A DNA stretch of 56,207 nucleotides from an uncultured Muribaculaceae bacterium (GTDB lineage: Bacteria > Bacillota_I > Bacilli_A > RF39 > UBA660). Below, piece after piece: positions 1-56,207 of the stretch. The stretch spans positions 1 to 56,207 of the forward strand of contig CAZGGW010000001.1 of assembly GCA_964525365.1 (NCBI GenBank), in the 5' to 3' direction. The notes beneath the pieces are model-generated. The model was not told where the DNA came from. It saw nothing but the letters and a program-made list of their open reading frames with translations, and did no database searches. How positions within the stretch are numbered: the stretch's first letter is position 1; each line of letters opens with the position of its first letter. The position numbers were made by a program, and so were the translations under genes.

Positions 1-183
1 GATCAATTATGGGAAACAACGATGGATCCAGTAAATAGACATATTATAAAAGTTACTATAAATGATGCTCTTCTTGCAGAAAAAAGGGTATCAGTTCTTA
101 TGGGAGAAGATGTTGAAGTGAGAAAAGAGTGGATTGAAGAAAATGTTGAATTCTCGCTTGAAGACAATTTTAAGAGGGTATAA
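1..183 (+). CDS. parE: Topoisomerase IV subunit B (ParE/GyrB family), 3' end only; the gene starts upstream of the window
   Basis: Frame 1 is open from base 1 to TAA 181-183. It translates to DQLWETTMDPVNRHIIKVTINDALLAEKRVSVLMGEDVEVRKEWIEENV, the conserved C-terminal tail of type IIA topoisomerase B subunits. Its stop overlaps the parC ATG (TAATG). It is absent from the ORF track because it has no start in the window. Confidence 0.8.
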   Translation, partial: DQLWETTMDPVNRHIIKVTINDALLAEKRVSVLMGEDVEVRKEWIEENVEFSLEDNFKRV

Positions 184-2699
184 TGAAGAAAAAAGAGACA
201 CAAATTATAGAAAAAATATTTGATTATTCACTTGAAGAAATAATGGGAGATAGATTTGGACGATATTCAAAATATATTATTCAAGACAGAGCACTTCCAG
301 ATGTAAGAGATGGACTAAAGCCTGTTCAAAGAAGAATACTTTATTCCATGTATAAAGATAAAAACACCTATGACAGACCAACTAGAAAATCTGCTAAAAG
401 CGTTGGAAACGTAATGGGGCAATATCATCCACATGGGGATTCAAGTATCTATGAAGCAATGGTTCGTATGAGTCAAAAATGGAAGCAAAGAGAAGTACTA
501 ATTGAAATGCAGGGAAATAATGGTTCCATTGATGGAGATGGACCAGCTGCGATGCGTTATACTGAGGCTCGTCTTGCTAAAATAAGTAATATTCTTCTTA
601 AAGATATAGAAAAAGATTGTGTTTTATTTGTGCCAACATTTGATGATGAAAGTTTTGAACCAACTGTTTTACCGGCACATTTTCCAAATTTACTTGTTAA
701 TGGTGCGACTGGTATAAGCGCAGGTTACGCTACAAATATTCCACCACATAATTTAGGAGAAATAATAGATGCAACGATTAAAAGAATCGATAGTCCAGAT
801 TGTAGACTTGATACTATTTTAAATATAGTAAAAGGTCCGGATTTTCCTACTGGAGGAATAATTGAAGGAACAGATGGTATAAAAAAAGCATATCAAACTG
901 GTAAAGGAAAAATAATAGTAAGTAGTAAATATGAATTTATTGATAATAAAAGCACTCCACAAATAATTATTACTCAGATACCATATGATACATTAAAATG
1001 TAACATTATTAAAAAAATAGAAGAAATTAGATTAGATAAAAAAATAGATGGTATAGTTGAAGTTAGAGATGAGTCAGATAAAAATGATGATCTTAGAATA
1101 GCAATTGATTTAAAAAAAGATGCTAAGAAAGACTTAATAGTAAAATATTTGCTTAAGAATACAGATATGCAAGTAAATTATAATTTTAACGTGGTTGCGA
1201 TTGTAAATAGAAGACCTAGAATACTGGGAATTCTTGAAATATTAGATGCATTCATAGCGCATCAAAAAGAAGTAATAACTAAAAGAAGTGAGTTTGATTT
1301 ATCTCATGCTGAAGCAAGACTTCATATTGTAGAAGGTTTTATAAAAGCACTCGATATATTAGATAAAATAATTAAAACAATTAGAAAAAGTAAGAATAAA
1401 CAAGACGCAATTGAAAATTTAATAACTGAATATGATTTTACTAGGTTACAAAGTGAAGCAATAGTAAATATGCAATTGTATAAACTTACGAATACAGATG
1501 TAACACTTTTGAAAGATGAAGCCCAAAGACTTAATTTAATAATAAAAGAATTAAAAGAAATTCTAGGAAGTCCTGAAAAATTAATGACGGTTATGAAAAA
1601 TGAACTTAAGTTAATAAAAAAAGAATATGCTACACCTAGAATTACACAAATAATAGAAGAAGTGACAGATTTACAAATTGATGAACTCGAAATGGTAACT
1701 AAAGAAGATTACGTTGTATGTGTTTCGGCAAGTGGCTATATCAAAAAAGTATCCATTAAAAGTTTTGAGACTTCTAATAAAGAATTAACTGGATTAAAAG
1801 ATAAAGATTATGTAGAAGGATTCTACAAGATAAATAATTTAGATACTATTTTGTTATTTACTAATAAAGGAAATTATATATATATGCCTGTAAGAGAAAT
1901 ACCTGAATATAAATATAAAGATATAGGAATACATATTAGTAATAAATGCAAAATAAGTGAAGAAGAAAGAATAGTAAAAAGTATTGGCGTTACTGATTTT
2001 AATGATGAGTACGTAACTATATTCACAAAAAATGGAATGATAAAAAGAATATTACTAAAAAGTTTTGAAGTTAGTAGATTTTCAAAGGCAATTACTATGT
2101 TTAAATTAAAAGAAAATGATGAAGTAGTTAGTGTTAGTGTAATAAACAGTGATGAACTTGCAATAATTAGTAAAAATGGATATATATTAAAATATAAAAC
2201 TCAAGAAGTTCCAATACTTGGACTCAGAACCAGTGGAGTTAAGTCTATGAAACTTGTAGAAGATGAAATAATAAATGGTTTTGTAATAAATAGTTTGCAT
2301 GAACATATTACTTTGTTTACTGATAAGAGTACTGCAAAAAGAATAAAAGTAAATGAGATTCCGCTTTTTTCAAGAGCAAAGAAAGGATTTTTGATTGCAA
2401 AAAGTCCTAAATCTAAAAAATATAATTTAATAGGAGCTTTTAATAGTGGTAGTAAATCTATCTTTGGACTTATTACTGATGCGATAGGATTTATAAAAAG
2501 TGCAGATATTCCAATTATGGATATGCATAGTGTAGGAAGCAGTATTACTAAGAAGCAAGTGGAAGATGTATTTATTAATAAAAAATTAAAAATTATGACA
2601 AAAAAGTCAGATGAGAATCTTAATAATGAAGATTTATCTAAAGAAAAAGAACCTCAAATATTAACTATGAGTGATTTCTTTGAAGAGTTTAAATTATAG
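183..2699 (+). CDS. parC: DNA topoisomerase IV subunit A
   Basis: 838-aa ORF. The N-terminus GDRFGRYSKYIIQDRALPDVRDGLKPVQRRILYSM is the ParC-type rather than the GyrA-type signature. AAMRYTEARL is the active-site Tyr region. The gene is translationally coupled to the upstream B-subunit gene. Confidence 0.9.
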   Translation: MKKKETQIIEKIFDYSLEEIMGDRFGRYSKYIIQDRALPDVRDGLKPVQRRILYSMYKDKNTYDRPTRKSAKSVGNVMGQYHPHGDSSIYEAMVRMSQKWKQREVLIEMQGNNGSIDGDGPAAMRYTEARLAKISNILLKDIEKDCVLFVPTFDDESFEPTVLPAHFPNLLVNGATGISAGYATNIPPHNLGEIIDATIKRIDSPDCRLDTILNIVKGPDFPTGGIIEGTDGIKKAYQTGKGKIIVSSKYEFIDNKSTPQIIITQIPYDTLKCNIIKKIEEIRLDKKIDGIVEVRDESDKNDDLRIAIDLKKDAKKDLIVKYLLKNTDMQVNYNFNVVAIVNRRPRILGILEILDAFIAHQKEVITKRSEFDLSHAEARLHIVEGFIKALDILDKIIKTIRKSKNKQDAIENLITEYDFTRLQSEAIVNMQLYKLTNTDVTLLKDEAQRLNLIIKELKEILGSPEKLMTVMKNELKLIKKEYATPRITQIIEEVTDLQIDELEMVTKEDYVVCVSASGYIKKVSIKSFETSNKELTGLKDKDYVEGFYKINNLDTILLFTNKGNYIYMPVREIPEYKYKDIGIHISNKCKISEEERIVKSIGVTDFNDEYVTIFTKNGMIKRILLKSFEVSRFSKAITMFKLKENDEVVSVSVINSDELAIISKNGYILKYKTQEVPILGLRTSGVKSMKLVEDEIINGFVINSLHEHITLFTDKSTAKRIKVNEIPLFSRAKKGFLIAKSPKSKKYNLIGAFNSGSKSIFGLITDAIGFIKSADIPIMDMHSVGSSITKKQVEDVFINKKLKIMTKKSDENLNNEDLSKEKEPQILTMSDFFEEFKL

Positions 2700-2732
2700 T
2701 AAAAATATTATTTAAGCATATAATATACTAGG

Positions 2733-3089
2733 GTGAAGCAGATGAAAGAAAAGTTTAAAGAATTTGTAAGGCTAAATCCCAGTTTTTCTTCATACGTAAA
2801 TAGTGGTAAAACCACATGGCAAAAATTATATGAATTATATGATATGTATGGAGAATCTAGTACAATATGGGATGAATTTAGAAAAGCCGAAGAAGTAAAA
2901 CAAAGTGGATTTAATTTAGGAAATATAGTAAATAGTATAAAAGGAATAAATTTAGATGCTTTGGGAGAAAACCTAAACAACATACAAAAAGCAGTTGGAT
3001 TTTTAGCTGATTTGACTGAGCCTAGCAAGAAAAAGGAAGAAGAAAAGAAAAAGGAAGAATCTAAGTTTGATTCATTTTATAACGACTAA
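2733..3089 (+). CDS. YlbD-like small protein (hypothetical, K/E-rich tail)
   Basis: 118-aa ORF. KEFVRLNPSFSSYVNSGKTTWQKLYELYDMYGE resembles Bacillus YlbD as I recall it (not searched). The start is GTG 2733 or ATG 2742. It sits next to a YlbE-like gene, as in Bacillus. Confidence 0.45.
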   Translation: MKQMKEKFKEFVRLNPSFSSYVNSGKTTWQKLYELYDMYGESSTIWDEFRKAEEVKQSGFNLGNIVNSIKGINLDALGENLNNIQKAVGFLADLTEPSKKKEEEKKKEESKFDSFYND

Positions 3090-3313
3090 TGAGTATTGAA
3101 TTATTAAATAAGTTAAATGAAAATCCCCTTTATAAAAAATATATTAGGCACAATTCAAATTGGTATAAAATACTAAATAGAAATCCAAATGAATTTGATA
3201 ATATGGTTAAACAGATGAAAATAGATTATAAAATGCGTACTATAGATAAATTCGATAATATTGTTGATAGTATTGATTTGATAAATAAATTTTTAAAAGT
3301 AACTAACGAGTAA
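3089..3313 (+). CDS. YlbE-like small protein
   Basis: 74-aa ORF whose ATG overlaps the previous stop (TAATG, 3087-3091). NPLYKKYIRHNSNWYKILNRNPNEFD resembles the YlbE-like family (from memory). Confidence 0.45.
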   Translation: MSIELLNKLNENPLYKKYIRHNSNWYKILNRNPNEFDNMVKQMKIDYKMRTIDKFDNIVDSIDLINKFLKVTNE

Positions 3314-3340
3314 GAAATTTTACATTTAAAAAATATATAC

Positions 3341-3370
3341 TTGACTATATATTTTTTAAAATGTTATAAT
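3341..3370 (+). promoter_or_regulatory. Sigma-A-type promoter upstream of the prepilin gene
   Basis: TTGACT (3341-3346), an 18-nt spacer, then an extended -10 TGtTATAAT (3362-3370), about 35 nt upstream of ATG 3406, which is preceded by the RBS AAAGGAA. Confidence 0.5.
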
Positions 3371-3405
3371 TGAAATGTGATAAGATATAGAAAGGAATAG
3401 ATGTT

Positions 3406-3870
3406 ATGTTAAAAAATAAAAAAGGATTTACTTTGGTGGAATTGTTAGCAGTTATTGCAATACTTGCTATTATTATAGCATTTGCATTTCCGAAAATATT
3501 AGAACAATTTAACCAAGCTAAAACAGGAGCGTTTGTAACTCAAGCCCAAAGTATTTATAGAGGAGCAAGTGAAACATATATGACTGAGGAACTCACTGGA
3601 AATGGTGGAGGCACATATTATTATGATGGTACTGAAAGTAGCAGTACTCTTGCATTAGATGATTCAACTACTGTTAAATATTATATAGTTATGACTCCTG
3701 CTGGAATTGTTACAAGTTTCAAAATATATAATGAAAAATATGAAATTATTATTGAAGATAACGCTGGCGTTAAATTAAGTGACATTAAAGAATCTGAACT
3801 AAAATCAAATAATACAGGTGTAACATTTGTAAACCTTACTGTTGCAAAAATGGCCACAGATACGGATTAA
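3406..3870 (+). CDS. Type IV pilin / pseudopilin-like protein (prepilin-type N-terminal cleavage/methylation domain)
   Basis: The N-terminus MLKNKKGFTLVELLAVIAILAIIIAFAFP is the canonical prepilin leader: a Gly cleavage site, F at +1, E at +5 and a hydrophobic helix. The protein is 154 aa. Confidence 0.85.
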   Translation: MLKNKKGFTLVELLAVIAILAIIIAFAFPKILEQFNQAKTGAFVTQAQSIYRGASETYMTEELTGNGGGTYYYDGTESSSTLALDDSTTVKYYIVMTPAGIVTSFKIYNEKYEIIIEDNAGVKLSDIKESELKSNNTGVTFVNLTVAKMATDTD

Positions 3871-3890
3871 TATTGTTATTGTAAGATTAA

Positions 3891-3917
3891 AAAGCAATTT
3901 TTTGAAATTGCTTTTTT
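3891..3917 (+). terminator. Rho-independent terminator after the prepilin gene
   Basis: Perfect 10-bp stem AAAGCAATTT / AAATTGCTTT with loop TTTG, followed by a T-run. Confidence 0.8.
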
Positions 3918-3952
3918 ATTTTGTTTTTAGTACAATAAAGTGGGTGATTAAA

Positions 3953-4810
3953 ATGGATTTAATAATTGGGTCACATGTGTCTTGCACAAGTCTGGAAGGA
4001 TTATATGGTTCTGCTAAAGAAGCAGTGTCTTATGGTGCCAATACTTTTATGATATACACTGGTCCTAATCAAAGTAGTAGTAGAGTTCCTATAAATAAGC
4101 AATTTGTTTTAAAAGCTCATTTATATATGAAGGAAAATAATATAGATATAAATAATGTTATAGTACATGCACCCTTTATAATTAACTTAGCAAATAATAA
4201 AGATGAAAGAAAATATAATTTTTATATTAGTTTTTTAAAGGAAGAAATTAATAGATGTCAACAACTTGGAATCAATAAATTAGTATTACATCCTGGAAGT
4301 GCAACAGATATAGATAGAAAGGTTGCTCTTGATAATGTGGTGTTTGGTATTAATAAAGCTCTTGAAAATGTTGATGATTTCTATTTATGTATAGAATATA
4401 TGTCCGGAAAGGGTAGTGAATTATGTTCCAATATTGAAGAGTTATCTTATATAATTAAAAACACCAGTGTGTATGTATGCTTAGATACTTGCCATATGAA
4501 TGACTCTGGTATTAATCTCAATAAATTCGATTTATTTATGGAAGAATTTGAATCGAAAATTGGAATAGAAAAAATTAAATGCATTCACATAAATGATAGT
4601 AAAAATGAAATTAGATCTCATAAAGATAGACACGAAAACATAGGATATGGCACTATTGGATTTGATAATTTAATTAATATTATATATTACCCTGCATTTA
4701 GAAATATTCCTAAAATATTAGAAACTCCATACATTGGTGAAATGGCTCCGTACAAAGAAGAAATAACTATGATAAGAAATAAAAATTTTTCCTCTTTACT
4801 TAATAAATGA
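3953..4810 (+). CDS. nfo: Endonuclease IV (AP endonuclease, Nfo)
   Basis: Motifs VHAPFIINLAN, LVLHPGS, CLDTCH and ILETP. The track ORF starts at 3842, but that start overlaps the pilin gene and its terminator. ATG 3953 (MDLIIGSHVS) matches the normal Nfo N-terminus. Confidence 0.9.
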   Translation: MDLIIGSHVSCTSLEGLYGSAKEAVSYGANTFMIYTGPNQSSSRVPINKQFVLKAHLYMKENNIDINNVIVHAPFIINLANNKDERKYNFYISFLKEEINRCQQLGINKLVLHPGSATDIDRKVALDNVVFGINKALENVDDFYLCIEYMSGKGSELCSNIEELSYIIKNTSVYVCLDTCHMNDSGINLNKFDLFMEEFESKIGIEKIKCIHINDSKNEIRSHKDRHENIGYGTIGFDNLINIIYYPAFRNIPKILETPYIGEMAPYKEEITMIRNKNFSSLLNK

Positions 4811-5050
4811 TTTATACTTTTCGTATTTTTCAATAATTTTATTATATAAATTCTCATTTAATGAAGATTTATAATTAAGTATATATTCATAAAAATCACA
4901 TTCTAATATAATATCTATATCTTTTTTTATTAAATTGTATATTAATAGTATTTCGCTTTTAGTAGCGCAAACGCATTCTTTATTTAAATATTTTACTATA
5001 TCATCCTCCGTTAGATTAGAAGCAAATTGTTTTATTAAATTTTTATTCAT
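4796..5050 (-). CDS. Small DUF2624/YqfT-like protein (hypothetical)
   Basis: 84-aa ORF convergent with nfo, with a 15-nt 3' overlap. MNKNLIKQFASNLTEDDIVKYLNK...ILLIYNLIKK resembles B. subtilis YqfT, which neighbours nfo (yqfS) there (from memory). Confidence 0.45.
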   Translation of the reverse strand: MNKNLIKQFASNLTEDDIVKYLNKECVCATKSEILLIYNLIKKDIDIILECDFYEYILNYKSSLNENLYNKIIEKYEKYKSFIK

Positions 5051-5118
5051 AATTTTCCTTTCAATAATTTTATGTTTTAATATATTTTATATTCTTAAGA
5101 AAAAAAATCGTTTATTTG

Positions 5119-5147
5119 TTGCTTTCTAAAAATTCATTTGATATAAT
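5119..5147 (+). promoter_or_regulatory. Sigma-A-type promoter of the four-gene operon
   Basis: TTGCTT (5119-5124), a 17-nt spacer, then an extended -10 TGaTATAAT (5139-5147), 30 nt upstream of ATG 5177, which is preceded by the RBS AAGGGAAG. Confidence 0.55.
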
Positions 5148-5176
5148 TTAATAAGAATAAGATAAGGGAAGATAGT

Positions 5177-6280
5177 ATGAATGATAAGCTAACAAGTAAA
5201 TATTTTAAATATAAAGAAAAAAATTACAATAGTTTTATTAGTACAATTACAAGAATGCTTAAAGTAAAACCTTGTGAATTGTGGGAAAATAAGACTTCCT
5301 TTTCTATAACTATTAAGCCTATCGTTGAAGTGTATGTGGAAAGTTATTTATATGGAGCCGAGAAAGACTACAATAAAATAAACAAATATTTCAATTTGAG
5401 TATTCAAAATAATAGAATTATTAATAATATTTTGCTTTGTATTATTAATTATTTTGAAAATAATAATAAAATCGATTCAATTAATGGTAACAAAGATAAT
5501 ATTTTGTATGCTACGATAGTAATATATTTAGCAAATTCATTTGATAAATTAATAAAACCATACGAGAAATTTGATTACAATAATACTTTGAATAAAGTGA
5601 TTGAGATCTTTAAAAATATTAATATATTAATGATTTATGAAACAAAAAGAAAAGATGTAGAAAAAATCGTTTCAATTATAGAATTAAATTGTGAGAAAGA
5701 AAAACGATTTTTGAATTCATTGGAATGTAATATTTCTTATAATAAATATAGAAGCATTACCTCTGGAAACGCTATTTTTTATGTAAAATATATATATATT
5801 TTAAAAGAAATTGAAAAATATAAAGCAGAGGATGTAAAATATGTCTTTAAGAATTTACATCTCGAAGATGAGTTATTCATGAATTGTTATGAATTATTAA
5901 ACATTACGTTGTTAAAACAAACTGTAAGAGGGCTTTCATATCAATATGTGATTCCAATTACAAGTTCAATATATAATAAAAATTCAAATATGAAGAAAAT
6001 AAACAAAATATTTTGTTTAGACTTTTATAAAAAATCTATTATGTTTATAATAAATTATAAAGATTATATTGAAAATAGGAAACAGGTCGAAAATTTAGAG
6101 AACGATTATAAAATAATTATTAACTTAGAAAATGAGAATGAAATAGATCCAATTCTTTTAAAAGATAAATTGGTGTTTGGCGAGAAAGAGTTGTTAGAAA
6201 GATATAAATTAGAAAACACAATAGAGAAAAAAATGGGAATGTTATTAACAGAAAATGAGCTGTTAAATATAGGAGGATAA
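5177..6280 (+). CDS. Hypothetical 367-aa cytoplasmic protein, first gene of the McrB-like operon (gene A)
   Basis: Long uninterrupted ORF with an RBS. No TM segment and no motif I can assign. Its 3' end carries the GGAGG RBS for the next gene, whose ATG lies one spacer nucleotide after its stop codon. Confidence 0.7.
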   Translation: MNDKLTSKYFKYKEKNYNSFISTITRMLKVKPCELWENKTSFSITIKPIVEVYVESYLYGAEKDYNKINKYFNLSIQNNRIINNILLCIINYFENNNKIDSINGNKDNILYATIVIYLANSFDKLIKPYEKFDYNNTLNKVIEIFKNINILMIYETKRKDVEKIVSIIELNCEKEKRFLNSLECNISYNKYRSITSGNAIFYVKYIYILKEIEKYKAEDVKYVFKNLHLEDELFMNCYELLNITLLKQTVRGLSYQYVIPITSSIYNKNSNMKKINKIFCLDFYKKSIMFIINYKDYIENRKQVENLENDYKIIINLENENEIDPILLKDKLVFGEKELLERYKLENTIEKKMGMLLTENELLNIGG

Positions 6281-6281
6281 A

Positions 6282-7790
6282 ATGAGTATATATGGAGAAT
6301 TTTTTATAGATTTTATGAAACCTTTCTTTCAAGGATTCCTATCAATTTTTGAAGCATTATTTAAAGGATTGTTTGAAATGTTTAATATTCTTGGCTATGT
6401 TGATATAGTAAAAGAATATTATTCTCAAATGGGTGGCTCCGGTACGATAATAGTAATACTTTCATCAATCTGTTTAATAATTATTTTTGGTGTAATAATA
6501 CTTTTAATAGTACTTGGTATAAAAAGATTAGTAAAATATAGAAAAAATCTAACCAAGCAAGAAGCATTGGTTGATGAGATTGAAGATTTGAATGCTGACG
6601 TGTATAGACTAAAGGCAGAAAATGAAAAGTTTATGAATATGGCAGATCCTGAAAATGGTGAAGTTGAATATGATGAAAACGGGAATGTTATTAATAAACT
6701 TAAAGAAGGAGAAAGTCGTTTCTTTAAACTTACTGAAGTGGATAAACAAATGGAAAGTTATGTTCCACGTGCTTTTAATGAAACAATTGGATTAAATGAA
6801 TTCTGTATAGCATTTAAAAATTATGCTGCATCCAAGTTAAAACTATACTATGATGATAAAATAATTCGTTTATTTATTTCTGCTTTTGCTTCAAATAGAT
6901 TAATTATTTTACAAGGTATCTCTGGTACAGGTAAAACTTCGTTGGCTTATGCGTTTGGTAATTTAATACAGAATGAAGCCGCAATAGCTTCTGTTCAACC
7001 ATCATGGAGAGATAGTACCGAATTATTTGGATATTTTAATGAATTCACTAAAAGATTTAATGAAACAGAAGTATTAAGTAATATGTATGAAGCTACTTAC
7101 AGAGAAGATATATTTATTACATTACTTGATGAAATGAATATATCACGTGTTGAATATTATTTTGCTGAAATGCTATCAATTTTAGAGCTTCCTAGTAGAG
7201 AAGAGTGGGTAATAGAACTTGTACCTAATAGTTGGGTGAATGATCCAAAGAAAATAATCGGTGGTAAGTTACAAATACCAGCAAACATGTGGTATATTGG
7301 TACTATAAATAACGATGATTCAACATTTATGGTAACTGATAAAGTATATGATCGTGCTATGCCAATTGAAATTAATACAAAAACGGAAAAATTTGATGCA
7401 CCAGAAACAGAAGGTATAAGTATAAAAGCAGAATATTTTGAATCGCTATTTAAAAAAGCTCAGCAAGAACATCCTTTAAGTTCAGAATTATTAGATAAAT
7501 TAAATAAAATGGATGAATATGTAATAGGACATTTCAGATTGGCTTTTGGTAACAGAATTGTTAAACAAATGAAAGATTTTATCCCAGTATATGTTGCATG
7601 TGGTGGGGATGAATTGGAAGCATTTGATTATGTAGTGGCACACAAAATATTACGTAAATTTGATCAATTAAATATGTCTTATGTAAGAAATGAAATAGAT
7701 CCGTTTATAAAATATTTAAATGAATTATTTGGTGAAAATAAAATGTTAGAATGTTTAGAAGTATTAGGTAATCTTAAAAAAATGATATAG
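6282..7790 (+). CDS. Membrane-anchored McrB-clade AAA+ GTPase (gene B)
   Basis: Walker A GISGTGKTS (nt 6915-6941), Walker B LLDEMNISRVEYYFAEMLSILE (nt about 7123-7188) and the McrB-family NxxD signature INNDDS (NNDD at nt 7308-7319). VQPSWRDSTELFGYF parallels the McrB segment between the Walker motifs. The N-terminus has an amphipathic stretch, one TM helix (aa 54-80) and a coiled-coil-like segment (aa about 90-120) where a DNA-reader domain would normally sit. Confidence 0.8.
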   Translation: MSIYGEFFIDFMKPFFQGFLSIFEALFKGLFEMFNILGYVDIVKEYYSQMGGSGTIIVILSSICLIIIFGVIILLIVLGIKRLVKYRKNLTKQEALVDEIEDLNADVYRLKAENEKFMNMADPENGEVEYDENGNVINKLKEGESRFFKLTEVDKQMESYVPRAFNETIGLNEFCIAFKNYAASKLKLYYDDKIIRLFISAFASNRLIILQGISGTGKTSLAYAFGNLIQNEAAIASVQPSWRDSTELFGYFNEFTKRFNETEVLSNMYEATYREDIFITLLDEMNISRVEYYFAEMLSILELPSREEWVIELVPNSWVNDPKKIIGGKLQIPANMWYIGTINNDDSTFMVTDKVYDRAMPIEINTKTEKFDAPETEGISIKAEYFESLFKKAQQEHPLSSELLDKLNKMDEYVIGHFRLAFGNRIVKQMKDFIPVYVACGGDELEAFDYVVAHKILRKFDQLNMSYVRNEIDPFIKYLNELFGENKMLECLEVLGNLKKMI

Positions 7791-7803
7791 AAAGGGAAAA
7801 TAT

Positions 7804-8886
7804 ATGGATAATAATTTAGTTGAACTCATTAATGGAATTAGTGAAATTGATGTAAAAACCTTTGTTAGTCAAACTAAAAGTGATTTTTTAGTTCGTACGT
7901 CTACTGAAAGCGTTAAATATGATTTTAGTTGGATTAATATGATTGAAGAATCATTACCATATATTGATAATATAATAAGAAATCCCAGACGTTTTATGGT
8001 ACCCGAAGAGGAAGTTGTAATAATTGAAAAGACAAAAAAAGTTACTAAAGATAGTATAAAACATTTGGCACAGCACACTTCATTAATTAGAGATGTTGAA
8101 CCAGATGGTACGGTTAAACCTTCTAAGTTATTGAATACTTATAAAGAAGAAACTATAGATTTATATGAAAACAGATTTATTTACTCGTTACTTAAAAATT
8201 TGTATGTTTTTATGTTAAATCAATCAAGTTTTTTACCGGTAGCCTCTTATAGCAGCAGGATTAAAAAGGTTCAGTATAGAGCCCAAACTAAAATAAAAAA
8301 AGAAAATATTCGTATGAATTTAGTTTTAGAAAGCACATACAAAGAAGAAAGTAATGAAGATATAAGTAAAATTCAGGAAAGAATAAAAAATATTAATCAA
8401 ATAGTGAGTGATTTTAATTCTAGCGCTTTTATGAAGAATTTGGTTAATATTTCTCCAGTTAAATCTCCAATTAGAAGAACAAATGTCATTTTAAAAGATC
8501 AAAATTTTAGAAAAGCACTTGAATTATGGGAATTTTTAGAAGAATATAATTTGAATGATCCAACTAAGAAAGAAAAAAGTGAAGTAGAAGATAGTAATTC
8601 ATTAATAAAAAACAAATACGATTTAACTTACTTTATTAACTATGATGCTTTAGAAAGAAAAATTGAAAATACAAATAAATCTCTAAGTGAAATGTACCTC
8701 ACAAAAATCATTGATGAAATGATAAAAAATAACACTAATGTTTCGGATATTAAAAAACTTATAACAAAGGAATTTAATAGTGCCGTTAAGAGAAAAGAAA
8801 AGTATAATAAAGAAATATGTGATTATTTTAAATTATTGAGGGAAGCTCAAGATAAGATGATATCTAAAGCAATTAAATTAATTTAG
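7804..8886 (+). CDS. McrC N-terminal / DUF2357-like protein without a recognisable nuclease domain (gene C)
   Basis: It sits immediately downstream of the McrB-like gene, in the canonical mcrB-mcrC order. IDLYENRFIYSLLKNL (ENRF at nt 8167-8178), the upstream LPYIDNIIRNPRRFMVPEEEVVIIEK, and later NVILKDQNFRKALELWEFL resemble the conserved blocks of DUF2357/McrC N-terminal regions. The protein is only 360 aa and ends in a K/E-rich helical tail. Confidence 0.55.
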   Translation: MDNNLVELINGISEIDVKTFVSQTKSDFLVRTSTESVKYDFSWINMIEESLPYIDNIIRNPRRFMVPEEEVVIIEKTKKVTKDSIKHLAQHTSLIRDVEPDGTVKPSKLLNTYKEETIDLYENRFIYSLLKNLYVFMLNQSSFLPVASYSSRIKKVQYRAQTKIKKENIRMNLVLESTYKEESNEDISKIQERIKNINQIVSDFNSSAFMKNLVNISPVKSPIRRTNVILKDQNFRKALELWEFLEEYNLNDPTKKEKSEVEDSNSLIKNKYDLTYFINYDALERKIENTNKSLSEMYLTKIIDEMIKNNTNVSDIKKLITKEFNSAVKRKEKYNKEICDYFKLLREAQDKMISKAIKLI

Positions 8887-8889
8887 TAA

Positions 8890-8918
8890 TTGTAAAAAAT
8901 ATATCTATTTTGTATAAT
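8890..8918 (+). promoter_or_regulatory. Possible internal promoter in front of gene D
   Basis: TTGTAA (8890-8895), a 17-nt spacer, then TATAAT (8913-8918) with TG immediately upstream. GGAGGA lies before ATG 8935. Such a match could arise by chance in AT-rich DNA. Confidence 0.3.
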
Positions 8919-8934
8919 AATATGTGGAGGAACT

Positions 8935-10344
8935 ATGGATAAAGACAATGAGAATAAATCAAAACAAGCGAAAAAAGTTGAAACTAAAGATGACATTTCT
9001 AAAAAAATAGATGATATTGTTAATAAAAGAAAAAAAGAAAATGAAGAACAAGAAGATTTAGTTAAAAATTTTAAGCCTCAAATTGATAAAGAAAGATTGG
9101 ATTTAACAGAGTTTGATCAAAAAGAGGAACAAGAGCAATTCAATATAATCAAAGAAATTTTAACTAGAATGTATGGTGATAATTTAGAAGTTACTAATAC
9201 AATGATTTTCAAGTGTGTTAGATTAACTTGTAATAAGAAAGATATTACTACTTATTTACCATGTAATTTAATGGTTGATAAAAAGAAGAACGAATTAATA
9301 TTTCAGTTTATAAAAAGCAAAAAAATTAATCCAGTGATTTTTGTTCTTGCAGTTTTTGCTTTCTTAATTGCAACAGCCGCTAGTACATATTCTGCGACTA
9401 TTTATATGAAAAGAGCAAAATTAAATAAAGATATAGACGGAGACAAAATTCCTGATATTAATATAGATTTAAATTCTGATGATACAGCTGACATTAACAT
9501 TGATATAAATGATGATAACAAGCCAGATGTAAATATAGACTATTATAGTAATTGGAGTTCTGTATTTAATATTGATACAACTGGTGATGGAAAAGCTGAC
9601 TCAAACTTAGTAACAGATGCAAGTACTGATGAATTATATAAAAACTGTAAATTGAATTGTGATATAGATGGAGACGGTTGGCCCGAAGTTAATTTAGATA
9701 CTGATGGTGATGGTGTAGCAAACTTTAATATTGATTTAGATAAAGATAAAATCCCAGACTTAAATATAGATTTGGATGGTGATATGAAATGTGACATTAT
9801 GTGCGACACTAATGATGATAACAAATGTGATTTGAATTGTATATATTCTGATAGTGGATACAAAGAAAATGGAAGTTCTAGTGAGACTGGTAATCCTAAT
9901 GCGGGTACGGAATCAGCATCTTTAAAAATTGTGTATAGTGAGAATAGCTTAGTAACAGCTGAAAATATATTTCCAACAGATCAAGAAGGAATAAGTACAG
10001 AAGTTCCGGATAAAATACTTACAGTAGAAAATAAAAGCACGATAAAGTTAAAATATAGTATAAAATTAATAGTTTATACAAATACATTTAATGTAAACGG
10101 ACATAATAATTTTCAGTATAAAATATCTTCTAGTAATGGTGGATATGAAACAGATTGGACCGCTGCGCCTACATCAACTACTGTAATAAAGTATGACATA
10201 ATAATAAAACCTAAAGTTATACAAAAATATACATTCTCACTAAGATTAAAAGGAACGGGAACAAATCAGAATTATGACCAAGGAAAAGAATTTAAGGCAA
10301 AAATAGAGGTTAATACTACAGATACGTTATCTGAAGTTCAGTAG
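8935..10344 (+). CDS. Single-pass membrane protein with Asp-rich Ca-binding-like repeats and a beta-rich C-terminal ectodomain (gene D)
   Basis: 469 aa. K/E-rich N-terminal region of about 130 aa with 3 Cys, then a TM helix at aa about 131-157 (INPVIFVLAVFAFLIATAASTYSATIY). Aa 166-301 carry DxDxDG/N..PD(I/V)N(I/L)D repeats. Aa about 320-469 are rich in alternating beta-like sequence. Confidence 0.75.
   Translation: MDKDNENKSKQAKKVETKDDISKKIDDIVNKRKKENEEQEDLVKNFKPQIDKERLDLTEFDQKEEQEQFNIIKEILTRMYGDNLEVTNTMIFKCVRLTCNKKDITTYLPCNLMVDKKKNELIFQFIKSKKINPVIFVLAVFAFLIATAASTYSATIYMKRAKLNKDIDGDKIPDINIDLNSDDTADINIDINDDNKPDVNIDYYSNWSSVFNIDTTGDGKADSNLVTDASTDELYKNCKLNCDIDGDGWPEVNLDTDGDGVANFNIDLDKDKIPDLNIDLDGDMKCDIMCDTNDDNKCDLNCIYSDSGYKENGSSSETGNPNAGTESASLKIVYSENSLVTAENIFPTDQEGISTEVPDKILTVENKSTIKLKYSIKLIVYTNTFNVNGHNNFQYKISSSNGGYETDWTAAPTSTTVIKYDIIIKPKVIQKYTFSLRLKGTGTNQNYDQGKEFKAKIEVNTTDTLSEVQ
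9430..9837 (+). repeat. Coding repeat: degenerate Asp-rich units (thrombospondin type-3-like / DxDxDG Ca-binding-like)
   Basis: DIDGDKIPDINIDLNSDDTADINIDINDDNKPDVNID ... CDIDGDGWPEVNLDTDGDGVANFNIDLDKDKIPDLNIDLDGDMKCDIMCDTNDDNKCDLNC. About 9-10 degenerate units are seen in the translation. Confidence 0.7.
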
Positions 10345-10360
10345 TCATCATGTTTTTAAA

Positions 10361-10389
10361 GTTAGAAATGGGATTTTCTAACTTTTTTT
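10361..10389 (+). terminator. Rho-independent terminator of the four-gene operon
   Basis: Stem GTTAGAAA / TTTCTAAC (8 bp), a 6-nt loop, then T7. Confidence 0.8.
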
Positions 10390-10454
10390 AATATTTTGAT
10401 TTTAATAATCATTAAGTTATGATATAATAAATACGATTTAAGGAGGTGTTTTTG

Positions 10455-10625
10455 ATGGCAAAGAAAGAAAATAGAGAAAAAGTAGCATTGAAGTGTTCTG
10501 TTTGCGGTGAAATTGGATATCTGACAAACAAAAACAAACAAAATACTAATGAAAAATTAGAAATGAAGAAATTTTGTAAAAAGTGTAGAAAAACTACATT
10601 ACATAATGAAAGAAAGGCTAGTTAA
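10455..10625 (+). CDS. rpmG: 50S ribosomal protein L33 (Zn-ribbon form)
   Basis: 56-aa ORF missing from the track: MAKKENREKVALKCSVCGEIGYLTNKNKQNTNEKLEMKKFCKKCRKTTLHNERKAS. It has the two CxxC pairs and KxxxH pattern of L33. AGGAGG RBS at 10441-10446, with an extended -10 TGaTATAAT upstream. Confidence 0.85.
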   Translation: MAKKENREKVALKCSVCGEIGYLTNKNKQNTNEKLEMKKFCKKCRKTTLHNERKAS

Positions 10626-10627
10626 TT

Positions 10628-11185
10628 GTGATTAATGTAAATGATTTAAAAAATGGAATGACTATTTTATATGAAGGAGTGATATATCAAGTAGTTGAAT
10701 TTCAACATGTTAAACCTGGTAAAGGTAGTGCGTTTGTAAGAACTAAACTAAAAAATCTACGTGCTGGTACTACTCAAGAAATCACTTTTAATGCTGGAAT
10801 TAAGATAGAAAAAGCAAATGTTGAGAAAAAGCAATTATCTTATCTTTATGATTCTGGTCCTTCATATGTGTTTATGGATAATAAAACCTATGAACAAATA
10901 GAGCTTCCAAGTGATATGCTTGAAAGTGAAAAATATTTATTAAAAGAGAATATGAATGTTGATGTAATGAATTACAATGGTGAGGTAATAGGAATTACTC
11001 TTCCGGAAAAGGTTTCATATAAAGTTATTGAAACTGAAAATGCCGTTAAAGGTAATACTACAAGTGGTGCTTTGAAAGATGCTACCATTGAAACTGGTTA
11101 TACATTAAAAGTACCATTATTCATAGGCGAAGGTGAAGAAATAATTATTACTACAAGAGATGGAAAGTATTCTTCTAGAGCATAA
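10628..11185 (+). CDS. efp: Elongation factor P
   Basis: 185 aa with a GTG start. NDLKNGMTILYEGVIYQVVEFQHVKPGKGSAFVRTKLKNLRAG is the EF-P N-terminal signature, including the KPGKG loop. Confidence 0.92.
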   Translation: MINVNDLKNGMTILYEGVIYQVVEFQHVKPGKGSAFVRTKLKNLRAGTTQEITFNAGIKIEKANVEKKQLSYLYDSGPSYVFMDNKTYEQIELPSDMLESEKYLLKENMNVDVMNYNGEVIGITLPEKVSYKVIETENAVKGNTTSGALKDATIETGYTLKVPLFIGEGEEIIITTRDGKYSSRA

Positions 11186-11186
11186 T

Positions 11187-11486
11187 ATGACTGATAATTT
11201 TAAAAAAATGATTGAATCAATGACTTCAAGATATATGAGTTTAATATCAAGAGAAGAATTAACAAAAATATATAAAGAATTTAATAATGATCCAGAAACA
11301 ATTTCAAAAGAAATAGCGAATTATATAAAATTTTATATGGATAAAGGATGCGTTAATTGCATTTGTCCAATTTGTAGTATTCCATATAATGAGAAAATTG
11401 GGTATGAAGATGGATTTCCTATAGGCAATAAATGTTTGTTTTGGGAAAACGATGAATACTTAGAAAGAAAATTACAATTAAAGTAA
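11187..11486 (+). CDS. Hypothetical Cys-cluster protein (99 aa)
   Basis: The track ORF starts at 11160 inside efp. ATG 11187 lies 1 nt after the efp stop. The protein contains CVNCICPIC, a possible metal-binding cluster. No family recognised. Confidence 0.5.
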   Translation: MTDNFKKMIESMTSRYMSLISREELTKIYKEFNNDPETISKEIANYIKFYMDKGCVNCICPICSIPYNEKIGYEDGFPIGNKCLFWENDEYLERKLQLK

Positions 11487-11545
11487 TTTTTTTTATCATA
11501 ATAATTCTAATAATTGTATATATTGTATTAGCAAAGGGGATTATA

Positions 11546-12043
11546 ATGATTAATAAACAAAGTTTATGGTTCTTAACTTTATTCAGCTTGGTATTAATAT
11601 TAGGAATATATTATATTACTATGCCAAATAATCTATTGAAATCTAATGAAGAAGTAGAAAAAGTTAATAAAGAAGTGACTGTCAATGTAGAAGAAAATGA
11701 TATGTTAGTAGCATTAAGAGTTGAAAGAGATGAAAAAATTTCTTTGAAGATGGGAGATTTACAAAGTGTCTTAACATCCGTGGAATCTAGTACTGAAGAA
11801 AAAAATTCTGCATTTGAGGAATTAAGATTGTTAAATTTAACTAAAGGAGAAGAACAAGAATTAGAAGAAAAATTGTATACAGAATTAAAAATTAAATCTT
11901 ATATAGAAATAAATGGTGACCAAATTAAAGTTATAATTAATTCTAAAGAACATGACAGTAAAATTGCAAATAGTATAATGCGTTCTATTCAAAAAGAATA
12001 CGTTGAAAAAAAGTATATAACTGTAAAATTTGAATCTCCTTAG
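11546..12043 (+). CDS. SpoIIIAH-like protein
   Basis: The N-terminus MINKQSLWFLTLFSLVLILGIYYITMP closely parallels B. subtilis SpoIIIAH (MLKKQTVWLLTMLSLVVVLSVYY, from memory). It lies downstream of efp, as the spoIIIA operon does in Bacillus. Confidence 0.6.
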   Translation: MINKQSLWFLTLFSLVLILGIYYITMPNNLLKSNEEVEKVNKEVTVNVEENDMLVALRVERDEKISLKMGDLQSVLTSVESSTEEKNSAFEELRLLNLTKGEEQELEEKLYTELKIKSYIEINGDQIKVIINSKEHDSKIANSIMRSIQKEYVEKKYITVKFESP

Positions 12044-12120
12044 GCTACTTACTCTCACTAATATGTTTTTATTTCATAAAATATTTTAGATAAAATAATA
12101 AAATATAAAGGTGGGATAGT

Positions 12121-12330
12121 GTGAACAAAAACATATTGACTAAAAGAGAAAAAGAAGTATTTGATCTTTTAGTAACAAATAAAAGTACAAAAGAGATAGC
12201 GGATGAATTATTTATAAGTGAAAAAACTGTGAGAAATCATATATCAAATTCTATGCAAAAGCTAGGAGCTAAGGGACGTGCAGGCGCAGTTATTGAACTA
12301 TTAAAATTAGGAGAAATTTCTTTGAAATGA
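12121..12330 (+). CDS. LuxR/GerE-family HTH transcriptional regulator (stand-alone DNA-binding domain)
   Basis: 69 aa with a GTG start. LTKREKEVFDLLVTNKSTKEIADELFISEKTVRNHISNSMQKLG is the GerE/LuxR C-terminal HTH. Confidence 0.85.
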   Translation: MNKNILTKREKEVFDLLVTNKSTKEIADELFISEKTVRNHISNSMQKLGAKGRAGAVIELLKLGEISLK

Positions 12331-12348
12331 CCTTTGTGGTCATTTTTT
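12325..12348 (+). terminator. Rho-independent terminator overlapping the GerE-like stop codon
   Basis: Stem AAATGACC / GGTCATTT with loop TTTGT, followed by a T-run. Confidence 0.65.
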
Positions 12349-12382
12349 AATTCAAACAATAATATAATTATATAGGTGAATT

Positions 12383-13297
12383 ATGTTAAAAAAAATGAGT
12401 ATAAAAAAAATTACTATTACAACTACTGCATTATTGGTTTTTCTACTATTTTCAATATTTCCATCCAAACAAAGCATAGCTAATAATATTAATATAAAAT
12501 ATGAAGATGCTGAGAAAAACTCTGTAGTTTTTTTATTAAATGAGAATGATTACTTAGTTCGAGTAAATGTATATATCGAACAAACTAAAAAAGAAGAAAA
12601 AATAAATTCAAAAATTAATTATTTAATTAAAAACAACAAATCAATTGATAGTTTTATGGGATTGTTACCGAGCAATACCAAAGTATTAAATATAGAAATA
12701 AAAGATAAATGTGTAATTGTAAATTTTTCAAAAGAATTTTTAGATATGGATATTGATAAAGAAGAAAATATTATTGAGTCTCTTGTATATTCTTTAACAG
12801 AGGAAGATAATATAGAATCTATTAGTATTTACGTTGAGAACAATTTATTAACCGAACTCCCTAATTCAAAGAAAAAAATACCAGAGTTTCTGGATAGAAG
12901 TTATGGAATAAATAAAGAATATGATATAACATCACTTGTGAATTTAACATCCACTACAATTTATTATACGAGTGTTGTTAACAATGAAGTGTATTATGTT
13001 CCAGTAACAAAAATCAGTAATGATAATACAGAAAAAATTGACATTATAATAAATGAATTAAAAAGTTCATTAATATATCAAAGCAATTTAAATAGTTATT
13101 TAAAAAGTGACGTAAAATTAAAAAATTATGAAATAACAGAAGAAACAATAAATTTATATTTTAATGAAAATATATTTGATGATCTTAATTCTAAAACAAT
13201 TTTAGAAGAGGTAAAATATACGATTACCCAATCAATTAAAGAAAATTATGAGGTAGAAAAGGTTGAATTTTATGTAAACGATATGCTAGTTAATTAA
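12383..13297 (+). CDS. GerM-like (GerMN domain) lipoprotein/secreted protein
   Basis: 304 aa with an N-terminal signal/TM segment. Two segments look like GerMN repeats (VIVNFSKEFLD...ESLVYSLTEEDNIESISIYVEN; INLYFNENIFD...ILEEVKYTITQSIKENYEVEKVEFYVND). Confidence 0.55.
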   Translation: MLKKMSIKKITITTTALLVFLLFSIFPSKQSIANNINIKYEDAEKNSVVFLLNENDYLVRVNVYIEQTKKEEKINSKINYLIKNNKSIDSFMGLLPSNTKVLNIEIKDKCVIVNFSKEFLDMDIDKEENIIESLVYSLTEEDNIESISIYVENNLLTELPNSKKKIPEFLDRSYGINKEYDITSLVNLTSTTIYYTSVVNNEVYYVPVTKISNDNTEKIDIIINELKSSLIYQSNLNSYLKSDVKLKNYEITEETINLYFNENIFDDLNSKTILEEVKYTITQSIKENYEVEKVEFYVNDMLVN

Positions 13298-13364
13298 TTT
13301 CTTTGAATACCTGAATAGACATTTTAATTAAAATTTGATACAATATTTTAGTAAAGAGGAAGTT

Positions 13365-13796
13365 ATGAAGATAATTTTATTAAAAGATATTAAGTCTTTA
13401 GGAAAAAAGGATGATATAAAAGAGGTAAAAGATGGATATGGAAAATTCTTAATTACTTCTGGGTCAGCTGTTTCATATACTAAAAAAAGTAATGAAATAT
13501 TATCAAATCAAATAAAAGAAAAAAGTAAAGAAGTTGAAGATTTAATAAGAGAAAACACTGATTTGAAAAACAAGTTAGAAAAATTGAATCTTGATTTTAA
13601 GGTAAAAGTAGGAAAAAATAACAAGATGTTTGGTACTATTACCGCCAAAATGATAAGCGAAAAATTAAAAACTTTAGGTTTTGACATAGATAAAAAGAAA
13701 ATTGAGTGTAAAGATCTTAATACATTGGGAGAATTTAATATAAATATAAATTTATATAAGAAAATAATAGCAAAGATTAAAGTAATAGTTAGTTAG
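13365..13796 (+). CDS. rplI: 50S ribosomal protein L9
   Basis: MKIILLKDIKSLGKKDDIKEVKDGYGKFLI is the L9 N-terminus. ATG 13365 follows the RBS AAAGAGGAAG. The track start at 13335 is upstream of the RBS. Confidence 0.9.
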   Translation: MKIILLKDIKSLGKKDDIKEVKDGYGKFLITSGSAVSYTKKSNEILSNQIKEKSKEVEDLIRENTDLKNKLEKLNLDFKVKVGKNNKMFGTITAKMISEKLKTLGFDIDKKKIECKDLNTLGEFNININLYKKIIAKIKVIVS

Positions 13797-13806
13797 TAGG
13801 AGTATT

Positions 13807-15147
13807 ATGGCAAGAAAAGAACCACAAAATATTGATGCTGAGATTAATGCGCTAGGAAGTGCATTTTTAAGCGTATCCGTTTTAGATAAAATATGTGAAG
13901 AATTAACTGAAGATATGTTTTTTAGTAAGCAAAATCAAATTCTTTATAAAGTAATAAAGCTTTTACATACTAAAGAAATTCCAATTGACGCTACCACAGT
14001 AATAAATGAATTAGAAAAAAGCGACGAACTTTCAAAGGTTGGAGGAGTGGAGTATATAACTGAGGTATTATCTTCAGTTGCTTCAGTAGCGAATATACAA
14101 TATTATGTAAATATCATTTTTGAAAAATATATTTTACGAACATTAATTAATAAAACAACTGAAATACAAACTGACTGTTATGAAGAAAAAGAAGAAGTAG
14201 ATCAAATAGTAGAAGATGCTGAAAAATCAATATTAAGTGTAAATAATGATAGACTTGGTAAAGAAATAATGTCTATTCAAGATATTCTTCCAGAGGTACA
14301 AGCTAACATTGAAGAACTTGCTAAAAACAAAGGAAAAGTGACAGGAGTATCTACTGGATTTTATGAATTAGATAAAATCACAAGAGGTTTTCAGCCACAT
14401 GAAGTAATTATTATCGCTGGACGTCCTGGTGGTGGTAAATCTGCTTTAGCACTTAATATTGCTACTAATGTTGCGATTAATGAAAAGAAATCAGTAGCTT
14501 TATTTAGTTTGGAAATGGGTGCAGAAGAACTTGCTAAAAGAATGTTTTCTTCAGTTGGACAAATTGAATCTGATAATATAAAAACTGGTAAACTTAATAA
14601 TAATGATTGGAAGAAGTTGAATGAAGCAATTAGTGAACTTGCAGATACAAAATTATTTTTAGATGATACAGCTGGAATAACTGTTGGAGAAATCAGAAGA
14701 AAATGTAGAAGAATTAAAAATTCTAGTTCTGGGCTTGATTTAATCGTAATAGATTATTTACAACTTATAAGTAGCTCTGCTAAATATGCTGGAAATCGTG
14801 TACAAGAAGTCAGTGAGGTTTCACGTGATTTAAAAAAACTTGCTATGGAAATGAACGTCCCGGTAATAGCTTTAGCACAATTATCTCGTAGTTCTGAAGC
14901 CAGAAAAGGTGATGAAAGAAAACCTAGACTTAGTGATTTGAGAGAGAGCGGAAGTATAGAACAAGATGCTGATATAGTATCATTTATTTATAGTGATGAT
15001 TATTATGATAATATAAGTGCGATATCTTCTGAAGTACAAGTTATAGTTGCTAAAAATAGAAGTGGATCTACCGGAATTGCAAATTTATTATTTGAGAAAA
15101 ATATGGGTAGTTTTAAAAATTATAAAACGAGGGAAGAAAATGAGTAA
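13807..15147 (+). CDS. dnaB: Replicative DNA helicase
   Basis: 446 aa. Walker A GRPGGGKSALAL, Walker B LIVIDYLQL, and SRDLKKLAMEMNVPVIALAQLSR. The rplI-dnaB adjacency is typical of Firmicutes. Confidence 0.92.
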   Translation: MARKEPQNIDAEINALGSAFLSVSVLDKICEELTEDMFFSKQNQILYKVIKLLHTKEIPIDATTVINELEKSDELSKVGGVEYITEVLSSVASVANIQYYVNIIFEKYILRTLINKTTEIQTDCYEEKEEVDQIVEDAEKSILSVNNDRLGKEIMSIQDILPEVQANIEELAKNKGKVTGVSTGFYELDKITRGFQPHEVIIIAGRPGGGKSALALNIATNVAINEKKSVALFSLEMGAEELAKRMFSSVGQIESDNIKTGKLNNNDWKKLNEAISELADTKLFLDDTAGITVGEIRRKCRRIKNSSSGLDLIVIDYLQLISSSAKYAGNRVQEVSEVSRDLKKLAMEMNVPVIALAQLSRSSEARKGDERKPRLSDLRESGSIEQDADIVSFIYSDDYYDNISAISSEVQVIVAKNRSGSTGIANLLFEKNMGSFKNYKTREENE

Positions 15148-16579
15148 AAGATTTACAATCGGTACTATTATTGGGTGCGTATTATTAATATCTTTAATAT
15201 TTGTTGTTGGATTTTCTAGTACTAAGTATTCTGGTGCAACTCAAAAATTATATAAGGTATATTTAGATGGTACTGAACTTGGAATGATAGAAAATAAAAA
15301 TGAATTATATGCATTAATTGATCAGGAACAGCAAGATATAAAAGAAAAGTACGATGTTACTACTATTTATCCGCCAAAAGGTCTTGAGGTATCTGAAGTT
15401 TTAACATATGATAAGAACATAATAAGTGTTAATGAAATATATAACAAAATAAAAGATGAAGAAACTTTTACAATAGAAGGATATCAAATAAATATAGTAA
15501 ATGAGGAAAAGAAAATCAACATTACAATTAATGTACTAGAAAAGAAATTTTTTGAAGAGGCCATTAATAATATAGTGAAATCTTTTTATGGAGAAGAAGA
15601 ATATATAGCATATATTGAGGAAACTCAAATAGAAATAAAAGATATAGGCGAAAAAATTGATAAAATATATATAGATGATAATATAACAATTAAAAAAACA
15701 TTGATATCTACAGAAGAATATATATTTACTTCAACTGATGATTTAACAAAGTATTTACTTTTTGGAACGCTTGAAGATCAAAAAAAATATACTGTAAAAT
15801 ATGGTGATACTTTAGAAGACATATCTAATAAAAACGAACTTAATGTAGAAGAGTTACTGATTGCTAACTCTGATATAGTAAGTAAAAATATATTGTTATA
15901 TAAAGGTCAAGTATTAAATATAGGTCTTATTAATCCACAAGTGAATATTGTTGCTGAAACAACTTCTATAGAAGATGCTAAAATTAAATATGATACAACG
16001 GTTCAATACGATAATAGTTTGGATGCAAGTATTAAATATGTAAAACAGAATGGAGTAAATGGGCTTAGCCGTGTTACATATAAAAATAAAATTGTTAATG
16101 GTGAAATACTAAGCGTTGTACAAATATCAGTAGAAGAGATTACTCAAGCTGTCAATAAGATTATTGTAATAGGTGGTTCTAATGCAATATATGTAGGAGA
16201 TAGTGATTGGGCATGGCCAACAACAAAACCATATAAGATTAGTTCTCCATATGGTTGGCGTTGGGGTAGTTTACATCGTGGTGTTGATATTACCTCAAGC
16301 GGATATGGTTCACCTATTTATGCAATTCAAAGTGGTACTGTTGTGAAATCAGAATATGATAAATATAGTATGGGAAATTACGTAATAATTAATCATGGAA
16401 ATGGTTATAAATCTTATTATTTCCATATGTCTAAGAGACTTGTTAGTACAGGAGATTCAGTAATTATTGGACAAACAATTGGTCTTATGGGTAGTACTGG
16501 ATATAGTACTGGTACACATTTGCATTTAGGAGTTAGTTATAATGGTGCATATTTTAATCCATTAAAACTATATGATTAA
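15140..16579 (+). CDS. Membrane-anchored LysM / G5 / M23-family peptidoglycan metallopeptidase
   Basis: ATG 15140 (MSKRFTIGTIIGCVLL, TM anchor) overlaps the dnaB stop by 8 nt. LysM: YTVKYGDTLEDISNKNELNVEELL. G5-like: VTYKNKIVNGEILS. M23: HRGVDI ... HLHLG. Confidence 0.85.
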   Translation: MSKRFTIGTIIGCVLLISLIFVVGFSSTKYSGATQKLYKVYLDGTELGMIENKNELYALIDQEQQDIKEKYDVTTIYPPKGLEVSEVLTYDKNIISVNEIYNKIKDEETFTIEGYQINIVNEEKKINITINVLEKKFFEEAINNIVKSFYGEEEYIAYIEETQIEIKDIGEKIDKIYIDDNITIKKTLISTEEYIFTSTDDLTKYLLFGTLEDQKKYTVKYGDTLEDISNKNELNVEELLIANSDIVSKNILLYKGQVLNIGLINPQVNIVAETTSIEDAKIKYDTTVQYDNSLDASIKYVKQNGVNGLSRVTYKNKIVNGEILSVVQISVEEITQAVNKIIVIGGSNAIYVGDSDWAWPTTKPYKISSPYGWRWGSLHRGVDITSSGYGSPIYAIQSGTVVKSEYDKYSMGNYVIINHGNGYKSYYFHMSKRLVSTGDSVIIGQTIGLMGSTGYSTGTHLHLGVSYNGAYFNPLKLYD

Positions 16580-17342
16580 AATGAAAGCAATTGTACTTGG
16601 CAGCGGTTCTTCTGGGAATTCAACCTATATTGAAATAAATAATATTAAAATATTAATTGATATAGGTTTTTCCTATAGAAGTTTGAAAGAAAAATTAAAA
16701 ACAATTAGTGTGTTTCCTAAAGATATAGACTATATTTTTATAACACATGAACACACTGACCACACATTTGGATTATGTTCATTCTTAAAAAATAATAATC
16801 CAGTAGTATATATTGATGATTCAATTAAAGATATTTGCTTAAAAGACTTAAATTATGAAAATATAAAAAACATTGAAGAAGAAATCATTATAAATAACGT
16901 ATTAATAAGAAAGGTACCAACATCTCACGATTCATTGTTTTCTTGTGGTTTTTTGATTCAAGATGATCATGAATCAATAGTATATATTACTGATACTGGA
17001 TATATTAACACAAGATTATTTAAAATTATTCAAAATAAAAAATACTATATTTTAGAAAGTAATCACGATGTAGAAATGCTTTTACACGGTCATTATCCAT
17101 TGTATTTACAAAGAAGAATTCTTAGCGACAAAGGTCATTTATCTAATGAATCATGTGGAGAATATCTTTCTAGGATAGTTGGTCCTAATACAAAGAAAAT
17201 AGTGCTTGCGCATTTAAGCGAACATAATAATAAACCTGATTTAGCTCTTGAAACTGTAAAACATATATTAGCAAATAATAATATTGACAATATTGAGACT
17301 ACTTGTGCAACGCAAAAAGAAATAGAATGTGTGACAGTATGA
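16572..17342 (+). CDS. MBL-fold metallo-hydrolase, YycJ/WalJ-like
   Basis: 256 aa. LGSGSSGNSTYI, THEHTDHTFG (HxHxDH) and LAHLSEHNN. The position upstream of rlmH matches Bacillus yycJ. Confidence 0.8.
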   Translation: MIKMKAIVLGSGSSGNSTYIEINNIKILIDIGFSYRSLKEKLKTISVFPKDIDYIFITHEHTDHTFGLCSFLKNNNPVVYIDDSIKDICLKDLNYENIKNIEEEIIINNVLIRKVPTSHDSLFSCGFLIQDDHESIVYITDTGYINTRLFKIIQNKKYYILESNHDVEMLLHGHYPLYLQRRILSDKGHLSNESCGEYLSRIVGPNTKKIVLAHLSEHNNKPDLALETVKHILANNNIDNIETTCATQKEIECVTV

Positions 17343-17776
17343 TAAAAATAATATGTGTTGGAAGTATAAAAGAAAAATATTTAAATGAATTAATTGGTGA
17401 TTATTTTAAAAGAATAAAAAAATATCATAAAATAGAAATAGTTGAATTAAAAGATTCAAATAAACAAGAAGAAAATAAAAAAATAAGAGATACAATAAAT
17501 GAAAAAGAATATGTGATTGCTTTAGATAAAAGCGGTGTACAAATAAATACAATACAATTTCAAGAAAAAATAGAGTCTTTGTTTAATCAGAGTCTTTCAA
17601 ACATTACTTTTATTATTGGTGGGTCAGAAGGCTTAGAAGATGAAACATTGAAATTGTGCGAATATATTTTGTCATTTTCACAATTAACTTTCCCCCATGG
17701 ATTATTTAGAGGTATTTTATTAGAACAAATATATAGAATATTTAAAATAATGAATAATGAAACTTATCATAAATAA
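17339..17776 (+). CDS. rlmH: 23S rRNA (pseudouridine1915-N3)-methyltransferase
   Basis: MIKIICVGSIKEKYLNELIGDYFKRIKKY ... TFPHGLFRGILLEQIYR (SPOUT fold). ATG 17339 overlaps the yycJ-like TGA. The track start at 17303 lies inside the upstream gene. Confidence 0.88.
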   Translation: MIKIICVGSIKEKYLNELIGDYFKRIKKYHKIEIVELKDSNKQEENKKIRDTINEKEYVIALDKSGVQINTIQFQEKIESLFNQSLSNITFIIGGSEGLEDETLKLCEYILSFSQLTFPHGLFRGILLEQIYRIFKIMNNETYHK

Positions 17777-17845
17777 AACAAGTAAAAGTTTACTTTTATA
17801 TAAAAAAATGTTATAATATGCAAGTATAAAAAAGGGGGGGATCCA

Positions 17846-18094
17846 ATGGAAGAAGATTTTACAGAATTATTAAAGGAATATTCAGATGATTATGGAGTAG
17901 ATGTCAAAACTATCAACAGATTATCAGAACTTATATTAGAATCTGGATATGCTAATTCTGAAGAAGAATATGAACATTTATTGCTTAATGCTATTGAAAC
18001 GGGTAGCTATAATGCTGAAAATGCAGAAGAAAAAGCAAAAACACCCGAAGAAACAATAGAGTTTGTGTTACAACGTGAATATTTTTTAGACTAA
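17846..18094 (+). CDS. Hypothetical small acidic protein (82 aa)
   Basis: ORF preceded by an unusual AAGGGGGGG SD-like tract and an extended -10 TGtTATAAT. A hairpin lies upstream after rlmH. No family recognised. Confidence 0.5.
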   Translation: MEEDFTELLKEYSDDYGVDVKTINRLSELILESGYANSEEEYEHLLLNAIETGSYNAENAEEKAKTPEETIEFVLQREYFLD

Positions 18095-18127
18095 TACTAA
18101 TTATCAAAACAAATAATATAATTAACT

Positions 18128-19345
18128 ATGTTAGATATAATATGGTTAATTTTTATTTTGTTTTTAATAATCATTTCGTTTTATATTGGTAAAAAGATTA
18201 ACTTTAATAATTTTAATATACCTTTTCTTTTAAGAAATGTAAAAGATGGAAATAAAAGTGGTATGTTTATGGCTCTAGCTACTAAAATGGGTGTTGGAAG
18301 CATTATAAGTGTTACCATTGCTATATGTATAGGAGGAATTGGAAGTATATTTTGGATGATATTATTTGGTATTATTTCTACCCCTTTAATTTATTATGAG
18401 AGTATACTTGGAAGCAAATATAAAGAAAAGTATAAAGATACATATATTTCTGGTCCATATTTTTATATTAAAAAAGGACTTAATAAAAAATTAATTGCAA
18501 CTATTTCTGCGCTATTATTAATCATTTCATATTCATTTATATTTCAAATGATTCAAACTAATACTATAAATGAGATTATAAAATATTCATTTAATATTAA
18601 CCCCTTTGTTATATTGATAGTATTAATTTCTATTATTTTGCCTATTATGTTTTTTAACATGAAAGAAATAATATCTAGCGTTAATAAATTAGTTCCTTTT
18701 ATGTGTATATTAGTAATTATCGTATCACTTATAACAATTATTTTAAATTATTCTTTAGTACTATCTATAATCAAAGATGTTATTAAAAGTGCCTTTAATA
18801 TTAAAACGTTTTTAATATCATTTATAGTAGGAGTTAAAAAAAGTATATTTTTAAGTGAACTATTGATTGGAACAACTTCTATAACTGCTGGCGTTGGAGA
18901 TACCAATATAAAGAAAGAAGCTAGTTTTCAAACTCTCGGTATATACTTTATCAATATAATTATTACGTTTTTGGTTTCATTGTTAATATTAATATTTTTA
19001 AGTAAAAATAGTTATAATTTTTCAAATTACAATTTATTTTTAGTTATGGTATTTAATAATTTGTATGGAAATATTGGAAATTTATTTTTAATATTAATAA
19101 TTAGTTTGTTCGCAATTACTACTATTCTTAGTGGCTATTATATTGGTCTTGAATTTGTAAGTATTGTATTTAAAAATAGAAATGCGATACTAATATTTAA
19201 AGTATTAATGTTATTATCATTGCTAAGCGGTCTTTATTTTGAATCATTAATATTATGGAAAATTGTGGATTTATTTTTAATTGTATTAATATTTATAAAT
19301 ATTTATTGTATAATTAAATTGTCAAAGGAAGTAAACTATGATTAA
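18128..19345 (+). CDS. Polytopic membrane protein, divergent alanine/glycine:cation symporter (AGCS)-like
   Basis: 405 aa with about 10 hydrophobic segments. ALATKMGVGSIISVTIAICIGGIGSIFWMILFG parallels the AGCS signature (..GxGNIxGVAxAIxxGGPGAxFWMW..), but it is degenerate and the protein is shorter than usual. Confidence 0.45.
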   Translation: MLDIIWLIFILFLIIISFYIGKKINFNNFNIPFLLRNVKDGNKSGMFMALATKMGVGSIISVTIAICIGGIGSIFWMILFGIISTPLIYYESILGSKYKEKYKDTYISGPYFYIKKGLNKKLIATISALLLIISYSFIFQMIQTNTINEIIKYSFNINPFVILIVLISIILPIMFFNMKEIISSVNKLVPFMCILVIIVSLITIILNYSLVLSIIKDVIKSAFNIKTFLISFIVGVKKSIFLSELLIGTTSITAGVGDTNIKKEASFQTLGIYFINIIITFLVSLLILIFLSKNSYNFSNYNLFLVMVFNNLYGNIGNLFLILIISLFAITTILSGYYIGLEFVSIVFKNRNAILIFKVLMLLSLLSGLYFESLILWKIVDLFLIVLIFINIYCIIKLSKEVNYD

Positions 19346-19991
19346 TAATGATTGGAATATAGTGTTAAATAATATTTTTAGTAGTAATGGTTTTAAAAAA
19401 TTTATGATAGATATAAAGAAAAAATATGAAATGTGTCAGTGTTTTCCAGAATGTCCTAATATTTTTAATGCTTTAAAATTAACTCCATATAATAATGTCA
19501 AAGTAGTGATATTAGGACAAGATCCATATCATAATGTGGGACAAGCTCATGGACTTTCGTTTTCTGTACAAGATGGAATTGCTATCCCACCTAGCTTATT
19601 AAATATATTTAAAGAATTAAAAAATGATATTGGAGTAGATATTCCTAAAAATGGTGACTTAACTCATTGGGCTAAAGAGGGAGTTTTACTTCTTAACAGC
19701 ATACTAACAGTAGAAGCACATAAACCTTTGTCTCATTCTAATTTGGGATGGGAAAAATTAACTGATTATATAATTGAAAAATTAAATGACAAAAAAAATC
19801 CCGTCGTATTTATATTGTGGGGTAGTGCAGCCAGAAGCAAAAAGAAATTAATAACAAATCCACAACATTTGATAATAGAAAGTGTTCATCCCTCACCTTT
19901 GTCAGCCTATAATGGCTTTTTTGGTAGTAAACCGTTTTCTAAAACTAATGAATTTTTAGAAAAAAATGGAATAGAAAAAATAAATTGGTAA
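19338..19991 (+). CDS. ung: Uracil-DNA glycosylase
   Basis: VVILGQDPYH, GLSFSV and HPSPLSA motifs. 217 aa. 8-nt overlap with the upstream gene. Confidence 0.92.
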   Translation: MINNDWNIVLNNIFSSNGFKKFMIDIKKKYEMCQCFPECPNIFNALKLTPYNNVKVVILGQDPYHNVGQAHGLSFSVQDGIAIPPSLLNIFKELKNDIGVDIPKNGDLTHWAKEGVLLLNSILTVEAHKPLSHSNLGWEKLTDYIIEKLNDKKNPVVFILWGSAARSKKKLITNPQHLIIESVHPSPLSAYNGFFGSKPFSKTNEFLEKNGIEKINW

Positions 19992-20045
19992 ACTATTTAC
20001 AATTTATTTTTATTTGTTAAAATATAATTATAAGGTAGGTGTAGT

Positions 20046-21140
20046 ATGAAAGATAATTTAAGAATTATAGTTATGAATAATTGCAAAGAATTAGGGGATA
20101 GTATTGATAAATATTTGATGAAATTAAGAAATAATAAAGTGAGTTATGTTGTTCCTAGTGTTGAAACCAGATTTAATGATGGGCATGGAAAGTTACAAAT
20201 TTTGAGTAGTGTTAGAGAAAAAGATTTATATATAATCTCTGATATTGGAAATCCAAGTTGTACATACGAAATGTATGGACATACAAATTATATGGGACCT
20301 GATGAGCATTTTACGGATATTAAGAGAGTTATTGGTGCTTCAATGGGACATACAAGAGATATAACAGTAATTATGCCACTTTTGTATTCAAGTAGACAGC
20401 ATAGAGTTAAAAGTAGAGAATCTTTAGATGCTCCAGTAGCACTTCAAGAATTAAAAACTGCTGGTGTTAAAAGAATAGTCACGTTTGATGTACATGATAT
20501 TGGAGTGAGAAATGCAATACCATATACTGAGTTCCAAAACATTTATCCTACCAATTCAATATTAAATTCATTCATTGACAATGAACATTTTGATTATAAC
20601 AACTTACTATTTATAAGTCCTGATACCGGAGCAATAGACAGAGCAAAATATTATGCTAATGTATTTAAATGTAATATAGGCGCATTTTATAAAACAAGAG
20701 ATTTGACAAAACCAGTTAATGGAAAATATCCGATTACCGGGCATATTTATATGGGGCCTGATATAAAAGATAAAAATGTAGTAATAGTAGATGATATGAT
20801 TGCATCGGGAGAATCAATATTAGATACTGCATTAAAGACTAAGGAATTAGGAGCTAAAAACGTATATATTGTAGCTTCATTTGCATTATTTACCGCAGGA
20901 CTTGATTTATTTAGAGAATATTATAAAAAAGAAATTTTTAATAAACTTTATTCAACAAATTTAACATATGTATATCCAGAAGAAAGAAAAGAAGAATGGT
21001 TTGAATGCGTTGACTGTTCCAATCAAGTAGCACAAGTTATAAATGTTCTAAATAAAGATGAATCACTTAGTCCTTTGTTATCTCCTGATCCAAATGTTTT
21101 ACAAAAAGTATTAGATAATAAAAGGTATTATAAAAGTTAA
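20046..21140 (+). CDS. prs: Ribose-phosphate pyrophosphokinase family protein (long, divergent form)
   Basis: 364 aa. ITVIMPLLYSSRQHR (compare PYxxYxRQDR), VTFDVHD, and the PRPP-binding loop VVIVDDMIASGESI. Confidence 0.7.
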   Translation: MKDNLRIIVMNNCKELGDSIDKYLMKLRNNKVSYVVPSVETRFNDGHGKLQILSSVREKDLYIISDIGNPSCTYEMYGHTNYMGPDEHFTDIKRVIGASMGHTRDITVIMPLLYSSRQHRVKSRESLDAPVALQELKTAGVKRIVTFDVHDIGVRNAIPYTEFQNIYPTNSILNSFIDNEHFDYNNLLFISPDTGAIDRAKYYANVFKCNIGAFYKTRDLTKPVNGKYPITGHIYMGPDIKDKNVVIVDDMIASGESILDTALKTKELGAKNVYIVASFALFTAGLDLFREYYKKEIFNKLYSTNLTYVYPEERKEEWFECVDCSNQVAQVINVLNKDESLSPLLSPDPNVLQKVLDNKRYYKS

Positions 21141-21202
21141 GGTTGATTTTAAATGATTTTTGTTATATAATTTTTTATGTAATGAAGGGAAGGTGAAGAA
21201 AG

Positions 21203-21397
21203 ATGACTCATGTTGAGGTTAAAGATGGTAATGTAGAAGCAGCTTTAAAAAAATTCAAGATTAAAGTTCAAAGAAGCGGTATCCCTTCTGAGATGAAAAA
21301 AAGAAAAGAATACTCAAAGCCTGGCATTAGAAGAAGAGAAGCTAAAAAAGAAGCAATTAAAAATGCTAGAAAACATAATAAAAATAATAATAACTAG
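21203..21397 (+). CDS. rpsU: 30S ribosomal protein S21
   Basis: 64 aa. VEVKDGNVEAALKKFKIKVQRSGIPSEMKKRKEYSKPGIRRREAKKEA is typical of S21. Confidence 0.9.
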   Translation: MTHVEVKDGNVEAALKKFKIKVQRSGIPSEMKKRKEYSKPGIRRREAKKEAIKNARKHNKNNNN

Positions 21398-21405
21398 GAG
21401 GAGCT

Positions 21406-21852
21406 ATGTCATTGTTTGAGGATTTAAATAATCAAATGGTAAGTGCGATGAAAGCACATGATAAAGATACGCTTAGTACATTAAGATTATTGAAAAGTGC
21501 AGTTATGCTACACAAAATTAATAATAAACTTGAAAATATTAGTGATGATGTAGTTATGGAAGTCGCTGCTAAACAAGTAAAAACTCATAAAGAATCAATT
21601 ATTGAATTTGAAAATGCTGGTCGTGGTGATTTGGCGGATAATTTAAAAAGAGAAATTGAGGTATTAAAACAGTTTTTACCAAAAGAATTATCAATGGAAG
21701 AAATAGAAAATGAGATTGATAAAATATTTGAAGAATTAAAACCAACTGGTAAGTCAGATTTGGGTCGTGTTATGAAAGAGGCTTCACTTAGATTAAAAAA
21801 TCGTGCTGATTTCAAAGTGATTAGTGAAATGGTACAAAGTAAACTCCAATAG
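21406..21852 (+). CDS. GatB/YqeY domain-containing protein
   Basis: 148 aa. MKAHDKDTLSTLRLLKSAV ... KQFLPKELSMEEIE ... DLGRVMKE. It follows rpsU, as in Bacillus. Confidence 0.85.
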   Translation: MSLFEDLNNQMVSAMKAHDKDTLSTLRLLKSAVMLHKINNKLENISDDVVMEVAAKQVKTHKESIIEFENAGRGDLADNLKREIEVLKQFLPKELSMEEIENEIDKIFEELKPTGKSDLGRVMKEASLRLKNRADFKVISEMVQSKLQ

Positions 21853-21887
21853 GAGTTTTTTCTTTTGATATAAAGCATATAATTATA

Positions 21888-22127
21888 TTGATTATGATAA
21901 ATAATATAATTAATTTTATAAAGACTGATGACTATTTAATCAGTATATATAATTCACACGTATATATTTTTAATTATGGTAAAATATTAGATATTTCCGA
22001 AAATAAAATCAGCATAACATTTGAAAAAATTAATATTGTTATAAAAGGAGAAAAATTATTAATAGAAAAAATGGATCTAAAAGAAATATTGATATGTGGT
22101 AATATAAAAGGTATTGAACTGTTATGA
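21888..22127 (+). CDS. yqfC: YqfC/YabP-family sporulation protein
   Basis: About 78 aa. ISITFEKINIVIKGEKLLIEKMDLKEILICGNIKGIEL fits the YabP/YqfC pattern. It sits directly upstream of yqfD with a 4-nt overlap. The start is TTG 21888 or ATG 21894. Confidence 0.6.
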   Translation: MIMINNIINFIKTDDYLISIYNSHVYIFNYGKILDISENKISITFEKINIVIKGEKLLIEKMDLKEILICGNIKGIELL

Positions 22128-23269
22128 ATATAAAAATTAGTATTAATGATAGTGTAGATCATGTTATAAAGAAATTAGTTTTCAACAAAATATTTTATAG
22201 CAACCTAACTTTTAATGAGGGCTTAGTATATCTAGATATTAATTACAAAGATTTAAAATTTTTAAAATATTTTTATGGTAAAAAAATAAAGATAATTAAA
22301 TATTATGGAATTGAAGGATTCGTTAATTTTATAAAGTATCACTTGGTTTTAATACTTTCTTTTATATGGGGTATTATTATGCTGTTTTTGCTTTCTAATA
22401 TTATTTTTAAAATTGAAGTAAACACTGAAGATGAAACATTAAAACAAAATATAACGTATGAACTTGAAAGTCACGATATAAAAAAATATTCATTTAAAAA
22501 AAGTTTTAAAGAACTTCAGGCAATAAAAGATGAAATAAAAAATCATAATTTAAAAACTATAGAATGGATTGAAATAAGAGAAGTGGGAACTAAATATATA
22601 ATTGAATTAACACCACGAGTTATAAAAGAAAAGAACGAAGATGATGAGTCAATAAGTAGCATCGTTGCTTCTAAGGATGGTAGAATTTTACACTTGACTG
22701 CAAGTAGTGGTGAGGTTTTAAAAAACGTAGGAGATTATGTAAAAAAAGAAGAAGAAATAATATCTGGTAATATATATAAGAATGAAGAAACCTTAAAAGC
22801 ACAAGTAAAAGCCGAAGGAAAAGTATATGCTGAAGTTTGGTATACTATAAATACAACAATACCTTATGAATATGTTGAATATAAAAGAACAGGTGAAACT
22901 ATTAATCATTATTATATAGAAATATTCGGGAAGAAGATGACGTTAATAGGAAAATATAATACCAATTATTCTATGAATGAAACTAAATTATTAATTGATA
23001 AACCATATTTACCATTTAAAATTTATAAAGAAAGAAAAGAAATATATGAATATAAAAATATAAAAGTATCTGTTAATGAAGCAAAAGATGAAGCCATTAA
23101 AAGAAGTGAAGAATCATTAAAAAATAAACTTGATGATGATGAATATATAATTGATAAAAAAGTTTTGAATATTAATGAATTTAGTAGTAAAATAAATGTA
23201 GAAGTATTTTATAAGGTTTATGAAAATATTGGGAAAATTAAAATACTTGAAAAAGATAAAAAGAAGTAG
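22124..23269 (+). CDS. yqfD: Sporulation protein YqfD-like
   Basis: 381 aa with a single central TM (LVLILSFIWGIIMLFLLSNIIF). Size, topology and the position after yqfC match Bacillus yqfD. Confidence 0.6.
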   Translation: MNIKISINDSVDHVIKKLVFNKIFYSNLTFNEGLVYLDINYKDLKFLKYFYGKKIKIIKYYGIEGFVNFIKYHLVLILSFIWGIIMLFLLSNIIFKIEVNTEDETLKQNITYELESHDIKKYSFKKSFKELQAIKDEIKNHNLKTIEWIEIREVGTKYIIELTPRVIKEKNEDDESISSIVASKDGRILHLTASSGEVLKNVGDYVKKEEEIISGNIYKNEETLKAQVKAEGKVYAEVWYTINTTIPYEYVEYKRTGETINHYYIEIFGKKMTLIGKYNTNYSMNETKLLIDKPYLPFKIYKERKEIYEYKNIKVSVNEAKDEAIKRSEESLKNKLDDDEYIIDKKVLNINEFSSKINVEVFYKVYENIGKIKILEKDKKK

Positions 23270-23276
23270 GTGAAAT

Positions 23277-23885
23277 ATGATTGATACTTTGAAAGATGCA
23301 ATTTTGTTTTCTTGGCCAACTATAATAATTGTTCTTTCTATTGTGGTAATAATTAGGGTTGCGTATTATAAAAACAATAAGAAAAAACTTGTATTCCACG
23401 AAGAATTATTATTACTATTATTTATAACATACATATTAATATTGTTTCAACTTGTTACGTACAAAGAAACTGAAATCGCAGGTATCAATTTAATGCCATT
23501 TAAAGAAATATTGAGGTATGATGTAGGAACTGATAATTTTTATAAACAAGTTCTTGGAAATATAATATTATTTATACCTTTTGGCTATTTTGTGACATAT
23601 TATGCTAAGTTAAAAAAAATTGGGAGTATTACTTTAATAACGCTTTTTGCCAGTGTGACGATAGAAACAGTTCAATATTTTATTGGAAGATGTTTGGATA
23701 TTGATGATATTTTATTAAATGTAGTAGGTGGTATAATAGGATTTTTATTGTTTATTGGACTTGACGCAATTAGAAAGCATTTACCAGGATTATTTCAAAA
23801 AGATATTATTTATACGTTACTTAGTTTGGCACTTATAGGATTTATAATTCTTTATATGTTCGGATTTATAAGCATTGGAGGGTAA
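23277..23885 (+). CDS. VanZ-family membrane protein
   Basis: NIILFIPFGYF ... ETVQYFIGRCLDIDDILLNVVGGIIGF are VanZ-like motifs. 202 aa with multiple TM segments. Confidence 0.8.
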   Translation: MIDTLKDAILFSWPTIIIVLSIVVIIRVAYYKNNKKKLVFHEELLLLLFITYILILFQLVTYKETEIAGINLMPFKEILRYDVGTDNFYKQVLGNIILFIPFGYFVTYYAKLKKIGSITLITLFASVTIETVQYFIGRCLDIDDILLNVVGGIIGFLLFIGLDAIRKHLPGLFQKDIIYTLLSLALIGFIILYMFGFISIGG

Positions 23886-24323
23886 ATGAGTATTATTATT
23901 AACAATACCACAAAAGAAAAAATTAATAAAATTGACATTAGAAAAATTTGTAATATTACATTTAAAAAACTTGGTGTAGATGATGCTTTAGTAAGTATAA
24001 CAATAGTCGATAATAACACCCTACAAGAGATAAATAAACAATATCGTAAAATAAATAAGCCTACCGATGTAATATCATTTGCATTTGAAGAGATTAATGA
24101 TGTAAAATTGGACTTTAGAAACCTTGGGGAAATATATATAAGTATAGAAAGAGCAAAAGAACAATCAGAAGAGTATGGTCATAGTTTAAAACGAGAGATA
24201 TGTTTTTTAACGGTACATGGTTTATTGCATTTACTCGGGTATGATCATATAAATGAAAATGATAGAATTGTAATGAGAAAGTTGGAAGAGGAGATATTAA
24301 GTAGTTATGGAACGAAAAGATAG
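23886..24323 (+). CDS. ybeY: rRNA maturation endoribonuclease YbeY
   Basis: HGLLHLLGYDH zinc-binding motif. 145 aa. Confidence 0.92.
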   Translation: MSIIINNTTKEKINKIDIRKICNITFKKLGVDDALVSITIVDNNTLQEINKQYRKINKPTDVISFAFEEINDVKLDFRNLGEIYISIERAKEQSEEYGHSLKREICFLTVHGLLHLLGYDHINENDRIVMRKLEEEILSSYGTKR

Positions 24324-24684
24324 AGGTATATTTAGATTACAACGTAGTTTTAAGTATGCTGGCGAAGGACTCAAATTTGCCTATAAGCATGAACAAACAG
24401 TTTGGATATATATTCCTGTTGCAATTACAGTAATAATTTTGGGTTTTATTTTAAAAATCTCACAAATTGAGTGGCTAATACTAATATTAATACTTGGACT
24501 TATATATTCTTTAGAACTTATTAACACAGCATTAGAAAAATGTGTGGATTTAGTAACAGATAAATATCATCCACTTGCGAAAGCTAGCAAAGACATAGTA
24601 TCTGCTTCAGTACTTATTTTTGCTATTACCTCAATTATATGCGGACTTATAATATTTGTCCCAAAAATTATAGAACTATTTTAG
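24307..24684 (+). CDS. dgkA: Diacylglycerol/undecaprenol kinase
   Basis: 125 aa with three TM segments. SLELINTALEKCVDLV motif. It overlaps ybeY, as is typical. Confidence 0.85.
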   Translation: MERKDRGIFRLQRSFKYAGEGLKFAYKHEQTVWIYIPVAITVIILGFILKISQIEWLILILILGLIYSLELINTALEKCVDLVTDKYHPLAKASKDIVSASVLIFAITSIICGLIIFVPKIIELF

Positions 24685-24692
24685 GAGGAATT

Positions 24693-25073
24693 ATGAAAGA
24701 AAAAATAGAATACTTAATTAATAATGCATATGCACCATATTCAGGAATGAAATTTGCGTGTATTGTAGAAGGAGAAAATGGTAAATTATATAACGGAGTA
24801 AATGTGGAAAATGCATCATTTGGAGGGAGTATATGCGCTGAACGAAATGCAATTAATAATGCGGTTGGTGATGGAGTTAGAAAGTTCAAAGCTTTGTATT
24901 TAATGGGCAGTAGCGAAGATTTTTTATATCCATGCAGTATTTGCAAGCAAACATTCTTAGAATTTTTCGATGATGATGTAATTTTTAATATTATGAATGT
25001 TAAAGGAGAAATGAAAGTTTTTACATATAAAGAAATATTAAACACAATATTTTCAAAAGGTGAGATTCAATGA
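24693..25073 (+). CDS. cdd: Cytidine deaminase
   Basis: AYAPYSGMKFA, CAERNAI and PCSICKQ zinc motifs. ATG 24693 follows AGGAGG. The track start at 24639 lies inside dgkA. Confidence 0.9.
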   Translation: MKEKIEYLINNAYAPYSGMKFACIVEGENGKLYNGVNVENASFGGSICAERNAINNAVGDGVRKFKALYLMGSSEDFLYPCSICKQTFLEFFDDDVIFNIMNVKGEMKVFTYKEILNTIFSKGEIQ

Positions 25074-25957
25074 AAAGTGGTTTTGTAAGTGTAATTGGGA
25101 GACCAAACACAGGTAAAAGTACATTAATTAACACAGTGGTTGGAGAAAAAATCACAATCACTTCAAATAAACCACAAACAACTAGAAATATCATTCAAGG
25201 AGTATATAACGATAATGATTCTCAAATAGTTTTTGTTGATACTCCGGGTATTCATAAGCCTCTTCATAAATTGGGATTTCTTCTAAATGAAAAAGCTTAC
25301 TATACATTTGATGATGTTGATATAATATTATTTATGGTGAATGCAGATGAAAAAATTGGTCCAATTGATTTATATATCAGCGAAAAATTAAAAACAATAA
25401 AAAAACCTATTTTTTTGGTAATCAATAAGATAGATAAAATATCTAATGATGATATATTACTTAAAATAAATGAATATAAAGATATCTGTGATTTTGCTGA
25501 AGTAATACCAATTTCTGCTTTAAAGAATGATAATGTCGATAGACTTATTAATGTATTAAAAGAATATTTGCCAGATCAAGTAAAATATTTTAATGAAACT
25601 GATAAAACAAGTGCCACTAAAGAGTTTAGAATATGTGAAATAGTTAGAGAAAAAATTCTTTCAAACACATCACAAGAAGTGCCGTATTCAGTGGCGTGTA
25701 TACTTTCTTCTATTAAAGAAGAAAGTAAAATTATTACTATATTTGTAGATGTTATTGTGGATAAGGATAGTATTAAAAAAATAATACTTGGAAAAAACGG
25801 CAATAAAATAAAACAAATTGGAATGGAAGCTAGAGTTGATATTGAAACTTTGTTAGGGAAACAAGTTTACTTGGAATTGTATGTTAAAACTTTGAAAAAG
25901 TGGAGAGATAATAAAAAACATTTAAAAACATTGGGTTTTATAAATAAGCATGAATAA
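25070..25957 (+). CDS. era: GTPase Era
   Basis: GRPNTGKSTL (G1), DTPG (G3), NKID (G4) and a C-terminal KH domain. 4-nt overlap with cdd. Confidence 0.92.
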   Translation: MKSGFVSVIGRPNTGKSTLINTVVGEKITITSNKPQTTRNIIQGVYNDNDSQIVFVDTPGIHKPLHKLGFLLNEKAYYTFDDVDIILFMVNADEKIGPIDLYISEKLKTIKKPIFLVINKIDKISNDDILLKINEYKDICDFAEVIPISALKNDNVDRLINVLKEYLPDQVKYFNETDKTSATKEFRICEIVREKILSNTSQEVPYSVACILSSIKEESKIITIFVDVIVDKDSIKKIILGKNGNKIKQIGMEARVDIETLLGKQVYLELYVKTLKKWRDNKKHLKTLGFINKHE

Positions 25958-25997
25958 ATTATATTGTTTTTTATCAATATTATATTGAGGAGAAACA

Positions 25998-26084
25998 ATG
26001 GATAAAAAGAATGCTTGGGAAATGTTTAAAAAAACGGGTAAAATAGAATATTATTTAAAATATAAAAAATCAAAGAAAGAATAA
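25998..26084 (+). CDS. YqzL-like small protein
   Basis: 28-aa ORF missing from the track: MDKKNAWEMFKKTGKIEYYLKYKKSKKE. GAGGAGA RBS. It sits between era and recO, exactly as yqzL does in Bacillus, and shares the W..F..TG.IE.YL.YK pattern. Confidence 0.6.
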   Translation: MDKKNAWEMFKKTGKIEYYLKYKKSKKE

Positions 26085-26086
26085 GT

Positions 26087-26821
26087 ATGGAAATAATAAG
26101 CGTTAAAGGAATTATATTAAATTCCACTCCATATAAAGAAAGTAGTAAAATATTAAATATATTAACAAGTGAATATGGAGTTATTGGTGTTATATCAAAA
26201 GGGTGCAAGGGCCCCAAAAGTAAGTTAAGAGCAGTAAGTGAAAATTTCACATATGCTGTTTTTCATTTATATTATAGAAATAATGGGTTATCTACTTTAA
26301 TAGGTGGAGATATTCAAAATTATTTTTTAAAATTAAAAAGTAATATTATTTTGGTAGGATATTTGACTTATTTATGTGATCTTACAAAAAATGTTGCAAA
26401 GCAATCATATGAAAATGATATTTTAGATTTACTTATAAGTAGTTTAGAAAAAATAAATGAAGGTTTTGATCCTCTTGTCATAACTAATATATTGGAATTA
26501 AAATATTTAGATTATTTAGGAGTTAGTATTAACTTAGATTCATGTGTTGTGTGTGGAAGTCCCAGTATAATAACAATATCATATGAAAAAGGTGGATATA
26601 TTTGTAGTAAATGTAGAACAAATGAAAAAGTATTAGATGAAAAAGTTTTAAAGATGTTAAAGCTTTATTATTATGTTGATATTTCAAAGATAAGTAAACT
26701 TGATATTAAAAAAGAAATAATTGACGAAATAAATAGATTTATTAGTATATATTATGAAAGATATACAGGACTTTATATAAAAAGTAAGAGTTTTTTAGAA
26801 AAAATTAAAACTGAAATATAA
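26087..26821 (+). CDS. recO: DNA repair protein RecO
   Basis: 244 aa. OB-fold N-terminus (GIILNSTPYKESSKIL), a Cys4 zinc finger CVVCGS...CSKC, and a position after era. Confidence 0.88.
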   Translation: MEIISVKGIILNSTPYKESSKILNILTSEYGVIGVISKGCKGPKSKLRAVSENFTYAVFHLYYRNNGLSTLIGGDIQNYFLKLKSNIILVGYLTYLCDLTKNVAKQSYENDILDLLISSLEKINEGFDPLVITNILELKYLDYLGVSINLDSCVVCGSPSIITISYEKGGYICSKCRTNEKVLDEKVLKMLKLYYYVDISKISKLDIKKEIIDEINRFISIYYERYTGLYIKSKSFLEKIKTEI

Positions 26822-26852
26822 TATCCAAGTAATTTTACTGGGTATAAAAACT

Positions 26853-27131
26853 TCAGTTTTTTATTTCTTCTTTTTCTCTTATTAAATCATCAATACTAAT
26901 ATCTAAAACCGTAGCAATTTTATATAAAGTTTGAATAGAAAATCCTATTTCTCCTTTTCCACTTTCAATTCTTCGCATAAAATCGTAGGAAATTTCAGCA
27001 TACATTGCAAGTTTTTCTTGAGTTAATTCTTTTTCTTTCCTATATTTTTTTATGTTGTGTGCAATTACTACTTTTATATTAGGATTAAATGAGTAAAATT
27101 TATCATCATCAAATACCATTTTTATCACCAT
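26853..27131 (-). CDS. XRE-family HTH transcriptional regulator
   Basis: IKKYRKEKELTQEKLAMYAEISYDFMRRIESGKGEIGFSIQTLYKIATVLDISIDDL is a Cro/C1-type HTH. About 88-92 aa. It is the only minus-strand gene in this stretch. Confidence 0.8.
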   Translation of the reverse strand: MVIKMVFDDDKFYSFNPNIKVVIAHNIKKYRKEKELTQEKLAMYAEISYDFMRRIESGKGEIGFSIQTLYKIATVLDISIDDLIREKEEIKN

Positions 27132-27361
27132 TCATATTATCTCAAAATTTTTAAAAAAGTTCCGTGACCTAGGATTACCGGTTATTAAAAAATCTATTTT
27201 CAAAATATTTATTATATATAATAAAAAAAATTATTAAAGTAATTAAATAGAATACTTTTAATTAAAATAAAAATTATATGATATTTTACAATGAATTTTT
27301 TTTGATTTGTATAGATTTTGCGTGAGCAATTTGATACAATTAATTTAAGTAGGTGATTATA

Positions 27362-28729
27362 ATGAGTAAAAGTATTGAGGAAATAACAAACTTTTGTAAA
27401 ACGTATGGTTTTGTTTTTCAAGGAAGCGAAATATATAATGGATTTGCGAATACTTGGGATTTTGGACCAGTAGGCGTAGAATTAAAGAAAAACATAAAAT
27501 CGTTGTGGTGGAAAAGATTTGTTCAGGAAGATATGAATACTTTTGGTGTGGATTCAGCCATCCTTATGAATCCGAAAGTATGGGAAGCTAGTGGACATAT
27601 TCAAAGTTTTGGAGATCCTAAAATGGATTGTAAAAAATGCAAGCAAAGATTTAGAGCAGATACTTTAATAGAAGAATTTTCAAAAGGTAAAGTCGCAGCA
27701 GAAGGAATGAGTGATAAAGAATTAGAAGCATATATTGAAGAAAATAAAATAAAATGCCCTCATTGTGGTGGATTTGATTGGACTCCAATTAGAAAATTTA
27801 ATCCAATGTTTAAAACAAGTAGAGGTACTTTAGAAAATGATGCAGATATTGTATATTTAAGGCCAGAGACTTGTCAAGGCGAATATATTAATTTTTTAAA
27901 TGTTCAAAGAACAGCTAGAGCAAAACTTCCTTTTGCAATCGCACAAATTGGTAAATCTTTTAGAAACGAAATAACTCCTGGAAATTTCTTGTTTAGAACT
28001 ATCGAATTTGAACAAATGGAACTTCAGATGTTTTGTAAAGAAGAAGATAGTATGAAAATATATGATTCTTATAAAGAAAAAGCAATGAAATTTATAACAG
28101 ATTTAGGTCTGGATTTTAATAAATTAAGATTTCACGATCACGACAAACTCGCACATTATGCTAAATGCGCATGCGATATACAATATAATTTTCCAATGGG
28201 ATGGGAAGAATTAAATGGAATTCATCATAGAGGAATATGGGATTTATCAAGACATAGTGAATTTTCTGGTAAAAAGATGGAATATCAAGATCCTGAAACA
28301 AATGAAAAATATACTCCTAATGTTATTGAATATTCTATAGGAGCTGATAGACTTACTTTAGCACTTATATGTGAGGCATATAAAAAAGAAGAATTAGATA
28401 ACGATACAAGAGAAGTAATGTGTTTTAAACCATGTATTGCTCCATATAAAGTAGCAATACTTCCATTAATAAAAAAACTGCACGAAGAAAAATCCAAAGA
28501 AATATTTAATATGCTATCTTCAAAATTTATGTGTATTTATGATGAAACAGCTTCTATTGGTAAGAGATATAGAAGACAAGATGTTATAGGAACACCATTT
28601 TGTATAACCATAGATGATGATACAATTAATAATAATATAGTTACAATAAGAGACAGAGATTCAATGAAACAAATAACGTTGAAAGTTAATGAAATATTTG
28701 ATTATATAAGTGAAAAAATTGAATTTTAA
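27362..28729 (+). CDS. glyQS: Glycine--tRNA ligase (homodimeric alpha2 type)
   Basis: MSKSIEEITNFCKTYGFVFQGSEIYNG, YLRPETCQG, GKSFRNEITPGNFLFRTIEFEQMELQ and SIGADRL. ATG 27362 after the RBS. Confidence 0.92.
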   Translation: MSKSIEEITNFCKTYGFVFQGSEIYNGFANTWDFGPVGVELKKNIKSLWWKRFVQEDMNTFGVDSAILMNPKVWEASGHIQSFGDPKMDCKKCKQRFRADTLIEEFSKGKVAAEGMSDKELEAYIEENKIKCPHCGGFDWTPIRKFNPMFKTSRGTLENDADIVYLRPETCQGEYINFLNVQRTARAKLPFAIAQIGKSFRNEITPGNFLFRTIEFEQMELQMFCKEEDSMKIYDSYKEKAMKFITDLGLDFNKLRFHDHDKLAHYAKCACDIQYNFPMGWEELNGIHHRGIWDLSRHSEFSGKKMEYQDPETNEKYTPNVIEYSIGADRLTLALICEAYKKEELDNDTREVMCFKPCIAPYKVAILPLIKKLHEEKSKEIFNMLSSKFMCIYDETASIGKRYRRQDVIGTPFCITIDDDTINNNIVTIRDRDSMKQITLKVNEIFDYISEKIEF

Positions 28730-28816
28730 AAAAATCAATAAAAATCAAAAAATGGTTTACATTTATGAGTAAAGTGTGATAAACTATTTAAGTAGAATAG
28801 AAACGGAGGATTCAAA

Positions 28817-29215
28817 GTGGCATTTAAATTAAAAGATATGTTTAAACCCGAAGTAGATGAAGTAGCAGAAGAAGATTCATATTACAATATGTCTCCAGAA
28901 GAACTTGCTAAAAAGGCAACAAATTCAGGTAATAAGATGATATTAATAGAACCAAGAGCATATTCTGAAAGTCAACAAATTGCAGATCATTTAAAAAATA
29001 GAAATTCAGTAGTAATAAATTTTAAAAGAGTCACATCTGATCAAGCAAAAAGAATAATTGACTTTGTAAGTGGAACATTATATGCGATTGGCGGAGACTT
29101 ACAAAAGTTGGGTGGAGGCATATACTTGTGTACTCCAAAAAATATTTCAGTACAAGGAAAAATGACAGAAGAAGATAAGGGAAAAGAAGAAGAAAAAGAT
29201 TTAACTGAATGGTAA
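28817..29215 (+). CDS. sepF: Cell division protein SepF
   Basis: MILIEPRAYSESQQIADHLKNRNSVVINFKRVTSDQAKRIIDFVSGTLYAIGGDLQKLGGGIYLCTP. GTG start after GGAGGA. Confidence 0.88.
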   Translation: MAFKLKDMFKPEVDEVAEEDSYYNMSPEELAKKATNSGNKMILIEPRAYSESQQIADHLKNRNSVVINFKRVTSDQAKRIIDFVSGTLYAIGGDLQKLGGGIYLCTPKNISVQGKMTEEDKGKEEEKDLTEW

Positions 29216-29235
29216 AAAATCTATAAGGGAGTTCT

Positions 29236-29679
29236 ATGAGAAAGTTTGATATTGTTTTTCGAGGATATGATAAAGTTCAAGTTCAAAAATGCTTAGATGA
29301 AGTAGCAAAAAACTATGAAAGTTTACTTAATAAGAGTAAACAAACCGAAATTAGAAACACAGAATTATTAAAAGAATTAGAACATTATAAAAGTTTAGAA
29401 TCGACATTAAATCGAGCTATTTTTACTGCGGAAAGTGCTTGTGATAAAATAAAGAAAATGGCAAGAAATGAAGCAGACACTTTACTTAGTGAAGCAAAGA
29501 GAAATGCAAATAGAATAATAAATGATGCTCTTATAAAAGCAGAAAAAGTTCAAGAACAAGCAGACAGAACTCATAGAAATGTAGAAGTATTTAAAAGAAG
29601 GTTACGTACTATTATAGAAAGTCAGTTAGAAGTAATAAGTGAAATAGAAGATATAGATTTAAAAAGATATGATGAGTAA
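29236..29679 (+). CDS. divIVA: DivIVA-domain cell-division protein
   Basis: FDIVFRGYDKVQVQKCLDEV is the DivIVA N-terminal domain and is followed by a coiled coil. The position between sepF and ileS matches Bacillus. Confidence 0.8.
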   Translation: MRKFDIVFRGYDKVQVQKCLDEVAKNYESLLNKSKQTEIRNTELLKELEHYKSLESTLNRAIFTAESACDKIKKMARNEADTLLSEAKRNANRIINDALIKAEKVQEQADRTHRNVEVFKRRLRTIIESQLEVISEIEDIDLKRYDE

Positions 29680-29869
29680 TCATATTTTGGTATTGAAGAA
29701 TTATGGAAGATAAAATATACAATTTGATAGGTAGAATTGGAATGAGTTTTGCGAGGGTAATAGCAGATATTAGTTTTATTGTGTCTGATAAAAAGAAATT
29801 TTTAAATGAAAATGGTAGTCCCAAAGATATGATACATTCCAAATAAGTCGCAGAGCGCTTAAATATTAT

Positions 29870-32134
29870 TTGAAATATTATCCGGATAGGGTTTCACAGT
29901 ATCTAGAAGACGCATGGAAGTTTGATTTTAAATTACTATCAAAATATTTTTTTGATAAGAAAAATACTAAGATGCTTGTGAAAATATTTGATGAACGTGG
30001 CAAATTACCATATAGATTGCGAGAAAGTTCGCAATTTTTAATTATGTTGCTAGAAACAGATCCAGAAAAAGCGTTGGGGTTCATTCAGCAAAATCATTTT
30101 TATTCAGATGCATATACTGAAGAAAGCGTAAGAAAACTATATGATAGTAAAGTAAAAAGGATTGATGAAAATGGCATAGAAAAAGAAGTAAGTATAATAT
30201 CTCTATTAGAGCAAATACCATATGGATTGCGAGAAAGTTCGCAAATTTTAACTATGTTATTAGAAACAAATCTAGAGAAATCACTGAAGTTCATTCAACA
30301 AGATCAGTTCAAAGTTGAAGTATACGAAAGTGATCAATTCAAAAGATGCTTATTGGATTGTGATGAAGAAATATTTTATTCAATATTAAAAACTAAATAC
30401 TTAATTTCAGTTTCTCCAAAATATTTTGGATTGTATGGCGAAGGTTTAGAAGAATTAATAGATGAACTGAAAAATATATCAGGGATGGCACGTACTCCAT
30501 CATTAGAATTCATAAAAAAGATGTTGTATCTTCAAGTAGCCTTAGAGTATGAAGAAGCACGTAAAAATACTTCCAAACGTTACTTACAAGGAAATGTGGG
30601 AGAAGAAGTAAAAGATACTCTTATGCTAAATGGAAATATTGATGTTGGAATAGAAAATCAGTTGACTTCTTATTTAATGGGAGTAACTTCAGGAGAGACT
30701 GTAAAAGGATTAATTAGAGAAAAAACTTTAAGTAAAGAAGATAAGATAGCAAGAATACTTAAAAAAAGTGGAATAACAAAAGTAAAGAGATTGGCAGTAT
30801 GGGAAGGCGAAAGAGACAGTATAATATATGAAGAAATAAGTGAACGATTATCAGAATTAAGATTGGATGATGAATCTGAAAGCAAAGAAATATTAACAAC
30901 TATTACAAAGACACTTGTAGAAATGAAGAAAAAAGCATTTGAAGCATATAAAAAAGATCCACAAGATAAAGAAGCAGGTCAAATAATAGATGAAATATGT
31001 GATATTGCATTAAATGCACAGCAAAATTCAGAAGTAGGTAACATATATATAAGATTATTAAAAGGTGTAAAGAGAGATTTTTTGGAATTAACACCAAAAG
31101 GCAAAGAAAAAATCCAAAGCAGGAAAAAAATAGAAGTATTTAATGCGACAATAGAAAAAAGAAGAGAAAAAGTAATAGAAGCCATAATGGGTGAATTCGA
31201 TATGGATCGTACCGAAGCGGAAAAAATATGCCAATTATATACAGAATGTAAAGAGCCAAAAGATTTTGAGAGGTATGAAGAACGAAAGGGAAACCCTAAA
31301 AAGAAAAAAATAATAAGTTTTAAAGCTGTTTTAGCAAGTAGATTGGTAACAGACTCAGAAATAGGAGAAATAAGCCAAAAAGATATATTAAAACTTGATC
31401 TAACAAGTGATAATTTTCAAGTACCAATGAGAAGACAAATTCATAGGTTCATATTAAGCATATTATCAAATACAGTTTTTGGAGAAAAGAGTGACGTAAT
31501 TGATATTACACGAAATAATTTGGGAGAAATAACTGATTCTAGAATAAATTCTAGAATGAGAAAACTATTAGAAAATGTAAAAAAATCCATGACAATAGAA
31601 GACAAAGTTAACAGTGAATCATTAATAGGTATAGAATCATTAATAGGCTTGACAGAAAGTAGTATATTTGATTCTAAGAGTATAGGATTGATTAGTGTTT
31701 TATACTTGCCAATAAATGAAAAACTCAAAAGATTAAATAAAAATGAAGAGGTATCATATACAATAAACAATTATTTGGAGTATGCACGTATAGGATTAAG
31801 GATGACTACACCGGATATGAGTAATAGTATTTTGGGATCATATAATTGTGAAATACTTTCAAAAAAATCTAATGTGCAAGAAAACCTAACTCATTATATA
31901 AAAAATATGGCAAATCGTAGTTATAGAAATATACCAACAGTAAAAGGAGAGTGTGAGGGTATATATTATGAAGCATATAGTGTAGATGATCCAGAGCAAT
32001 TAATAGCAGGGGCTAGAATTAGTGGCAGTTGCTTTAGAATAGGAAATGCTCAAAGTAATACAATAAATTTGGAATTACCAAAGTCATTTATTATTTTTTC
32101 TTCTAAAGGTTTTAAAGTTGGCTGTTTATTTTGA
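29870..32134 (+). pseudogene. Decayed large accessory ORF of unknown function, apparently frameshifted at the 5' end and truncated by an IS remnant at the 3' end
   Basis: No RBS before TTG 29870. The frame is already open from 29819. A 47-codon ORF (29703-29846, MEDKIYNLIGRIG...) in another frame ends just upstream. The last 25-30 codons (after ...SGSCFRIGNAQ, about 32055) are merely the antisense of the transposase fragment. The ORF contains an internal duplicated 33-aa module. Confidence 0.6.
30001..30310 (+). repeat. Two copies of an approximately 100-bp direct repeat inside the decayed ORF
   Basis: 30001-30100 (CAAATTACCATATAGATTGCGAGAAAGTTCGCAATTTTTAATTATGTTGCTAGAAACAGA...) against 30212-30310 (CAAATACCATATGGATTGCGAGAAAGTTCGCAAATTTTAACTATGTTATTAGAAACAAA...). 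Roughly 80% identity by eye. They encode LPYRLRESSQFLIMLLETDPEKALGFIQQNHF and IPYGLRESSQILTMLLETNLEKSLKFIQQDQF. Confidence 0.8.
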
Positions 32135-32874
32135 TTTCCTGGAAAAGTAGAAAAAGCAAGGGGAATACCATCACCATCAAGAAATAGCCCCATACCAACA
32201 ATTGGATTTGGTCTGTTTTCTTTACTTTTGCCATACTTTCTAAAATCATCATCATTCTCTATTTCAAAATAATAGTTAGTACAATCATAGAAAAGAACTT
32301 TATCATTTCTTTTTGCGTACTTTAAACTGTTTTTATAAACTTCTGACTGAATAAAATCTGTTTCTTTAGCAATAACTTCTAAAGCTCTATAAATATCATG
32401 AAGTTCAAAATTAGGTTGTTCAATAAAGTTTTTAGATAACTCTAATGTTTTTAATTTAGACGATGGATATATAATTCTGGAATAAATAAGTTTAGATAAA
32501 ACATCGTTTAGATCATATCTAAATTGATACTTATTTGTGATTTCATCACATATATTATTTAACCCTAAAGAATAATAAATGTCTTGCAAAAATAAGTAAC
32601 CTCCGTTAAATTTATATTTTTTACTATAATCTAATTGTTTCGTTTGCGACAATCTAATAATAATATCATTTTTATTTTCTCTCTCTTGCTTATTTAACAA
32701 CTCGACATACTTTTTAGCCCAGTCATAAGGATCAGACCCTTTAGATTTAATTGTTAATTCGTTTAAATTACCCAATTTTTCTATGACCTTTGAAGTTCTT
32801 TTACCATTTATTGTAACAGACTTAATAACATAAAAACAGGTTGCTCCTTTAGATTTATTAATATTTAATCTCAT
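32050..32874 (-). mobile_element. IS1634-family (IS4-like) transposase gene, N-terminal half only (truncated remnant)
   Basis: MRLNINKSKGATCFYVIKSVTINGKRTSKVIEKLGNLNEL and VLFYDCTNYYFEIE (first DDE Asp region) are typical of IS1634-type transposases. The ORF stops after 274 aa (...GNSKFIVLL*), where homologues continue with the second catalytic Asp. Full-length enzymes are roughly twice this size. Confidence 0.7.
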
Positions 32875-33081
32875 AAAAATATCCTCGCTTACTATAACTA
32901 GTGCAACATATTACTATATGTTACGTAATAACAAAATACAAAATTTGACAAAAAAATAACCATTCTATAATGGTTTGCTTAATATTTGTATTTTAAAACT
33001 GTCAAATTCCCGAATTAAAAAATGGTGAATTTGAATTTGCCAAAGAAAAAGATATAAATAAAATTAGAAATGATATTTAAA

Positions 33082-33110
33082 TTGACAAAATTATACTTTA
33101 ATAATATAAT
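33082..33110 (+). promoter_or_regulatory. Consensus sigma-A promoter of the ileS leader
   Basis: TTGACA (33082-33087), exactly 17 nt, then TATAAT (33105-33110). Confidence 0.8.
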
Positions 33111-33116
33111 AAAGAA

Positions 33117-33296
33117 GAAATCAAATGAGGAAGACGTTATTATAAATTATTTATAGAGAGTTAGTGTATAGTGGAAACTAATAATAATTATGATAAGTAT
33201 CACTTCTGATGAGCATAGCCGTTAACTACGTTATAGTTTTGAGAATAAATTAAGGTGGTACCACGAAAATATTTCGTCCTTTAGGGGACGTTTTTT
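33117..33296 (+). promoter_or_regulatory. T-box riboswitch leader (Ile specifier) with intrinsic terminator
   Basis: AGAGAG box (33164-33169) and a distal-loop-like TAGTGGAAAC. Candidate specifier ATC followed by A (33199-33202). T-box sequence AAATTAAGGTGGTACCACG (33248-33265). Terminator stem CGTCC/GGACG followed by T7 (33275-33297). Confidence 0.8.
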
Positions 33297-33310
33297 TATT
33301 GGAGGAAGAA

Positions 33311-36300
33311 ATGGAAAAGATTAATGTTACTTATGATTTTGTAAGTGAAGAAGAAAAAATATTAGATTGTTGGGAGAAAAATAATACTTTTGAAAAATTA
33401 CTTGAAAAGAACAAACTTGGTAAAAAATATCGTTTTATTGATGGTCCGATAACAGCTAACAATAAAATGGGTATTCATCATGCTTGGGGAAGAAGTATGA
33501 AGGATTCAATTCTTAGATATAAAGCAATGAACGGATATATAACTCATTATAGAAACGGATTTGATAGTCAAGGACTTTGGGTTGAAGTTGAAGTTGAAAA
33601 AGATTTGGGATTTAAAACTAAAAAAGATATTGAAGAATATGGACTTGATAAATTTACTTTAGCTTGTAAGGATAGGGTTAAAAAATATAGTGGAGAAATA
33701 ACTCGCCAATCTAAAAGGTTAGGCCAATGGATGAATTGGAATAATTCATATTATACATATACCGATGAAAACATATTGGGTATTTGGCACTTCTTAAAAA
33801 GATGTCATGAAAAGGGTATGATAAAAGAAAGCTATAAGCCAATGCCTTGGTGTGCAAGATGTGGAACAAGTTTATCTGAACATGAAATGAGCGGTAGTTA
33901 TCACGATGTTGAACATCAAGCAGTATTTTTTAAATTACCAGTTGTTGGAGAAGATTATAAAGCATTAGTATGGACTACAACTCCATGGACATTAAGTGCG
34001 AATGTAGCTCTTGCGGTTAATGCTGAATTTGACTATGTAGTAGTAAAGTTCCCTAAAGATGATGATAAATTATTAATGTGTGAAAGTGTATTTAAAAGAA
34101 GATTTAAAGGTGACGGAGAAATATTAAAAAGATTTAAAGGTGCTGATTTAGAAGGTAAAGAATTTGAAACTTGTTTTCCGGAGTTAGAATGCCAGAGTGG
34201 AGTTAAACACAATATTGTTTTATGGGATGAAGTTGATTCTGAGGAAGGATCTGGTATAGTACATGTGGCGCCTGGTTGTGGAGTAAGTGATTTTGAATTA
34301 GGAAATACTATTGGACTTGATAAGATAGTGCCAATTGATGAGCTTGGAATTATGTTACCTACTACTGGTATATTCGCTGGTAAAAAAGCTCAAGAATTGC
34401 CAGAACTTGTATTTGATGAACTTAAAAAAAGAAATAAGTTATTTTTAGTCCATAAAATTAAACACTCATATCCATATTGTTGGAGATGTAAAGAAGATAT
34501 ATTGTTTAGACTTGTAAAAGAATGGGCAATTGATGTTGATGTAGTAAGAGAAGATTTAATAAAGAATGCAAAAACTGTTAAATATTATCCGGAATATCAA
34601 GGTAAAAGAATGTTAGATTGGTTAAATAATATGGGTGATTGGAATATATCAAGAAGGCGTTTTTATGGACTTCCTTTACCATTTTATCATTGTGAATGTG
34701 GACATTTAGAAGTAATTGGATCTAAAGAAGAACTTAGAGAAAAAGCAATAGAACCAAATTTAGTAGACCAGTTACCAGAGTTTCATAGACCATGGATTGA
34801 TGAAATTAAAATAAAATGTCTTGAGTGTGGCAAAGAAATATCAAGAGTGCCTCAAGTAGGAGATGTATGGCTTGATGCTGGGATAGTACCTTATTCAACA
34901 CTTAAATATTTTAGTGATAGAGAATATTGGAAAGAATATTTCCCCGCAGAATATGTACTTGAAGGAAACGAACAAATAAGGCTTTGGTTTTATTCCATGT
35001 TATTTATGAGTACTGTACTTGAAAATTGTGCTCCATATGAGTCAATTGGAACTACAAGTATGGTAGTAAAAGAAGATGGAACAAAATTTAGCAAGTCTGA
35101 TAAAAATTCTCTTACATTTGATGAAGTTGCTAATGAAAAAGGGTCAGATGCAATAAGATACACATATTTATCTACTAAACCAGTAAATGATGTTAGATTT
35201 GGTTTTGGCATGCTTGATGATTCTAAAAAGAAATTAATGGCATTCTATAATATGGCAGTATTCTTTAATACATATGCATCAATAGATAACGTTGATTTAA
35301 CTGGTTATATTCCAGAGTTAGAAGATTTAACAATTAGCGATAAATGGTTAATTAAAATGACTGATGATTTTGTAACTTTATCTAAAAAGTCATATGATAA
35401 TTATGAAACTAAAACAGTATGCGATCTGTTTGAACGTATATGCGATGAGATAAGTAATTTCTATATAAGAATTAATAGAAGAAGATATTGGAAGAGTGAA
35501 GATGATACTGATAAACTTAATGCATATTATGTATTGTTTACATCAATAAAGAAAATAGCAGGTGTAATGGCACCTATAATTCCATTTATGACTGAATATA
35601 TTTGGAAGTATATTGTAATACCATGTGATAAAGAATCTGTATCAAGTGTACATTTAAGTAATTTTCCAAAACCTAGTAATTTTAAAATAGAAGAACGTCT
35701 TATTGATGAAACCACTTATGTTAGAAATATTATTACTATGGCATTGAAATTAAGAAATGAAGCTAATATTAAAGTAAGACAACCATTAAGTATTTTATAT
35801 TTAAAAGAACTTGATAATAAATATTTTGATGAATATACGAGTATTATTAAAAGTGAACTCAATGTAAAAAATATTGAGTTTGTTAGTGATTTTAGTAATT
35901 TAAAAGATGAATATCTAACACTTAACTTTAGAAATGCAGGTGCTACTTTTAAACAAGATGTTAATAATGTAAAAAATGCGTTATTAAATGTACAAAATGA
36001 TAAAGAATTAATTAATAAAATCAAGAATAATGAGAGTATAAAAGTAGGGGATTATATGCTTAATAGTGAGCTTGTAAATATTGAATTTAAGCAAAGAGAT
36101 GATATTGTGATTACGGAAGAAAATGATATAACGGTAGGTCTTAATATTAATATTACCGAAGAATTAAAAAGTGAAGGAATATTAAGAGATATAATAAGAC
36201 AATGTCAAGTATTTAGAAAAGAATCCGGATTTAATGTAGAAGATAGAATATATATTAAGTTTGAAACTAATAACAAAGAAATAGAAAATATAATAAATTT

Positions 36301-36424
36301 AAATATTGATTTAATAAAATCTGAGTTGTTAGCAAGATTAGAAGAAGTAGAATATACAAATAAATATATGATTGAAGATGATTATAAACTAACGATTTAT
36401 ATGTCAAAAGTAAAAAATGTTTAA
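33311..36424 (+). CDS. ileS: Isoleucine--tRNA ligase, long type-2-like form
   Basis: ATG 33311 after GGAGGA; the track TTG 33299 lies in the terminator T-run. About 1037 aa. HIGH-region variant GPITANNKMGIHHAWGR, KMSKS variant KFSKSD, and a CP1 editing region. There is no C-terminal CxxC zinc-finger tail. Confidence 0.9.
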   Translation: MEKINVTYDFVSEEEKILDCWEKNNTFEKLLEKNKLGKKYRFIDGPITANNKMGIHHAWGRSMKDSILRYKAMNGYITHYRNGFDSQGLWVEVEVEKDLGFKTKKDIEEYGLDKFTLACKDRVKKYSGEITRQSKRLGQWMNWNNSYYTYTDENILGIWHFLKRCHEKGMIKESYKPMPWCARCGTSLSEHEMSGSYHDVEHQAVFFKLPVVGEDYKALVWTTTPWTLSANVALAVNAEFDYVVVKFPKDDDKLLMCESVFKRRFKGDGEILKRFKGADLEGKEFETCFPELECQSGVKHNIVLWDEVDSEEGSGIVHVAPGCGVSDFELGNTIGLDKIVPIDELGIMLPTTGIFAGKKAQELPELVFDELKKRNKLFLVHKIKHSYPYCWRCKEDILFRLVKEWAIDVDVVREDLIKNAKTVKYYPEYQGKRMLDWLNNMGDWNISRRRFYGLPLPFYHCECGHLEVIGSKEELREKAIEPNLVDQLPEFHRPWIDEIKIKCLECGKEISRVPQVGDVWLDAGIVPYSTLKYFSDREYWKEYFPAEYVLEGNEQIRLWFYSMLFMSTVLENCAPYESIGTTSMVVKEDGTKFSKSDKNSLTFDEVANEKGSDAIRYTYLSTKPVNDVRFGFGMLDDSKKKLMAFYNMAVFFNTYASIDNVDLTGYIPELEDLTISDKWLIKMTDDFVTLSKKSYDNYETKTVCDLFERICDEISNFYIRINRRRYWKSEDDTDKLNAYYVLFTSIKKIAGVMAPIIPFMTEYIWKYIVIPCDKESVSSVHLSNFPKPSNFKIEERLIDETTYVRNIITMALKLRNEANIKVRQPLSILYLKELDNKYFDEYTSIIKSELNVKNIEFVSDFSNLKDEYLTLNFRNAGATFKQDVNNVKNALLNVQNDKELINKIKNNESIKVGDYMLNSELVNIEFKQRDDIVITEENDITVGLNINITEELKSEGILRDIIRQCQVFRKESGFNVEDRIYIKFETNNKEIENIINLNIDLIKSELLARLEEVEYTNKYMIEDDYKLTIYMSKVKNV

Positions 36425-36436
36425 GTGAGGTAAAAA

Positions 36437-38662
36437 ATGATAGAACTTAAAAATGTTTCAAAATATTATTATAGTAAAGGTTTAGTTTCTTCTGGATTTA
36501 GTAAAATATCATTGAAATTTGATTTGGGTGAATTTGTTGCCATTACAGGTGAGTCTGGAAGCGGTAAATCTACCTTATTAAATGTCATTTCAGGACTTGA
36601 TTCTTATCAAGAAGGGGAAATGTATATAAATGGGGAAGAAACTTCACATTATACTGAAAAAGATTATGAAATCTATCGTAAAAAATATATTGGAAACATA
36701 TTTCAAAATTTTAATTTAGTTAATAGTTATACAGTTTATCAAAACGTAGAATTAGTTTTATTATTAAATGGTAAAAAGAGAAAAGACATAAAAACCAAAG
36801 TATTATCAATTATTAAGCAAGTAGATTTATATAAATATAGAAATACTTTGGTTTCTAAGTTATCTGGAGGTCAAAAACAGAGAGTAGCCATCGCACGAGC
36901 TTTAGCTCAAGATAGTCCAATCATATTAGCAGATGAACCTACTGGAAATTTAGATAAAAGATCAAGTGAAAGTATTTTAAAATTATTATATGAAATATCT
37001 AAAGAGAAATTAGTAATTGTTGTTACTCATAATTATGAACAAATTGAGTTATATGTTACAAGAAAAATAACAATGCATGATGGAAAAGTATTGGAAGATA
37101 AAAAGATAAAACCTAAAAAAGATATAGTAAAGAATTATGAAATGGCTTCTAGTGAAATAAGTTTATTAAATAAGATAAGATTAGGCGTTCGTAATGCTTT
37201 TAATATTTTACCTAAATTTTTATTAATTTTTGTTGTATATACTTTCGTTGTACTTGCGATATTTTTCACATTATCTACTTTTAAACAAAGCCAATATTAT
37301 GCCGATATATCTAGGTATAATATGTTTTTTAATGATACTAGTGATAAGAGGATAATTATTAAAAAAAATGATGGTTCATCATTTAATAATGATAATTATA
37401 ATTATATTAACACACTTTCAAATGTTGATTATGTTGTAAAAAATGATTTATTACTTGATAGTACTATTGGAATTTCTTCTGAATATATTTATTTTCATGG
37501 ATATGTTGATGATATAAGTAAGATTGATAGTGTTGATGTTGGGAGAATGCCTGAAAATGATAAAGAAATGGTAATTGAAGGAAGAAAGTCGGATTATTAT
37601 CTTTCTAATAATTTGGACGAAATTTTTGATATTACATTTTCACTAGATAACTCGCCTACTTATTTAAATAAAAATTATGATTTAAAGGTAGTAGGAATTA
37701 AATATAGTGAAGAAAAGAATAATTCTTATTATTATGGATATTCTAGATTTTATTTTTCAGAAAGTGTTTTAAAATATATAACATCTAATAATAATAAGCT
37801 ATATACTACTATAAAATATACGTTTAATAATGTTGAAGAATCTTCTTATTCTGGTTCTATTATGGGTGAAATATTGCCTAGTTCTAAAGTTCCAAAAGGA
37901 AAAGTAATAATCTCAGAAGATTATTCTTATAACTGTAAGGAATATAATTGTAAAAATTATTCTTTTACACTTGATGCAGAGAATTTATATTATAAAGAAA
38001 CATTAAATTTAAAAGTTTTATCAATGTATAATAAAAAGAATTTTAGTAGTTTAACAGGGTATAAATATAATGAATATAATGGTGCTATATTTATGAATGA
38101 AAATGAATATAATAATTTATTTGATAAAGAATATTATCAAAGTAGTGTGATCATAAAAGATGAAAGAAAGCACGAAGATACTATTAAATCTTTGGAAAGT
38201 CATGGATTTACTACTTTATATATGCCCGATGTACTTCAGTATGATTTACAAGAATTAATGAGTGTTTTAAAAATAGCGAAAGTTATATGTATTAGCGTAT
38301 TGGTTGTAGTCTTATTTTTCATATCATATTTTATTATCAAGTTGGTATTAAAATCTAGAAATATTTATTACTCTACATTAAGAATATTAGGTTCTTCTTT
38401 AAAATGTATTGAATCATTATTAAATATAGAATTGTTTACTATATCTCATTTATCATTTTTGATATTTACAATATTAATTATGTTAGTAAAAATAAATATC
38501 ATTAATATAGAATATATTAACAAATTATCAAGTTTTGTTGGAATTAATGACTATATATTTTTATATATTGTTTTAGTTATAATGACTTGGTTTATTGGAA
38601 AAAGATATTCTAGAAAACTATTTAAAGATACAGTAATGAACACTTATAAGGAAGAGGTATAA
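36437..38662 (+). CDS. ABC transporter, fused ATPase + FtsX-type permease (MacB architecture)
   Basis: GESGSGKSTLLNVISGLD, LSGGQKQRVAIARAL and ILADEPTGNLD, then TM1, an extracytoplasmic domain of about 330 aa, and three C-terminal TMs with an FtsX-like YSTLRILGSS. It starts 12 nt after the ileS stop. Confidence 0.85.
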   Translation: MIELKNVSKYYYSKGLVSSGFSKISLKFDLGEFVAITGESGSGKSTLLNVISGLDSYQEGEMYINGEETSHYTEKDYEIYRKKYIGNIFQNFNLVNSYTVYQNVELVLLLNGKKRKDIKTKVLSIIKQVDLYKYRNTLVSKLSGGQKQRVAIARALAQDSPIILADEPTGNLDKRSSESILKLLYEISKEKLVIVVTHNYEQIELYVTRKITMHDGKVLEDKKIKPKKDIVKNYEMASSEISLLNKIRLGVRNAFNILPKFLLIFVVYTFVVLAIFFTLSTFKQSQYYADISRYNMFFNDTSDKRIIIKKNDGSSFNNDNYNYINTLSNVDYVVKNDLLLDSTIGISSEYIYFHGYVDDISKIDSVDVGRMPENDKEMVIEGRKSDYYLSNNLDEIFDITFSLDNSPTYLNKNYDLKVVGIKYSEEKNNSYYYGYSRFYFSESVLKYITSNNNKLYTTIKYTFNNVEESSYSGSIMGEILPSSKVPKGKVIISEDYSYNCKEYNCKNYSFTLDAENLYYKETLNLKVLSMYNKKNFSSLTGYKYNEYNGAIFMNENEYNNLFDKEYYQSSVIIKDERKHEDTIKSLESHGFTTLYMPDVLQYDLQELMSVLKIAKVICISVLVVVLFFISYFIIKLVLKSRNIYYSTLRILGSSLKCIESLLNIELFTISHLSFLIFTILIMLVKINIINIEYINKLSSFVGINDYIFLYIVLVIMTWFIGKRYSRKLFKDTVMNTYKEEV

Positions 38663-38664
38663 AT

Positions 38665-41097
38665 ATGATAATATTAGAGCACGTAAATAAATATTTTAAT
38701 AAACATAAAAAAAATCAAATACATGTAATAAATGATACTTCAATAAAATTAGAAAATACTGGACTCGTTGCATTTCTAGGCTCTTCTGGAAGCGGTAAAA
38801 CAACATTATTAAATGCTATAGGTGGTTTGGATAAAATAAATAAAGGTAAAATAATCATTAATGGTAAAACTATAACTAAAAAGTCAACGTATAAGGTTGA
38901 TAAAATAAGAAATTTCAATATTGGATATATTTTTCAAGATTATAATTTATTGGATCAATTAACTGTTTTTGATAATGTTGCATTAGCTTTAAAAATAGTT
39001 GGTATTAAAGACTCGAATGAAATTAAAAAAAGAGTAAATTATGTGTTGGAAAAGGTAGGAATGTATAGATATAGAAATAGATATGCCAATATGCTATCTG
39101 GTGGAGAAAGACAAAGAGTTGGTATAGCAAGAGCAATAGTAAAAGATCCAAACATTATAATTGCCGATGAACCCACCGGAAATTTAGATAGTAAAAATTC
39201 TATTGAAATAATGAATATAATAAAAGCAATTTCTAAAGATAGACTTATCATACTAGTAACTCATGAAAGAACATTAGCTGAATTTTATGCTTCTAGAATA
39301 ATAGAAATAGAAGATGGCAAAATCACTAGTGACATAGATAACAAACACACTGATGCTTTAGATTATAGAATGGATAATAAATTATATTTAAAAGATTACA
39401 AAGTTCATAAAATAATAAAGGATTCAGATGTTTGTGTAAATATATATGGAAATGAAAAAGATAAATTTAATATAAACGTTGTTTATCAAAATGGTAATAT
39501 ATATATACAAACTACATCTAATAATAAATTAGAAGTTATAGATGAAAATTCAAATATTGAATTTATAGATGATCATTATAAAAAGATTTCATCTTCTATT
39601 TATGAAAAATATGACTTTGATTTTGATAAAGTGATAAATAAATCATATAAAAAGAAATACACCTCCATATTTAATCCTATTAGTTTATTAATAAATGGTT
39701 TTAGAAAGGTAAGAGACTATTCATTTTTAAAAAAATTATTATTAATTGGTTTTTTTGCATCCGCGATGTTTATTACATATTCTTTTGCGTCAGTATTTGG
39801 AATATTTAATGTAGATGATAATTCTTTTGTAAATGTCAACAAAAATTATTTAAATGTTTTGATTCAAAAAGTAAAAGTATCGGATTATTTAGAATATGAA
39901 CAAGATAAAAATATAGAATATGTTATACCAGGAAATAGTATAGTCAATTTCAATATAAATTATAAAGATTATTATCAAACATCTACATATAATGATATTA
40001 TAACCGGATCATTAACTAGTATTAATACGCTAAGTGAAAACGATATAGTATATGGTGTATATCCGAGTAATGACAATGAGGTTGTACTAGATATTTTTAC
40101 TCTTAATAATTATATAAGTAAGGGATTTACTTTACAACTAGGCCTTAAATATCCAAAAGATTTTATAGGAAGAACCATTTCAATTAAATATGTTGGTGAT
40201 TTTAATATAGTGGGACTTACGGATTTATCTAGTCCATCTATCTATGTTGCTGATAATAAACTAATCAATATAGTTGCTAATAGTACACTTGTTGATGATG
40301 AAATTGAATATAGGACAGATATAATGGAAGAAGAAACAGTAGATTATATTGATTATACTTTGGTAAAAGATTTAATTAAATTAAAAAAAGGCTCATGGCC
40401 AAAAAAAGATTATGAAGTAATAGTAAATTATAATTATAAGGATGAATATAAATTAAATAAGACTATTAATGTTAAAGTGAACGGAAAGAAATTAAAAGTA
40501 GTGGGCTATTACACTAGTAAAAGCAGTATGAATGCTTATTTAGTTTCGAATAATACAATAAAATATAATTTGATTGAAAATACTCCTAATATGGTAATGT
40601 ATTCTAAAAACAAAGAAACTGTTATAAATAAATATCAAAATTTAAATATACAAGATTCATATACATATAGTAAGAATGAATATTTATCTAATAAAAAACA
40701 AAGTATGAATTCCAACTTAATATTTAGCGTAATTATATTACTAATATCTTTAATAGAAATTTATTTAATGATTCGTTCTTCGTTTTTATCAAGGATTAAA
40801 GAAATTGGTATTTATAGAGCAATTGGCGTTAAAAGAAAAGATATTAAAAAAATGTTTATTGGAGAAATCTTTGCCATCACTTCTATAGCTAGTATGTTGG
40901 GCGTAATTTTTATGACATATATAATTAAGCAATTATTAAATATTTCTTATTTACAGAGTAAATATATGATGAATTATAAAATATTAATATTAGTTATAAT
41001 ATTTATATATACATTTAATATATTTGTTGGTCTTATCCCAGTCAGAAGGGTATTAAGGCAAACGCCAGCACGTATCTTAAGTAGAAATGATATTTAA
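38665..41097 (+). CDS. ABC transporter, fused ATPase + FtsX-type permease (MacB architecture), paralogue of the upstream gene
   Basis: GSSGSGKTTLLNAIGGLD, LSGGERQRVGIARAI and IIADEPTGNLD, a large extracytoplasmic domain, and the FtsX motif EIGIYRAIGVKRKDIKKMF. It starts 2 nt after the upstream stop. Confidence 0.85.
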   Translation: MIILEHVNKYFNKHKKNQIHVINDTSIKLENTGLVAFLGSSGSGKTTLLNAIGGLDKINKGKIIINGKTITKKSTYKVDKIRNFNIGYIFQDYNLLDQLTVFDNVALALKIVGIKDSNEIKKRVNYVLEKVGMYRYRNRYANMLSGGERQRVGIARAIVKDPNIIIADEPTGNLDSKNSIEIMNIIKAISKDRLIILVTHERTLAEFYASRIIEIEDGKITSDIDNKHTDALDYRMDNKLYLKDYKVHKIIKDSDVCVNIYGNEKDKFNINVVYQNGNIYIQTTSNNKLEVIDENSNIEFIDDHYKKISSSIYEKYDFDFDKVINKSYKKKYTSIFNPISLLINGFRKVRDYSFLKKLLLIGFFASAMFITYSFASVFGIFNVDDNSFVNVNKNYLNVLIQKVKVSDYLEYEQDKNIEYVIPGNSIVNFNINYKDYYQTSTYNDIITGSLTSINTLSENDIVYGVYPSNDNEVVLDIFTLNNYISKGFTLQLGLKYPKDFIGRTISIKYVGDFNIVGLTDLSSPSIYVADNKLINIVANSTLVDDEIEYRTDIMEEETVDYIDYTLVKDLIKLKKGSWPKKDYEVIVNYNYKDEYKLNKTINVKVNGKKLKVVGYYTSKSSMNAYLVSNNTIKYNLIENTPNMVMYSKNKETVINKYQNLNIQDSYTYSKNEYLSNKKQSMNSNLIFSVIILLISLIEIYLMIRSSFLSRIKEIGIYRAIGVKRKDIKKMFIGEIFAITSIASMLGVIFMTYIIKQLLNISYLQSKYMMNYKILILVIIFIYTFNIFVGLIPVRRVLRQTPARILSRNDI

Positions 41098-41167
41098 TTA
41101 AAATAAAGAGACATAAAAGTCTTTTTTATTTTATTTTAATTTTGTATAATGTTATTAGAAGGTAATT

Positions 41168-42922
41168 ATGAGCGAAGATTATATAAGAATTAAAGATAAG
41201 TATGGCGAGGAAATGGCTAAATTTTGTAGGAGTATGTTTTCTACACTTTTAGAAAGCGAAGGTTTTTTAAGCAATTTATTATTATCCACTTTTGAACCAA
41301 CTCATTTTCTTTATGAAGATATAATTAGTCAAAGAAAGGAATTAGAATTTAAAGATTATATTTTTAGTCTTGTAAATGAAGCGTTAGTACAAACCAAATC
41401 TACTGCGCTAACTCCCCAACAATTATTAGGAAAAACGGGATATGATTTGTATGAGTGTACCACGGAGAAAGAAATACAATATTTTAAAAAATATTATAGC
41501 CATAATGAAAAATTATGTACCTTTAATGGTGGAAGACTAAATCAGTGTAAAGTCTTTTTTGCGGTTAAAAAAAACGTAGATGAAATAAAAAGAGAAAATT
41601 TTACTCAACCTCAAAGACAAGACGAATATGGTACATCTGTTATAAGTATTCAATTTTATCATGGTTCAACAAACAATGTTTCTATAAAGAATAGATACAA
41701 TCACAAAGTGGATAATCCCGATTCAACGTTCAATAACAATTTAGATAATATAATACCAGGTCTTACTAAAAGTTTTGAAGAAAATTATGGATTAAAAATT
41801 TCTGATAAAGTAAAAAACAATTTTGAATTATATGGTTATATCCAGTTTGGAAACAGAAAATTTTATAAATATAATTATGAAATAAATAATATTTATTATT
41901 GTATTAATAATATAGTAATAGATAATGGAAAAATAAAAAAGTTTGATAAGAGAAATCATTTATTAGTAGATTACTTTGATATAAATTTTAAAGATAAGAA
42001 AATAACATTAATAGATAATACTATAGGAGATAGTTTTATAGATATATTTAAAGATATAAAAGTAATAAATGTTGAGAAGAAATCTGAAAATAAAACTATA
42101 ACTTTAGTACTTAACGATGACGAATCAATTATTATAAAATTAAACAAATATAATCAAATAATATATTATAAAAATGAAGAAATGACAAATGTTGAAGATA
42201 ATTTTTTGTATCATAATTCTGTGTTAGAAGAAATTTTGATTCCGAATGTCAAACAAATAGGAAATTCATTCTTACATTCTAATCTTAATTTAGAAAGTTT
42301 TTGTGCACCCAAGTTAAAATATATAGGAAATTGTTTTCTTTCCAATAATAAAAAACTAAAAGTCATAAATATTCCGGGTGTTAAAAAAATCGGAGATGAA
42401 TCTTTGAGTTCTAATGAGAAGTTAACAAGCATAGATTTGCCTGAAGTAGAAGAAATCGGGAAAGAGTTTTTATATGCTAATCAAATATTAACAAATGTTG
42501 AAATTCCCAAATTGAAAATAATGGGTACTGCTTGTTTTTTTTCCAATCTTGATTTATTAGAATTTGATGCTCCGTCTTTAGAAATAATTGGTAATCGTTG
42601 TTTAACTTCTAATAATTTATTGTCAAAAATTAATATCTCAAATGTAAGAAAAATTGGAAATAATTTTTTGAGTAATAATCAATTTTTATTAGAGTTTGAT
42701 GCACCTAATGTTAGGAAAATCGGAATTAATCTGTTGTATTATAATCAAAGATTAAGGGTGTTTAATGCTCCAAATTTGGAAAGTATAGGAAAATACGGAT
42801 TAATGTATAGTCAAGAATTAAAAAATATAAATGTTCCTAATTTAAAAGAAATTGGAGATAATTGTTCTTTGTACAATTGTAGTTTTGATTTAACAAACGT
42901 TCCTGAAATAAATAGTAAATAA
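41168..42922 (+). CDS. Leucine-rich-repeat protein (BspA/LRR_5 type) with an unassigned N-terminal domain of about 340 aa
   Basis: 584 aa. The C-terminal third is about 10-11 tandem 22-aa units (.P.(V/L)..IG..(F/C)L..N..L....). No N-terminal signal peptide or TM is visible (MSEDYIRIKDKYGEEMAKFCRSMF). Confidence 0.8.
   Translation: MSEDYIRIKDKYGEEMAKFCRSMFSTLLESEGFLSNLLLSTFEPTHFLYEDIISQRKELEFKDYIFSLVNEALVQTKSTALTPQQLLGKTGYDLYECTTEKEIQYFKKYYSHNEKLCTFNGGRLNQCKVFFAVKKNVDEIKRENFTQPQRQDEYGTSVISIQFYHGSTNNVSIKNRYNHKVDNPDSTFNNNLDNIIPGLTKSFEENYGLKISDKVKNNFELYGYIQFGNRKFYKYNYEINNIYYCINNIVIDNGKIKKFDKRNHLLVDYFDINFKDKKITLIDNTIGDSFIDIFKDIKVINVEKKSENKTITLVLNDDESIIIKLNKYNQIIYYKNEEMTNVEDNFLYHNSVLEEILIPNVKQIGNSFLHSNLNLESFCAPKLKYIGNCFLSNNKKLKVINIPGVKKIGDESLSSNEKLTSIDLPEVEEIGKEFLYANQILTNVEIPKLKIMGTACFFSNLDLLEFDAPSLEIIGNRCLTSNNLLSKINISNVRKIGNNFLSNNQFLLEFDAPNVRKIGINLLYYNQRLRVFNAPNLESIGKYGLMYSQELKNINVPNLKEIGDNCSLYNCSFDLTNVPEINSK
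42188..42870 (+). repeat. Tandem 66-nt (22-aa) LRR coding repeats
   Basis: IPNVKQIGNSFLHSNLNLESFCAPKLKYIGNCFLSNNKKLKVINIPGVKKIGDESLSSNEKLTSIDLPEVEEIGKEFLYANQILTNVEIPKLKIMG... Confidence 0.8.
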
Positions 42923-43113
42923 TAATAGTACTAAAATATAAGTTAAAACCTTTATATTTAGATATTATAGATTGGATATGGATTATGGATTATAAAATAA
43001 TAAAAGATAAATATGGAGATTTGAGTTTGAATAATGAAAGAGGTATGAAATGAAAAAAAGTTCATTAAAGTATGAGGATGAGTTAGTAAAGGTATTATGG
43101 ATAGGAGAAAATT

Positions 43114-43833
43114 ATGTGTAAAATAATTTGTATTGAAGGAACAGATTGCTCTGGAAAAGAAACTCAAAGTAATGAATTAATTAAAAGATTAGAGCAAGAT
43201 GGGTTAAAAGTTAAAAAGTATTCGTTTCCGATTTATGAACTTCCAAGTGGAAGAATAGTAGGGGATAACTATTTAGGTAAAAGTGGCAAATCTTATTTTG
43301 AAGAAGGAGCTCCTAACGTAGATCCAATTATATCTTCTTTATATTTCGCAGCTAATAGGCGAGAAGCTTTTTTGAAGATAATAGAAAATGATTTAAATAA
43401 ATACGATATTATCATATTGGATAGATATACAACTTCAAATTTGGGTCATCAAGGTGGAAAAGGTAAAACAAAACTACTCAGAGAAAAAATATGTGATACT
43501 ATAATTAAGTTAGAATTTGATTTGTGTGAATTACCCAACCCTGATGCGGTTATATTTTTACATATGCCCTATGAAGCAACGATTGAGCTTAAAAAAAACA
43601 GAGAAATTCTTGATGATAATGAAAAGTCTCCAAAGCATTTAAAAGATGCCGAAAGAAGTTATTTGGAAATATGTAAAAAGTATAATTGGGACTATATTAG
43701 TTGTATTAAAGGAAGAAAATATACAAATATTGAAGATATAAAAACTATAAAAGAAATTAATGATGAAGTATATGATGTGATTAGAAATTTGAAATTCAAA
43801 AAATCATCTTATAAAAAGATGACAAAATATTAG
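43114..43833 (+). CDS. tmk: Thymidylate kinase family protein, eukaryote-like (type I) sequence pattern
   Basis: P-loop IEGTDCSGKETQ, then FPIYELPSGRIVGDNYL, LYFAANRREAF and ILDRYTTSNLGHQGGK. These parallel human/yeast-type TMPK blocks (RFPERST..G..., LLFSANRWE, VDRYAFSGVAF). ATG 43114 after AGGAGA. Confidence 0.65.
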   Translation: MCKIICIEGTDCSGKETQSNELIKRLEQDGLKVKKYSFPIYELPSGRIVGDNYLGKSGKSYFEEGAPNVDPIISSLYFAANRREAFLKIIENDLNKYDIIILDRYTTSNLGHQGGKGKTKLLREKICDTIIKLEFDLCELPNPDAVIFLHMPYEATIELKKNREILDDNEKSPKHLKDAERSYLEICKKYNWDYISCIKGRKYTNIEDIKTIKEINDEVYDVIRNLKFKKSSYKKMTKY

Positions 43834-43837
43834 AAAA

Positions 43838-43860
43838 AAAGGAAGTTAGTAGCTTCCTTT
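43838..43860. terminator. Bidirectional hairpin between convergent tmk-like and YjcZ-like genes
   Basis: AAAGGAAG / CTTCCTTT (8-bp stem) with a 7-nt loop, flanked by an A-run and a T-run. Confidence 0.6.
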
Positions 43861-44047
43861 AATTATTGCATGGAATTGGTCCGGGTCCAGGATATCCATT
43901 GTTAAGAAATCCTGCTCCAAACACAACAACTAGTAATATAAATAAAACTAGTATAATTGCTGCTCCATAACCATATCCTCCGCCATATGTAGGGTATCCA
44001 TAATTTGGAGTAGCATTATATCCACCATTGTATCCGTAATAATACAT
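43859..44047 (-). CDS. YjcZ-like Gly/Tyr-rich small membrane protein
   Basis: MYYYGYNGGYNATPNYGYPTYGGGYGYGAAIILVLFILLVVVFGAGF. The G/Y-rich ends and the IILVLFILLVVV core resemble the YjcZ sporulation-protein family. RBS AGGAGG upstream. Confidence 0.6.
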   Translation of the reverse strand: MYYYGYNGGYNATPNYGYPTYGGGYGYGAAIILVLFILLVVVFGAGFLNNGYPGPGPIPCNN

Positions 44048-44168
44048 AAAATTACCTCCTTTAACTTCCTATAGTAGTTTACGTAATTGGGCTCTATTTT
44101 GACAATTAAAATGTCTAAATTAATGAAATAAGTTTAATTATATCTGTCAATATGTTAAAATTTATAGT

Positions 44169-45341
44169 ATGAAAGAAAGAAATATAATTAGCAAAATGGA
44201 TAAATTTCTTTTCGTTATAACAACAATATATTTTATTGCTGGTGCTTTTTTTGTGTTATCTGCTTCAAGCGTTGCAGCAGTAGTGAAATATAACGTTAAT
44301 CCATATTATTTTTTCTTAAGACAAATATTTTTTATAGTAGTGGGCTACATTGTTGGCTTTTTTGTTATTTTAAGAATTCCAACTTCCAGATATAAAAAAT
44401 ATATATATCCTGGTTTTCTTTTATTTGTTGGTATATTGATAGTGATATTAGGATATGGAGAAATAACTAATAGTGCTAAAAGTTGGATAACTATTGCTGG
44501 CGCGAGATTTCAACCAAGTGAATTTATAAAGTTGTTATTGATATTATATTTAGGTGTATTTTTAAACAAATATTATGAAAAACCTCATTCAAAATATTCT
44601 TTGTTAATACCCTTGATTGTTGTTTTTATAGTTTTCTTTTTGATTGCATCGCAGCCCGATTTAGGTACTGCTTCTGTTATAGCTTTTGTATCATTTTTTA
44701 TATTTTTGAGTTTACCAACGCAAAAAAATCCTTCTTTAAAAAAAATAAAAATTATTGGATTATTTAGTGTTATAGTTGTAGGACTAGTGGGGTATATATT
44801 TGGAAATAAGATATTAACTGATGCACAATTAGAAAGATTTACTTTTTCAAGTCCATGTTCTAGATATACCGAAAATACTGGATATCAAGTATGCAATGGT
44901 TTTATTGCAATTCATAATGGCGGATTATTTGGTTTGGGAATAGGGGAATCCACTCAAAAATATTTATATTTGCCAGAAGCTCATACTGATTTTATTTTTT
45001 CAATTATAGTTGAAGAATTGGGGATAATTGTAGGAATAATAATAATTATAGGTTATATTTTTATATTACTAAGACTGATAAAAATTTCAAAGGAATGCTA
45101 CAATATTAGAAATTCTATAATAGTATATGGAATCTTTTTATTAATTCTTGCACACTTATTTGTAAATTTAATGGGAGTACTTGCAATGATTCCACTTACT
45201 GGAATCCCACTGCCTTTCTTCAGTTATGGTGGAAGCTTTTTATTGACACTTATTGCATCACTGTTTATAGTACAAAGAATAAATATAGAAAATAAAATAA
45301 GTAGAAAAAATACTGAAATTAAAGCGATATCGGGGAGGTAA
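44169..45341 (+). CDS. SEDS-family peptidoglycan glycosyltransferase (FtsW/RodA/SpoVE)
   Basis: 390 aa with about 10 TMs. RFQPSEFIKLLLILYL, SQPDLGTA, LPEAHTDFIFSIIVEELG and IPLPFFSYGGS. Confidence 0.88.
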   Translation: MKERNIISKMDKFLFVITTIYFIAGAFFVLSASSVAAVVKYNVNPYYFFLRQIFFIVVGYIVGFFVILRIPTSRYKKYIYPGFLLFVGILIVILGYGEITNSAKSWITIAGARFQPSEFIKLLLILYLGVFLNKYYEKPHSKYSLLIPLIVVFIVFFLIASQPDLGTASVIAFVSFFIFLSLPTQKNPSLKKIKIIGLFSVIVVGLVGYIFGNKILTDAQLERFTFSSPCSRYTENTGYQVCNGFIAIHNGGLFGLGIGESTQKYLYLPEAHTDFIFSIIVEELGIIVGIIIIIGYIFILLRLIKISKECYNIRNSIIVYGIFLLILAHLFVNLMGVLAMIPLTGIPLPFFSYGGSFLLTLIASLFIVQRINIENKISRKNTEIKAISGR

Positions 45342-45344
45342 ATA

Positions 45345-45716
45345 ATGAATAATGATGTTTTTAAAATTAGTGCATTTGACTTGATGACTATTTCTTATTA
45401 CGTAAATCAATATTTAAAAAAGCATCCATATTGTAAGGATGAAATTATAAAATACTTTGAGATGAATGCAGTAGAATTATTAATTGAAATTAATGAAAAA
45501 TATCCGATATTGTCTAATTTTGTTAATTTTAAAATACCATATTCAAAAAACAAATATAAGTATGTGAAAAGTTTTATAGGAATAGATATAATAAATATGA
45601 AGGAAAGACAAAAAGTAGAAATATGTGAAAAAGTGGTAAATTATTCATTTAACGCTTTTTGTGATTATTTTGGCGTTGATAAAGAAGATCCTAAAGTTAA
45701 AAAATTAATTAAATAA
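45345..45716 (+). CDS. Hypothetical protein (123 aa)
   Basis: ORF starting 3 nt after the SEDS gene stop. No recognisable motif. Confidence 0.5.
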   Translation: MNNDVFKISAFDLMTISYYVNQYLKKHPYCKDEIIKYFEMNAVELLIEINEKYPILSNFVNFKIPYSKNKYKYVKSFIGIDIINMKERQKVEICEKVVNYSFNAFCDYFGVDKEDPKVKKLIK

Positions 45717-45790
45717 AAAGTGTTTTAATAAAAAAAAGACAATAATTATAGTAGGAGTAAGTACTATAATTTTTTTTATTAGGAGGAAAA

Positions 45791-46489
45791 ATGTTAGAAA
45801 AAATTAAGGATGTTATAAATAAAAACAAAAAAATTGGTCTGATGAGTTTAGCAATAATAATTATATTTGTTTTTATTTGTATCGTAATAAATAATAAATA
45901 TAAAAATAAAGAGCCGGAAAAAACAATTAGCAAAGATGTTGTCAGTATGACTGAGTCAAAAGATGAAATAGAATATTATACGGTTGATATAAAAGGTGAA
46001 ATAAATAATCCTGGTGTATATTTGGTAGCTAGTGGAAGTACTATAAATGAAGTAATAAGTATAAGTGGTGGTGTAACGAAGAATGCCAATACGCGATATA
46101 TCAATTTAGCAAAAAAAGTGAAAGATGAGATGACTATTATTGTGTATTCTAATAAAGAAGTTGAAGAATTATTAGAAGAAGAAATTGTCTATGAAACACC
46201 ATGTGTATGTGAAGAAATAATTAATGAAAGTTGCATAGTTGAGTATGATTCGTATTTTAATTCATATTATAGTAATAATTTAAAAAATGAGAGCAATTTA
46301 ATAAATATTAATACTGCTTCTAGTGAAGAACTACAAACTTTGAGCGGGATAGGAGAAGCTAAAGCACTAGCTATAATAAATTATAGAAAAGAAAATGGTG
46401 ATTTTATAAATATAGAAGATATAATGAACGTGAGTGGTATAAGTGAATCCACATATTCTAAAATTAAGAATTTTATTACTACAAAATAA
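45791..46489 (+). CDS. comEA: Competence protein ComEA (TM + SLBB + helix-hairpin-helix DNA receptor)
   Basis: N-terminal TM. SLBB-like VDIKGEINNPGVYLVASGSTINEVISISGG. C-terminal HhH INTASSEELQTLSGIGEAKALAIINYRKENGDFINIEDIMNVSGI. Confidence 0.88.
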   Translation: MLEKIKDVINKNKKIGLMSLAIIIIFVFICIVINNKYKNKEPEKTISKDVVSMTESKDEIEYYTVDIKGEINNPGVYLVASGSTINEVISISGGVTKNANTRYINLAKKVKDEMTIIVYSNKEVEELLEEEIVYETPCVCEEIINESCIVEYDSYFNSYYSNNLKNESNLININTASSEELQTLSGIGEAKALAIINYRKENGDFINIEDIMNVSGISESTYSKIKNFITTK

Positions 46490-48527
46490 ATTATACATAA
46501 TTCTATTTGTTTTGGCATCAGTCTTTTCTTTACTATATACGAATATAATAAATTTCAAATCTTTGTACAATATAAATGAAACAATCTTTACCTTAATAAT
46601 TACCGATTATAAGGTGGATGGTAATAAATTATCGTTAGAATTTGTTGGAAAAGAAAAAATAATTGGTAATTATTATTTTGATTCATTAAAAGAAAAAAAC
46701 AATTTTTTAAATACTTATAGTTTAGGTGATAAAGTAGTATTAGTTGGTACAATTGAAAAGGCAAGTGAGAATATGATTCCAAATACATTTAATTATAAAA
46801 AATATTTGTATTATAATAAGGTGTATTATTTGTTGACTATTAAAAGTTTTAATAAATTAAAAGATAATAATAATATTTTTTATAAAATAAAGCAATTTGT
46901 ATATAAAAGAATAGAATCTATAGAGAATAATAAATATATTTATACATTTGTAATAGGTGAAAAATCATTTATTGAGTCTGATGTTAATAATACATATAAA
47001 TCAAATGGTATATCACATTTATTTGCATTATCGGGATTACATGTTTCGTTATTATCAGTGATAATAATAAGTATATTAAAATTTATAAAAGTAAAAGAAT
47101 TAGAAAGATATATTATTACATTTATATTGTTATTATTATTTTGTTTTATATCTGGGTTTTCACCATCAATTTTAAGAGCTACTTTATTTTTCTTTTTATT
47201 AGGAATAAATAAAGTATATTATTTATATATCAAAAATAGTAATGTTTTATTAATTGTTTATTTTATATTGCTCTTAATTAATCCATTTATTATATATTCT
47301 CTTGGTTTTATTTTATCATTTACAATTACATATTTTATATTATTATTTTATGAAAATAAAGAACAAAAAAATTATATAAAAAGTCTTTTTTTAACTAGCA
47401 TAATATCATTTTTTAGTTCTTTTGGGATTATAATATATGAATTTTATGAAGTTAATATTATGTCAATATTTTTCAATATGTTTTTTGTACCATTAGTGTC
47501 ATTTGTAATTTATCCCGCCTCTCTTCTTACTTTTATTTTTCCAAAACTTTCTACTATATTTTTATTTTTAACAAATATAATGGAAAAAGCCTCAAAATTT
47601 TGTGGTAATATTAATTTTGGAACTATTATGTTCTCAAAAACTAGCTTTTTGTTTTTATTAATTTATTATGTAACATTATACATAATAATTAAATATAAAA
47701 AAGTTAAATTGTCTTTGATTTTGATTTGCTTGAGCAGTATTTATTATTTAAAACCATATTTAGATACTAAAACCTATTTATATTTTTTAAACGTAGGTCA
47801 AGGAGATGCGATTTTTATTAAAACACCCTACAACAAAAATAACATTGTTATTGATACTGGGGGGAAATCAAATTATAAAAGCGAAGACTGGGAAAAAAGA
47901 GTTAATACTTTTTCATTATCAAATACATTAACGACGTTCTATAAAAGCGTTGGTGCTAAAAAAATAGATTATATGTTTATTACACATGGTGATAATGATC
48001 ATATAGGATATGGACTGGAATTTTACAAATATATTAAAATTAATAATATTTTTATAAATAAAGGTCAAGTTAACTATAATGAATCTAAATTAAATTATAA
48101 AATAATTGATGAAAAAGAATATATAATGGATAATATTAATATTTATTCTTTAAACGACAAAATCTATGACAACGAAAATGATAATAGTATGATATTGTTA
48201 TTGGTTATTGAAAATTATAAAATTTTATTAATGGGAGATGCATCAAAAGAACAAGAAAAATATATAATAGAAAATTATAATTTAGGGCCAATCGATATAT
48301 TAAAGATAGGACATCATGGTAGTAAAACTAGTACAAGTGAAGAACTAATTAAAGATATATTACCAAAATATTCGGTAATATCAGTTGGATTAAATAACAA
48401 ATTTAATCATCCTAGTCTTGAAACAATTAATGTTTTAAAAAAATATAATTCTGTTATTTATAGAACAGATGAAGTTGGAAACATTATATTTGTAATTGAT
48501 AATAACACATTAAAGAACATTAAATAA
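46443..48527 (+). CDS. comEC: DNA internalisation competence protein ComEC/Rec2
   Basis: Competence domain (SNGISHLFALSGLHVS, GFSPSILRA) and a C-terminal MBL domain (LNVGQGDAIFIKTP, ITHGDNDHIG, KIGHHGSKTS). The start is uncertain: GTG 46443 overlaps comEA by 47 nt. Confidence 0.85.
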   Translation: MNPHILKLRILLLQNKLYIILFVLASVFSLLYTNIINFKSLYNINETIFTLIITDYKVDGNKLSLEFVGKEKIIGNYYFDSLKEKNNFLNTYSLGDKVVLVGTIEKASENMIPNTFNYKKYLYYNKVYYLLTIKSFNKLKDNNNIFYKIKQFVYKRIESIENNKYIYTFVIGEKSFIESDVNNTYKSNGISHLFALSGLHVSLLSVIIISILKFIKVKELERYIITFILLLLFCFISGFSPSILRATLFFFLLGINKVYYLYIKNSNVLLIVYFILLLINPFIIYSLGFILSFTITYFILLFYENKEQKNYIKSLFLTSIISFFSSFGIIIYEFYEVNIMSIFFNMFFVPLVSFVIYPASLLTFIFPKLSTIFLFLTNIMEKASKFCGNINFGTIMFSKTSFLFLLIYYVTLYIIIKYKKVKLSLILICLSSIYYLKPYLDTKTYLYFLNVGQGDAIFIKTPYNKNNIVIDTGGKSNYKSEDWEKRVNTFSLSNTLTTFYKSVGAKKIDYMFITHGDNDHIGYGLEFYKYIKINNIFINKGQVNYNESKLNYKIIDEKEYIMDNINIYSLNDKIYDNENDNSMILLLVIENYKILLMGDASKEQEKYIIENYNLGPIDILKIGHHGSKTSTSEELIKDILPKYSVISVGLNNKFNHPSLETINVLKKYNSVIYRTDEVGNIIFVIDNNTLKNIK

Positions 48528-48560
48528 GTAAGAAAAATAAAACCCACTCAACAGTAGGCT

Positions 48561-48668
48561 TTAAGATAAAATCATTGATATAACTCCGGTAAGAAGACCA
48601 ACGGTCATTAAAATTAATAAAGACCATACGGCAACTTTTCTCAAATTCTTTTTTGTTTTCTTTTTCAT
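48561..48668 (-). CDS. Small DUF4044-like membrane peptide (35 aa)
   Basis: Missing from the track. The reverse strand encodes MKKKTKKNLRKVAVWSLLILMTVGLLTGVISMILS, a basic head plus one TM, with GAGGAAG upstream. The family call is from memory. Confidence 0.4.
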   Translation of the reverse strand: MKKKTKKNLRKVAVWSLLILMTVGLLTGVISMILS

Positions 48669-48733
48669 AACTTCCTCATCATAATTATATAACATTATTA
48701 TCATAAAAAGCAAACAATTTAATATATTTTAAT

Positions 48734-49321
48734 ATGAAAAAATTTAAAAACAAAAAGATGTTATTAATACTATTACTTGTATTGGCATTGGGTTTGATTT
48801 CGGGATTTATATTTGCTTTTTTTATAGAAAAAACGGACATGCTTATTTTGAAAGAAAATATTGAGAATTATATAAACATTATTAATCAAAATTTTTCTTA
48901 TAAAGAAGCAATATTTAAAAGCATTTCTAATAATTTAGTATATTTGTTAGTGATATTAGTATGCACAATAGTTTTCATTTTGTTTCCTGTGGTAGTATTT
49001 CTATTATTTTATAAAGCTTTTTCAGTAGGTTTTTTAGTATCCATTTTAATATTCATGTATAAATTGAAAGGAATATATTATTTTTTCATTTTTATATTTC
49101 CGAGCGTAATAATAAATTTGTTTTTATGTTTACTAATTTCTCAAATATCTATTAAGGTAGCACGTCAAACTATTAAATCATTATATAAAAATGAAAACAT
49201 TAATATTAGAAATTTTTATAAAAAATATTTAACTACTTTTTTAATTTTTGTTGGCTTATTTGTGATAAATTCATTAATAGAAGTTTTTGTTGGAACTTTT
49301 TTAATAAGAACATTTATATAA
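48734..49321 (+). CDS. SpoIIM-like (DUF95 family) membrane protein
   Basis: 195 aa with 5-6 TMs. LFYKAFSVGFLVSILIFMYKLKGIYYFFIFIFPSVIINLF parallels the SpoIIM core (LFLKGVVIGFTVGFLV..GMKGFLLAFVSVLPQNLI, from memory). Confidence 0.55.
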   Translation: MKKFKNKKMLLILLLVLALGLISGFIFAFFIEKTDMLILKENIENYINIINQNFSYKEAIFKSISNNLVYLLVILVCTIVFILFPVVVFLLFYKAFSVGFLVSILIFMYKLKGIYYFFIFIFPSVIINLFLCLLISQISIKVARQTIKSLYKNENINIRNFYKKYLTTFLIFVGLFVINSLIEVFVGTFLIRTFI

Positions 49322-49357
49322 ATTTGATTATATGCTATAATTTTATTAGAGGTATTT

Positions 49358-50452
49358 ATGAAAGTTATAGTTGGTATGAGTGGTGGGGTAGATAGTGCTG
49401 TAGCGGCCTTACTTTTAAAAGAACAGGGTTTTGAAGTCGCAGGATTATTTATGAAAAACTGGGATTCAAATATAAATAATGATATAGAAGGAATAACAGA
49501 AGATATTTGTCCGCAGGAACAAGATTATTTAGATGCAAAAAAAGTTTGTGAGAAGTTAGAAATACCGCTTTATAGAGTGGATTTTATTAAGGAATATTGG
49601 GATAATGTGTTCAAGTATTTTTTGAATGAGTTAGAAAAAGGACGAACTCCCAATCCTGATATTATGTGTAATAAATATATAAAATTTGATTTATTTTTAA
49701 AAGAAGCACTTTCTTTAGGAGCAGATAAAATCGCAACGGGTCATTATGCTAGGATAGAAGGAACTAAACTTTTAAGGGCTAAAGATTTAAATAAAGATCA
49801 AACATATTTTTTGTCTCAAGTTCCTATTTCCAATTTTAAAGACATATTGTTTCCAATTGGAGATTTGACTAAGCCAGAAGTACGAAAAATTGCTACAGAA
49901 AATAATTTGGCTGTGGCAACTAAGAAGGACTCGACGGGTATTTGCTTCATTGGTGAAAGAAATTATCAAAAATTTGTTTCTAATTATTTAAAAGGAAAAA
50001 GTGGAGATATTGTCGATGTCGAAACAAATAAAGTGATTGGAAAACATAAAGGACTAATGTATTATACTATTGGTCAAAGAAAAAATGTTGGGCTTTCTGG
50101 AGATCAACAGAGGCATTATGTGTGTGGTAAAGATTCTAAAAATAATACATTATATGTAGCATTTGGCAATGATAATAAATATTTAAAAAGCAATGAAGCA
50201 ATTATAGAAGATATGAATTATATAAGTGGTTTAAGGCCTACTTTTGCTAGCTGCAAATTTAGATATAGAAGTAAAGATGTGAACATTCAAATTGAATACT
50301 TAGAAAATAATGAAATTAAAGTGTTGTATGAATCGGAAAAAGCTGTAACTCCTGGCCAAGCCTGCGTTATTTATTTGGGTGAAGAATGTATAGGAGGCGG
50401 AATTATTAAAGAAGTTAGAAACAATGGGGAAAAACTCTGGTATTTAAATTAA
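49358..50452 (+). CDS. mnmA: tRNA 2-thiouridine(34) synthase
   Basis: PP-loop VGMSGGVDSAVAA, with NPDIMCN, ATGHYAR, DQTYFL and STGICFIGE. Confidence 0.92.
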   Translation: MKVIVGMSGGVDSAVAALLLKEQGFEVAGLFMKNWDSNINNDIEGITEDICPQEQDYLDAKKVCEKLEIPLYRVDFIKEYWDNVFKYFLNELEKGRTPNPDIMCNKYIKFDLFLKEALSLGADKIATGHYARIEGTKLLRAKDLNKDQTYFLSQVPISNFKDILFPIGDLTKPEVRKIATENNLAVATKKDSTGICFIGERNYQKFVSNYLKGKSGDIVDVETNKVIGKHKGLMYYTIGQRKNVGLSGDQQRHYVCGKDSKNNTLYVAFGNDNKYLKSNEAIIEDMNYISGLRPTFASCKFRYRSKDVNIQIEYLENNEIKVLYESEKAVTPGQACVIYLGEECIGGGIIKEVRNNGEKLWYLN

Positions 50453-50507
50453 AATTTTCTTTTTTTTTCAAATGAAGTGCGTTATAATAAATATAGTAAA
50501 AGGGTAG

Positions 50508-51293
50508 TTGGATATGTTGGATAATATTGCGAACTTTATTTTATTTATAATATTACTATTTGTAGTAATTGTTATTATAGTAACTATATGTAGAGAAACT
50601 ATTATTTTTTTGTTACGATATTTTAAACATTTAAAAAACCAAACTACTGATTTTATAAACAATGCTTATACTAGTATTGAAGATTTGGTGACAGATCACG
50701 AATGGCTAGAAGATAAAAAAGAATTTAAGATAGATACATCGTCAAAGAAAGAAACAGAATTTTTTGTTGAATCCTTCAATAAAGTGAAAGGTGAGGAACT
50801 CGAAGAAAAAATAATTGAAATTTTAGAATCTATTAGTAATGATATATTCATAATAAAAAATTCGTTTGTTCCAAGAAATAATAATAAAACAAAAAAATAT
50901 GAAGTAGATATACTAGCAATTCATAAAAGTGGAGTTTATGTTATAGAATCAAAAAATTACGCTGGAATGTTGTATGGAACAGAAAAAAAATTGGTGTGGA
51001 AATGTTATTATACAGATGGAAGATTTTATACAACAACTAATCCAATAATTATGAATCAACGAAAAATAGATACCTTAGTAAAATTTTTTAACAATAAAAT
51101 ACCACGTAAACTATTTAAATCATATGTGGTGTTTGGTGATAAAGGAAAATTCAAAGTAAAAACAGTGAACAAAAGTACTAAAATGCTATTAGTAAATGAT
51201 TTAAAAAAGACAATAAAAAATGATATTAAAAATGAAGAACTAACTAATAAACAAATGAACTATATTTATGAAAAATTGACTGGTGAAAAATAA
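50508..51293 (+). CDS. NERD-domain protein with N-terminal TM anchor
   Basis: TM FILFIILLFVVIVIIVTI. NERD core YEVDILAIHKSGVYVIESKNYAG...VWK. The start is TTG 50508 or ATG 50514. Confidence 0.7.
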   Translation: MDMLDNIANFILFIILLFVVIVIIVTICRETIIFLLRYFKHLKNQTTDFINNAYTSIEDLVTDHEWLEDKKEFKIDTSSKKETEFFVESFNKVKGEELEEKIIEILESISNDIFIIKNSFVPRNNNKTKKYEVDILAIHKSGVYVIESKNYAGMLYGTEKKLVWKCYYTDGRFYTTTNPIIMNQRKIDTLVKFFNNKIPRKLFKSYVVFGDKGKFKVKTVNKSTKMLLVNDLKKTIKNDIKNEELTNKQMNYIYEKLTGEK

Positions 51294-51365
51294 CAAAAGG
51301 TTTTTTTGCTGTTAAGAAGTTATTTATAAGTGTTTTTAAATTTTAAAAAAATGTAAACTTTACGC

Positions 51366-51394
51366 TTGACAATGATATGTAAAGAGATTACAAT
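51366..51394 (+). promoter_or_regulatory. Near-consensus sigma-A promoter of the HTH gene
   Basis: TTGACA (51366-51371), 17 nt, then TACAAT (51389-51394). AGGAGAG RBS before ATG 51426. Confidence 0.7.
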
Positions 51395-51425
51395 AAACAT
51401 ATAGAGTAGGAGAGATATAAAAATT

Positions 51426-52199
51426 ATGAATTATTTAAACAATTTATTGCAAGAAATAGGAGTGTCAAAAGTCAAATTAGCAAAATATTTAGGAGTATCT
51501 AGACAAATGATATATAATTATTTAGATATGGAGTCGCTTGCAAAATGGCCAAAAGAAAAGAAATTATTATTATTTAAATTATTGGATATTAATGATGGCA
51601 ATGACTCCACATTAAAAAATATAAAAGTAACTGCCAATTATTTAGAAGCAGTAGAAACTAGGTTAAATCAAAACATTAGTAGTATTCCAACAACCGAAAC
51701 TTATTTTGATTTAAAAGATCTTAACCGAGATGAAAAAACCTTATTAAATGATTTGGTATTTTTAATAAAAGAAAAATTTAGTGAAGAAAAGAAAGATGAA
51801 ACTTTTTATTCATTTAAATATTTATATCATGTTTTACAATCTTTAGATAATGTTCCGGAAATAAAATATTTATTTGCGTATTTATCTAAAAAAACCGGAT
51901 TTACTGATCCGATGGAATTTAAATTTGATGAGAATAAACAATATATTTTAGAAAGTATTATATTTACCGCATTTACTTTATACAACAATGGGGGAGCAAC
52001 TAAGAGTAAACTGGTAGAATCTCACAATCGCTTTGTGCAAGAAATAGAAAATGAAAAAGAAGAAGCACTTAGTCGCACTCAGCAATTTAATGTTTTTAGA
52101 ATTCAAGCGTTAAAAGAATTGGGATATACTGAAATCACTAAGGAAAATGCATCTGATGTAATAAGTAAAATGGCAGAGATACAATCCAGAAAAATATAA
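51426..52199 (+). CDS. HTH-domain protein (257 aa) with unassigned C-terminal domain
   Basis: The N-terminus LLQEIGVSKVKLAKYLGVSRQMIYNYL is an XRE-like HTH. The remaining 200 aa or so are helical and unrecognised. Confidence 0.65.
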   Translation: MNYLNNLLQEIGVSKVKLAKYLGVSRQMIYNYLDMESLAKWPKEKKLLLFKLLDINDGNDSTLKNIKVTANYLEAVETRLNQNISSIPTTETYFDLKDLNRDEKTLLNDLVFLIKEKFSEEKKDETFYSFKYLYHVLQSLDNVPEIKYLFAYLSKKTGFTDPMEFKFDENKQYILESIIFTAFTLYNNGGATKSKLVESHNRFVQEIENEKEEALSRTQQFNVFRIQALKELGYTEITKENASDVISKMAEIQSRKI

Positions 52200-52252
52200 G
52201 TTTAAGCTCAATTATAACTTCCGATAATATATATTATGTTGAGTTCTATACA

Positions 52253-53005
52253 TTAAAACAAATAATAATTAATAAGTACAAGTACTACTCCACTGATTAA
52301 TCCTATATTCATGTACTTTTTTTTATTGTATTTAAGAACTTCAGGAAGCATTTTATTAATTGATAACGTTATCATAATACCAGATACAAATATTAATACA
52401 AAGCTTATTAATATATCATTAATATAGTTCATTATAAATATATAACATAATATTGCTCCTAACAATTCGGATAACCCTGATATAAGAGTGTACCCTACGC
52501 TTTTCAATTTATTAGAAGTAGAGTAATATATTGGAACCGCTATACTAATTCCTTCAGGAATATTGTGTAACATTATAGCTATACCTAAACTAATACCAAG
52601 TTTAATATCATATACAGATGTCATGAAGGTAGCAATACCTTCGGGAAAATTATGTATCATTAGGGCAATCATTGATAAGAGCCCCACTCTATATAAATTT
52701 GAGTTGGTAGAGTGCTTTTTAATACTTTTTTCCATTAAATTTATTATTAATACCCCAATAAAAAATACTATTAAAATATATAATATACCGTTGAATCCAA
52801 AATTATTAATGATTATTTTGGAAGAATTTGGTAACAATTCAACAATAGACATAGTAAACATAACACTAAGAGAAAAACTTAAACAAAAAGTAATAAATTC
52901 ATCTACCTTTTTTATTTTAACAAATATTAAAAGACTTCCTAAGACCGTAGAAAGCGCAGCAAACGTAGTAATTAAAACAGGACCAATTATTTCCATAAAT
53001 ATCAT
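52253..53005 (-). CDS. zupT: ZIP-family zinc transporter
   Basis: 250 aa with 8 TMs. HNFPEGIATF and HNIPEGISIAVP are the ZIP metal-binding motifs. Confidence 0.85.
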   Translation of the reverse strand: MIFMEIIGPVLITTFAALSTVLGSLLIFVKIKKVDEFITFCLSFSLSVMFTMSIVELLPNSSKIIINNFGFNGILYILIVFFIGVLIINLMEKSIKKHSTNSNLYRVGLLSMIALMIHNFPEGIATFMTSVYDIKLGISLGIAIMLHNIPEGISIAVPIYYSTSNKLKSVGYTLISGLSELLGAILCYIFIMNYINDILISFVLIFVSGIMITLSINKMLPEVLKYNKKKYMNIGLISGVVLVLINYYLF

Positions 53006-53066
53006 TTAATTATATACATTTTTTTTAATTTTAAAACCACAATATTAATAGGTGGTGATTAAAGTT

Positions 53067-53189
53067 ATGGCACAATCAAAGGCAAGAAAGAATTCTAGAT
53101 GTAAAAATACTAACAATTGTACAAGTTCTTCAAGAAGTAGAAGCAAAAGTAGAAATACTAATACCAAAAACTCTAGAAGCCGTAAATAA
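53067..53189 (+). CDS. Putative 40-aa Arg/Ser/Asn-rich basic peptide
   Basis: Missing from the track: MAQSKARKNSRCKNTNNCTSSSRSRSKSRNTNTKNSRSRK. GGTGGTGA RBS 7 nt upstream. A strong hairpin follows at 53194-53220. Confidence 0.35.
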   Translation: MAQSKARKNSRCKNTNNCTSSSRSRSKSRNTNTKNSRSRK

Positions 53190-53193
53190 TATT

Positions 53194-53220
53194 AAAAGAT
53201 ATGGTTATTCCATATCTTTT
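53194..53220. terminator. Hairpin at the convergent ends of the small basic ORF and deoB
   Basis: Perfect 11-bp stem AAAAGATATGG / CCATATCTTTT with loop TTATT. The deoB stop codon lies in the loop. Confidence 0.5.
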
Positions 53221-54359
53221 AATATACTTTCACCTATTTCAAATTCGTTATTGAGTTTAAAATTGTCTAATATTGTTGCTCCAATATCTGCTAAAGTGTT
53301 TCTTTCTTTCAACAATCCAGTATTTTTCAAGCTTGGACTATACATAATAATTGGTAATTTTTCTCTAGTATGATCAGTTCCTTTAAAAGTAGGATCATTG
53401 CCATGATCTGCTGTTATTAAAAGTAAATCCTCTTTTTTAATATTCTTTAAGAGAATTGGTAAATAAAAGTTAAATTCTTCAAGACTTCTTAAATAATTAT
53501 CTTTATCTCTCCTATGACCGTATAATGAATCAAAGTCATTCAAATTGGCAAAACATAATCCTTTAAAATTACTTTTAGATATATCTACTAATTTCATCAT
53601 TCCATCCAAGTTATTTCTTGTTTTAAGTGAAACAGATAATCCTCTTTCATTAAACATATCCCCTATTTTTCCAATAGAAATTGTTTTAATACTATTTTTA
53701 TCAAGAATATCTAATACGTTTTTCGGCGGATCTATAACAAAATCTTTTCTATCAGCTGTACGATTATAGTTACCATTTTTTCCATTAAAAGGACGAGCAA
53801 TTACTCTACCAATGTTATATTCTGGCTTACTTACTATTTCTCTTATTTTTTTACAAATATCATATAATTCGCTAACTGATATAAAGTTTTCATGAGCGGC
53901 AACTTGCAATACGGAATCAGCTGATGTATAAATTATAATTGCTTTTGTTTTTTCGTGCATTTGACCGAGTTCGTTAATTATCTCACTTCCAGAAGATGCT
54001 ACGTTACCTATTACTTCTTTACCGGTAACATGTTGAATTTCGCTAATCAATTCAAGAGGAAATCCATTTGGAAATGTATTAAATGATTTATGAAGTTTAA
54101 TCCCCATCATTTCATAATGACCACTTAGTGAGTCTTTTCCTGTATTTATTGGATTACATTTCATATAATAAGCATGTGTTTTATTTTCTTTTCTCACTAA
54201 ATTTAGTAAGCCTAATTTTTCAAGTATATTTAAATCATAATTTTTATCTTTAATAATATGGCCTAACGTATTAGAACCTATATCATTATATTCAGCAGCA
54301 TCGTTTGCCTCCCCTATTCCCAAACTATCTAAAACAATTACAAATATTCTATTAAACAT
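53205..54359 (-). CDS. deoB: Phosphopentomutase
   Basis: MFNRIFVIVLDSLGIGEANDAAEYNDIGSNTLGHI, DFDSLYGHRRD and ITADHGNDPT. 384 aa. Confidence 0.92.
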   Translation of the reverse strand: MFNRIFVIVLDSLGIGEANDAAEYNDIGSNTLGHIIKDKNYDLNILEKLGLLNLVRKENKTHAYYMKCNPINTGKDSLSGHYEMMGIKLHKSFNTFPNGFPLELISEIQHVTGKEVIGNVASSGSEIINELGQMHEKTKAIIIYTSADSVLQVAAHENFISVSELYDICKKIREIVSKPEYNIGRVIARPFNGKNGNYNRTADRKDFVIDPPKNVLDILDKNSIKTISIGKIGDMFNERGLSVSLKTRNNLDGMMKLVDISKSNFKGLCFANLNDFDSLYGHRRDKDNYLRSLEEFNFYLPILLKNIKKEDLLLITADHGNDPTFKGTDHTREKLPIIMYSPSLKNTGLLKERNTLADIGATILDNFKLNNEFEIGESILKDME

Positions 54360-55264
54360 TATTCCTCCTTTTTACTTCTTGGATGATATTTTTCATAACT
54401 ATCTCTTAAGTATTTATTTGATAAATGTGTATATATTTCAGTAGTTGTAATGTGTTCGTGTCCCAAAAGTATTTGAACACTCCTTAAGTCTGCGCCCCCT
54501 TCTATTAGATGTGTAGCAAAACTATGTCTAATAATATGAGGAGACAAGTACTTATCTATTTCTTGTTCTGTTTTTATACCTTGTAATATTCTATTAAATC
54601 CACTTCTCGACATTGAATTCCCGTGATTATTTAAAAATATATATTCATTTGATTGATTTTTCTTATTAAAGAATAAATTTCTATATTCATTAATATATAA
54701 ATTCAAATATTTTATAGCCATATCTCCTATTGGAACTATTCTTTCTTTATTGCCTTTTCCAATAAGTCTTAATATACAAGCAGTACTGTCATAATTATTC
54801 AGTTTTAATGTGGTTAATTCACTAACTCTTACTCCGGTTGCATACATTAATTCTAACATAGCTTTATTTCTATAATCAAATTTTGTATCAAGCTTAATGT
54901 CAAGCAACTTATCTACTTCTTCTATACTTAAATAGTTAGGAAGCCGTTTAGGGGTCTTTTCGTGGTCAATACCAATCATTAAATTGGAAATAGTACTATT
55001 ATCACTAATATAGTTATAATATCCTCTTAAAATCGAAATATAGTTATTTACTGATATTGGTTTTACAGTATTATTTAAATGTAATATATATTTTTTAATA
55101 TCATCTTTTTTTAAATTATCAATTTTATAATTAAAATATTCTTCAAATAATGATAAACCATATTTATATGAATTATATGTTTCCTTAGAAAGATTCCTTT
55201 CTAACTTTATATAACTCAAATATTCATTTATATTTTCATTAACTATTTTTTTATTTTCTTTCAT
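54359..55264 (-). CDS. xerD: Site-specific tyrosine recombinase XerD/XerC family
   Basis: GVRVSEL, HIIRHSFATHLIEGGADLRSVQILLGHEHITTTEIYTH (R..HxxR..Y). It is coupled to deoB by a TAATG overlap, the same adjacency as ripX-drm in B. subtilis. Confidence 0.85.
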   Translation of the reverse strand: MKENKKIVNENINEYLSYIKLERNLSKETYNSYKYGLSLFEEYFNYKIDNLKKDDIKKYILHLNNTVKPISVNNYISILRGYYNYISDNSTISNLMIGIDHEKTPKRLPNYLSIEEVDKLLDIKLDTKFDYRNKAMLELMYATGVRVSELTTLKLNNYDSTACILRLIGKGNKERIVPIGDMAIKYLNLYINEYRNLFFNKKNQSNEYIFLNNHGNSMSRSGFNRILQGIKTEQEIDKYLSPHIIRHSFATHLIEGGADLRSVQILLGHEHITTTEIYTHLSNKYLRDSYEKYHPRSKKEE

Positions 55265-55330
55265 AGTTAAATTCTATCATATTTGTGGAAAAAAGAGTAT
55301 ATTTTTGTTAAAATGTATATAGAGGTTTAT

Positions 55331-56207
55331 ATGGATTTATTACAAAATATAATGAGACCCAATTCTTTAAAAGATGTTGTTGGGCAAAGTCATTTAATTG
55401 GAAAAGGTAAGATTCTTACTAATTTAGTTAAAAATAAAAAGATTTTTAATATTATTTTATATGGAAGATCTGGGATAGGTAAAACCACTATTGCATTAGC
55501 TTTAGTGAATGATTTAGGACTTCGTTATAGAATATTAAATGCTACCATTAATTCTAAAAAAGACTTTGAAGTTGTATTTGAAGAAGCAAAAATGTACGAA
55601 CATATTATATTAATTGTAGATGAAATTCACAGAATGAATAAAGATAAGCAAGATTTATTACTTTCATATATTGAGTCAGGTTTGGTTACATTAATTGGTC
55701 TTACTTCATCCAATCCATATCATTCAATTAATCCAGCGATTAGAAGTAGATGTCAAATGATTGAATTAAAAGAAATAACTAAAGAAGATATAATTTCTTC
55801 TATCAAAAAGATTAAAAAAGTATATAATGATTTGATAATTGATACTAAAACCATTAATTATATTGCGTCTTTATCAAATGGTGATTTAAGGTATGCATAC
55901 AATTTAATTGAATTTTGTTATTATAGTTTTGGGGGTACATTCACTATCGAAGATATAAAAGAAGTAAATACTAGTCCAAATATAAATTATGATAAAAACG
56001 AAGATGGACATTTTAATTTATTATCTGCTTTTCATAAAAGTATTAGAGGAAGTGATGTAAATGCCGCATTATATTATTTGTCTAGATTAATAGATTCAGG
56101 AGATATTGATGGTCTTCATAGAAGAATGCTTGCGATTGCATATGAAGATATTGGCCTTGCTAATCCAATGATGGGAACTAAAGTGTTATCCGCAGTTATT
56201 TCTTCTG
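55331..56207 (+). CDS. rarA: Replication-associated recombination protein A (AAA+ ATPase), 5' part; the gene runs off the window
   Basis: Open frame from ATG 55331 to the window end, not in the track. MRPNSLKDVVGQSHLIG, Walker A GRSGIGKTT, Walker B IVDEIHRMNK, NPAIRSRC, HFNLLSAFHKSIRGSDVNAALYYLSRLI and AYEDIGLANP. Confidence 0.88.
   Translation, partial: MDLLQNIMRPNSLKDVVGQSHLIGKGKILTNLVKNKKIFNIILYGRSGIGKTTIALALVNDLGLRYRILNATINSKKDFEVVFEEAKMYEHIILIVDEIHRMNKDKQDLLLSYIESGLVTLIGLTSSNPYHSINPAIRSRCQMIELKEITKEDIISSIKKIKKVYNDLIIDTKTINYIASLSNGDLRYAYNLIEFCYYSFGGTFTIEDIKEVNTSPNINYDKNEDGHFNLLSAFHKSIRGSDVNAALYYLSRLIDSGDIDGLHRRMLAIAYEDIGLANPMMGTKVLSAVISS

Follow-up and report, generated by a model that had tools for sequence, protein, structure and literature searches.

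Organization of the locus

The window (the whole 56,207-nt stretch of DNA analyzed) contains an operon of four genes, here designated A, B, C, and D, all of them on the + strand (Table 1). By ORF calling, the gaps are 1 nt between A and B, 13 nt between B and C, and 48 nt between C and D. Each gene is preceded by a GGAGG-type ribosome-binding site, that of B lying inside the 3′ end of A, and the tight packing reported in the initial annotation is thus borne out by the ORF coordinates.

Table 1. Coordinates of the operon genes and of the features located in them (positions counted from the first letter of the window)
Feature	Position	Strand	Description
Promoter-like site	5119-5147	+	TTGCTT, 17-nt spacer, TG-extended TATAAT; read from the sequence
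Gene A	5177-6280	+	367 aa
EAL-like alpha/beta domain of A	5729-6271	+	Residues about 185-365; AF2 secondary structure and Foldseek
Gene B	6282-7790	+	502 aa
TM segment of B	6426-6539	+	Residues about 49-86; a charged helical segment (87-121) comes next
AAA+ GTPase core of B	6834-7481	+	Walker A GISGTGKTS, Walker B LLDEMN; invariant in 23 homologues
Signature N343-N-D-D346 of B	7308-7319	+	NxD followed by D; four residues invariant in 23 homologues
Gene C	7804-8886	+	360 aa
Promoter-like site in the C-D gap	8890-8918	+	TTGTAA-17-TATAAT; scanner match 10/12
Gene D	8935-10344	+	469 aa
TM helix of D	9316-9402	+	Residues about 128-156; Kyte-Doolittle mean 2.38
Asp-rich repeat region of D	9430-9834	+	Residues 166-300; 27% Asp, 9 DxDxD motifs, 5 Cys
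Intrinsic terminator	about 10358-10389	+	11-bp stem AAAGUUAGAAA/UUUCUAACUUU, then a U-run

The promoter proposed upstream of gene A is present as a sequence, having a perfect extended -10 element (TGaTATAAT) and a -35 element conserved in only three of six positions, but, though plausible, it does not stand out from chance in such AT-rich DNA (46 promoter-like sites found by the scan vs. 53.7 expected at 25.6% GC). The predicted site in the C-D gap may possibly provide separate expression of D. The terminator, described earlier as strong, is supported by RNA folding (dG -14.8 kcal/mol, z = -5.4, with equal folding in none of 200 shuffles), and it was overlooked by the consensus scanner because its stem is AT-rich.

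The operon is flanked by housekeeping genes, as had been annotated: nfo lies to its left, and rpmG and efp lie to its right. Genes of this kind are found throughout the window. Its GC content equals that of the surroundings. No genes of defence systems or mobile elements were found around it, and no GGDEF, EAL, or PilZ gene was found in the window. Sporulation-type genes (YlbD coat, SpoIIIAH-like, GerM, and YqfD) are located near the operon.

The GTPase B and its partner C

Residues 189-399 of B match the AAA+ structures of E. coli McrB (phmmer search of the PDB, E = 5e-6). No Pfam or NCBIfam DNA-binding domain was matched in residues 1-180, a region made up of one transmembrane (TM) helix and one charged helix together with a short linker that is conserved. 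The TM segment is pronounced (Kyte-Doolittle 19-residue mean up to 3.35), carries a charge of +3 on its C-terminal side, which places the part after the TM in the cytoplasm, and is kept, full-length, in all 86 of the related loci considered below. The initial description of B as an McrB-clade GTPase that lacks a DNA reader and has a membrane anchor is supported by the PDB match, the missing DNA-binding match, and hydropathy. The coiled coil proposed next to the anchor fared less well: residues 87-121 contain no Pro or Gly and are 40% charged, but the heptad signal was equalled in 280 of 1000 shuffles and is not significant, and this segment is only possibly a short coiled coil. Weak matches to DivIC and ZapB cover residues 68-118, with the DivIC match below the cutoff and limited to 3 of 23 family members (best E = 0.028).

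The signature of B, previously read as NxxD, probably represents the NxD(+D/E) motif instead. In a gap-free alignment, the residues NNDD fall opposite NHDE (within GTANHDETT) in a coiled-coil GTPase from the Polaromonas plasmid pPNAP01 (38% identity, E = 8e-57). In the motif class described for CoCoNuT-like and CoCoPALM GTPases, the residue after NxD is as a rule E or another D (PMC11090510). The spacing would equally suit the NxxD of E. coli McrB, and it is the more closely related plasmid GTPase that decides the assignment. Judged from its sequence, B belongs to the McrB-family GTPases with the NxD(+D/E) signature and is located behind a TM helix. More than 8000 homologues (sequence clusters) of B were found, and these occur in genomes of at least 591 species. 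The protein is 46-68% identical across Bacilli and Clostridia, and its module is retained in genomes of only 1.1-1.8 Mb. Among PADLOC models, B is matched by PDC-M26A (E = 1.7e-39; residues 185-305 of B to positions 312-433 of the 724-position profile). Only this one component of PDC-M26 was found at the locus, A, C, and D matching no PADLOC model, and no mention of the PDC-M26 candidate was found in a literature search.

Protein C matches Pfam DUF2357, the McrC N-terminal family, over residues 24-139 (38.6 bits vs. a curated cutoff of 23.3). It has 1481 homologues, and the conserved blocks IIRNPRRF, DLYENRF, and PVRSPIRKTNVILK are invariant. Among 31 homologues with 41-48% identity, no D...(D/E)xK triad is conserved, and there is no invariant Asp or other acidic residue after position 125. 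Nuclease families gave no Pfam match, and no significant fold match, to a nuclease or otherwise, was obtained in PDB or BFVD. In the AF2 model (pLDDT 76.5), the C-terminal part is mostly helical and closes with a helix of 47 residues (313-359); McrC was not retrieved with this model from the PDB. Long Clostridial homologues of C give coiled-coil-type matches. All this agrees with the earlier reading of C, which can be described from sequence and fold searches as an McrC N-terminal (DUF2357) protein lacking the nuclease.

The accessory proteins A and D

Although A was initially said to have no recognisable motif, its AF2 model, a confident one (pLDDT 90.5, pTM 0.88), consists of a helical N-terminal domain (about residues 1-180) and a C-terminal half with an EAL fold. 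The top 50 Foldseek matches in the PDB are all EAL domains (probability 0.99-1.00), including those of Bd1971, MorA, MucR, FimX, LapD, and RocR (E from 3e-5 to 7e-3). For stand-alone EAL chains of ~250 residues, the TM-score normalised to the target lies at 0.40-0.53, and it is lower for multidomain chains. The catalytic signature of EAL proteins (the EAL/EVL Glu, DDFG, and the Asn/Glu/Asp/Lys metal and base residues) is missing, as A contains no EAL or DDFG motif and no conserved acidic residues. Only N189 and K247 are conserved at 90% or more among 41 sequences, and Pfam EAL is not matched. On the basis of the model, A carries an EAL fold that is catalytically degenerate. It has no hydrophobic segment, as expected of a cytoplasmic protein, and its relatives fall into 48 representative clusters at E<=1e-3.

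By hydropathy and charge, D is a bitopic membrane protein with its N-terminus inside, the charge being +5 before the single TM helix and 0 after it; the helix itself ends in ASTYSAT. The order of its parts is a cytoplasmic N-domain, the TM helix, Cys-containing DxDxDG repeats, and a C-terminal beta-rich domain. With one TM helix and nine DxDxD motifs, it corresponds to the single-pass protein with Asp-repeats that had been annotated. The cytoplasmic domain, Cys pairs, and C-terminal domain are conserved in the alignment of 24 family members, and D has variable paralogues. No relatives of D were found in PDB or Pfam, and a profile comparison with PDB sequences detected no relationship to TasA. 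The sequence suggests an Asp-rich, Cys-bonded ectodomain and a putative calcium-repeat surface protein. Both A and D evolve fast, unlike B.

Genomic context of related loci

Neighbourhoods were surveyed for 86 related B loci. Gene C is located immediately 3′ of B in 85 of them, and a SipW-type signal peptidase lies within 8 kb of B in 57 (the peptidase scores 67.3 bits with TIGR02228 at a cutoff of 51.85). The layout restricted to A-B-C-D, with neither SipW nor a secreted family, was observed in 27 of the 86 loci; among the 33 loci that have the A-B-C-D layout of the window, six have SipW within 8 kb. In the 56-kb window itself, tblastn with all members of family f2 found no SipW-like gene, and no gene of the secreted families was found anywhere.

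Genes of secreted protein families or canonical EAL genes are present in many of the related loci. Families f4 and f6-f9, all secreted, have common N-terminal signal-anchor motifs, in which a hydrophobic segment and an A(W/Y/K)(F/Y) motif resemble the signals of TasA and camelysin, and five pairs of these families are linked by hhalign with a probability of 91-97%. The f4 profile has no sequence match among the solved TasA structures, and its hhalign probability with D is 52%. The neighbouring EAL genes are canonical (Pfam E = 9e-48) and flank 12 loci that lack A vs. none of the 53 that contain it (Fisher p = 1.7e-6, not corrected for phylogeny). This alternation of A with canonical EAL genes suggests second-messenger control, the likeness of A to EAL proteins being structural only (hhalign probability 0.6% with the neighbouring EAL family).

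The four genes A-D travel together, and their chromosomal position varies from genome to genome. Searches of 72,556 plasmids and 50,697 phages found no full-length homologue, and A, C, and D have no matches in PHROG.

Comparison with known systems

The closest counterpart is the CoCoPALM clade, named in one paragraph by Bell et al. (2024, eLife 13:RP94800; PMC11090510), and hence the initial statement that no described system has this composition does not hold for the B-C core. CoCoPALM is an NxD-type GTPase fused to an FtsB-like TM and coiled coil and linked to signal peptidases; its partners are a neighbouring McrC homologue (DUF2357), which in most cases has a coiled coil, and proteins of the signal-peptidase family regarded as putative pilus assembly factors (PMC11090510). 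The published record amounts to a few sentences and is not known to include experimental characterisation. The window shares with this clade the NxD(+D/E) GTPase with a TM helix and a charged helical segment, as well as the adjacent DUF2357 McrC homologue, here ending in a long helix. As for the FtsB-like N-terminus, B clearly has the TM, but its DivIC match stays below the cutoff and its heptad signal is not significant. The signal-peptidase association characterizes the wider B family and not the window, where neither a signal peptidase nor a secreted "pilin-like" family occurs within 56 kb. Two partners, the degenerate EAL-fold protein A and the bitopic Asp-repeat protein D, are absent from the text of the CoCoPALM paper.

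McrBC is a textbook GTP-dependent restriction enzyme. With the classical system of E. coli K-12 (PDB 6HZ4, 6UT6, and 7VSR), the operon shares the Walker A and B motifs and Asn-Asp signature of B, the DUF2357 N-terminal partner, and the B-then-C order. It differs in having neither an N-terminal methyl-DNA reader nor a PD-(D/E)xK nuclease, and B is membrane-anchored, belongs to the NxD class, and has low sequence similarity to E. coli McrB (E = 5e-6). The coiled-coil nuclease tandems (CoCoNuT; CnuB/CnuC) belong to the same NxD GTPase clade as B, and some CnuC homologues are also devoid of an active nuclease (PMC11090510). No CoCoNuT nuclease (HEPN or PD-(D/E)xK) or helicase (CnuH of types II/III) was matched in A-D. 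In contrast to CoCoNuT, the operon thus has no HEPN or other nuclease, no CnuH, and a TM anchor instead of a long N-terminal coiled coil, and its context is not a defence island.

With their SipW-type peptidases beside several secreted proteins, the related loci resemble the SipW-dependent matrix fibre systems TapA-SipW-TasA of B. subtilis and SipW-BsaA of C. perfringens; the window differs by the lack of SipW, the f4 and D profiles match no TasA structure by sequence, and the resemblance to TasA is confined to the N-terminal signal-anchor motif. An McrBC-like motor is not known from the TasA and BsaA systems. FimX (Pseudomonas, Xanthomonas) and LapD (Pseudomonas, Vibrio), regulators of pilus assembly or adhesin retention, are degenerate-EAL c-di-GMP receptors, and the C-terminal domain of A likewise has an EAL fold without the catalytic residues; FimX structures 4AG0, 3HV9, and 4F48 and LapD structure 6PWJ are among its Foldseek matches. 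Sequence similarity of A to either protein is not detectable, A has none of their GGDEF or PAS modules, and its helical N-terminal domain is unrelated.

Functional interpretation

On balance, the operon is somewhat more probably than otherwise a reduced member of the CoCoPALM class of McrBC derivatives, serving the envelope or a surface structure, and not a restriction enzyme. The evidence, which comes from gene neighbourhoods, favours an envelope function over defence owing to the pairing of B and C and the SipW, secreted-family, and EAL genes in related loci, together with the housekeeping context of the operon. Weighing against it are the lack of SipW and secreted families in the window, the missing relationship of D to TasA, the purely structural likeness of A to EAL proteins, the weak FtsB/DivIC similarity and non-significant coiled coil of B, the failure of the C model to retrieve McrC, and the PADLOC match and CoCoNuT-like relatives of B. 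Between the two readings offered by the initial annotation, rewiring to the envelope is accordingly the better one, and defence gained little support.

An anti-phage system, in which a membrane-tethered sensor and motor derived from Type IV restriction would respond to phage DNA or envelope perturbation with an abortive or membrane-level reaction through A or D, is unlikely, though a number of observations are compatible with it. The B-C pair is of McrBC ancestry, PDC-M26A is the strongest library match, and the nearest relatives of B outside its family are CoCoNuT-like coiled-coil NxD GTPases, which are predicted defence systems (PMC11090510). The unit changes its chromosomal position between genomes, and an arms race could yield the fast evolution of A and D and the variable D paralogues. 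However, A-D include no nuclease, HEPN domain, pore-former, or other recognisable effector, PADLOC and PHROG are silent on A, C, and D, and the neighbourhood is of housekeeping type with unremarkable GC and no compositional anomaly or nearby defence or mobile genes. The full-length system is also absent from the plasmids and phages searched, the genes that recur beside it encode signal peptidases, secreted proteins, and EAL proteins and not defence functions, and the conservation of B between two classes is unusually high. Ordinary McrBC restriction with DNA-binding and nuclease parts too divergent to be recognised is highly improbable: despite the canonical B-then-C order and the McrB and DUF2357 matches, C has a helical C-terminus, no invariant acidic residue after position 125, and no retrieved nuclease fold, A has an EAL fold without catalytic residues, and a TM helix at the N-terminus of B is ill-suited to a freely translocating DNA motor.

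We also give small weight, less than to defence, to a module of cell division, sporulation, or envelope stress, where the FtsB/DivIC-like N-terminus of B (TM plus coiled coil) would bring the GTPase to the forespore membrane or the divisome, with D as a structural protein of the envelope. The weak DivIC and ZapB matches, the term FtsB-like used by Bell et al. for the CoCoPALM N-terminus (PMC11090510), the YlbD, SpoIIIAH-like, GerM, and YqfD genes of the window, and the retention of the module in small genomes agree with it. On the other hand, the DivIC match is subthreshold and confined to few B members, the sporulation and division neighbours never recur beside B in the other 86 loci, and the steady partners (SipW, secreted families, and EAL genes) point to surface proteins and not to the divisome.

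In the favoured envelope reading, the operon would encode a GTP-driven AAA+ module, stripped of the DNA reader and the nuclease that restriction needs and relocated to the membrane's inner face. By analogy with E. coli McrBC, B would form a membrane-tethered ring, and a stalk of C (the low-confidence segment 66-116) would insert into this ring and stimulate GTP hydrolysis. Protein A would be a regulatory adaptor and possibly a c-di-GMP receptor, as FimX and LapD are with their degenerate EAL domains. The motor would then act on the cytoplasmic domain of D, the likely client in the minimal four-gene version, and on SipW substrates in larger clusters, and would in this way control how a protein or fibre of the cell surface is exported, processed, anchored, or assembled. 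More tentatively, an McrBC-type GTPase motor may have been exapted to serve, from the cytoplasm, as the engine of a hitherto uncharacterised surface-protein or fibre system of Gram-positive bacteria. The membrane-tethered B6-C complex would drive or gate export, anchoring, or assembly by working on the cytoplasmic domain of D and, in larger clusters, on SipW-processed subunits, under the control of the degenerate EAL-fold receptor A, possibly via c-di-GMP.

If true, this would be the first function of the McrBC family not directed at nucleic acids and a new class of envelope machinery. Loss of the reader and nuclease and gain of an anchor, combined with strong conservation, imply that the motor has a different and important job in gut Firmicutes. 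To the one-paragraph CoCoPALM record, the analysis adds the partner A, the probable client D, and, in the larger versions, the secreted families and SipW. The compact A-B-C-D operon offers a tractable minimal system for the action of an McrBC motor at the membrane, and the gut Bacilli and Clostridia that carry the module number at least about 600 species, belonging to the abundant and mostly uncultured Firmicutes of the gut.

Operon Organization and Genomic Context

The four genes of the operon (A to D) are separated by 1, 13, and 48 nt, and their ORFs, strand, and spacing are exactly those of the initial annotation (see the table). GGAGG-type ribosome-binding sites were observed at all four starts, that of B being located within the final codons of A. 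The strong terminator proposed 3' of D likewise stands: an 11-bp stem followed by a U-run has a folding energy of -14.8 kcal/mol (z = -5.4), with 0 of 200 shuffles folding equally well, and it was overlooked by a consensus scanner solely because the stem is AT-rich. The proposed promoter, TTGCTT separated by 17 nt from a TG-extended TATAAT, can be read from the sequence but does not rise above chance, as the window contains 46 promoter-like matches against 53.7 expected from shuffles; as a prediction it is plausible, and statistically weightless in DNA of 25.6% GC. From a second promoter-like site in the gap between C and D, the latter gene might be expressed separately.

The operon is flanked by housekeeping genes, in agreement with the earlier placement of nfo to the left and of rpmG and efp to the right. 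The left flank comprises a gyrA/parC-like gene, ylbD, ylbE, a pseudopilin gene, and nfo, and the right flank rpmG, efp, a SpoIIIAH-like gene, gerM, rplI, and dnaB; tRNA synthetases, ABC transporters, ftsW/rodA, comEC, and mnmA are found at a greater distance. The GC content of the operon (0.256) equals that of the window, and recent horizontal transfer was rejected on this composition. A prophage or defence-island setting was rejected from the gene content of the window.

Coordinates of the operon genes and of other features in the window and in compared loci
Locus	Feature	Position	Strand	Description
Window	Gene A	5177-6280	+	367 aa ORF
Window	Gene B	6282-7790	+	502 aa ORF
Window	Gene C	7804-8886	+	360 aa ORF
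Window	Gene D	8935-10344	+	469 aa ORF
Window	Second promoter-like site	8890-8918	+	TTGTAA-17-TATAAT in 48-nt C-D gap, 10/12 consensus matches
Window	Pseudopilin/type IV pilin-like gene	3406-3870	+	Pfam N_methyl, E 3.6e-09; N-terminus KGFTLVELLAVIAILAII
Window	nfo-like ORF	3842-4810	+	Listed TTG start overlaps pseudopilin gene
Window	Sporulation-associated genes	2733-3313, 11546-13297, 22124-23269		YlbD coat, YlbE, SpoIIIAH-like, GerM/Germane, YqfD
Window	754-aa ORF	29870-32134	+	No Pfam match
Window	BspA-type leucine-rich-repeat (LRR_5) protein	41168-42922	+	584 aa
Window	XerC/D-type tyrosine recombinase	54359-55264	-	Phage_integrase family, E 5.8e-46
L001-L004, L010	Upstream of A-B-C-D	~2500-6350		DUF87/FtsK-like ATPase, large D paralogue
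L001-L004, L010	Downstream of A-B-C-D	~11950-17500		Two 197-aa secreted proteins; 385-aa protein with C-terminal S26 signal-peptidase domain; DUF5305 protein; ALK_LTK glycine-rich-domain protein
L005 (one JGI contig)	TraG/T4SS coupling-protein-like gene	2472-4772		Upstream of A-B-C-D
L006	P0029, Clostridial B homologue	8001-9941		646 aa; internal tandem duplication of ~140 residues
L087 (pPNAP01)	Four-gene unit	132-145 kb	+	Large AAA protein, hypothetical protein, 813-aa coiled-coil NHDE GTPase, 631-aa C-like partner without Pfam match

The B-C Pair

Residues 189-399 of B align with the E. coli McrB AAA+ GTPase (solved structures, E 5e-6), the match to Pfam AAA_5 being weak, and 23 B homologues all share three unchanged blocks: the Walker A GISGTGKTS, the Walker B LLDEMN, and GTINNDDSTF. 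Among library models, B matches the PADLOC candidate PDC-M26A best (E 1.7e-39); no mention of PDC-M26 was found in the literature searched. Protein B has one very hydrophobic segment (residues 49-86; its Kyte-Doolittle mean reaches 3.35), and the +3 charge of the stretch behind it places the GTPase in the cytoplasm. The 35 residues after the transmembrane (TM) segment are 40% charged, lack Pro and Gly, and weakly match DivIC and ZapB. The similarity of the B N-terminus to DivIC/FtsB is weak, the DivIC match occurring in only 3 of the 23 members, and a heptad test of the charged stretch was not significant.

Outside the family, the closest annotated relative of B is the 813-aa protein of the Polaromonas naphthalenivorans plasmid pPNAP01, in which a long coiled coil occupies the N-terminal part; its motif GTANHDETT aligns without gaps to GTINNDDST of B (38% identity, E 8e-57). 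A survey of ~34,000 McrBC systems (Bell et al., 2024; eLife, PMC11090510) described a major branch with the NxxD motif shortened to NxD, the next residue mostly being E or another D. The gap-free alignment assigns B to this clade, and the B-C core is thus very probably a pair of the CoCoPALM type, a class named in the same survey, which postponed further detail to a later paper (Bell et al., 2024). The term CoCoPALM was not found in the other literature searched, and no database names were found for any of the four proteins.

Protein C matches the McrC N-terminal domain DUF2357 (38.6 bits, Pfam cutoff 23.3), and its 31 homologues (41-48% identity) share the invariant blocks IIRNPRRF, DLYENRF, and PVRSPIRKTNVILK...NF...WE. 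None of the acidic residues after position 125 is invariant in these homologues; therefore, the D...(D/E)xK triad is absent. The AF2 model of C (pLDDT 76.5) contains long beta-hairpins and a mostly helical C-terminal part with a 47-residue terminal helix, and its low-confidence segment 66-116 is located at the expected site of the McrC pore-inserting stalk. Nothing significant, neither a nuclease nor McrC, was retrieved with the model from PDB and BFVD, and the C-family profile had no match among PDB sequences, so the kinship of C with McrC is drawn from the DUF2357 match and from the weak pairwise similarity of C to the pPNAP01 partner protein (E 3e-6). The view of C as a nuclease-less McrC is consistent with these results. 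The parts required for restriction are absent, B is anchored in the membrane, and C retains the McrB-engaging domain.

The pPNAP01 unit probably represents a CoCoNuT-like system carried by a conjugative plasmid of the IncP type. The duplication in the Clostridial homologue P0029, which takes in the NNDD signature together with some of the lid region, could be genuine or an assembly artefact.

The Partners A and D

A word-index homologue search with A returned A alone because the protein evolves very fast, whereas an exhaustive search yielded 48 representative clusters. The structure model built from the latter alignment (pLDDT 90.5, pTM 0.88) comprises an N-terminal helical domain and a C-terminal alpha/beta domain, and its best 50 matches in PDB are all EAL domains (probability 0.99-1.00, E down to 3e-5), including FimX and LapD, two degenerate receptors of c-di-GMP. 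Neither the EAL nor the DDFG signature was found in A, in which near-invariance is limited to N189 and K247; hhalign gives a probability of 0.6% between the A family and the canonical EAL family encoded near B in other loci, and the sole match of the A-family profile among PDB sequences is a designed TIM barrel, via beta/alpha repeats. Given the EAL-fold matches and the missing signatures, the C-terminal domain is a non-catalytic EAL fold, the link being structural and not supported by sequence, and A is not a nuclease. A can thus no longer be described as free of recognizable features, as it was initially.

Protein D is a bitopic surface protein, in line with the single-pass topology and Asp-repeat, beta-rich ectodomain noted before. 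Its cytoplasmic N-terminal region is rich in Lys and includes a conserved domain of ~60 residues. One TM helix (residues 128-156) comes next, with a charge of +5 ahead of it and ASTYSAT at its end; it is followed by a region with nine DxDxD motifs, 27% Asp, and conserved Cys pairs, and finally by a conserved beta-rich domain at the C-terminus. No significant relatives were found with the D profile in PDB and Pfam. We consider D a candidate membrane client of the motor.

Distribution and Conserved Neighborhoods

Homologues of B form at least 8000 clusters, the best 120 of which are full-length matches (58-68% identity), nearly all from MAGs bearing no name beyond 'Bacilli bacterium'. With one genome scanned per species, B was found in at least 591 species; among the hosts listed are Clostridia (e.g., Ruminococcus, Acutalibacteraceae, Christensenellales, and Oscillospiraceae) and gut Bacilli that carry Tenericutes or Mycoplasmatota-like labels. 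Searches of plasmid and phage databases gave no full-length homologue, and no phage family was matched in PHROGs.

Gene neighborhoods were compared in 86 loci, a sample in which some strains are nearly identical (at 90% identity, B forms 65 clusters). The co-occurrence raised by the initial annotation is borne out: C lies directly downstream of B in 85 loci, the remaining contig stopping just past B, and A-B-C-D recurs in 33. Clustering of the surrounding ORFs revealed three layouts. The layout of the window, A-B-C-D, often has extra D paralogues and in 27 of its 33 loci lacks any other recurrent partner. The second reads SipW, f6, f9, f8, A, B, C, SipW, f7, f6, f4, f4, and the third, devoid of A, reads (EAL), f4, f4, f4, SipW, B, a long coiled-coil C, f4, f4, f4. 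In 57 of the 86 loci, the SipW/archaeal-type signal peptidase I family (f2; TIGR02228, 67.3 bits, cutoff 51.85) is encoded no more than 8 kb from B. Secreted, beta-rich proteins make up families f4 and f6-f9; at their N-terminus, a hydrophobic segment precedes motifs such as TATFAWFT, NSYAWF, SYAKY, or AYARYE, and five pairs (f4-f7, f6-f7, f6-f9, f7-f9, and f8-f9) score 91-97% in hhalign. TasA was not found with the f4 profile in PDB, so 'TasA-like' applies only to the signal motif of these families. The canonical EAL protein (f10, E 9e-48) and A are mutually exclusive, 53 loci having only A, 12 only the EAL gene, and none both (Fisher p 1.7e-6, ignoring phylogeny).

SipW, secreted proteins, and EAL genes accompany the B family consistently. 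The signal-peptidase association of CoCoPALM systems is present in the wider family and absent from the locus studied: in the 56,207-bp window, which is the entire contig, neither homologues of SipW, f4, and f6-f9 nor GGDEF, EAL, and PilZ motifs were found; a SipW gene may exist in another part of the genome. The operon is a reduced variant of a named (Bell et al., 2024), uncharacterized kind rather than a wholly undescribed system, and its EAL-fold partner A is previously unreported; literature searches combining McrB with SipW matched only an E. coli strain genotype, and those with EAL or c-di-GMP gave nothing relevant. Apart from nfo in two loci, none of the window-flanking genes was found beside B elsewhere, which indicates that the unit moved as a block.

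In five closely related loci (L001-L004 and L010), the surroundings of A-B-C-D look like a larger surface-protein cluster. The TraG-like gene of L005 raises the possibility that some copies reside within conjugative elements.

Possible Function

The EAL fold is common to A, the pilus-assembly protein FimX, and the adhesin-retention protein LapD. By this analogy, A may connect a signal, perhaps c-di-GMP, with the motor. B would form a membrane-tethered ring, with GTP hydrolysis boosted by the stalk of C, as it is in E. coli McrBC, and the motor would work on the cytoplasmic domain of D or on SipW substrates and would thereby control how surface proteins are exported, processed, anchored, or assembled. 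We regard such an envelope or surface function as an even prospect, and this function together with the family assignment as slightly better than that. The initial observation is confirmed and its interpretation supported in part, the system not being the wholly undescribed one proposed.

A role in anti-phage defence would fit the McrBC ancestry, the PADLOC candidate match of B, the variable chromosomal position, and the fast evolution of A and D; nonetheless, it appears unlikely, given that no effector was found, the surroundings are of the housekeeping type, defence neighbours are absent, and the conserved partners are of a different kind. Even less probable is participation in the divisome or sporulation, suggested by the weak DivIC similarity and by neighbours in the window that are not conserved at other loci. 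That the operon is a cryptic ordinary McrBC is very improbable, as this conflicts with the pattern of conservation and with the structure models. The operon represents a surprising and very widespread reuse of a restriction motor, and it offers a compact model for learning the job of this motor.

Other Genes of the Window

The pseudopilin gene, 1.3 kb upstream of the operon, is solitary between ylbE and nfo, and no other pilus genes were seen near it. The AP_endonuc_2 match of the nfo-like ORF starts at residue 59, so its true start is probably an internal Met (MDLIIGSHV...) at ~3953. Based on the sporulation-associated genes, the 25.6% GC host is likely a spore-former, unlike what the wall-less 'Tenericutes' labels of some relatives imply. 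The XerC/D-type recombinase, located near the contig end beside a phosphopentomutase-like gene, is probably a chromosomal dimer-resolution enzyme rather than a mobile-element integrase. Proteins with BspA-type leucine-rich repeats, one of which is encoded in the window, are typical surface proteins of host-associated bacteria.

What the first reader, a model, noticed from the sequence alone, without database searches (positions are those of the whole stretch)
6282..7790. Gene B: McrB-family GTPase whose N-terminal DNA-reader is replaced by a TM helix and a coiled coil
The translation shows GISGTGKTS (Walker A), VQPSWRDSTELFGYF, LLDEMNISRVEYYFAEMLSILE (Walker B region) and IGTINNDDSTFMVTDKVYDRAM. 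These align block for block with McrB (GPPGxGKT, hpsysYedF, DEiNRan..kvfGEl..llE, MNTADRS..vDyALrRRF). The NxxD motif (NNDD) specifies GTP in the McrB clade. The RRRF-like sensor or arginine block is replaced by DRAM. Residues 1-120 comprise an amphipathic segment, one strongly hydrophobic helix (TIIVILSSICLIIIFGVIILLIVLGI), a KR-rich stop-transfer sequence, and a heptad-like segment (EALVDEIEDLNADVYRLKAENEKF). Membrane tethering of an McrB hexamer is unusual and argues against free scanning of DNA.
Basis: partly seen in the sequence, partly recalled or inferred. Interest (0 to 1): 0.75.

Follow-up and report, generated by a model that had tools for sequence, protein, structure and literature searches.

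The report
Membrane-anchored McrB-like motor without a nuclease
Gene B encodes a McrB-type molecular motor that is anchored in the cell membrane and sits in a four-gene cassette with no DNA-cutting enzyme, so it probably acts at the cell surface and not as a restriction enzyme; this kind of motor was named in 2024 but has never been studied.

Summary
Window 6282-7790 (+) is a 502-aa ORF carrying every quoted motif. It has one very hydrophobic helix (aa 54-80), a basic stop-transfer stretch and about four heptads (aa 93-121) ahead of an AAA+ core.

With sequence or profile searches, E. coli McrB is the only solved protein the core matches significantly. The next gene, C, carries the McrC N-terminal domain DUF2357.

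Three corrections:
- Across relatives the conserved loop is N-x-D-[D/E]. This is the "NxD" branch of Bell et al. 2024.
- Published structures show this loop does not set GTP specificity.
- Membrane anchoring is common in this branch. A McrB fused to a transmembrane helix plus coiled coil was already named CoCoPALM, though never characterised.

New here: the window carries a conserved A-B-C-D cassette, found in about 45 of the 80 genomes sampled.
- C has no detectable nuclease.
- A is hyper-divergent.
- D is a single-pass membrane protein whose extracellular C-terminal domain is related, by transitive evidence only, to TasA/camelysin fibre proteins.
- No SipW signal peptidase lies in the 56 kb, whereas CoCoPALM loci in Clostridia have one.

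Verdict: a new variant of a known but unstudied kind. An envelope or fibre-related role is more likely than restriction. Interest 0.6.

The parts
5177..6280 (+). Gene A, 367 aa. A cytosolic protein with no detectable family, always directly upstream of B. It is hyper-divergent.
   Evidence: ORF. Its stop lies 1 nt before the B start. It is present upstream of B in about 45 related loci. Identity among orthologs is 15-28% with no invariant column. There are no consistent Pfam, NCBIfam, PADLOC or PDB hits.
6282..7790 (+). Gene B, 502 aa. A membrane-anchored McrB-like AAA+ NTPase of the NxD clade, CoCoPALM type.
   Evidence: PADLOC PDC-M26A matches at E 1.7e-39.
6285..6422 (+). B aa 2-47: two amphipathic, Phe-rich helices. 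In some relatives the equivalent segment is a true first transmembrane helix.
   Evidence: Hydrophobic moment 0.44-0.55 and KD19 below 1.4. AlphaFold2 helices 2-34 and 36-47. F8, P14, N35 and Y39 are invariant.
6441..6521 (+). B aa 54-80: transmembrane helix, followed by the basic KRLVKYRKNLTK stretch.
   Evidence: KD19 peak 3.35. Net charge +5 after the helix versus -3 before it. Hydrophobicity is conserved in all homologs.
6543..6644 (+). B aa 88-121: short leucine-zipper-like coiled coil, continuous with the transmembrane helix (FtsB/DivIC-like arrangement).
   Evidence: Heptad register with Asn114 at an 'a' position. Single AlphaFold2 helix 52-121. Pfam DivIC is the top hit for the window's own fragments but below threshold (E 0.004-0.017, 15-17 bits against a cut-off of 28.9). 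Weak geminin coiled-coil hits.
6723..7376 (+). B aa 148-365: AAA+ core. Walker A G212-T219 (nt 6915-6938). Walker B D283/E284 (nt 7128-7133). N-x-D-D loop N343-D346 (nt 7308-7319). Single invariant Arg R358 (nt 7353-7355).
   Evidence: HMMER alignment to E. coli McrB 6hz4, 6ut6 and 7vsr. Invariant columns. Motif statistics.
7428..7784 (+). B aa 383-501: all-helical C-terminal lid and extension.
   Evidence: AlphaFold2 helices 383-501 with pLDDT mostly above 90.
7804..8886 (+). Gene C, 360 aa. A McrC-like partner with a DUF2357 finger-type N-terminal region (aa 24-139, nt 7873-8220) and a C-terminal long helix (aa 313-359, nt 8740-8880). No nuclease domain.
   Evidence: Pfam DUF2357 at E 9.1e-10, 38.6 bits against a cut-off of 23.3. 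All 120 homologs are about 361-370 aa and carry only DUF2357. The AlphaFold2 model has long beta-hairpins plus helices and no alpha-beta-beta-beta-alpha-beta nuclease core. No PDB fold or sequence hit.
8935..10344 (+). Gene D, 469 aa. Contains a cytoplasmic N-domain, one transmembrane helix (aa 128-156, nt 9316-9402), an extracellular Asp/Cys-rich DxDxDG-type repeat region (aa ~164-300, nt 9424-9834) and a C-terminal beta-rich domain (aa 327-461, nt 9913-10317). The C-terminal domain is related to TasA/camelysin-like secreted proteins.
   Evidence: Transmembrane helix. Architecture conserved in 47 D-family ORFs, with about 23% Asp after the transmembrane helix. The C-terminal domain matches signal-peptide-bearing paralogs at E 1.4e-11 and 1.3e-8, and HMM E values reach 1e-32. 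Those paralogs hit Pfam Peptidase_M73: L047 at E 8.3e-8 and L043 at 5.6e-5, both above the cut-off. The window's D itself has no direct M73 hit.

Best explanation
Gene B is the NTPase motor of a membrane-anchored McrBC-derived module that lacks a nuclease. It belongs to the 'CoCoPALM' kind (NxD clade of McrB-like AAA+ proteins).

Shown:
- The AAA+ core is McrB-type.
- It is preceded by an amphipathic helix, one transmembrane helix and a coiled coil of about four heptads.
- It is always followed by a DUF2357 (McrC N-domain) protein that has no nuclease domain.
- In this lineage the pair is flanked by a hyper-variable cytosolic protein A and by D. D is a single-pass membrane protein with extracellular calcium-type Asp-rich repeats and a C-terminal domain related to TasA/camelysin.

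Inferred:
- B forms a hexameric ring held under the membrane by its transmembrane helix and zipper stalk.
- The finger of C plugs the ring and stimulates NTP hydrolysis through the conserved N-x-D-D loop, as McrC does in McrBC.
- The mechanical output is delivered to the envelope and not to DNA, most likely to D and to TasA-like surface or fibre proteins. In relatives from Clostridia those proteins and SipW signal peptidases are encoded in the same operon.
- Nucleotide preference (GTP or ATP) cannot be read from the sequence.
For: McrB identity:
- Sequence and profile searches of the PDB match only McrB significantly.
- Walker A, Walker B, N343, D345/D346, N286 and D353 are invariant.
- The adjacent gene C carries DUF2357.
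- B-C adjacency holds in 81 of 85 loci, counting the window itself; most of the loci without a detected C have B close to a contig end.

NxD clade: N-x-D is invariant in 138 of 138 representatives, followed by D or E in 134. This matches the description by Bell et al..

Membrane anchor and coiled coil. The same architecture appears in relatives from Clostridia at 50-55% identity.

No nuclease:
- C is 360 aa with only DUF2357, and no PD-(D/E)xK fold or hit.
- A has no invariant residue.
- The one long C homolog read in detail, from a Clostridia locus (L054), is a DUF2357-like N-domain plus about 370 aa of K/E-rich coiled coil.

Link to the envelope and to fibres:
- Relatives have the layout SipW - B - C - several TasA-like proteins - SipW.
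- Some A-B-C-D loci carry a SipW fusion, TasA-like genes and DUF5305 next to the cassette.
- The C-terminal domain of D is homologous to secreted M73/TasA-like paralogs encoded near about 12 of 45 cassettes.
Against: - No experiment exists for any member of this family.
- The window has no SipW or free TasA-like gene anywhere in its 56 kb. The fibre link is therefore indirect, resting on D only.
- The D to TasA relationship is transitive. D alone gives no Pfam M73 hit. hhalign against the Clostridia TasA-like set and against the L001 197-aa proteins is not significant.
- FtsB/DivIC homology of the N-terminus is below threshold.
- Only one Arg remains of the McrB sensor II/arginine-finger pair, and S347 replaces Ec R337. 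Catalytic competence is therefore assumed, not shown.
- The fold search of B does not separate McrB from MCM, dynein, Lon or MoxR.
- Variable chromosomal context and the fast evolution of A fit a conflict system equally well.
Confidence: 0.6

Rival explanations
1. The cassette is an anti-phage or anti-plasmid conflict system. In this reading a membrane-anchored McrBC-like sensor and motor detects invasion at the envelope. A would act as a fast-evolving specificity subunit, analogous to the separate R1 DNA-binding subunit of LlaI and BsuMI. The system would respond through a membrane effector (D or the helices of B), giving abortive infection or exclusion.
For: - The module descends from McrBC.
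- B matches the PADLOC defence-candidate model PDC-M26A at E 1.7e-39.
- The cassette sits in unrelated chromosomal contexts in different species. In L085 and L086 it lies next to VirB4/VirD4-like conjugation genes.
- A diverges to 15-28% identity while B stays at 60-68%, a pattern typical of arms-race components.
- Three-gene McrBC systems with a separate recognition subunit exist (preprint 10.64898/2026.08.31.748284).
Against: - No nuclease, pore-forming, NADase or other recognised effector domain was found in A, B, C or D.
- A, C and D have no PADLOC hit.
- B is unusually conserved and constant in length across more than 100 clusters.
- D has a large, structured, conserved extracellular region, which is unlike typical abortive-infection effectors.
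- Relatives are embedded in SipW/TasA-like operons and not in defence islands.
- The A profile gives no relevant PDB match, only designed proteins and one weak unrelated hit; no R1-type subunit appears among the hits.
Confidence: 0.25
2. The cassette is a classical type IV (McrBC) restriction enzyme. In this reading B scans DNA and a partner protein cleaves modified DNA.
For: McrB-type core and an adjacent McrC-type N-domain.
Against: - There is no DNA-binding N-domain. The N-terminus is a membrane anchor.
- C lacks the PD-(D/E)xK domain.
- No other nuclease is present in the cassette.
Confidence: 0.03
3. B is a divisome or envelope-biogenesis factor. In this reading the FtsB/DivIC-like transmembrane helix and zipper recruit an AAA+ ring to the septum.
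For: - DivIC is the best Pfam match for the window's own fragments containing the transmembrane helix and coiled coil.
- The window and L087 place the cassette among housekeeping, cell-wall or sporulation genes.
Against: - The DivIC hit is below the cut-off (15-17 bits against 28.9).
- Neighbouring genes are not conserved between species.
- One metagenome-assembled genome carries two copies (L053 and L057).
- The conserved partners are C, A and D, not divisome genes.
Confidence: 0.06
4. B is a generic AAA_5 (MoxR or dynein-like) chaperone ATPase and not a McrB relative.
For: - The Pfam AAA_5 hit is weak (E 0.02).
- Foldseek ranks MCM, dynein, Lon, RavA and NorQ alongside McrB.
Against: - Sequence and profile searches of the PDB return no MoxR or dynein protein; McrB is the only significant match.
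- There is no VWA partner. The partner is DUF2357.
- The N-x-D-[D/E] consensus loop is a McrB-family signature.
Confidence: 0.03

Closest known systems
[quoted passage not shown]
   Same: - The McrB-like GTPase belongs to the NxD branch.
- Its N-terminus is an FtsB-like transmembrane helix plus coiled coil.
- A DUF2357 McrC homolog with a coiled-coil tail lies adjacent.
- B is 50-55% identical over its full length to proteins from Clostridia flanked by SipW signal peptidases and several TasA-like genes.
   Different: - The window has no signal peptidase or free TasA-like gene in 56 kb.
- Its cassette instead adds the hyper-variable protein A and the membrane protein D.
- Its C is short (360 aa, against 700-800 aa with very long coiled coils).
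- The paper only names CoCoPALM and defers analysis to a later publication, which I could not find.
E. coli and Thermococcus McrBC type IV restriction complexes (PDB 6hz4, 6ut6, 7vsr; Nirwan 2019; Niu 2020)
   Same: - AAA+ core with Walker A and Walker B, a consensus-loop Asn/Asp, N286 = Ec N282 and D353 = Ec D343.
- A partner with a finger-type N-domain.
- A likely arrangement of a hexameric ring plus one plug, with hydrolysis stimulated by the partner.
   Different: - No DNA-binding domain and no PD-(D/E)xK nuclease.
- Membrane-anchored.
- R337 is replaced by Ser, and only one Arg of the R348/R349 pair is kept.
- Sequence identity is only about 16-18%.
CoCoNuT systems (CnuB/CnuC; Bell et al. 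2024) and the PADLOC candidate PDC-M26
   Same: - The same NxD clade.
- Coiled coils fused to the GTPase.
- The PDC-M26A model matches B at E 1.7e-39.
- Representatives of about 750 aa without a transmembrane helix are among the closest 150 relatives.
   Different: CoCoNuTs are cytosolic, have long coiled coils, carry nucleases (tandem nucleases or HEPN) and are predicted to target RNA. Here there is a transmembrane helix, a short zipper and no nuclease.
TapA-SipW-TasA (Bacillus subtilis) and SipW-BsaA-BsaB-BsaC (Clostridium perfringens) fibre operons
   Same: - Relatives of the cassette sit in operons with archaeal-type SipW peptidases (TIGR02228, 79-88 bits) and TasA/camelysin-like proteins.
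- The C-terminal domain of D is related to such proteins.
- BsaA fibres are anchored to the membrane (PMC11580942).
   Different: The known TasA and BsaA systems have no dedicated NTPase. D has an internal transmembrane anchor and a cytoplasmic domain in place of a cleavable signal peptide.

Membership tests
McrB-like AAA+ NTPases | Walker A GxxGxGK[T/S] and Walker B D[D/E] | tested here: met
   GISGTGKT at aa 212-219 and D283/E284. Both are invariant in 67 homologs and align to Ec D279/E280.
McrB-like AAA+ NTPases | McrB consensus loop (Asn ... Asp) in place of sensor I | tested here: met
   N343-N-D-D346 aligns to Ec N333-T-A-D336. N-x-D is invariant in 138 of 138 representatives.
McrB-like AAA+ NTPases | Trans-acting sensor II/arginine-finger pair (Ec R348/R349, Tg R425/R426) | tested here: inconclusive
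   Only R358 is present, within the invariant DRAM motif. The neighbouring position is Ala. Which of the two roles it fills cannot be decided from sequence.
McrB-like AAA+ NTPases | Closer to McrB than to other AAA+ clades | tested here: met
   McrB is the only significant hit in phmmer and hmmsearch against the PDB (E 5e-6 and 9e-8). Foldseek alone does not discriminate. No formal phylogeny was built.
McrB-like AAA+ NTPases | Adjacent McrC-type partner (DUF2357 finger domain) | tested here: met
   Gene C hits DUF2357 at E 9.1e-10, above the gathering score. The adjacency is conserved in 81 of 85 loci, counting the window.
McrB-like AAA+ NTPases | GTP-preferring hydrolysis stimulated by the partner | not testable with these tools
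   This needs biochemistry. The literature shows that the loop does not determine specificity.
CoCoPALM (Bell et al. 2024) | NxD variant of the signature loop, usually followed by D or E | tested here: met
   NNDD in 120 of 120 close homologs. Among representatives the loop is NxDD in 103, NxDE in 31, NxDQ in 3 and NxDG in 1.
CoCoPALM (Bell et al. 2024) | GTPase fused to an FtsB-like transmembrane helix plus coiled coil | tested here: inconclusive
   The transmembrane helix and the coiled coil of about four heptads are clearly present. Homology to FtsB/DivIC is only sub-threshold (E 0.004-0.017).
CoCoPALM (Bell et al. 2024) | Association with signal-peptidase-family (pilus-assembly) genes | tested here: not met
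   No SipW-like ORF lies in the 56-kb window (phmmer at 1e-4). The feature is met in relatives: L001-4, L006, L010, L043 and most loci from L042 to L082.
CoCoPALM (Bell et al. 2024) | Coiled coil also on the McrC homolog | tested here: met
   C has a predicted 47-residue C-terminal helix at aa 313-359. In L054, the one long homolog read in detail, about 370 aa of K/E-rich coiled coil follow the N-domain.
Canonical McrBC type IV restriction system | PD-(D/E)xK nuclease domain in McrC | tested here: not met
   C has no nuclease Pfam hit, no PDB sequence or fold hit, and a mostly helical predicted C-terminal half.
Canonical McrBC type IV restriction system | N-terminal DNA or modified-base reader on McrB | tested here: not met
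   aa 1-147 consist of amphipathic helices, a transmembrane helix, a coiled coil and an acidic linker.
MoxR / AAA_5 chaperones | Pfam AAA_5 above threshold and a VWA-domain partner | tested here: not met
   AAA_5 scores E 0.02, 15.3 bits against a cut-off of 22. No VWA protein is present in the cassette.
TasA/camelysin (Pfam Peptidase_M73), for gene D | Match to the M73 profile | tested here: inconclusive
   D alone gives no hit. Its C-terminal domain matches secreted paralogs at E 1e-11 to 1e-32. Two of those pass the M73 gathering score and three are sub-threshold.

The most novel reading that the evidence does not exclude
A-B-C-D may be a previously unrecognised envelope machine of Gram-positive bacteria. 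In this reading a McrBC-derived NTPase ring is clamped under the membrane by FtsB-like stalks. The nuclease-less McrC 'shaft' acts as its rotor or activator. The ring anchors, extrudes or remodels a TasA-like surface structure whose membrane-embedded base is protein D. This would be the first NTP-driven assembly or anchoring motor for TasA-class (donor-strand-exchange) fibres, and a case of a restriction motor re-used for cell-surface work.
Probability: 0.3. Interest if true: 0.8.

Novelty: new variant of a known kind. Interest (0 to 1): 0.6.

Why it matters
McrBC is the textbook GTP-driven restriction motor. This gene belongs to a very large and completely unstudied branch of that family.

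- The GTDB scan found at least 578 matching loci; the 80 retained came from about 79 different assemblies, mostly gut Bacilli and Clostridia.
- The branch includes 728 clusters (at 50% identity) with E below 1e-30.

In this branch the motor has lost both DNA reader and nuclease and has gained a membrane anchor. If the link to SipW/TasA-type surface proteins is functional, it would show how a defence motor was re-used for envelope work. It would also identify an energy source for a class of Gram-positive fibres thought to assemble without one. If it is a defence system instead, it would be a McrBC derivative with a non-nuclease, membrane-level output. Either outcome can be tested with a soluble B construct plus C.

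Tried and rejected
- Foldseek of the B model against the PDB. Hits spread over MCM, dynein, Lon, RavA, NorQ and McrB at similar E values, so it cannot place the clade.
- Foldseek and PDB profile search for C. Nothing significant, not even McrC. The model is elongated (pTM 0.47), so absence of a hit is weak evidence. The no-nuclease call rests mainly on protein length, Pfam and predicted secondary structure.
- PDB and Pfam searches for A. Only compositional hits to designed proteins, which I rejected.
- Pfam on 30 D orthologs. Nothing consistent.
- hhalign of the D C-terminal domain against the L001 197-aa proteins and against 80 TasA-like proteins from Clostridia loci. Not significant (E 0.11-0.13). 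The D to TasA link therefore rests on the intermediate secreted paralogs.
- Flank synteny. None of 14 window neighbours (ParC, Nfo, EF-P, DnaB and others) recurs next to the cassette elsewhere, apart from Nfo several kb away in two loci. I therefore dropped the idea of a fixed housekeeping locus.
- Promoter and terminator scan. 45 promoter-like sites against 47 expected by chance, so it is uninformative in 26% GC DNA.
- Literature searches for PDC-M26 and for CoCoPALM in the paper's supplements found nothing. The one paper mentioning both McrB and SipW (PMC11580942) mentions mcrB only in a strain genotype.
- Rejected idea: the type IV pilin-like gene at 3406-3870 is part of the system. It is not found near the cassette in any other locus.
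Full report
**What is at the coordinates.** Window 6282-7790 (+) is a 502-aa ORF with an AGGAGG ribosome-binding site 8 nt upstream. It starts 1 nt after the stop of the upstream gene A (5177-6280). It is followed by gene C (7804-8886) and gene D (8935-10344), all on the same strand. The window is a 22-29% GC chromosome segment of a Firmicute that carries sporulation-type genes, including ParC, Nfo, EF-P, DnaB, YqfD and GerM.

**The N-terminal 120 residues.**
- A Kyte-Doolittle scan finds a single peak, 3.35 over aa 55-80, far above any transmembrane threshold.
- The peak is followed by KRLVKYRKNLTK (net +5). The 53-residue N-tail before it has net charge -3.
- aa 4-40 form a Phe-rich amphipathic helix with hydrophobic moment 0.44-0.55 and KD below 1.4.
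- aa 93-121 show a clean heptad register: a = Q93, I100, V107, N114 and d = L96, L103, L110, F117. The nearly invariant Asn at an 'a' position is typical of short leucine zippers.
- AlphaFold2 (67-sequence alignment, pLDDT 79.8) predicts helices 2-34 and 36-47. It then predicts one uninterrupted helix 52-121 (transmembrane helix plus zipper), a disordered acidic linker 122-147, the AAA+ domain and a helical lid.
- For the window's own fragments containing the transmembrane helix and coiled coil, the best Pfam match is DivIC/FtsB. It is below the cut-off (E 0.004-0.017, 15-17 bits against 28.9).
- These features are conserved in all 120 closest clusters (58-68% identity, 498-504 aa) and in relatives from Clostridia at 50-55% identity.
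- In some relatives the first helix is a true transmembrane segment: 17 of 142 representatives have two transmembrane helices. The topology of aa 1-47 (outside the cell, in the membrane plane, or a hairpin) therefore remains open.

**The core is McrB-type.**
- phmmer of B, and hmmsearch with a 67-sequence profile, match only E. coli McrB significantly in the PDB (6hz4, 6ut6, 7vsr; E 5e-6 and 9e-8). No MoxR, dynein or other AAA+ protein appears; the remaining hits (E 0.09-0.9) are geminin coiled coils, a designed protein and UvrA.
- The alignment gives these equivalences: D283/E284 = Ec D279/E280, N286 = N282, N343 = N333, D346 = D336, D353 = D343, R358 = R348. S347 replaces R337 and A359 replaces R349.
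- Pfam AAA_5 is only a weak sub-threshold hit.
- The Foldseek search of the model is not discriminating. MCM, dynein, Lon, RavA, NorQ and McrB all score around 1e-4 to 1e-6.
- Independent support comes from the neighbour. Gene C hits DUF2357, the McrC N-terminal finger domain, above the gathering score. B-C adjacency holds in 81 of 85 loci examined, counting the window.

1. The literal NxxD (NNDD) is there. Across 150 representatives at 50% identity, however, the invariant pattern is N-x-D (138 of 138), followed by D (103), E (31), Q (3) or G (1). Bell et al. 2024 describe exactly this 'NxD, usually followed by E or a second D' signature for a major McrB branch.
2. The loop does not specify GTP.
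   - Niu et al. 2020 show that the Asn acts like sensor I and that the Asp contacts the inserted Arg/Lys of McrC.
   - They also show that guanine is read by elements upstream of the AAA+ fold.
   - A 2026 preprint shows that the McrB homologs LlaI.R2 and BsuMI.R2 hydrolyse ATP, GTP, ITP and XTP.
   - Nucleotide preference here is therefore unknown.
3. Membrane anchoring is not unusual in this branch. Of 142 representative relatives with a complete N-terminus, 26 have one, 17 have two and 41 have three or more predicted transmembrane helices. Another 58, of about 750 aa, have none.
4. Bell et al. already named McrB GTPases fused to an FtsB-like transmembrane helix plus coiled coil 'CoCoPALM'. 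[quoted passage not shown] I found no such paper in the library.

**Genomic context in relatives.** The 80 best are gut-derived metagenome-assembled genomes of Bacilli ('Tenericutes') and Clostridia. Two layouts emerge.
- Loci with 50-56% identity, mostly Clostridia (Ruminococcus, Oscillospiraceae, Faecousia), typically read SipW - B - long C (about 640-900 aa) - several TasA-like proteins - SipW.
  - In L054, the one long C read in detail, a DUF2357-like N-domain is followed by about 370 aa of K/E-rich coiled coil.
  - 1-6 TasA-like proteins with signal peptides lie within 10 kb.
  - The peptidases match archaeal-type signal peptidase I (TIGR02228, 79-88 bits).
  - This is the published CoCoPALM layout.
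- The 45 or so loci with at least 56% identity, like the window, carry a strict A-B-C-D cassette.
  - In three lineages (L001-4 with L010, L006, L043) a SipW or SipW fusion lies next to it. TasA-like genes accompany it in all three, and DUF5305 in the first two.
  - In the rest, and in the window's whole 56 kb, no SipW is seen.
- The flanks of the cassette are not conserved between species. Contexts range from housekeeping genes (the window, L087) to VirB4/VirD4-like conjugation genes (L085, L086).

**The partners.**
- C is 360 aa, 43-50% identical among orthologs.
  - It has only DUF2357, no nuclease Pfam hit and no PDB sequence or fold hit.
  - Its AlphaFold2 model has long beta-hairpins, a poorly ordered but highly conserved segment at aa 55-125, helices, and a 47-residue C-terminal helix.
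  - This resembles the published McrC finger, which has a beta-sheet stalk with a loop-helix-loop tip, without the PD-(D/E)xK domain.
- A is 367 aa, 15-28% identical among orthologs, with no invariant column and no family match. It is therefore not a hidden nuclease.
- D is 469 aa, 35-47% identical among orthologs.
  - It has a cytoplasmic N-domain, one transmembrane helix and about 140 residues of Asp/Cys-rich DxDxDG-type repeats (about 23% Asp).
  - A Ser/Gly linker and a beta-rich C-terminal domain follow.
  - The C-terminal domain matches the N-terminal domain of signal-peptide-bearing proteins encoded near about 12 of the 45 cassettes. phmmer gives E 1.4e-11 and 1.3e-8, and HMM E values reach 1e-32.
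  - Several of those proteins hit Pfam Peptidase_M73 (camelysin/TasA). L047 (E 8.3e-8) and L043 (E 5.6e-5) are above the cut-off, and three others are sub-threshold.
  - D alone gives no M73 hit, and direct hhalign to two other TasA-like sets is not significant. The assignment is therefore transitive and moderately confident.

**Most likely mechanism.**
- Shown: a McrB-type NTPase with a membrane anchor and zipper stalk; an obligatory McrC-type partner lacking a nuclease; no DNA-binding or DNA-cleaving domain anywhere in the cassette; and a conserved membrane partner with a large extracellular region related to TasA-class proteins.
- Inferred, by analogy with the McrBC structures:
  - B forms a hexamer beneath the membrane.
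  - The finger of C plugs the ring and stimulates hydrolysis through the N-x-D-D loop.
  - The highly conserved helix-2 insert of B (aa 239-256, low pLDDT) would grip the tip of C.
- Inferred, from genomic context: the work is done on envelope components, namely D here and SipW-processed TasA-like subunits in relatives, and not on DNA.
- I give this reading 0.6. Identity as a CoCoPALM-type McrB is about 0.85, and the envelope or fibre role about 0.5.
- The main rival (0.25) is a conflict system with a membrane-level output. It is favoured by the McrBC ancestry, the PADLOC PDC-M26A match, the variable context and the hyper-variable A, which could be a specificity subunit like R1 of LlaI. It is weakened by the absence of any recognisable effector and by the TasA/SipW operon context of relatives.
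- Classical restriction, a MoxR-type chaperone and a divisome role are each unlikely.

**Novelty and score.** Gene B is a new member of a kind that has been named (CoCoPALM) but never analysed or tested. The A-B-C-D cassette, without SipW, with a short nuclease-less C and with a membrane-embedded TasA-related D, is a variant not described in the one paper that names the kind. I rate it 'new variant of a known kind', interest 0.6. It stays substantial because the branch is very large, confined to poorly studied gut Firmicutes, and points to a non-restriction use of the McrBC motor.

Noticed in passing
window 8935-10344 (gene D): Single-pass membrane protein. It has about 140 residues of Asp/Cys-rich DxDxDG-type repeats (about 23% Asp, conserved Cys pairs) outside the cell, and a C-terminal domain related by transitive evidence to TasA/camelysin. 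In some species orthologs grow to 550-700 aa through insertions before the C-terminal domain.
   Followed up: partly
window 5177-6280 (gene A): A is always upstream of B and its stop lies 1 nt before the B start. Yet it is only 15-28% identical between species in which B is 60-68% identical. It has no invariant residue and no family hit. The pattern suggests a rapidly evolving adaptor or specificity subunit.
   Followed up: partly
window 3406-3870: A type IV pilin or pseudopilin-like gene (Pfam N_methyl, E 3.6e-9) lies 1.3 kb upstream of the cassette. It is not found near the cassette in any other locus, so it is probably unrelated.
   Followed up: yes
L001 4599-6347 with L002 4269-6347; L085 and L086 upstream of the cassette: In several species a DUF87/HerA-FtsK-like ATPase is followed by a roughly 690-aa secreted protein carrying the D-type (TasA-like) domain. 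In others, VirB4/VirD4-like genes and a 1538-aa FtsK/SpoIIIE-family protein lie next to the cassette. This may be a second NTPase-linked surface or transfer module.
   Followed up: no
L053 and L057 (same Faecousia assembly, JAZMZW01): Two separate copies of the B gene occur in one metagenome-assembled genome, each next to or near a SipW-like gene.
   Followed up: no
window 50508-51293 and 32050-32874 (-): A NERD (nuclease-related domain) protein with an N-terminal transmembrane helix (E 4.2e-19). Separately, a 274-aa ORF on the minus strand that resembles a transposase fragment but has no Pfam hit. Both are far from the cassette.
   Followed up: partly
window 36437-41097 and 41168-42922: Two tandem large proteins that look like ABC ATPase-permease fusions (741 and 810 aa; judged from their sequences only, not scanned against Pfam) are followed by a BspA-type leucine-rich-repeat protein (LRR_5, E 3.4e-22).
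   Followed up: partly
window ~52000-56207: GC skew changes sign from about +0.29 to about -0.1 at around 52 kb, where the coding strand switches from + to -. The tyrosine recombinase-like (XerC/XerD-like) gene at 54359-55264 (-), identified from its sequence only, lies in this stretch.
   Followed up: no

Follow-up and report, generated by a model that had tools for sequence, protein, structure and literature searches.

A probable nuclease-free DUF2357 partner of a membrane-anchored McrB-like GTPase in a conserved operon of uncultured gut Bacilli

The textbook example of a GTP-driven restriction enzyme is McrBC. In its canonical form, described for E. coli and Thermococcus gammatolerans, a McrB-type AAA+ GTPase adjoins a partner with a McrC N-terminal (DUF2357-type) domain, as it does at the locus reported here (PMC7680126, PMC6624300). 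[quoted passage not shown] The same text gives the signature loop of the clade as NxD, in most cases with an E or another D after it, and the literature links this entire clade to defence. It also names the CoCoPALM class, to which it devotes a two-sentence description with no experiments: a fusion of an NxD GTPase with an FtsB-like transmembrane (TM) segment and coiled coil, coiled coils on the McrB as well as the McrC homologue, and an association with signal peptidases (Bell et al. 2024, eLife 13:RP94800; PMC11090510). We found no follow-up literature on CoCoPALM, and none on the PADLOC candidate system PDC-M26, which is also relevant here.

The window that we analysed is a 56,207-nucleotide stretch from an uncultured gut bacterium. 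It contains four genes on the forward strand, A (5177..6280, 367 aa), B (6282..7790, 502 aa), C (7804..8886, 360 aa) and D (8935..10344, 469 aa), separated by gaps of 1, 13 and 48 nt. In this close packing, A-B-C-D forms a chromosomal operon that is conserved in uncultured low-GC gut Bacilli. Gene C is very probably a nuclease-less DUF2357 partner of the McrB-like GTPase encoded by gene B. Because it combines a DUF2357 module with the absence of a PD-(D/E)xK nuclease and a McrB-type GTPase gene just upstream, the best reading is the one put forward in the initial annotation, namely that gene C is an adaptor rather than a nuclease and that the output of the system lies elsewhere. The most likely role of gene C is that of an adaptor that engages the GTPase and has its output at the envelope, and we give the whole explanation, a nuclease-free McrC/DUF2357 partner of a membrane-anchored gene B product with an envelope output, a probability of about 0.6. 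Taken separately, the proposal that this output serves the envelope, a surface structure or division rather than defence has slightly less than an even chance.

The gene C open reading frame is intact, starting with ATG and ending in a TAG TAA double stop. Its residues 24–139 match Pfam DUF2357 (PF09823) with an E-value of 9.1e-10 and a score of 38.6 bits, which exceeds the curated gathering score of 23.3; the match is far beyond chance and bears out the McrC-like N-terminal module first recognized from the sequence alone. The three sequence blocks quoted in support of that module were located at residues 51–76, 116–137 and 224–248. A homologue search returned 1481 matches at E ≤ 1e-3, and the best 120 of these are all 360–371 aa long with DUF2357 as their sole Pfam domain. 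Positions with at least 85% conservation are densest in residues 40–136 (7921..8211, +), a region that falls within the DUF2357 match and carries the motifs IRNPRRF, EE, HLAQHT, DG and EET.DLYENRF. A second conserved block, PVkSPIRRTNVILKdQNFrKALELWEFLE, spans residues 218–246 (8455..8541, +), contains the invariant basic residues R224 and K231 and is retained by long-tailed relatives as PPIMRTNVILKNPNFKK. Judging from the alignment, the invariant basic residues R59, R62, R124, R224 and K231 are candidates for stimulating the GTPase, and the second block may form a helix bundle that contacts it.

None of the approaches that we used indicates a PD-(D/E)xK nuclease in gene C, in agreement with the initial annotation: profile models, conservation, the AlphaFold2 (AF2) model and Foldseek all lack one. 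No nuclease model in Pfam, NCBIfam or PADLOC matches the protein, and no conserved D…(D/E)xK arrangement is present among 82 homologues. The family conserves neither LVLESTYK (residues 174–181) nor YDALERK (residues 279–285), which had been listed as weak candidates for catalytic motifs. The AF2 model, which is moderately reliable (mean pLDDT of 75, pTM of 0.47) and has low confidence for residues 61–120 (pLDDT of 40–55), combines helices with long beta ribbons and closes with a helical hairpin at the C-terminal end. Its strands at residues 149–164 and 167–182 (DSSP; pLDDT of 84–90) form a long two-stranded ribbon (residues 149–182; 8248..8349, +), the sequence of which is variable in the family. 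A Foldseek search of this model against the PDB yielded nothing at E ≤ 1e-3 and, among the matches listed, no nuclease, not even weakly; the best matches, TolC and CapZ, are meaningless (E > 0.009, low TM-scores).

The C-terminal stretch, earlier described as helical-looking, is indeed modelled as helices: residues 266–359 (8599..8880, +) are predicted to form an antiparallel hairpin, a coiled coil, from helices 266–308 and 313–359. These last ~95 residues are charged, poorly conserved and located where McrC has its nuclease, and just six positions beyond residue 250 reach at least 85% conservation across the 82 homologues. Gene C relatives have this tail region lengthened into K/E/A-rich extensions of 100–750 residues, which are mostly charged and of low complexity in the eight sequences inspected; Pfam detected no nuclease domain and no PDDEXK-type match in ten long relatives. 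One relative (P0151) is fused to a GajA/OLD fragment; this isolated instance, in which the ATPase is truncated, is probably a chimeric gene call and carries no weight here.

A further difference from McrBC is that neither sequence comparison nor Foldseek detected a resemblance of gene C to solved McrC. Against the PDB, neither phmmer with gene C nor hmmsearch with its family profile found a match, and no McrC is among the Foldseek matches listed. When the gene C family was compared with E. coli McrC by hhalign, the probability was 0.09 and the alignment was confined to ENRFIxSL with ANRIIKSTL; E. coli McrC matches Pfam McrBC (PF10117), not DUF2357. This negative result is weak, given the moderate quality of the AF2 model and the single McrC sequence used in hhalign. 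The link from gene C to McrC follows from the Pfam DUF2357 model, gene adjacency and literature that equates DUF2357 with the McrC N-terminal domain. As no direct similarity to solved McrC was detected, insertion of a finger and stimulation of the GTPase are proposed by analogy only, the basis being the McrC finger that enters the McrB ring (PMC7680126). The principle likely to be common to both systems would be a partner finger in the hexamer pore that stimulates GTP hydrolysis (PMC7680126, PMC6624300).

The relationship of gene B to McrB is more direct. E. coli McrB is the sole phmmer match of gene B in the PDB (E = 5e-6), and hhalign relates the gene B family to it with 95.7% probability (E = 9.6e-9). 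Walker A and Walker B motifs are intact, as is the signature loop. Walker A, GISGTGKT (residues 212–219; 6915..6938, +), is invariant in the family and aligns with GPPGVGKT of E. coli McrB. The signature loop N343-N-D-D346 (7308..7319, +) lies within GTINNDDST, which is invariant in 82 sequences, and it is equivalent to the McrB MNxxDRS loop; it is compatible with the NxD(+D) variant, as in CoCoPALM, and its ungapped alignment with MNTADRS of E. coli McrB also allows NxxD. In all, 219 of the 502 residues of gene B are at least 85% conserved (82 sequences). The GTPase core of the protein also matches PADLOC PDC-M26A (E = 1.7e-39), and this closest PADLOC model, a candidate defence protein, counts against our explanation, as does the link to defence that the literature gives to the whole NxD clade. 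Only gene B matches the PDC-M26 system; genes A, C and D match no PADLOC model.

Unlike McrB, the gene B product lacks a DNA-binding N-terminal domain and has a membrane anchor instead, just as gene C lacks the McrC nuclease. The anchor is a single strong TM segment (residues 49–86; 6426..6539, +; Kyte–Doolittle 19-aa window maximum of 3.35); the KRLVKYRK stretch after it identifies the cytoplasmic side. Residues ~88–120 (6543..6641, +) form a juxtamembrane coiled coil that could be called FtsB/DivIC-like on the strength of weak sub-threshold matches: DivIC (E = 0.1) and ZapB (E = 0.24) in Pfam, and FtsL TIGR02209 (E = 0.0095) in the orthologue from locus L065. Homology of this N-terminus to FtsB is not significant, with an hhalign probability of 4% against E. 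coli FtsB and weak DivIC matches in two of 20 family members. The coiled coil of FtsB and FtsL is extracytoplasmic; that of gene B is predicted from its sequence and the position of the TM segment to be cytoplasmic.

Gene A encodes a cytoplasmic protein that forms the third conserved core component. It has no TM segment and no match in Pfam, NCBIfam or PADLOC, and Pfam returned nothing consistent across 20 family members; only eight residues are at least 85% conserved. A search with the single sequence retrieved only gene A itself, and a profile search retrieved only the sister-clade family. In the SipW-type sister loci described below, its homologue is a gene of 371 aa (hhalign 93.4%, E = 2.5e-7). 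Its AF2 model is too poor for use (pLDDT of 42). A PDB profile match to de novo designed TIM barrels was taken as compositional, and a hunch that the alpha/beta part at the C-terminus is EAL-like found no support. Gene D, which we call a Ca-repeat membrane protein, is bitopic and has four parts: a conserved cytoplasmic N-domain (residues ~55–125), a TM helix (128–156), a region of Asp-rich DxDGDGxxDxNID repeats with paired Cys (~164–302) and a beta-rich C-terminal domain with an invariant QN.DQG motif. It has no relative in Pfam or the PDB. That genes A and D show no recognizable fold or function likewise counts against our explanation, and genes A, C and D are free of any nuclease signature.

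The organization of the operon is strongly conserved. Across 87 sources, comprising 86 loci and the window, the B–C pair is present in all, gene A lies upstream of gene B in 65 (20–28% identity) and gene D lies downstream of gene C in 69; the A-B-C-D order is kept among species in which gene C identity is as low as ~45%. Gene C relatives occur in 231 GTDB species representatives. Searches of phage genomes and IMG/VR found no relatives, and plasmids gave only one distant match. The window is flanked by housekeeping genes (GyrA/ParC, Nfo, EF-P and DnaB), with no mobile or defence genes near the operon. A class-B penicillin-binding protein (PBP), MraY or FtsW is encoded within 6 kb in 21 of 34 full-length ABCD loci, a linkage to the dcw cluster that is partial and confounded by the common ancestry of the loci; the arrangements include PBP-x-ABCD-MurG-MurB (L063) and ABCD-PBP-MraY-FtsW (L024, L061 and L075, with ABCD directly upstream of these division genes). 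No dcw gene lies near the operon in the window, in the other 13 of the 34 full-length loci or in any of 11 SipW-type sister loci. Gene B and the adjacent PBP have mean pairwise identities of 73% and 74%, respectively, and their divergences are correlated (Spearman 0.85). The breadth across species representatives, the housekeeping flanks, the absence from viral collections, the proximity to dcw genes and the PBP-like conservation are observations on the side of a non-defence role.

The 11 sister loci contain orthologous A, B and C genes (53–57% identity for gene B, 41–44% for gene C) in the order A-homologue, TM protein, secreted protein, SipW, B, C, three secreted proteins, SipW, and their SipW proteins score 88–100 bits against TIGR02228, for which the cut-off is 51.85 bits. 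The N-terminal segments (...SYAWF...) of the secreted proteins resemble, as we presume, TasA-type SipW-dependent signal peptides. A combination of SipW with several secreted proteins also characterizes SipW-dependent TasA/BsaA filament operons such as C. perfringens sipW-bsaABC, which, unlike the sister loci, have no McrB/McrC-like pair (PMC11580942). Homology to TasA was not detectable for the secreted proteins or for gene D, and hhalign of gene D against the YAWF-type proteins was negative.

These features probably place the gene C system with CoCoPALM-type systems: gene B carries a TM segment and coiled coil N-terminal to its McrB-like GTPase, the predicted gene C hairpin (and the extensions of its relatives) supplies the coiled coil on the McrC homologue, and SipW-type signal peptidases flank orthologous B and C genes in the sister loci. 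The window locus is a SipW-less variant. Unlike CoCoPALM as described, it has no signal peptidase (tblastn and motif search) and no YAWF-type protein within its 56 kb, and gene D is present instead. No S26-motif signal peptidase was found in the 76 ABCD-type loci, and BLAST gave weak S26-like ORFs in two loci, L066 and L086. The system differs from CoCoNuT in having a membrane-anchored gene B and no tandem nuclease, the neighbouring genes being housekeeping.

Two alternatives concern gene C itself. Residues ~143–265 could be a cryptic or inactivated PD-(D/E)xK fold, with the nuclease degenerate rather than absent. Such inactivated folds ('iPD-(D/E)xK') are reported in some CoCoNuT CnuC proteins in the main text of Bell et al. 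(PMC11090510), and the order of elements (alpha/beta-beta/alpha/alpha/beta) and the very conserved block 218–246 fit this idea. The AF2 model, however, has two 16-residue ribbons and one strand rather than a four-stranded mixed sheet; block 218–246 contains no acidic pair, position 229, two before K231, being an invariant Ile; and neither the best Foldseek matches listed nor the Pfam scans of gene C and ten relatives revealed a nuclease. We consider such a fold very improbable. That gene C is instead a decaying, functionless McrC remnant, its nuclease lost by deletion, might be suggested by the missing nuclease and by an AT-rich reduced genome in which remnants could gather, but the idea is effectively refuted by conservation: 1481 homologues with constant length in the best 120, strong motifs, a constrained partner in gene B and an operon order that is kept.

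The other alternatives concern the output. Transmembrane effectors are common among defence systems, and the B–C pair could belong to a nuclease-independent anti-phage system of the abortive-infection type, in which B–C senses infection, membrane damage is inflicted through the gene B N-terminus or gene D, and C is a regulator. The McrBC ancestry of genes B and C and the PDC-M26A match of gene B favour this possibility, as do CoCoNuTs, which the main text of their description presents as predicted defence systems, some with McrC homologues that have lost the nuclease (PMC11090510). It is nonetheless unlikely, as the operon has a constant architecture in a lineage with a gene C relative in 231 species representatives, gene B matches an essential PBP in its evolution and diverges in step with it, housekeeping or dcw genes make up the flanks and neither mobile nor defence genes lie near, phage and viral collections lack the operon and plasmids nearly so, and PADLOC matches none of C, A and D. 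Distribution, conservation and dcw context favour a conserved chromosomal, envelope-associated machine over a restriction or defence system with another effector. Within the envelope, B–C could be a dedicated component of the divisome or cell-wall machinery, with an FtsL/FtsB/DivIC-like TM segment and coiled coil on gene B and GTP hydrolysis regulating septal peptidoglycan synthesis, and would then not assemble surface fibres. ABCD loci placed directly upstream of PBP-MraY-FtsW or between PBP and MurG-MurB, the weak DivIC, FtsL and ZapB matches and the PBP-like conservation of gene B agree with this; the absence of dcw genes near the window, 13 of 34 full-length loci and every SipW-type sister locus, the predicted cytoplasmic position of the coiled coil (unlike FtsB/FtsL), the non-significant FtsB similarity and the sister loci, where this core is linked with secreted proteins and SipW, argue against it. 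We regard a dedicated divisome role as distinctly unlikely.

The preferred reading, a nuclease-free partner of a membrane-anchored GTPase with an envelope output, suggests a possible mechanism. Gene B would form a hexameric ring hanging beneath the membrane, and residues ~57–125 of gene C, which are highly conserved but unstructured alone, would insert in this ring like the McrC finger and tune GTP hydrolysis. The coiled-coil tail of gene C, together with gene A, could couple the motor to a client in the membrane or outside the cell rather than to DNA. In the window this client would be gene D; in the sister loci, secreted proteins that SipW processes and that may form filaments would take its place. 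A fuller version, which we put forward as doubtful, is that a McrBC-derived GTPase motor comprising A, membrane-anchored B and a nuclease-free rotor or adaptor C was domesticated as a core envelope machine throughout a lineage of reduced-genome gut Bacilli, with GTP hydrolysis driving the assembly, anchoring or remodelling of gene D or SipW-processed proteins. Such a machine would illustrate how a restriction-type AAA+ complex can be exapted for housekeeping morphogenesis.

A McrC partner without a nuclease, joined to a membrane-tied motor, raises the question of what else the McrBC motor can do. To the published outline of CoCoPALM our analysis adds a core of three conserved proteins (A, B and C) rather than two, a widespread variant with the Ca-repeat protein D in place of a signal peptidase, a lineage-wide chromosomal operon (unlike the sporadic McrBC) often within the dcw cluster, and a gene B as constrained as an essential PBP; a keyword search of the main text of PMC11090510 found no mention of dcw linkage or of a conserved gene A. 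If the preferred reading is correct, the operon is a candidate for an envelope machine with a housekeeping role in uncultured bacteria that abound in human and animal guts, and it would show clearly that components pass between defence and cell biology. Were it a defence system instead, it would represent a Type IV relative that acts on the membrane and has no nuclease.

Promoter and terminator scans of the AT-rich window gave counts no higher than in shuffled sequences, and an Rfam scan gave no matches. An upstream prepilin gene (3406–3870) that might have suggested a pilus link lies near the operon in eight of 76 loci, all close relatives, and is taken as a coincidence. Nfo, considered as the missing nuclease, is a separate housekeeping gene found at this position solely in the window.

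Gene C (7804–8886, + strand) is an intact open reading frame of 360 residues that ends in a double stop and whose ATG is immediately preceded by a purine-rich, ribosome-binding-site-like stretch (GAAAGGGAAAATAT). The initial annotation described its product as an McrC-like N-terminal module, on the basis of three sequence blocks, which we located at residues 51–76, 116–137 and 224–248, with no visible PD-(D/E)xK nuclease. Residues 24–139 match the Pfam family DUF2357 (PF09823; E = 9.1e-10, 38.6 bits, gathering score 23.3), and no NCBIfam or PADLOC model matches the protein. Judged by its sequence relatives, C is a full-length protein and not a truncation, because the best 120 of 1,481 relatives found among 5.8 billion proteins are all 360–371 aa long and contain DUF2357 as their sole Pfam domain. 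A representative library of 1.84 billion proteins yielded 1,880 relatives at E ≤ 1e-3, which are often 450–1,140 aa long and carry the entire 360-aa core followed by a K/E/A-rich charged tail. One DUF2357 homolog (P0055, present on contigs from 74 of the collection's index blocks) bears the JGI product name 'peptidase S26B, signal peptidase', which seems to have been transferred from a neighboring gene type.

The link between C and McrC is real but indirect. DUF2357 is defined as the McrC N-terminal domain by Bell et al. (PMC11090510); E. coli McrC itself matches the Pfam family McrBC (PF10117) and not DUF2357. The proposed McrC likeness therefore stands through the Pfam match, the literature and the partner gene B, but no resemblance between the C family and solved McrC was detected by hmmsearch, by hhalign against the single E. 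coli McrC sequence (probability 0.09) or by Foldseek with the C model.

The second part of the claim, that C has no PD-(D/E)xK nuclease, agrees with family matches, motif conservation, predicted fold and structural searches alike. Both in an alignment of 21 diverse homologs and in 82 sequences of related loci, conservation of C is concentrated in two regions, namely residues 40–136 (IRNPRRF, EE, HLAQHT, DG and EET.DLYENRF) and 218–246 (PV.SPIR.TNVILK..NF.KALELWEFLE), and only six positions beyond residue 250 are at least 85% conserved. LVLESTYK and YDALERK, already regarded as weak, non-canonical candidates for a nuclease motif, are not conserved among C homologs. We also considered K231 as part of a (D/E)xK motif and rejected it because an invariant Ile stands two residues ahead of this invariant Lys. 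An AlphaFold2 model based on the family alignment (mean pLDDT 75, pTM 0.47) places helices 42–59 and 121–142 on either side of a low-confidence segment (60–120), followed by a long two-stranded ribbon (149–182), helices within 187–250, a single strand (254–263) and an antiparallel helical hairpin (266–308 and 313–359), with no four-stranded α/β core. The poorly conserved hairpin corresponds to the K/E-rich, helical-looking end of the protein noted at annotation. In Foldseek, none of 350,542 PDB chains matched the model at E ≤ 1e-3 and the weaker matches included no nuclease; a restriction-endonuclease-like fold was seen in neither the model nor this search. A Pfam scan of ten long relatives found no nuclease domain, with one exception. 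This is P0151, a 652-aa C-family protein of the representative library whose C-family part continues into a GajA fragment, the C-terminal half of such an ATPase–TOPRIM nuclease of the GajA/OLD type (PADLOC GajA, E = 1.5e-92); it is a rare effector fusion or, probably, a chimeric gene call.

The partner gene B (6282–7790, + strand; 502 aa) ends 13 nt ahead of C. Its product matches a single family in the PDB, E. coli McrB (E = 5e-6), to which the B family profile aligns with 95.7% probability, with Walker A (GISGTGKT) and Walker B (LLDEMN) motifs in register. The signature loop GTINNDDST, which lies opposite McrB MNTADRS, is invariant in 82 of 82 sequences and is compatible both with 'NxD followed by a second D', a variant described for the NxD clade (PMC11090510), and with an NxxD reading. 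Residues 49–86 form one strong transmembrane (TM) segment; after it come a basic stretch and a juxtamembrane coiled coil (6543–6641, + strand; residues ~88–120). This coiled coil gives only weak matches to DivIC, ZapB and FtsL, and its similarity to E. coli FtsB is not significant. The GTPase must be cytoplasmic and the coiled coil sits between it and the TM helix with its basic stretch, from which we infer a cytoplasmic position for the coiled coil, across the membrane from that of FtsB/FtsL, with which this domain has been compared.

Genes A (5177–6280) and D (8935–10344) complete the operon on the + strand, with gaps of 1, 13 and 48 nt between successive genes. A lacks a TM segment and matches no family. 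D is a bitopic membrane protein. Its conserved N-domain is cytoplasmic and is followed by a TM helix (128–156), by DxDGDGxxDxNID repeats that contain cysteine pairs and, at the C terminus, by a β-rich domain in which a QN.DQG motif is invariant. D has no relative in Pfam or the PDB. The tandem repeats, especially at 9424–9840, look like calcium-binding thrombospondin-type-3 repeats, and their number differs greatly among species (D homologs span 411–1,027 aa). In its consensus, the TM helix (…ATYAG…) is similar to the …ASYAWF… segments at the N termini of SipW-adjacent secreted proteins in the sister loci described below. Scanning a single genome for each GTDB species gave 231 species with a relative of C. 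The 80 best matches come without exception from uncultured gut MAGs labeled Bacilli, Tenericutes, Mollicutes or 'CAG-', which we take to be the RF39-type lineage. BLAST comparison of 87 sources (86 fetched loci and the window) recovered B and C in all 87 (53–67% and 41–50% identity to the window's proteins, respectively), D in 69 (36–48%) and A in 65 (20–28%).

In 11 CAG-524/CAG-1000-type sister loci (L065, 759–10472; L052, L055, L059, L062, L076, L077, L079, L082, L084 and L085), BLAST did not find A or D. These loci encode, in order, a 371-aa protein, a 230-aa TM protein, a 367-aa secreted protein, a 184-aa peptidase, B, C, three secreted proteins (385, 349 and 191 aa) and a 181-aa peptidase; the 371-aa protein is a divergent homolog of A (hhalign, 93.4%). 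Both peptidases are SipW/archaeal-type signal peptidases (TIGR02228, 88 and 100 bits, cut-off 51.85) that also match Pfam Peptidase_S26. The four secreted proteins are paralogous, and each has an N-terminal hydrophobic segment with …SYAWF… at its end, presumably akin to TasA-type signal peptides that depend on SipW. Bell et al. describe CoCoPALM as NxD GTPases carrying a fused TM and coiled-coil domain that is FtsB-like, with coiled coils on McrB and McrC homologs alike and an association with signal peptidases, and defer their analysis to a 'forthcoming publication' (PMC11090510), for which our literature search found no follow-up. The sister loci match this description and look like complete CoCoPALM loci. 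No S26 peptidase or YAWF-type protein occurs anywhere in the 56-kb window, and by S26 motif none of the 76 ABCD-type loci has such a peptidase, with weak S26-like ORFs found by BLAST in two of them. The window locus is probably a SipW-less variant of a named but uncharacterized class.

By analogy with McrBC structures (PMC7680126), B would form a hexamer whose pore is occupied by a finger of C (residues ~57–125, the most conserved part and not folded alone by AlphaFold2), and a conserved basic residue of C would reposition the NNDD loop and stimulate GTP hydrolysis. In the simplest reading, the coiled-coil hairpin of C, a region that reaches hundreds of residues in relatives, would replace the nuclease as a tether or lever to other proteins; the obvious candidate partners are A, the N-domain that D exposes to the cytoplasm and the coiled coil of B itself. 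Because the fourth, variable component either sits in the membrane or is secreted in every case (D in the window; SipW and YAWF-type proteins elsewhere), the output of the system may be placed at the envelope. The initial observation is confirmed and its interpretation largely upheld: C is a nuclease-free McrC-type partner and the output probably lies elsewhere, with GTPase stimulation argued by analogy.

The main rival to an envelope function is a nuclease-free abortive-infection system, to which McrBC ancestry and B's match to PADLOC PDC-M26A both point. The evidence favors a core, vertically inherited operon, because of its chromosomal setting, its absence from phage and viral collections, its placement near division and cell-wall (dcw) genes and its PBP-like conservation. 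The window is ordinary chromosome, with the order GyrA/ParC, YlbD, YlbE, pseudopilin, Nfo, A-B-C-D, EF-P, SpoIIIAH-like, GerM-like, L9, DnaB and M23 peptidase; a whole-window Rfam search at gathering score gave no matches. No C relative was found in 50,697 phage genomes or IMG/VR, and 72,556 plasmids gave one distant match. Many related genomes place the operon within or beside the dcw cluster. The order A-B-C-D-PBP-MraY-FtsW recurs in L001 (5417–17086), L024 (3402–12701) and L061 (3294–11404), and L063 (22–11311) has PBP(PBP1/2x-type)-x-A-B-C-D-MurG-MurB with a DivIB-like gene after MurB. A class-B PBP, MraY or FtsW lies within 6 kb in 21 of 34 full-length loci, a count inflated by shared ancestry; dcw context is absent from the other 13, the window and all sister loci. 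Across 11 loci, mean pairwise identity is 73% for B and 74% for the adjacent PBP, whose divergence is tracked by B, C and D (Spearman 0.85, 0.79 and 0.80; pairs are non-independent and p-values not meaningful). The three-protein core, lineage-wide conservation at a PBP-like rate and recurrent dcw placement, which go beyond the initial annotation, make exaptation of an McrBC-type motor for housekeeping a testable hypothesis.

Throughout positions 1–56207 the GC content is 20–32%. A strongly positive GC skew and the location of nearly all genes on the + strand, with exceptions around 32–33 kb and 52–55 kb, are consistent with a leading-strand chromosomal segment. The sole plasmid relative of C (L088, 3145–7713; Nostoc linckia plasmid2, AP018224.1, 107407–111975) is a hypothetical protein of 724 aa in which a 248-aa stretch shows 25% identity; it is preceded by a 796-aa hypothetical protein, with a Ser/Thr kinase nearby, and the two genes may be a cyanobacterial CoCoNuT-type pair. 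In a single species group, L001 (4396–5290), L002 and L003, the gene directly upstream of A belongs to DUF1016/YhcG (PD-(D/E)xK family) and is broken into two ORFs; it is not conserved with the operon. An association with pilin genes was rejected as apparently coincidental, with a pilin nearby in only 8 of 76 loci. In the window, a prepilin-type (N_methyl) pseudopilin gene (3406–3870) lies directly upstream of nfo (3842–4810); because the longest nfo ORF, from a TTG at 3842, would overlap it, the true nfo start is probably the ATG at 3953.
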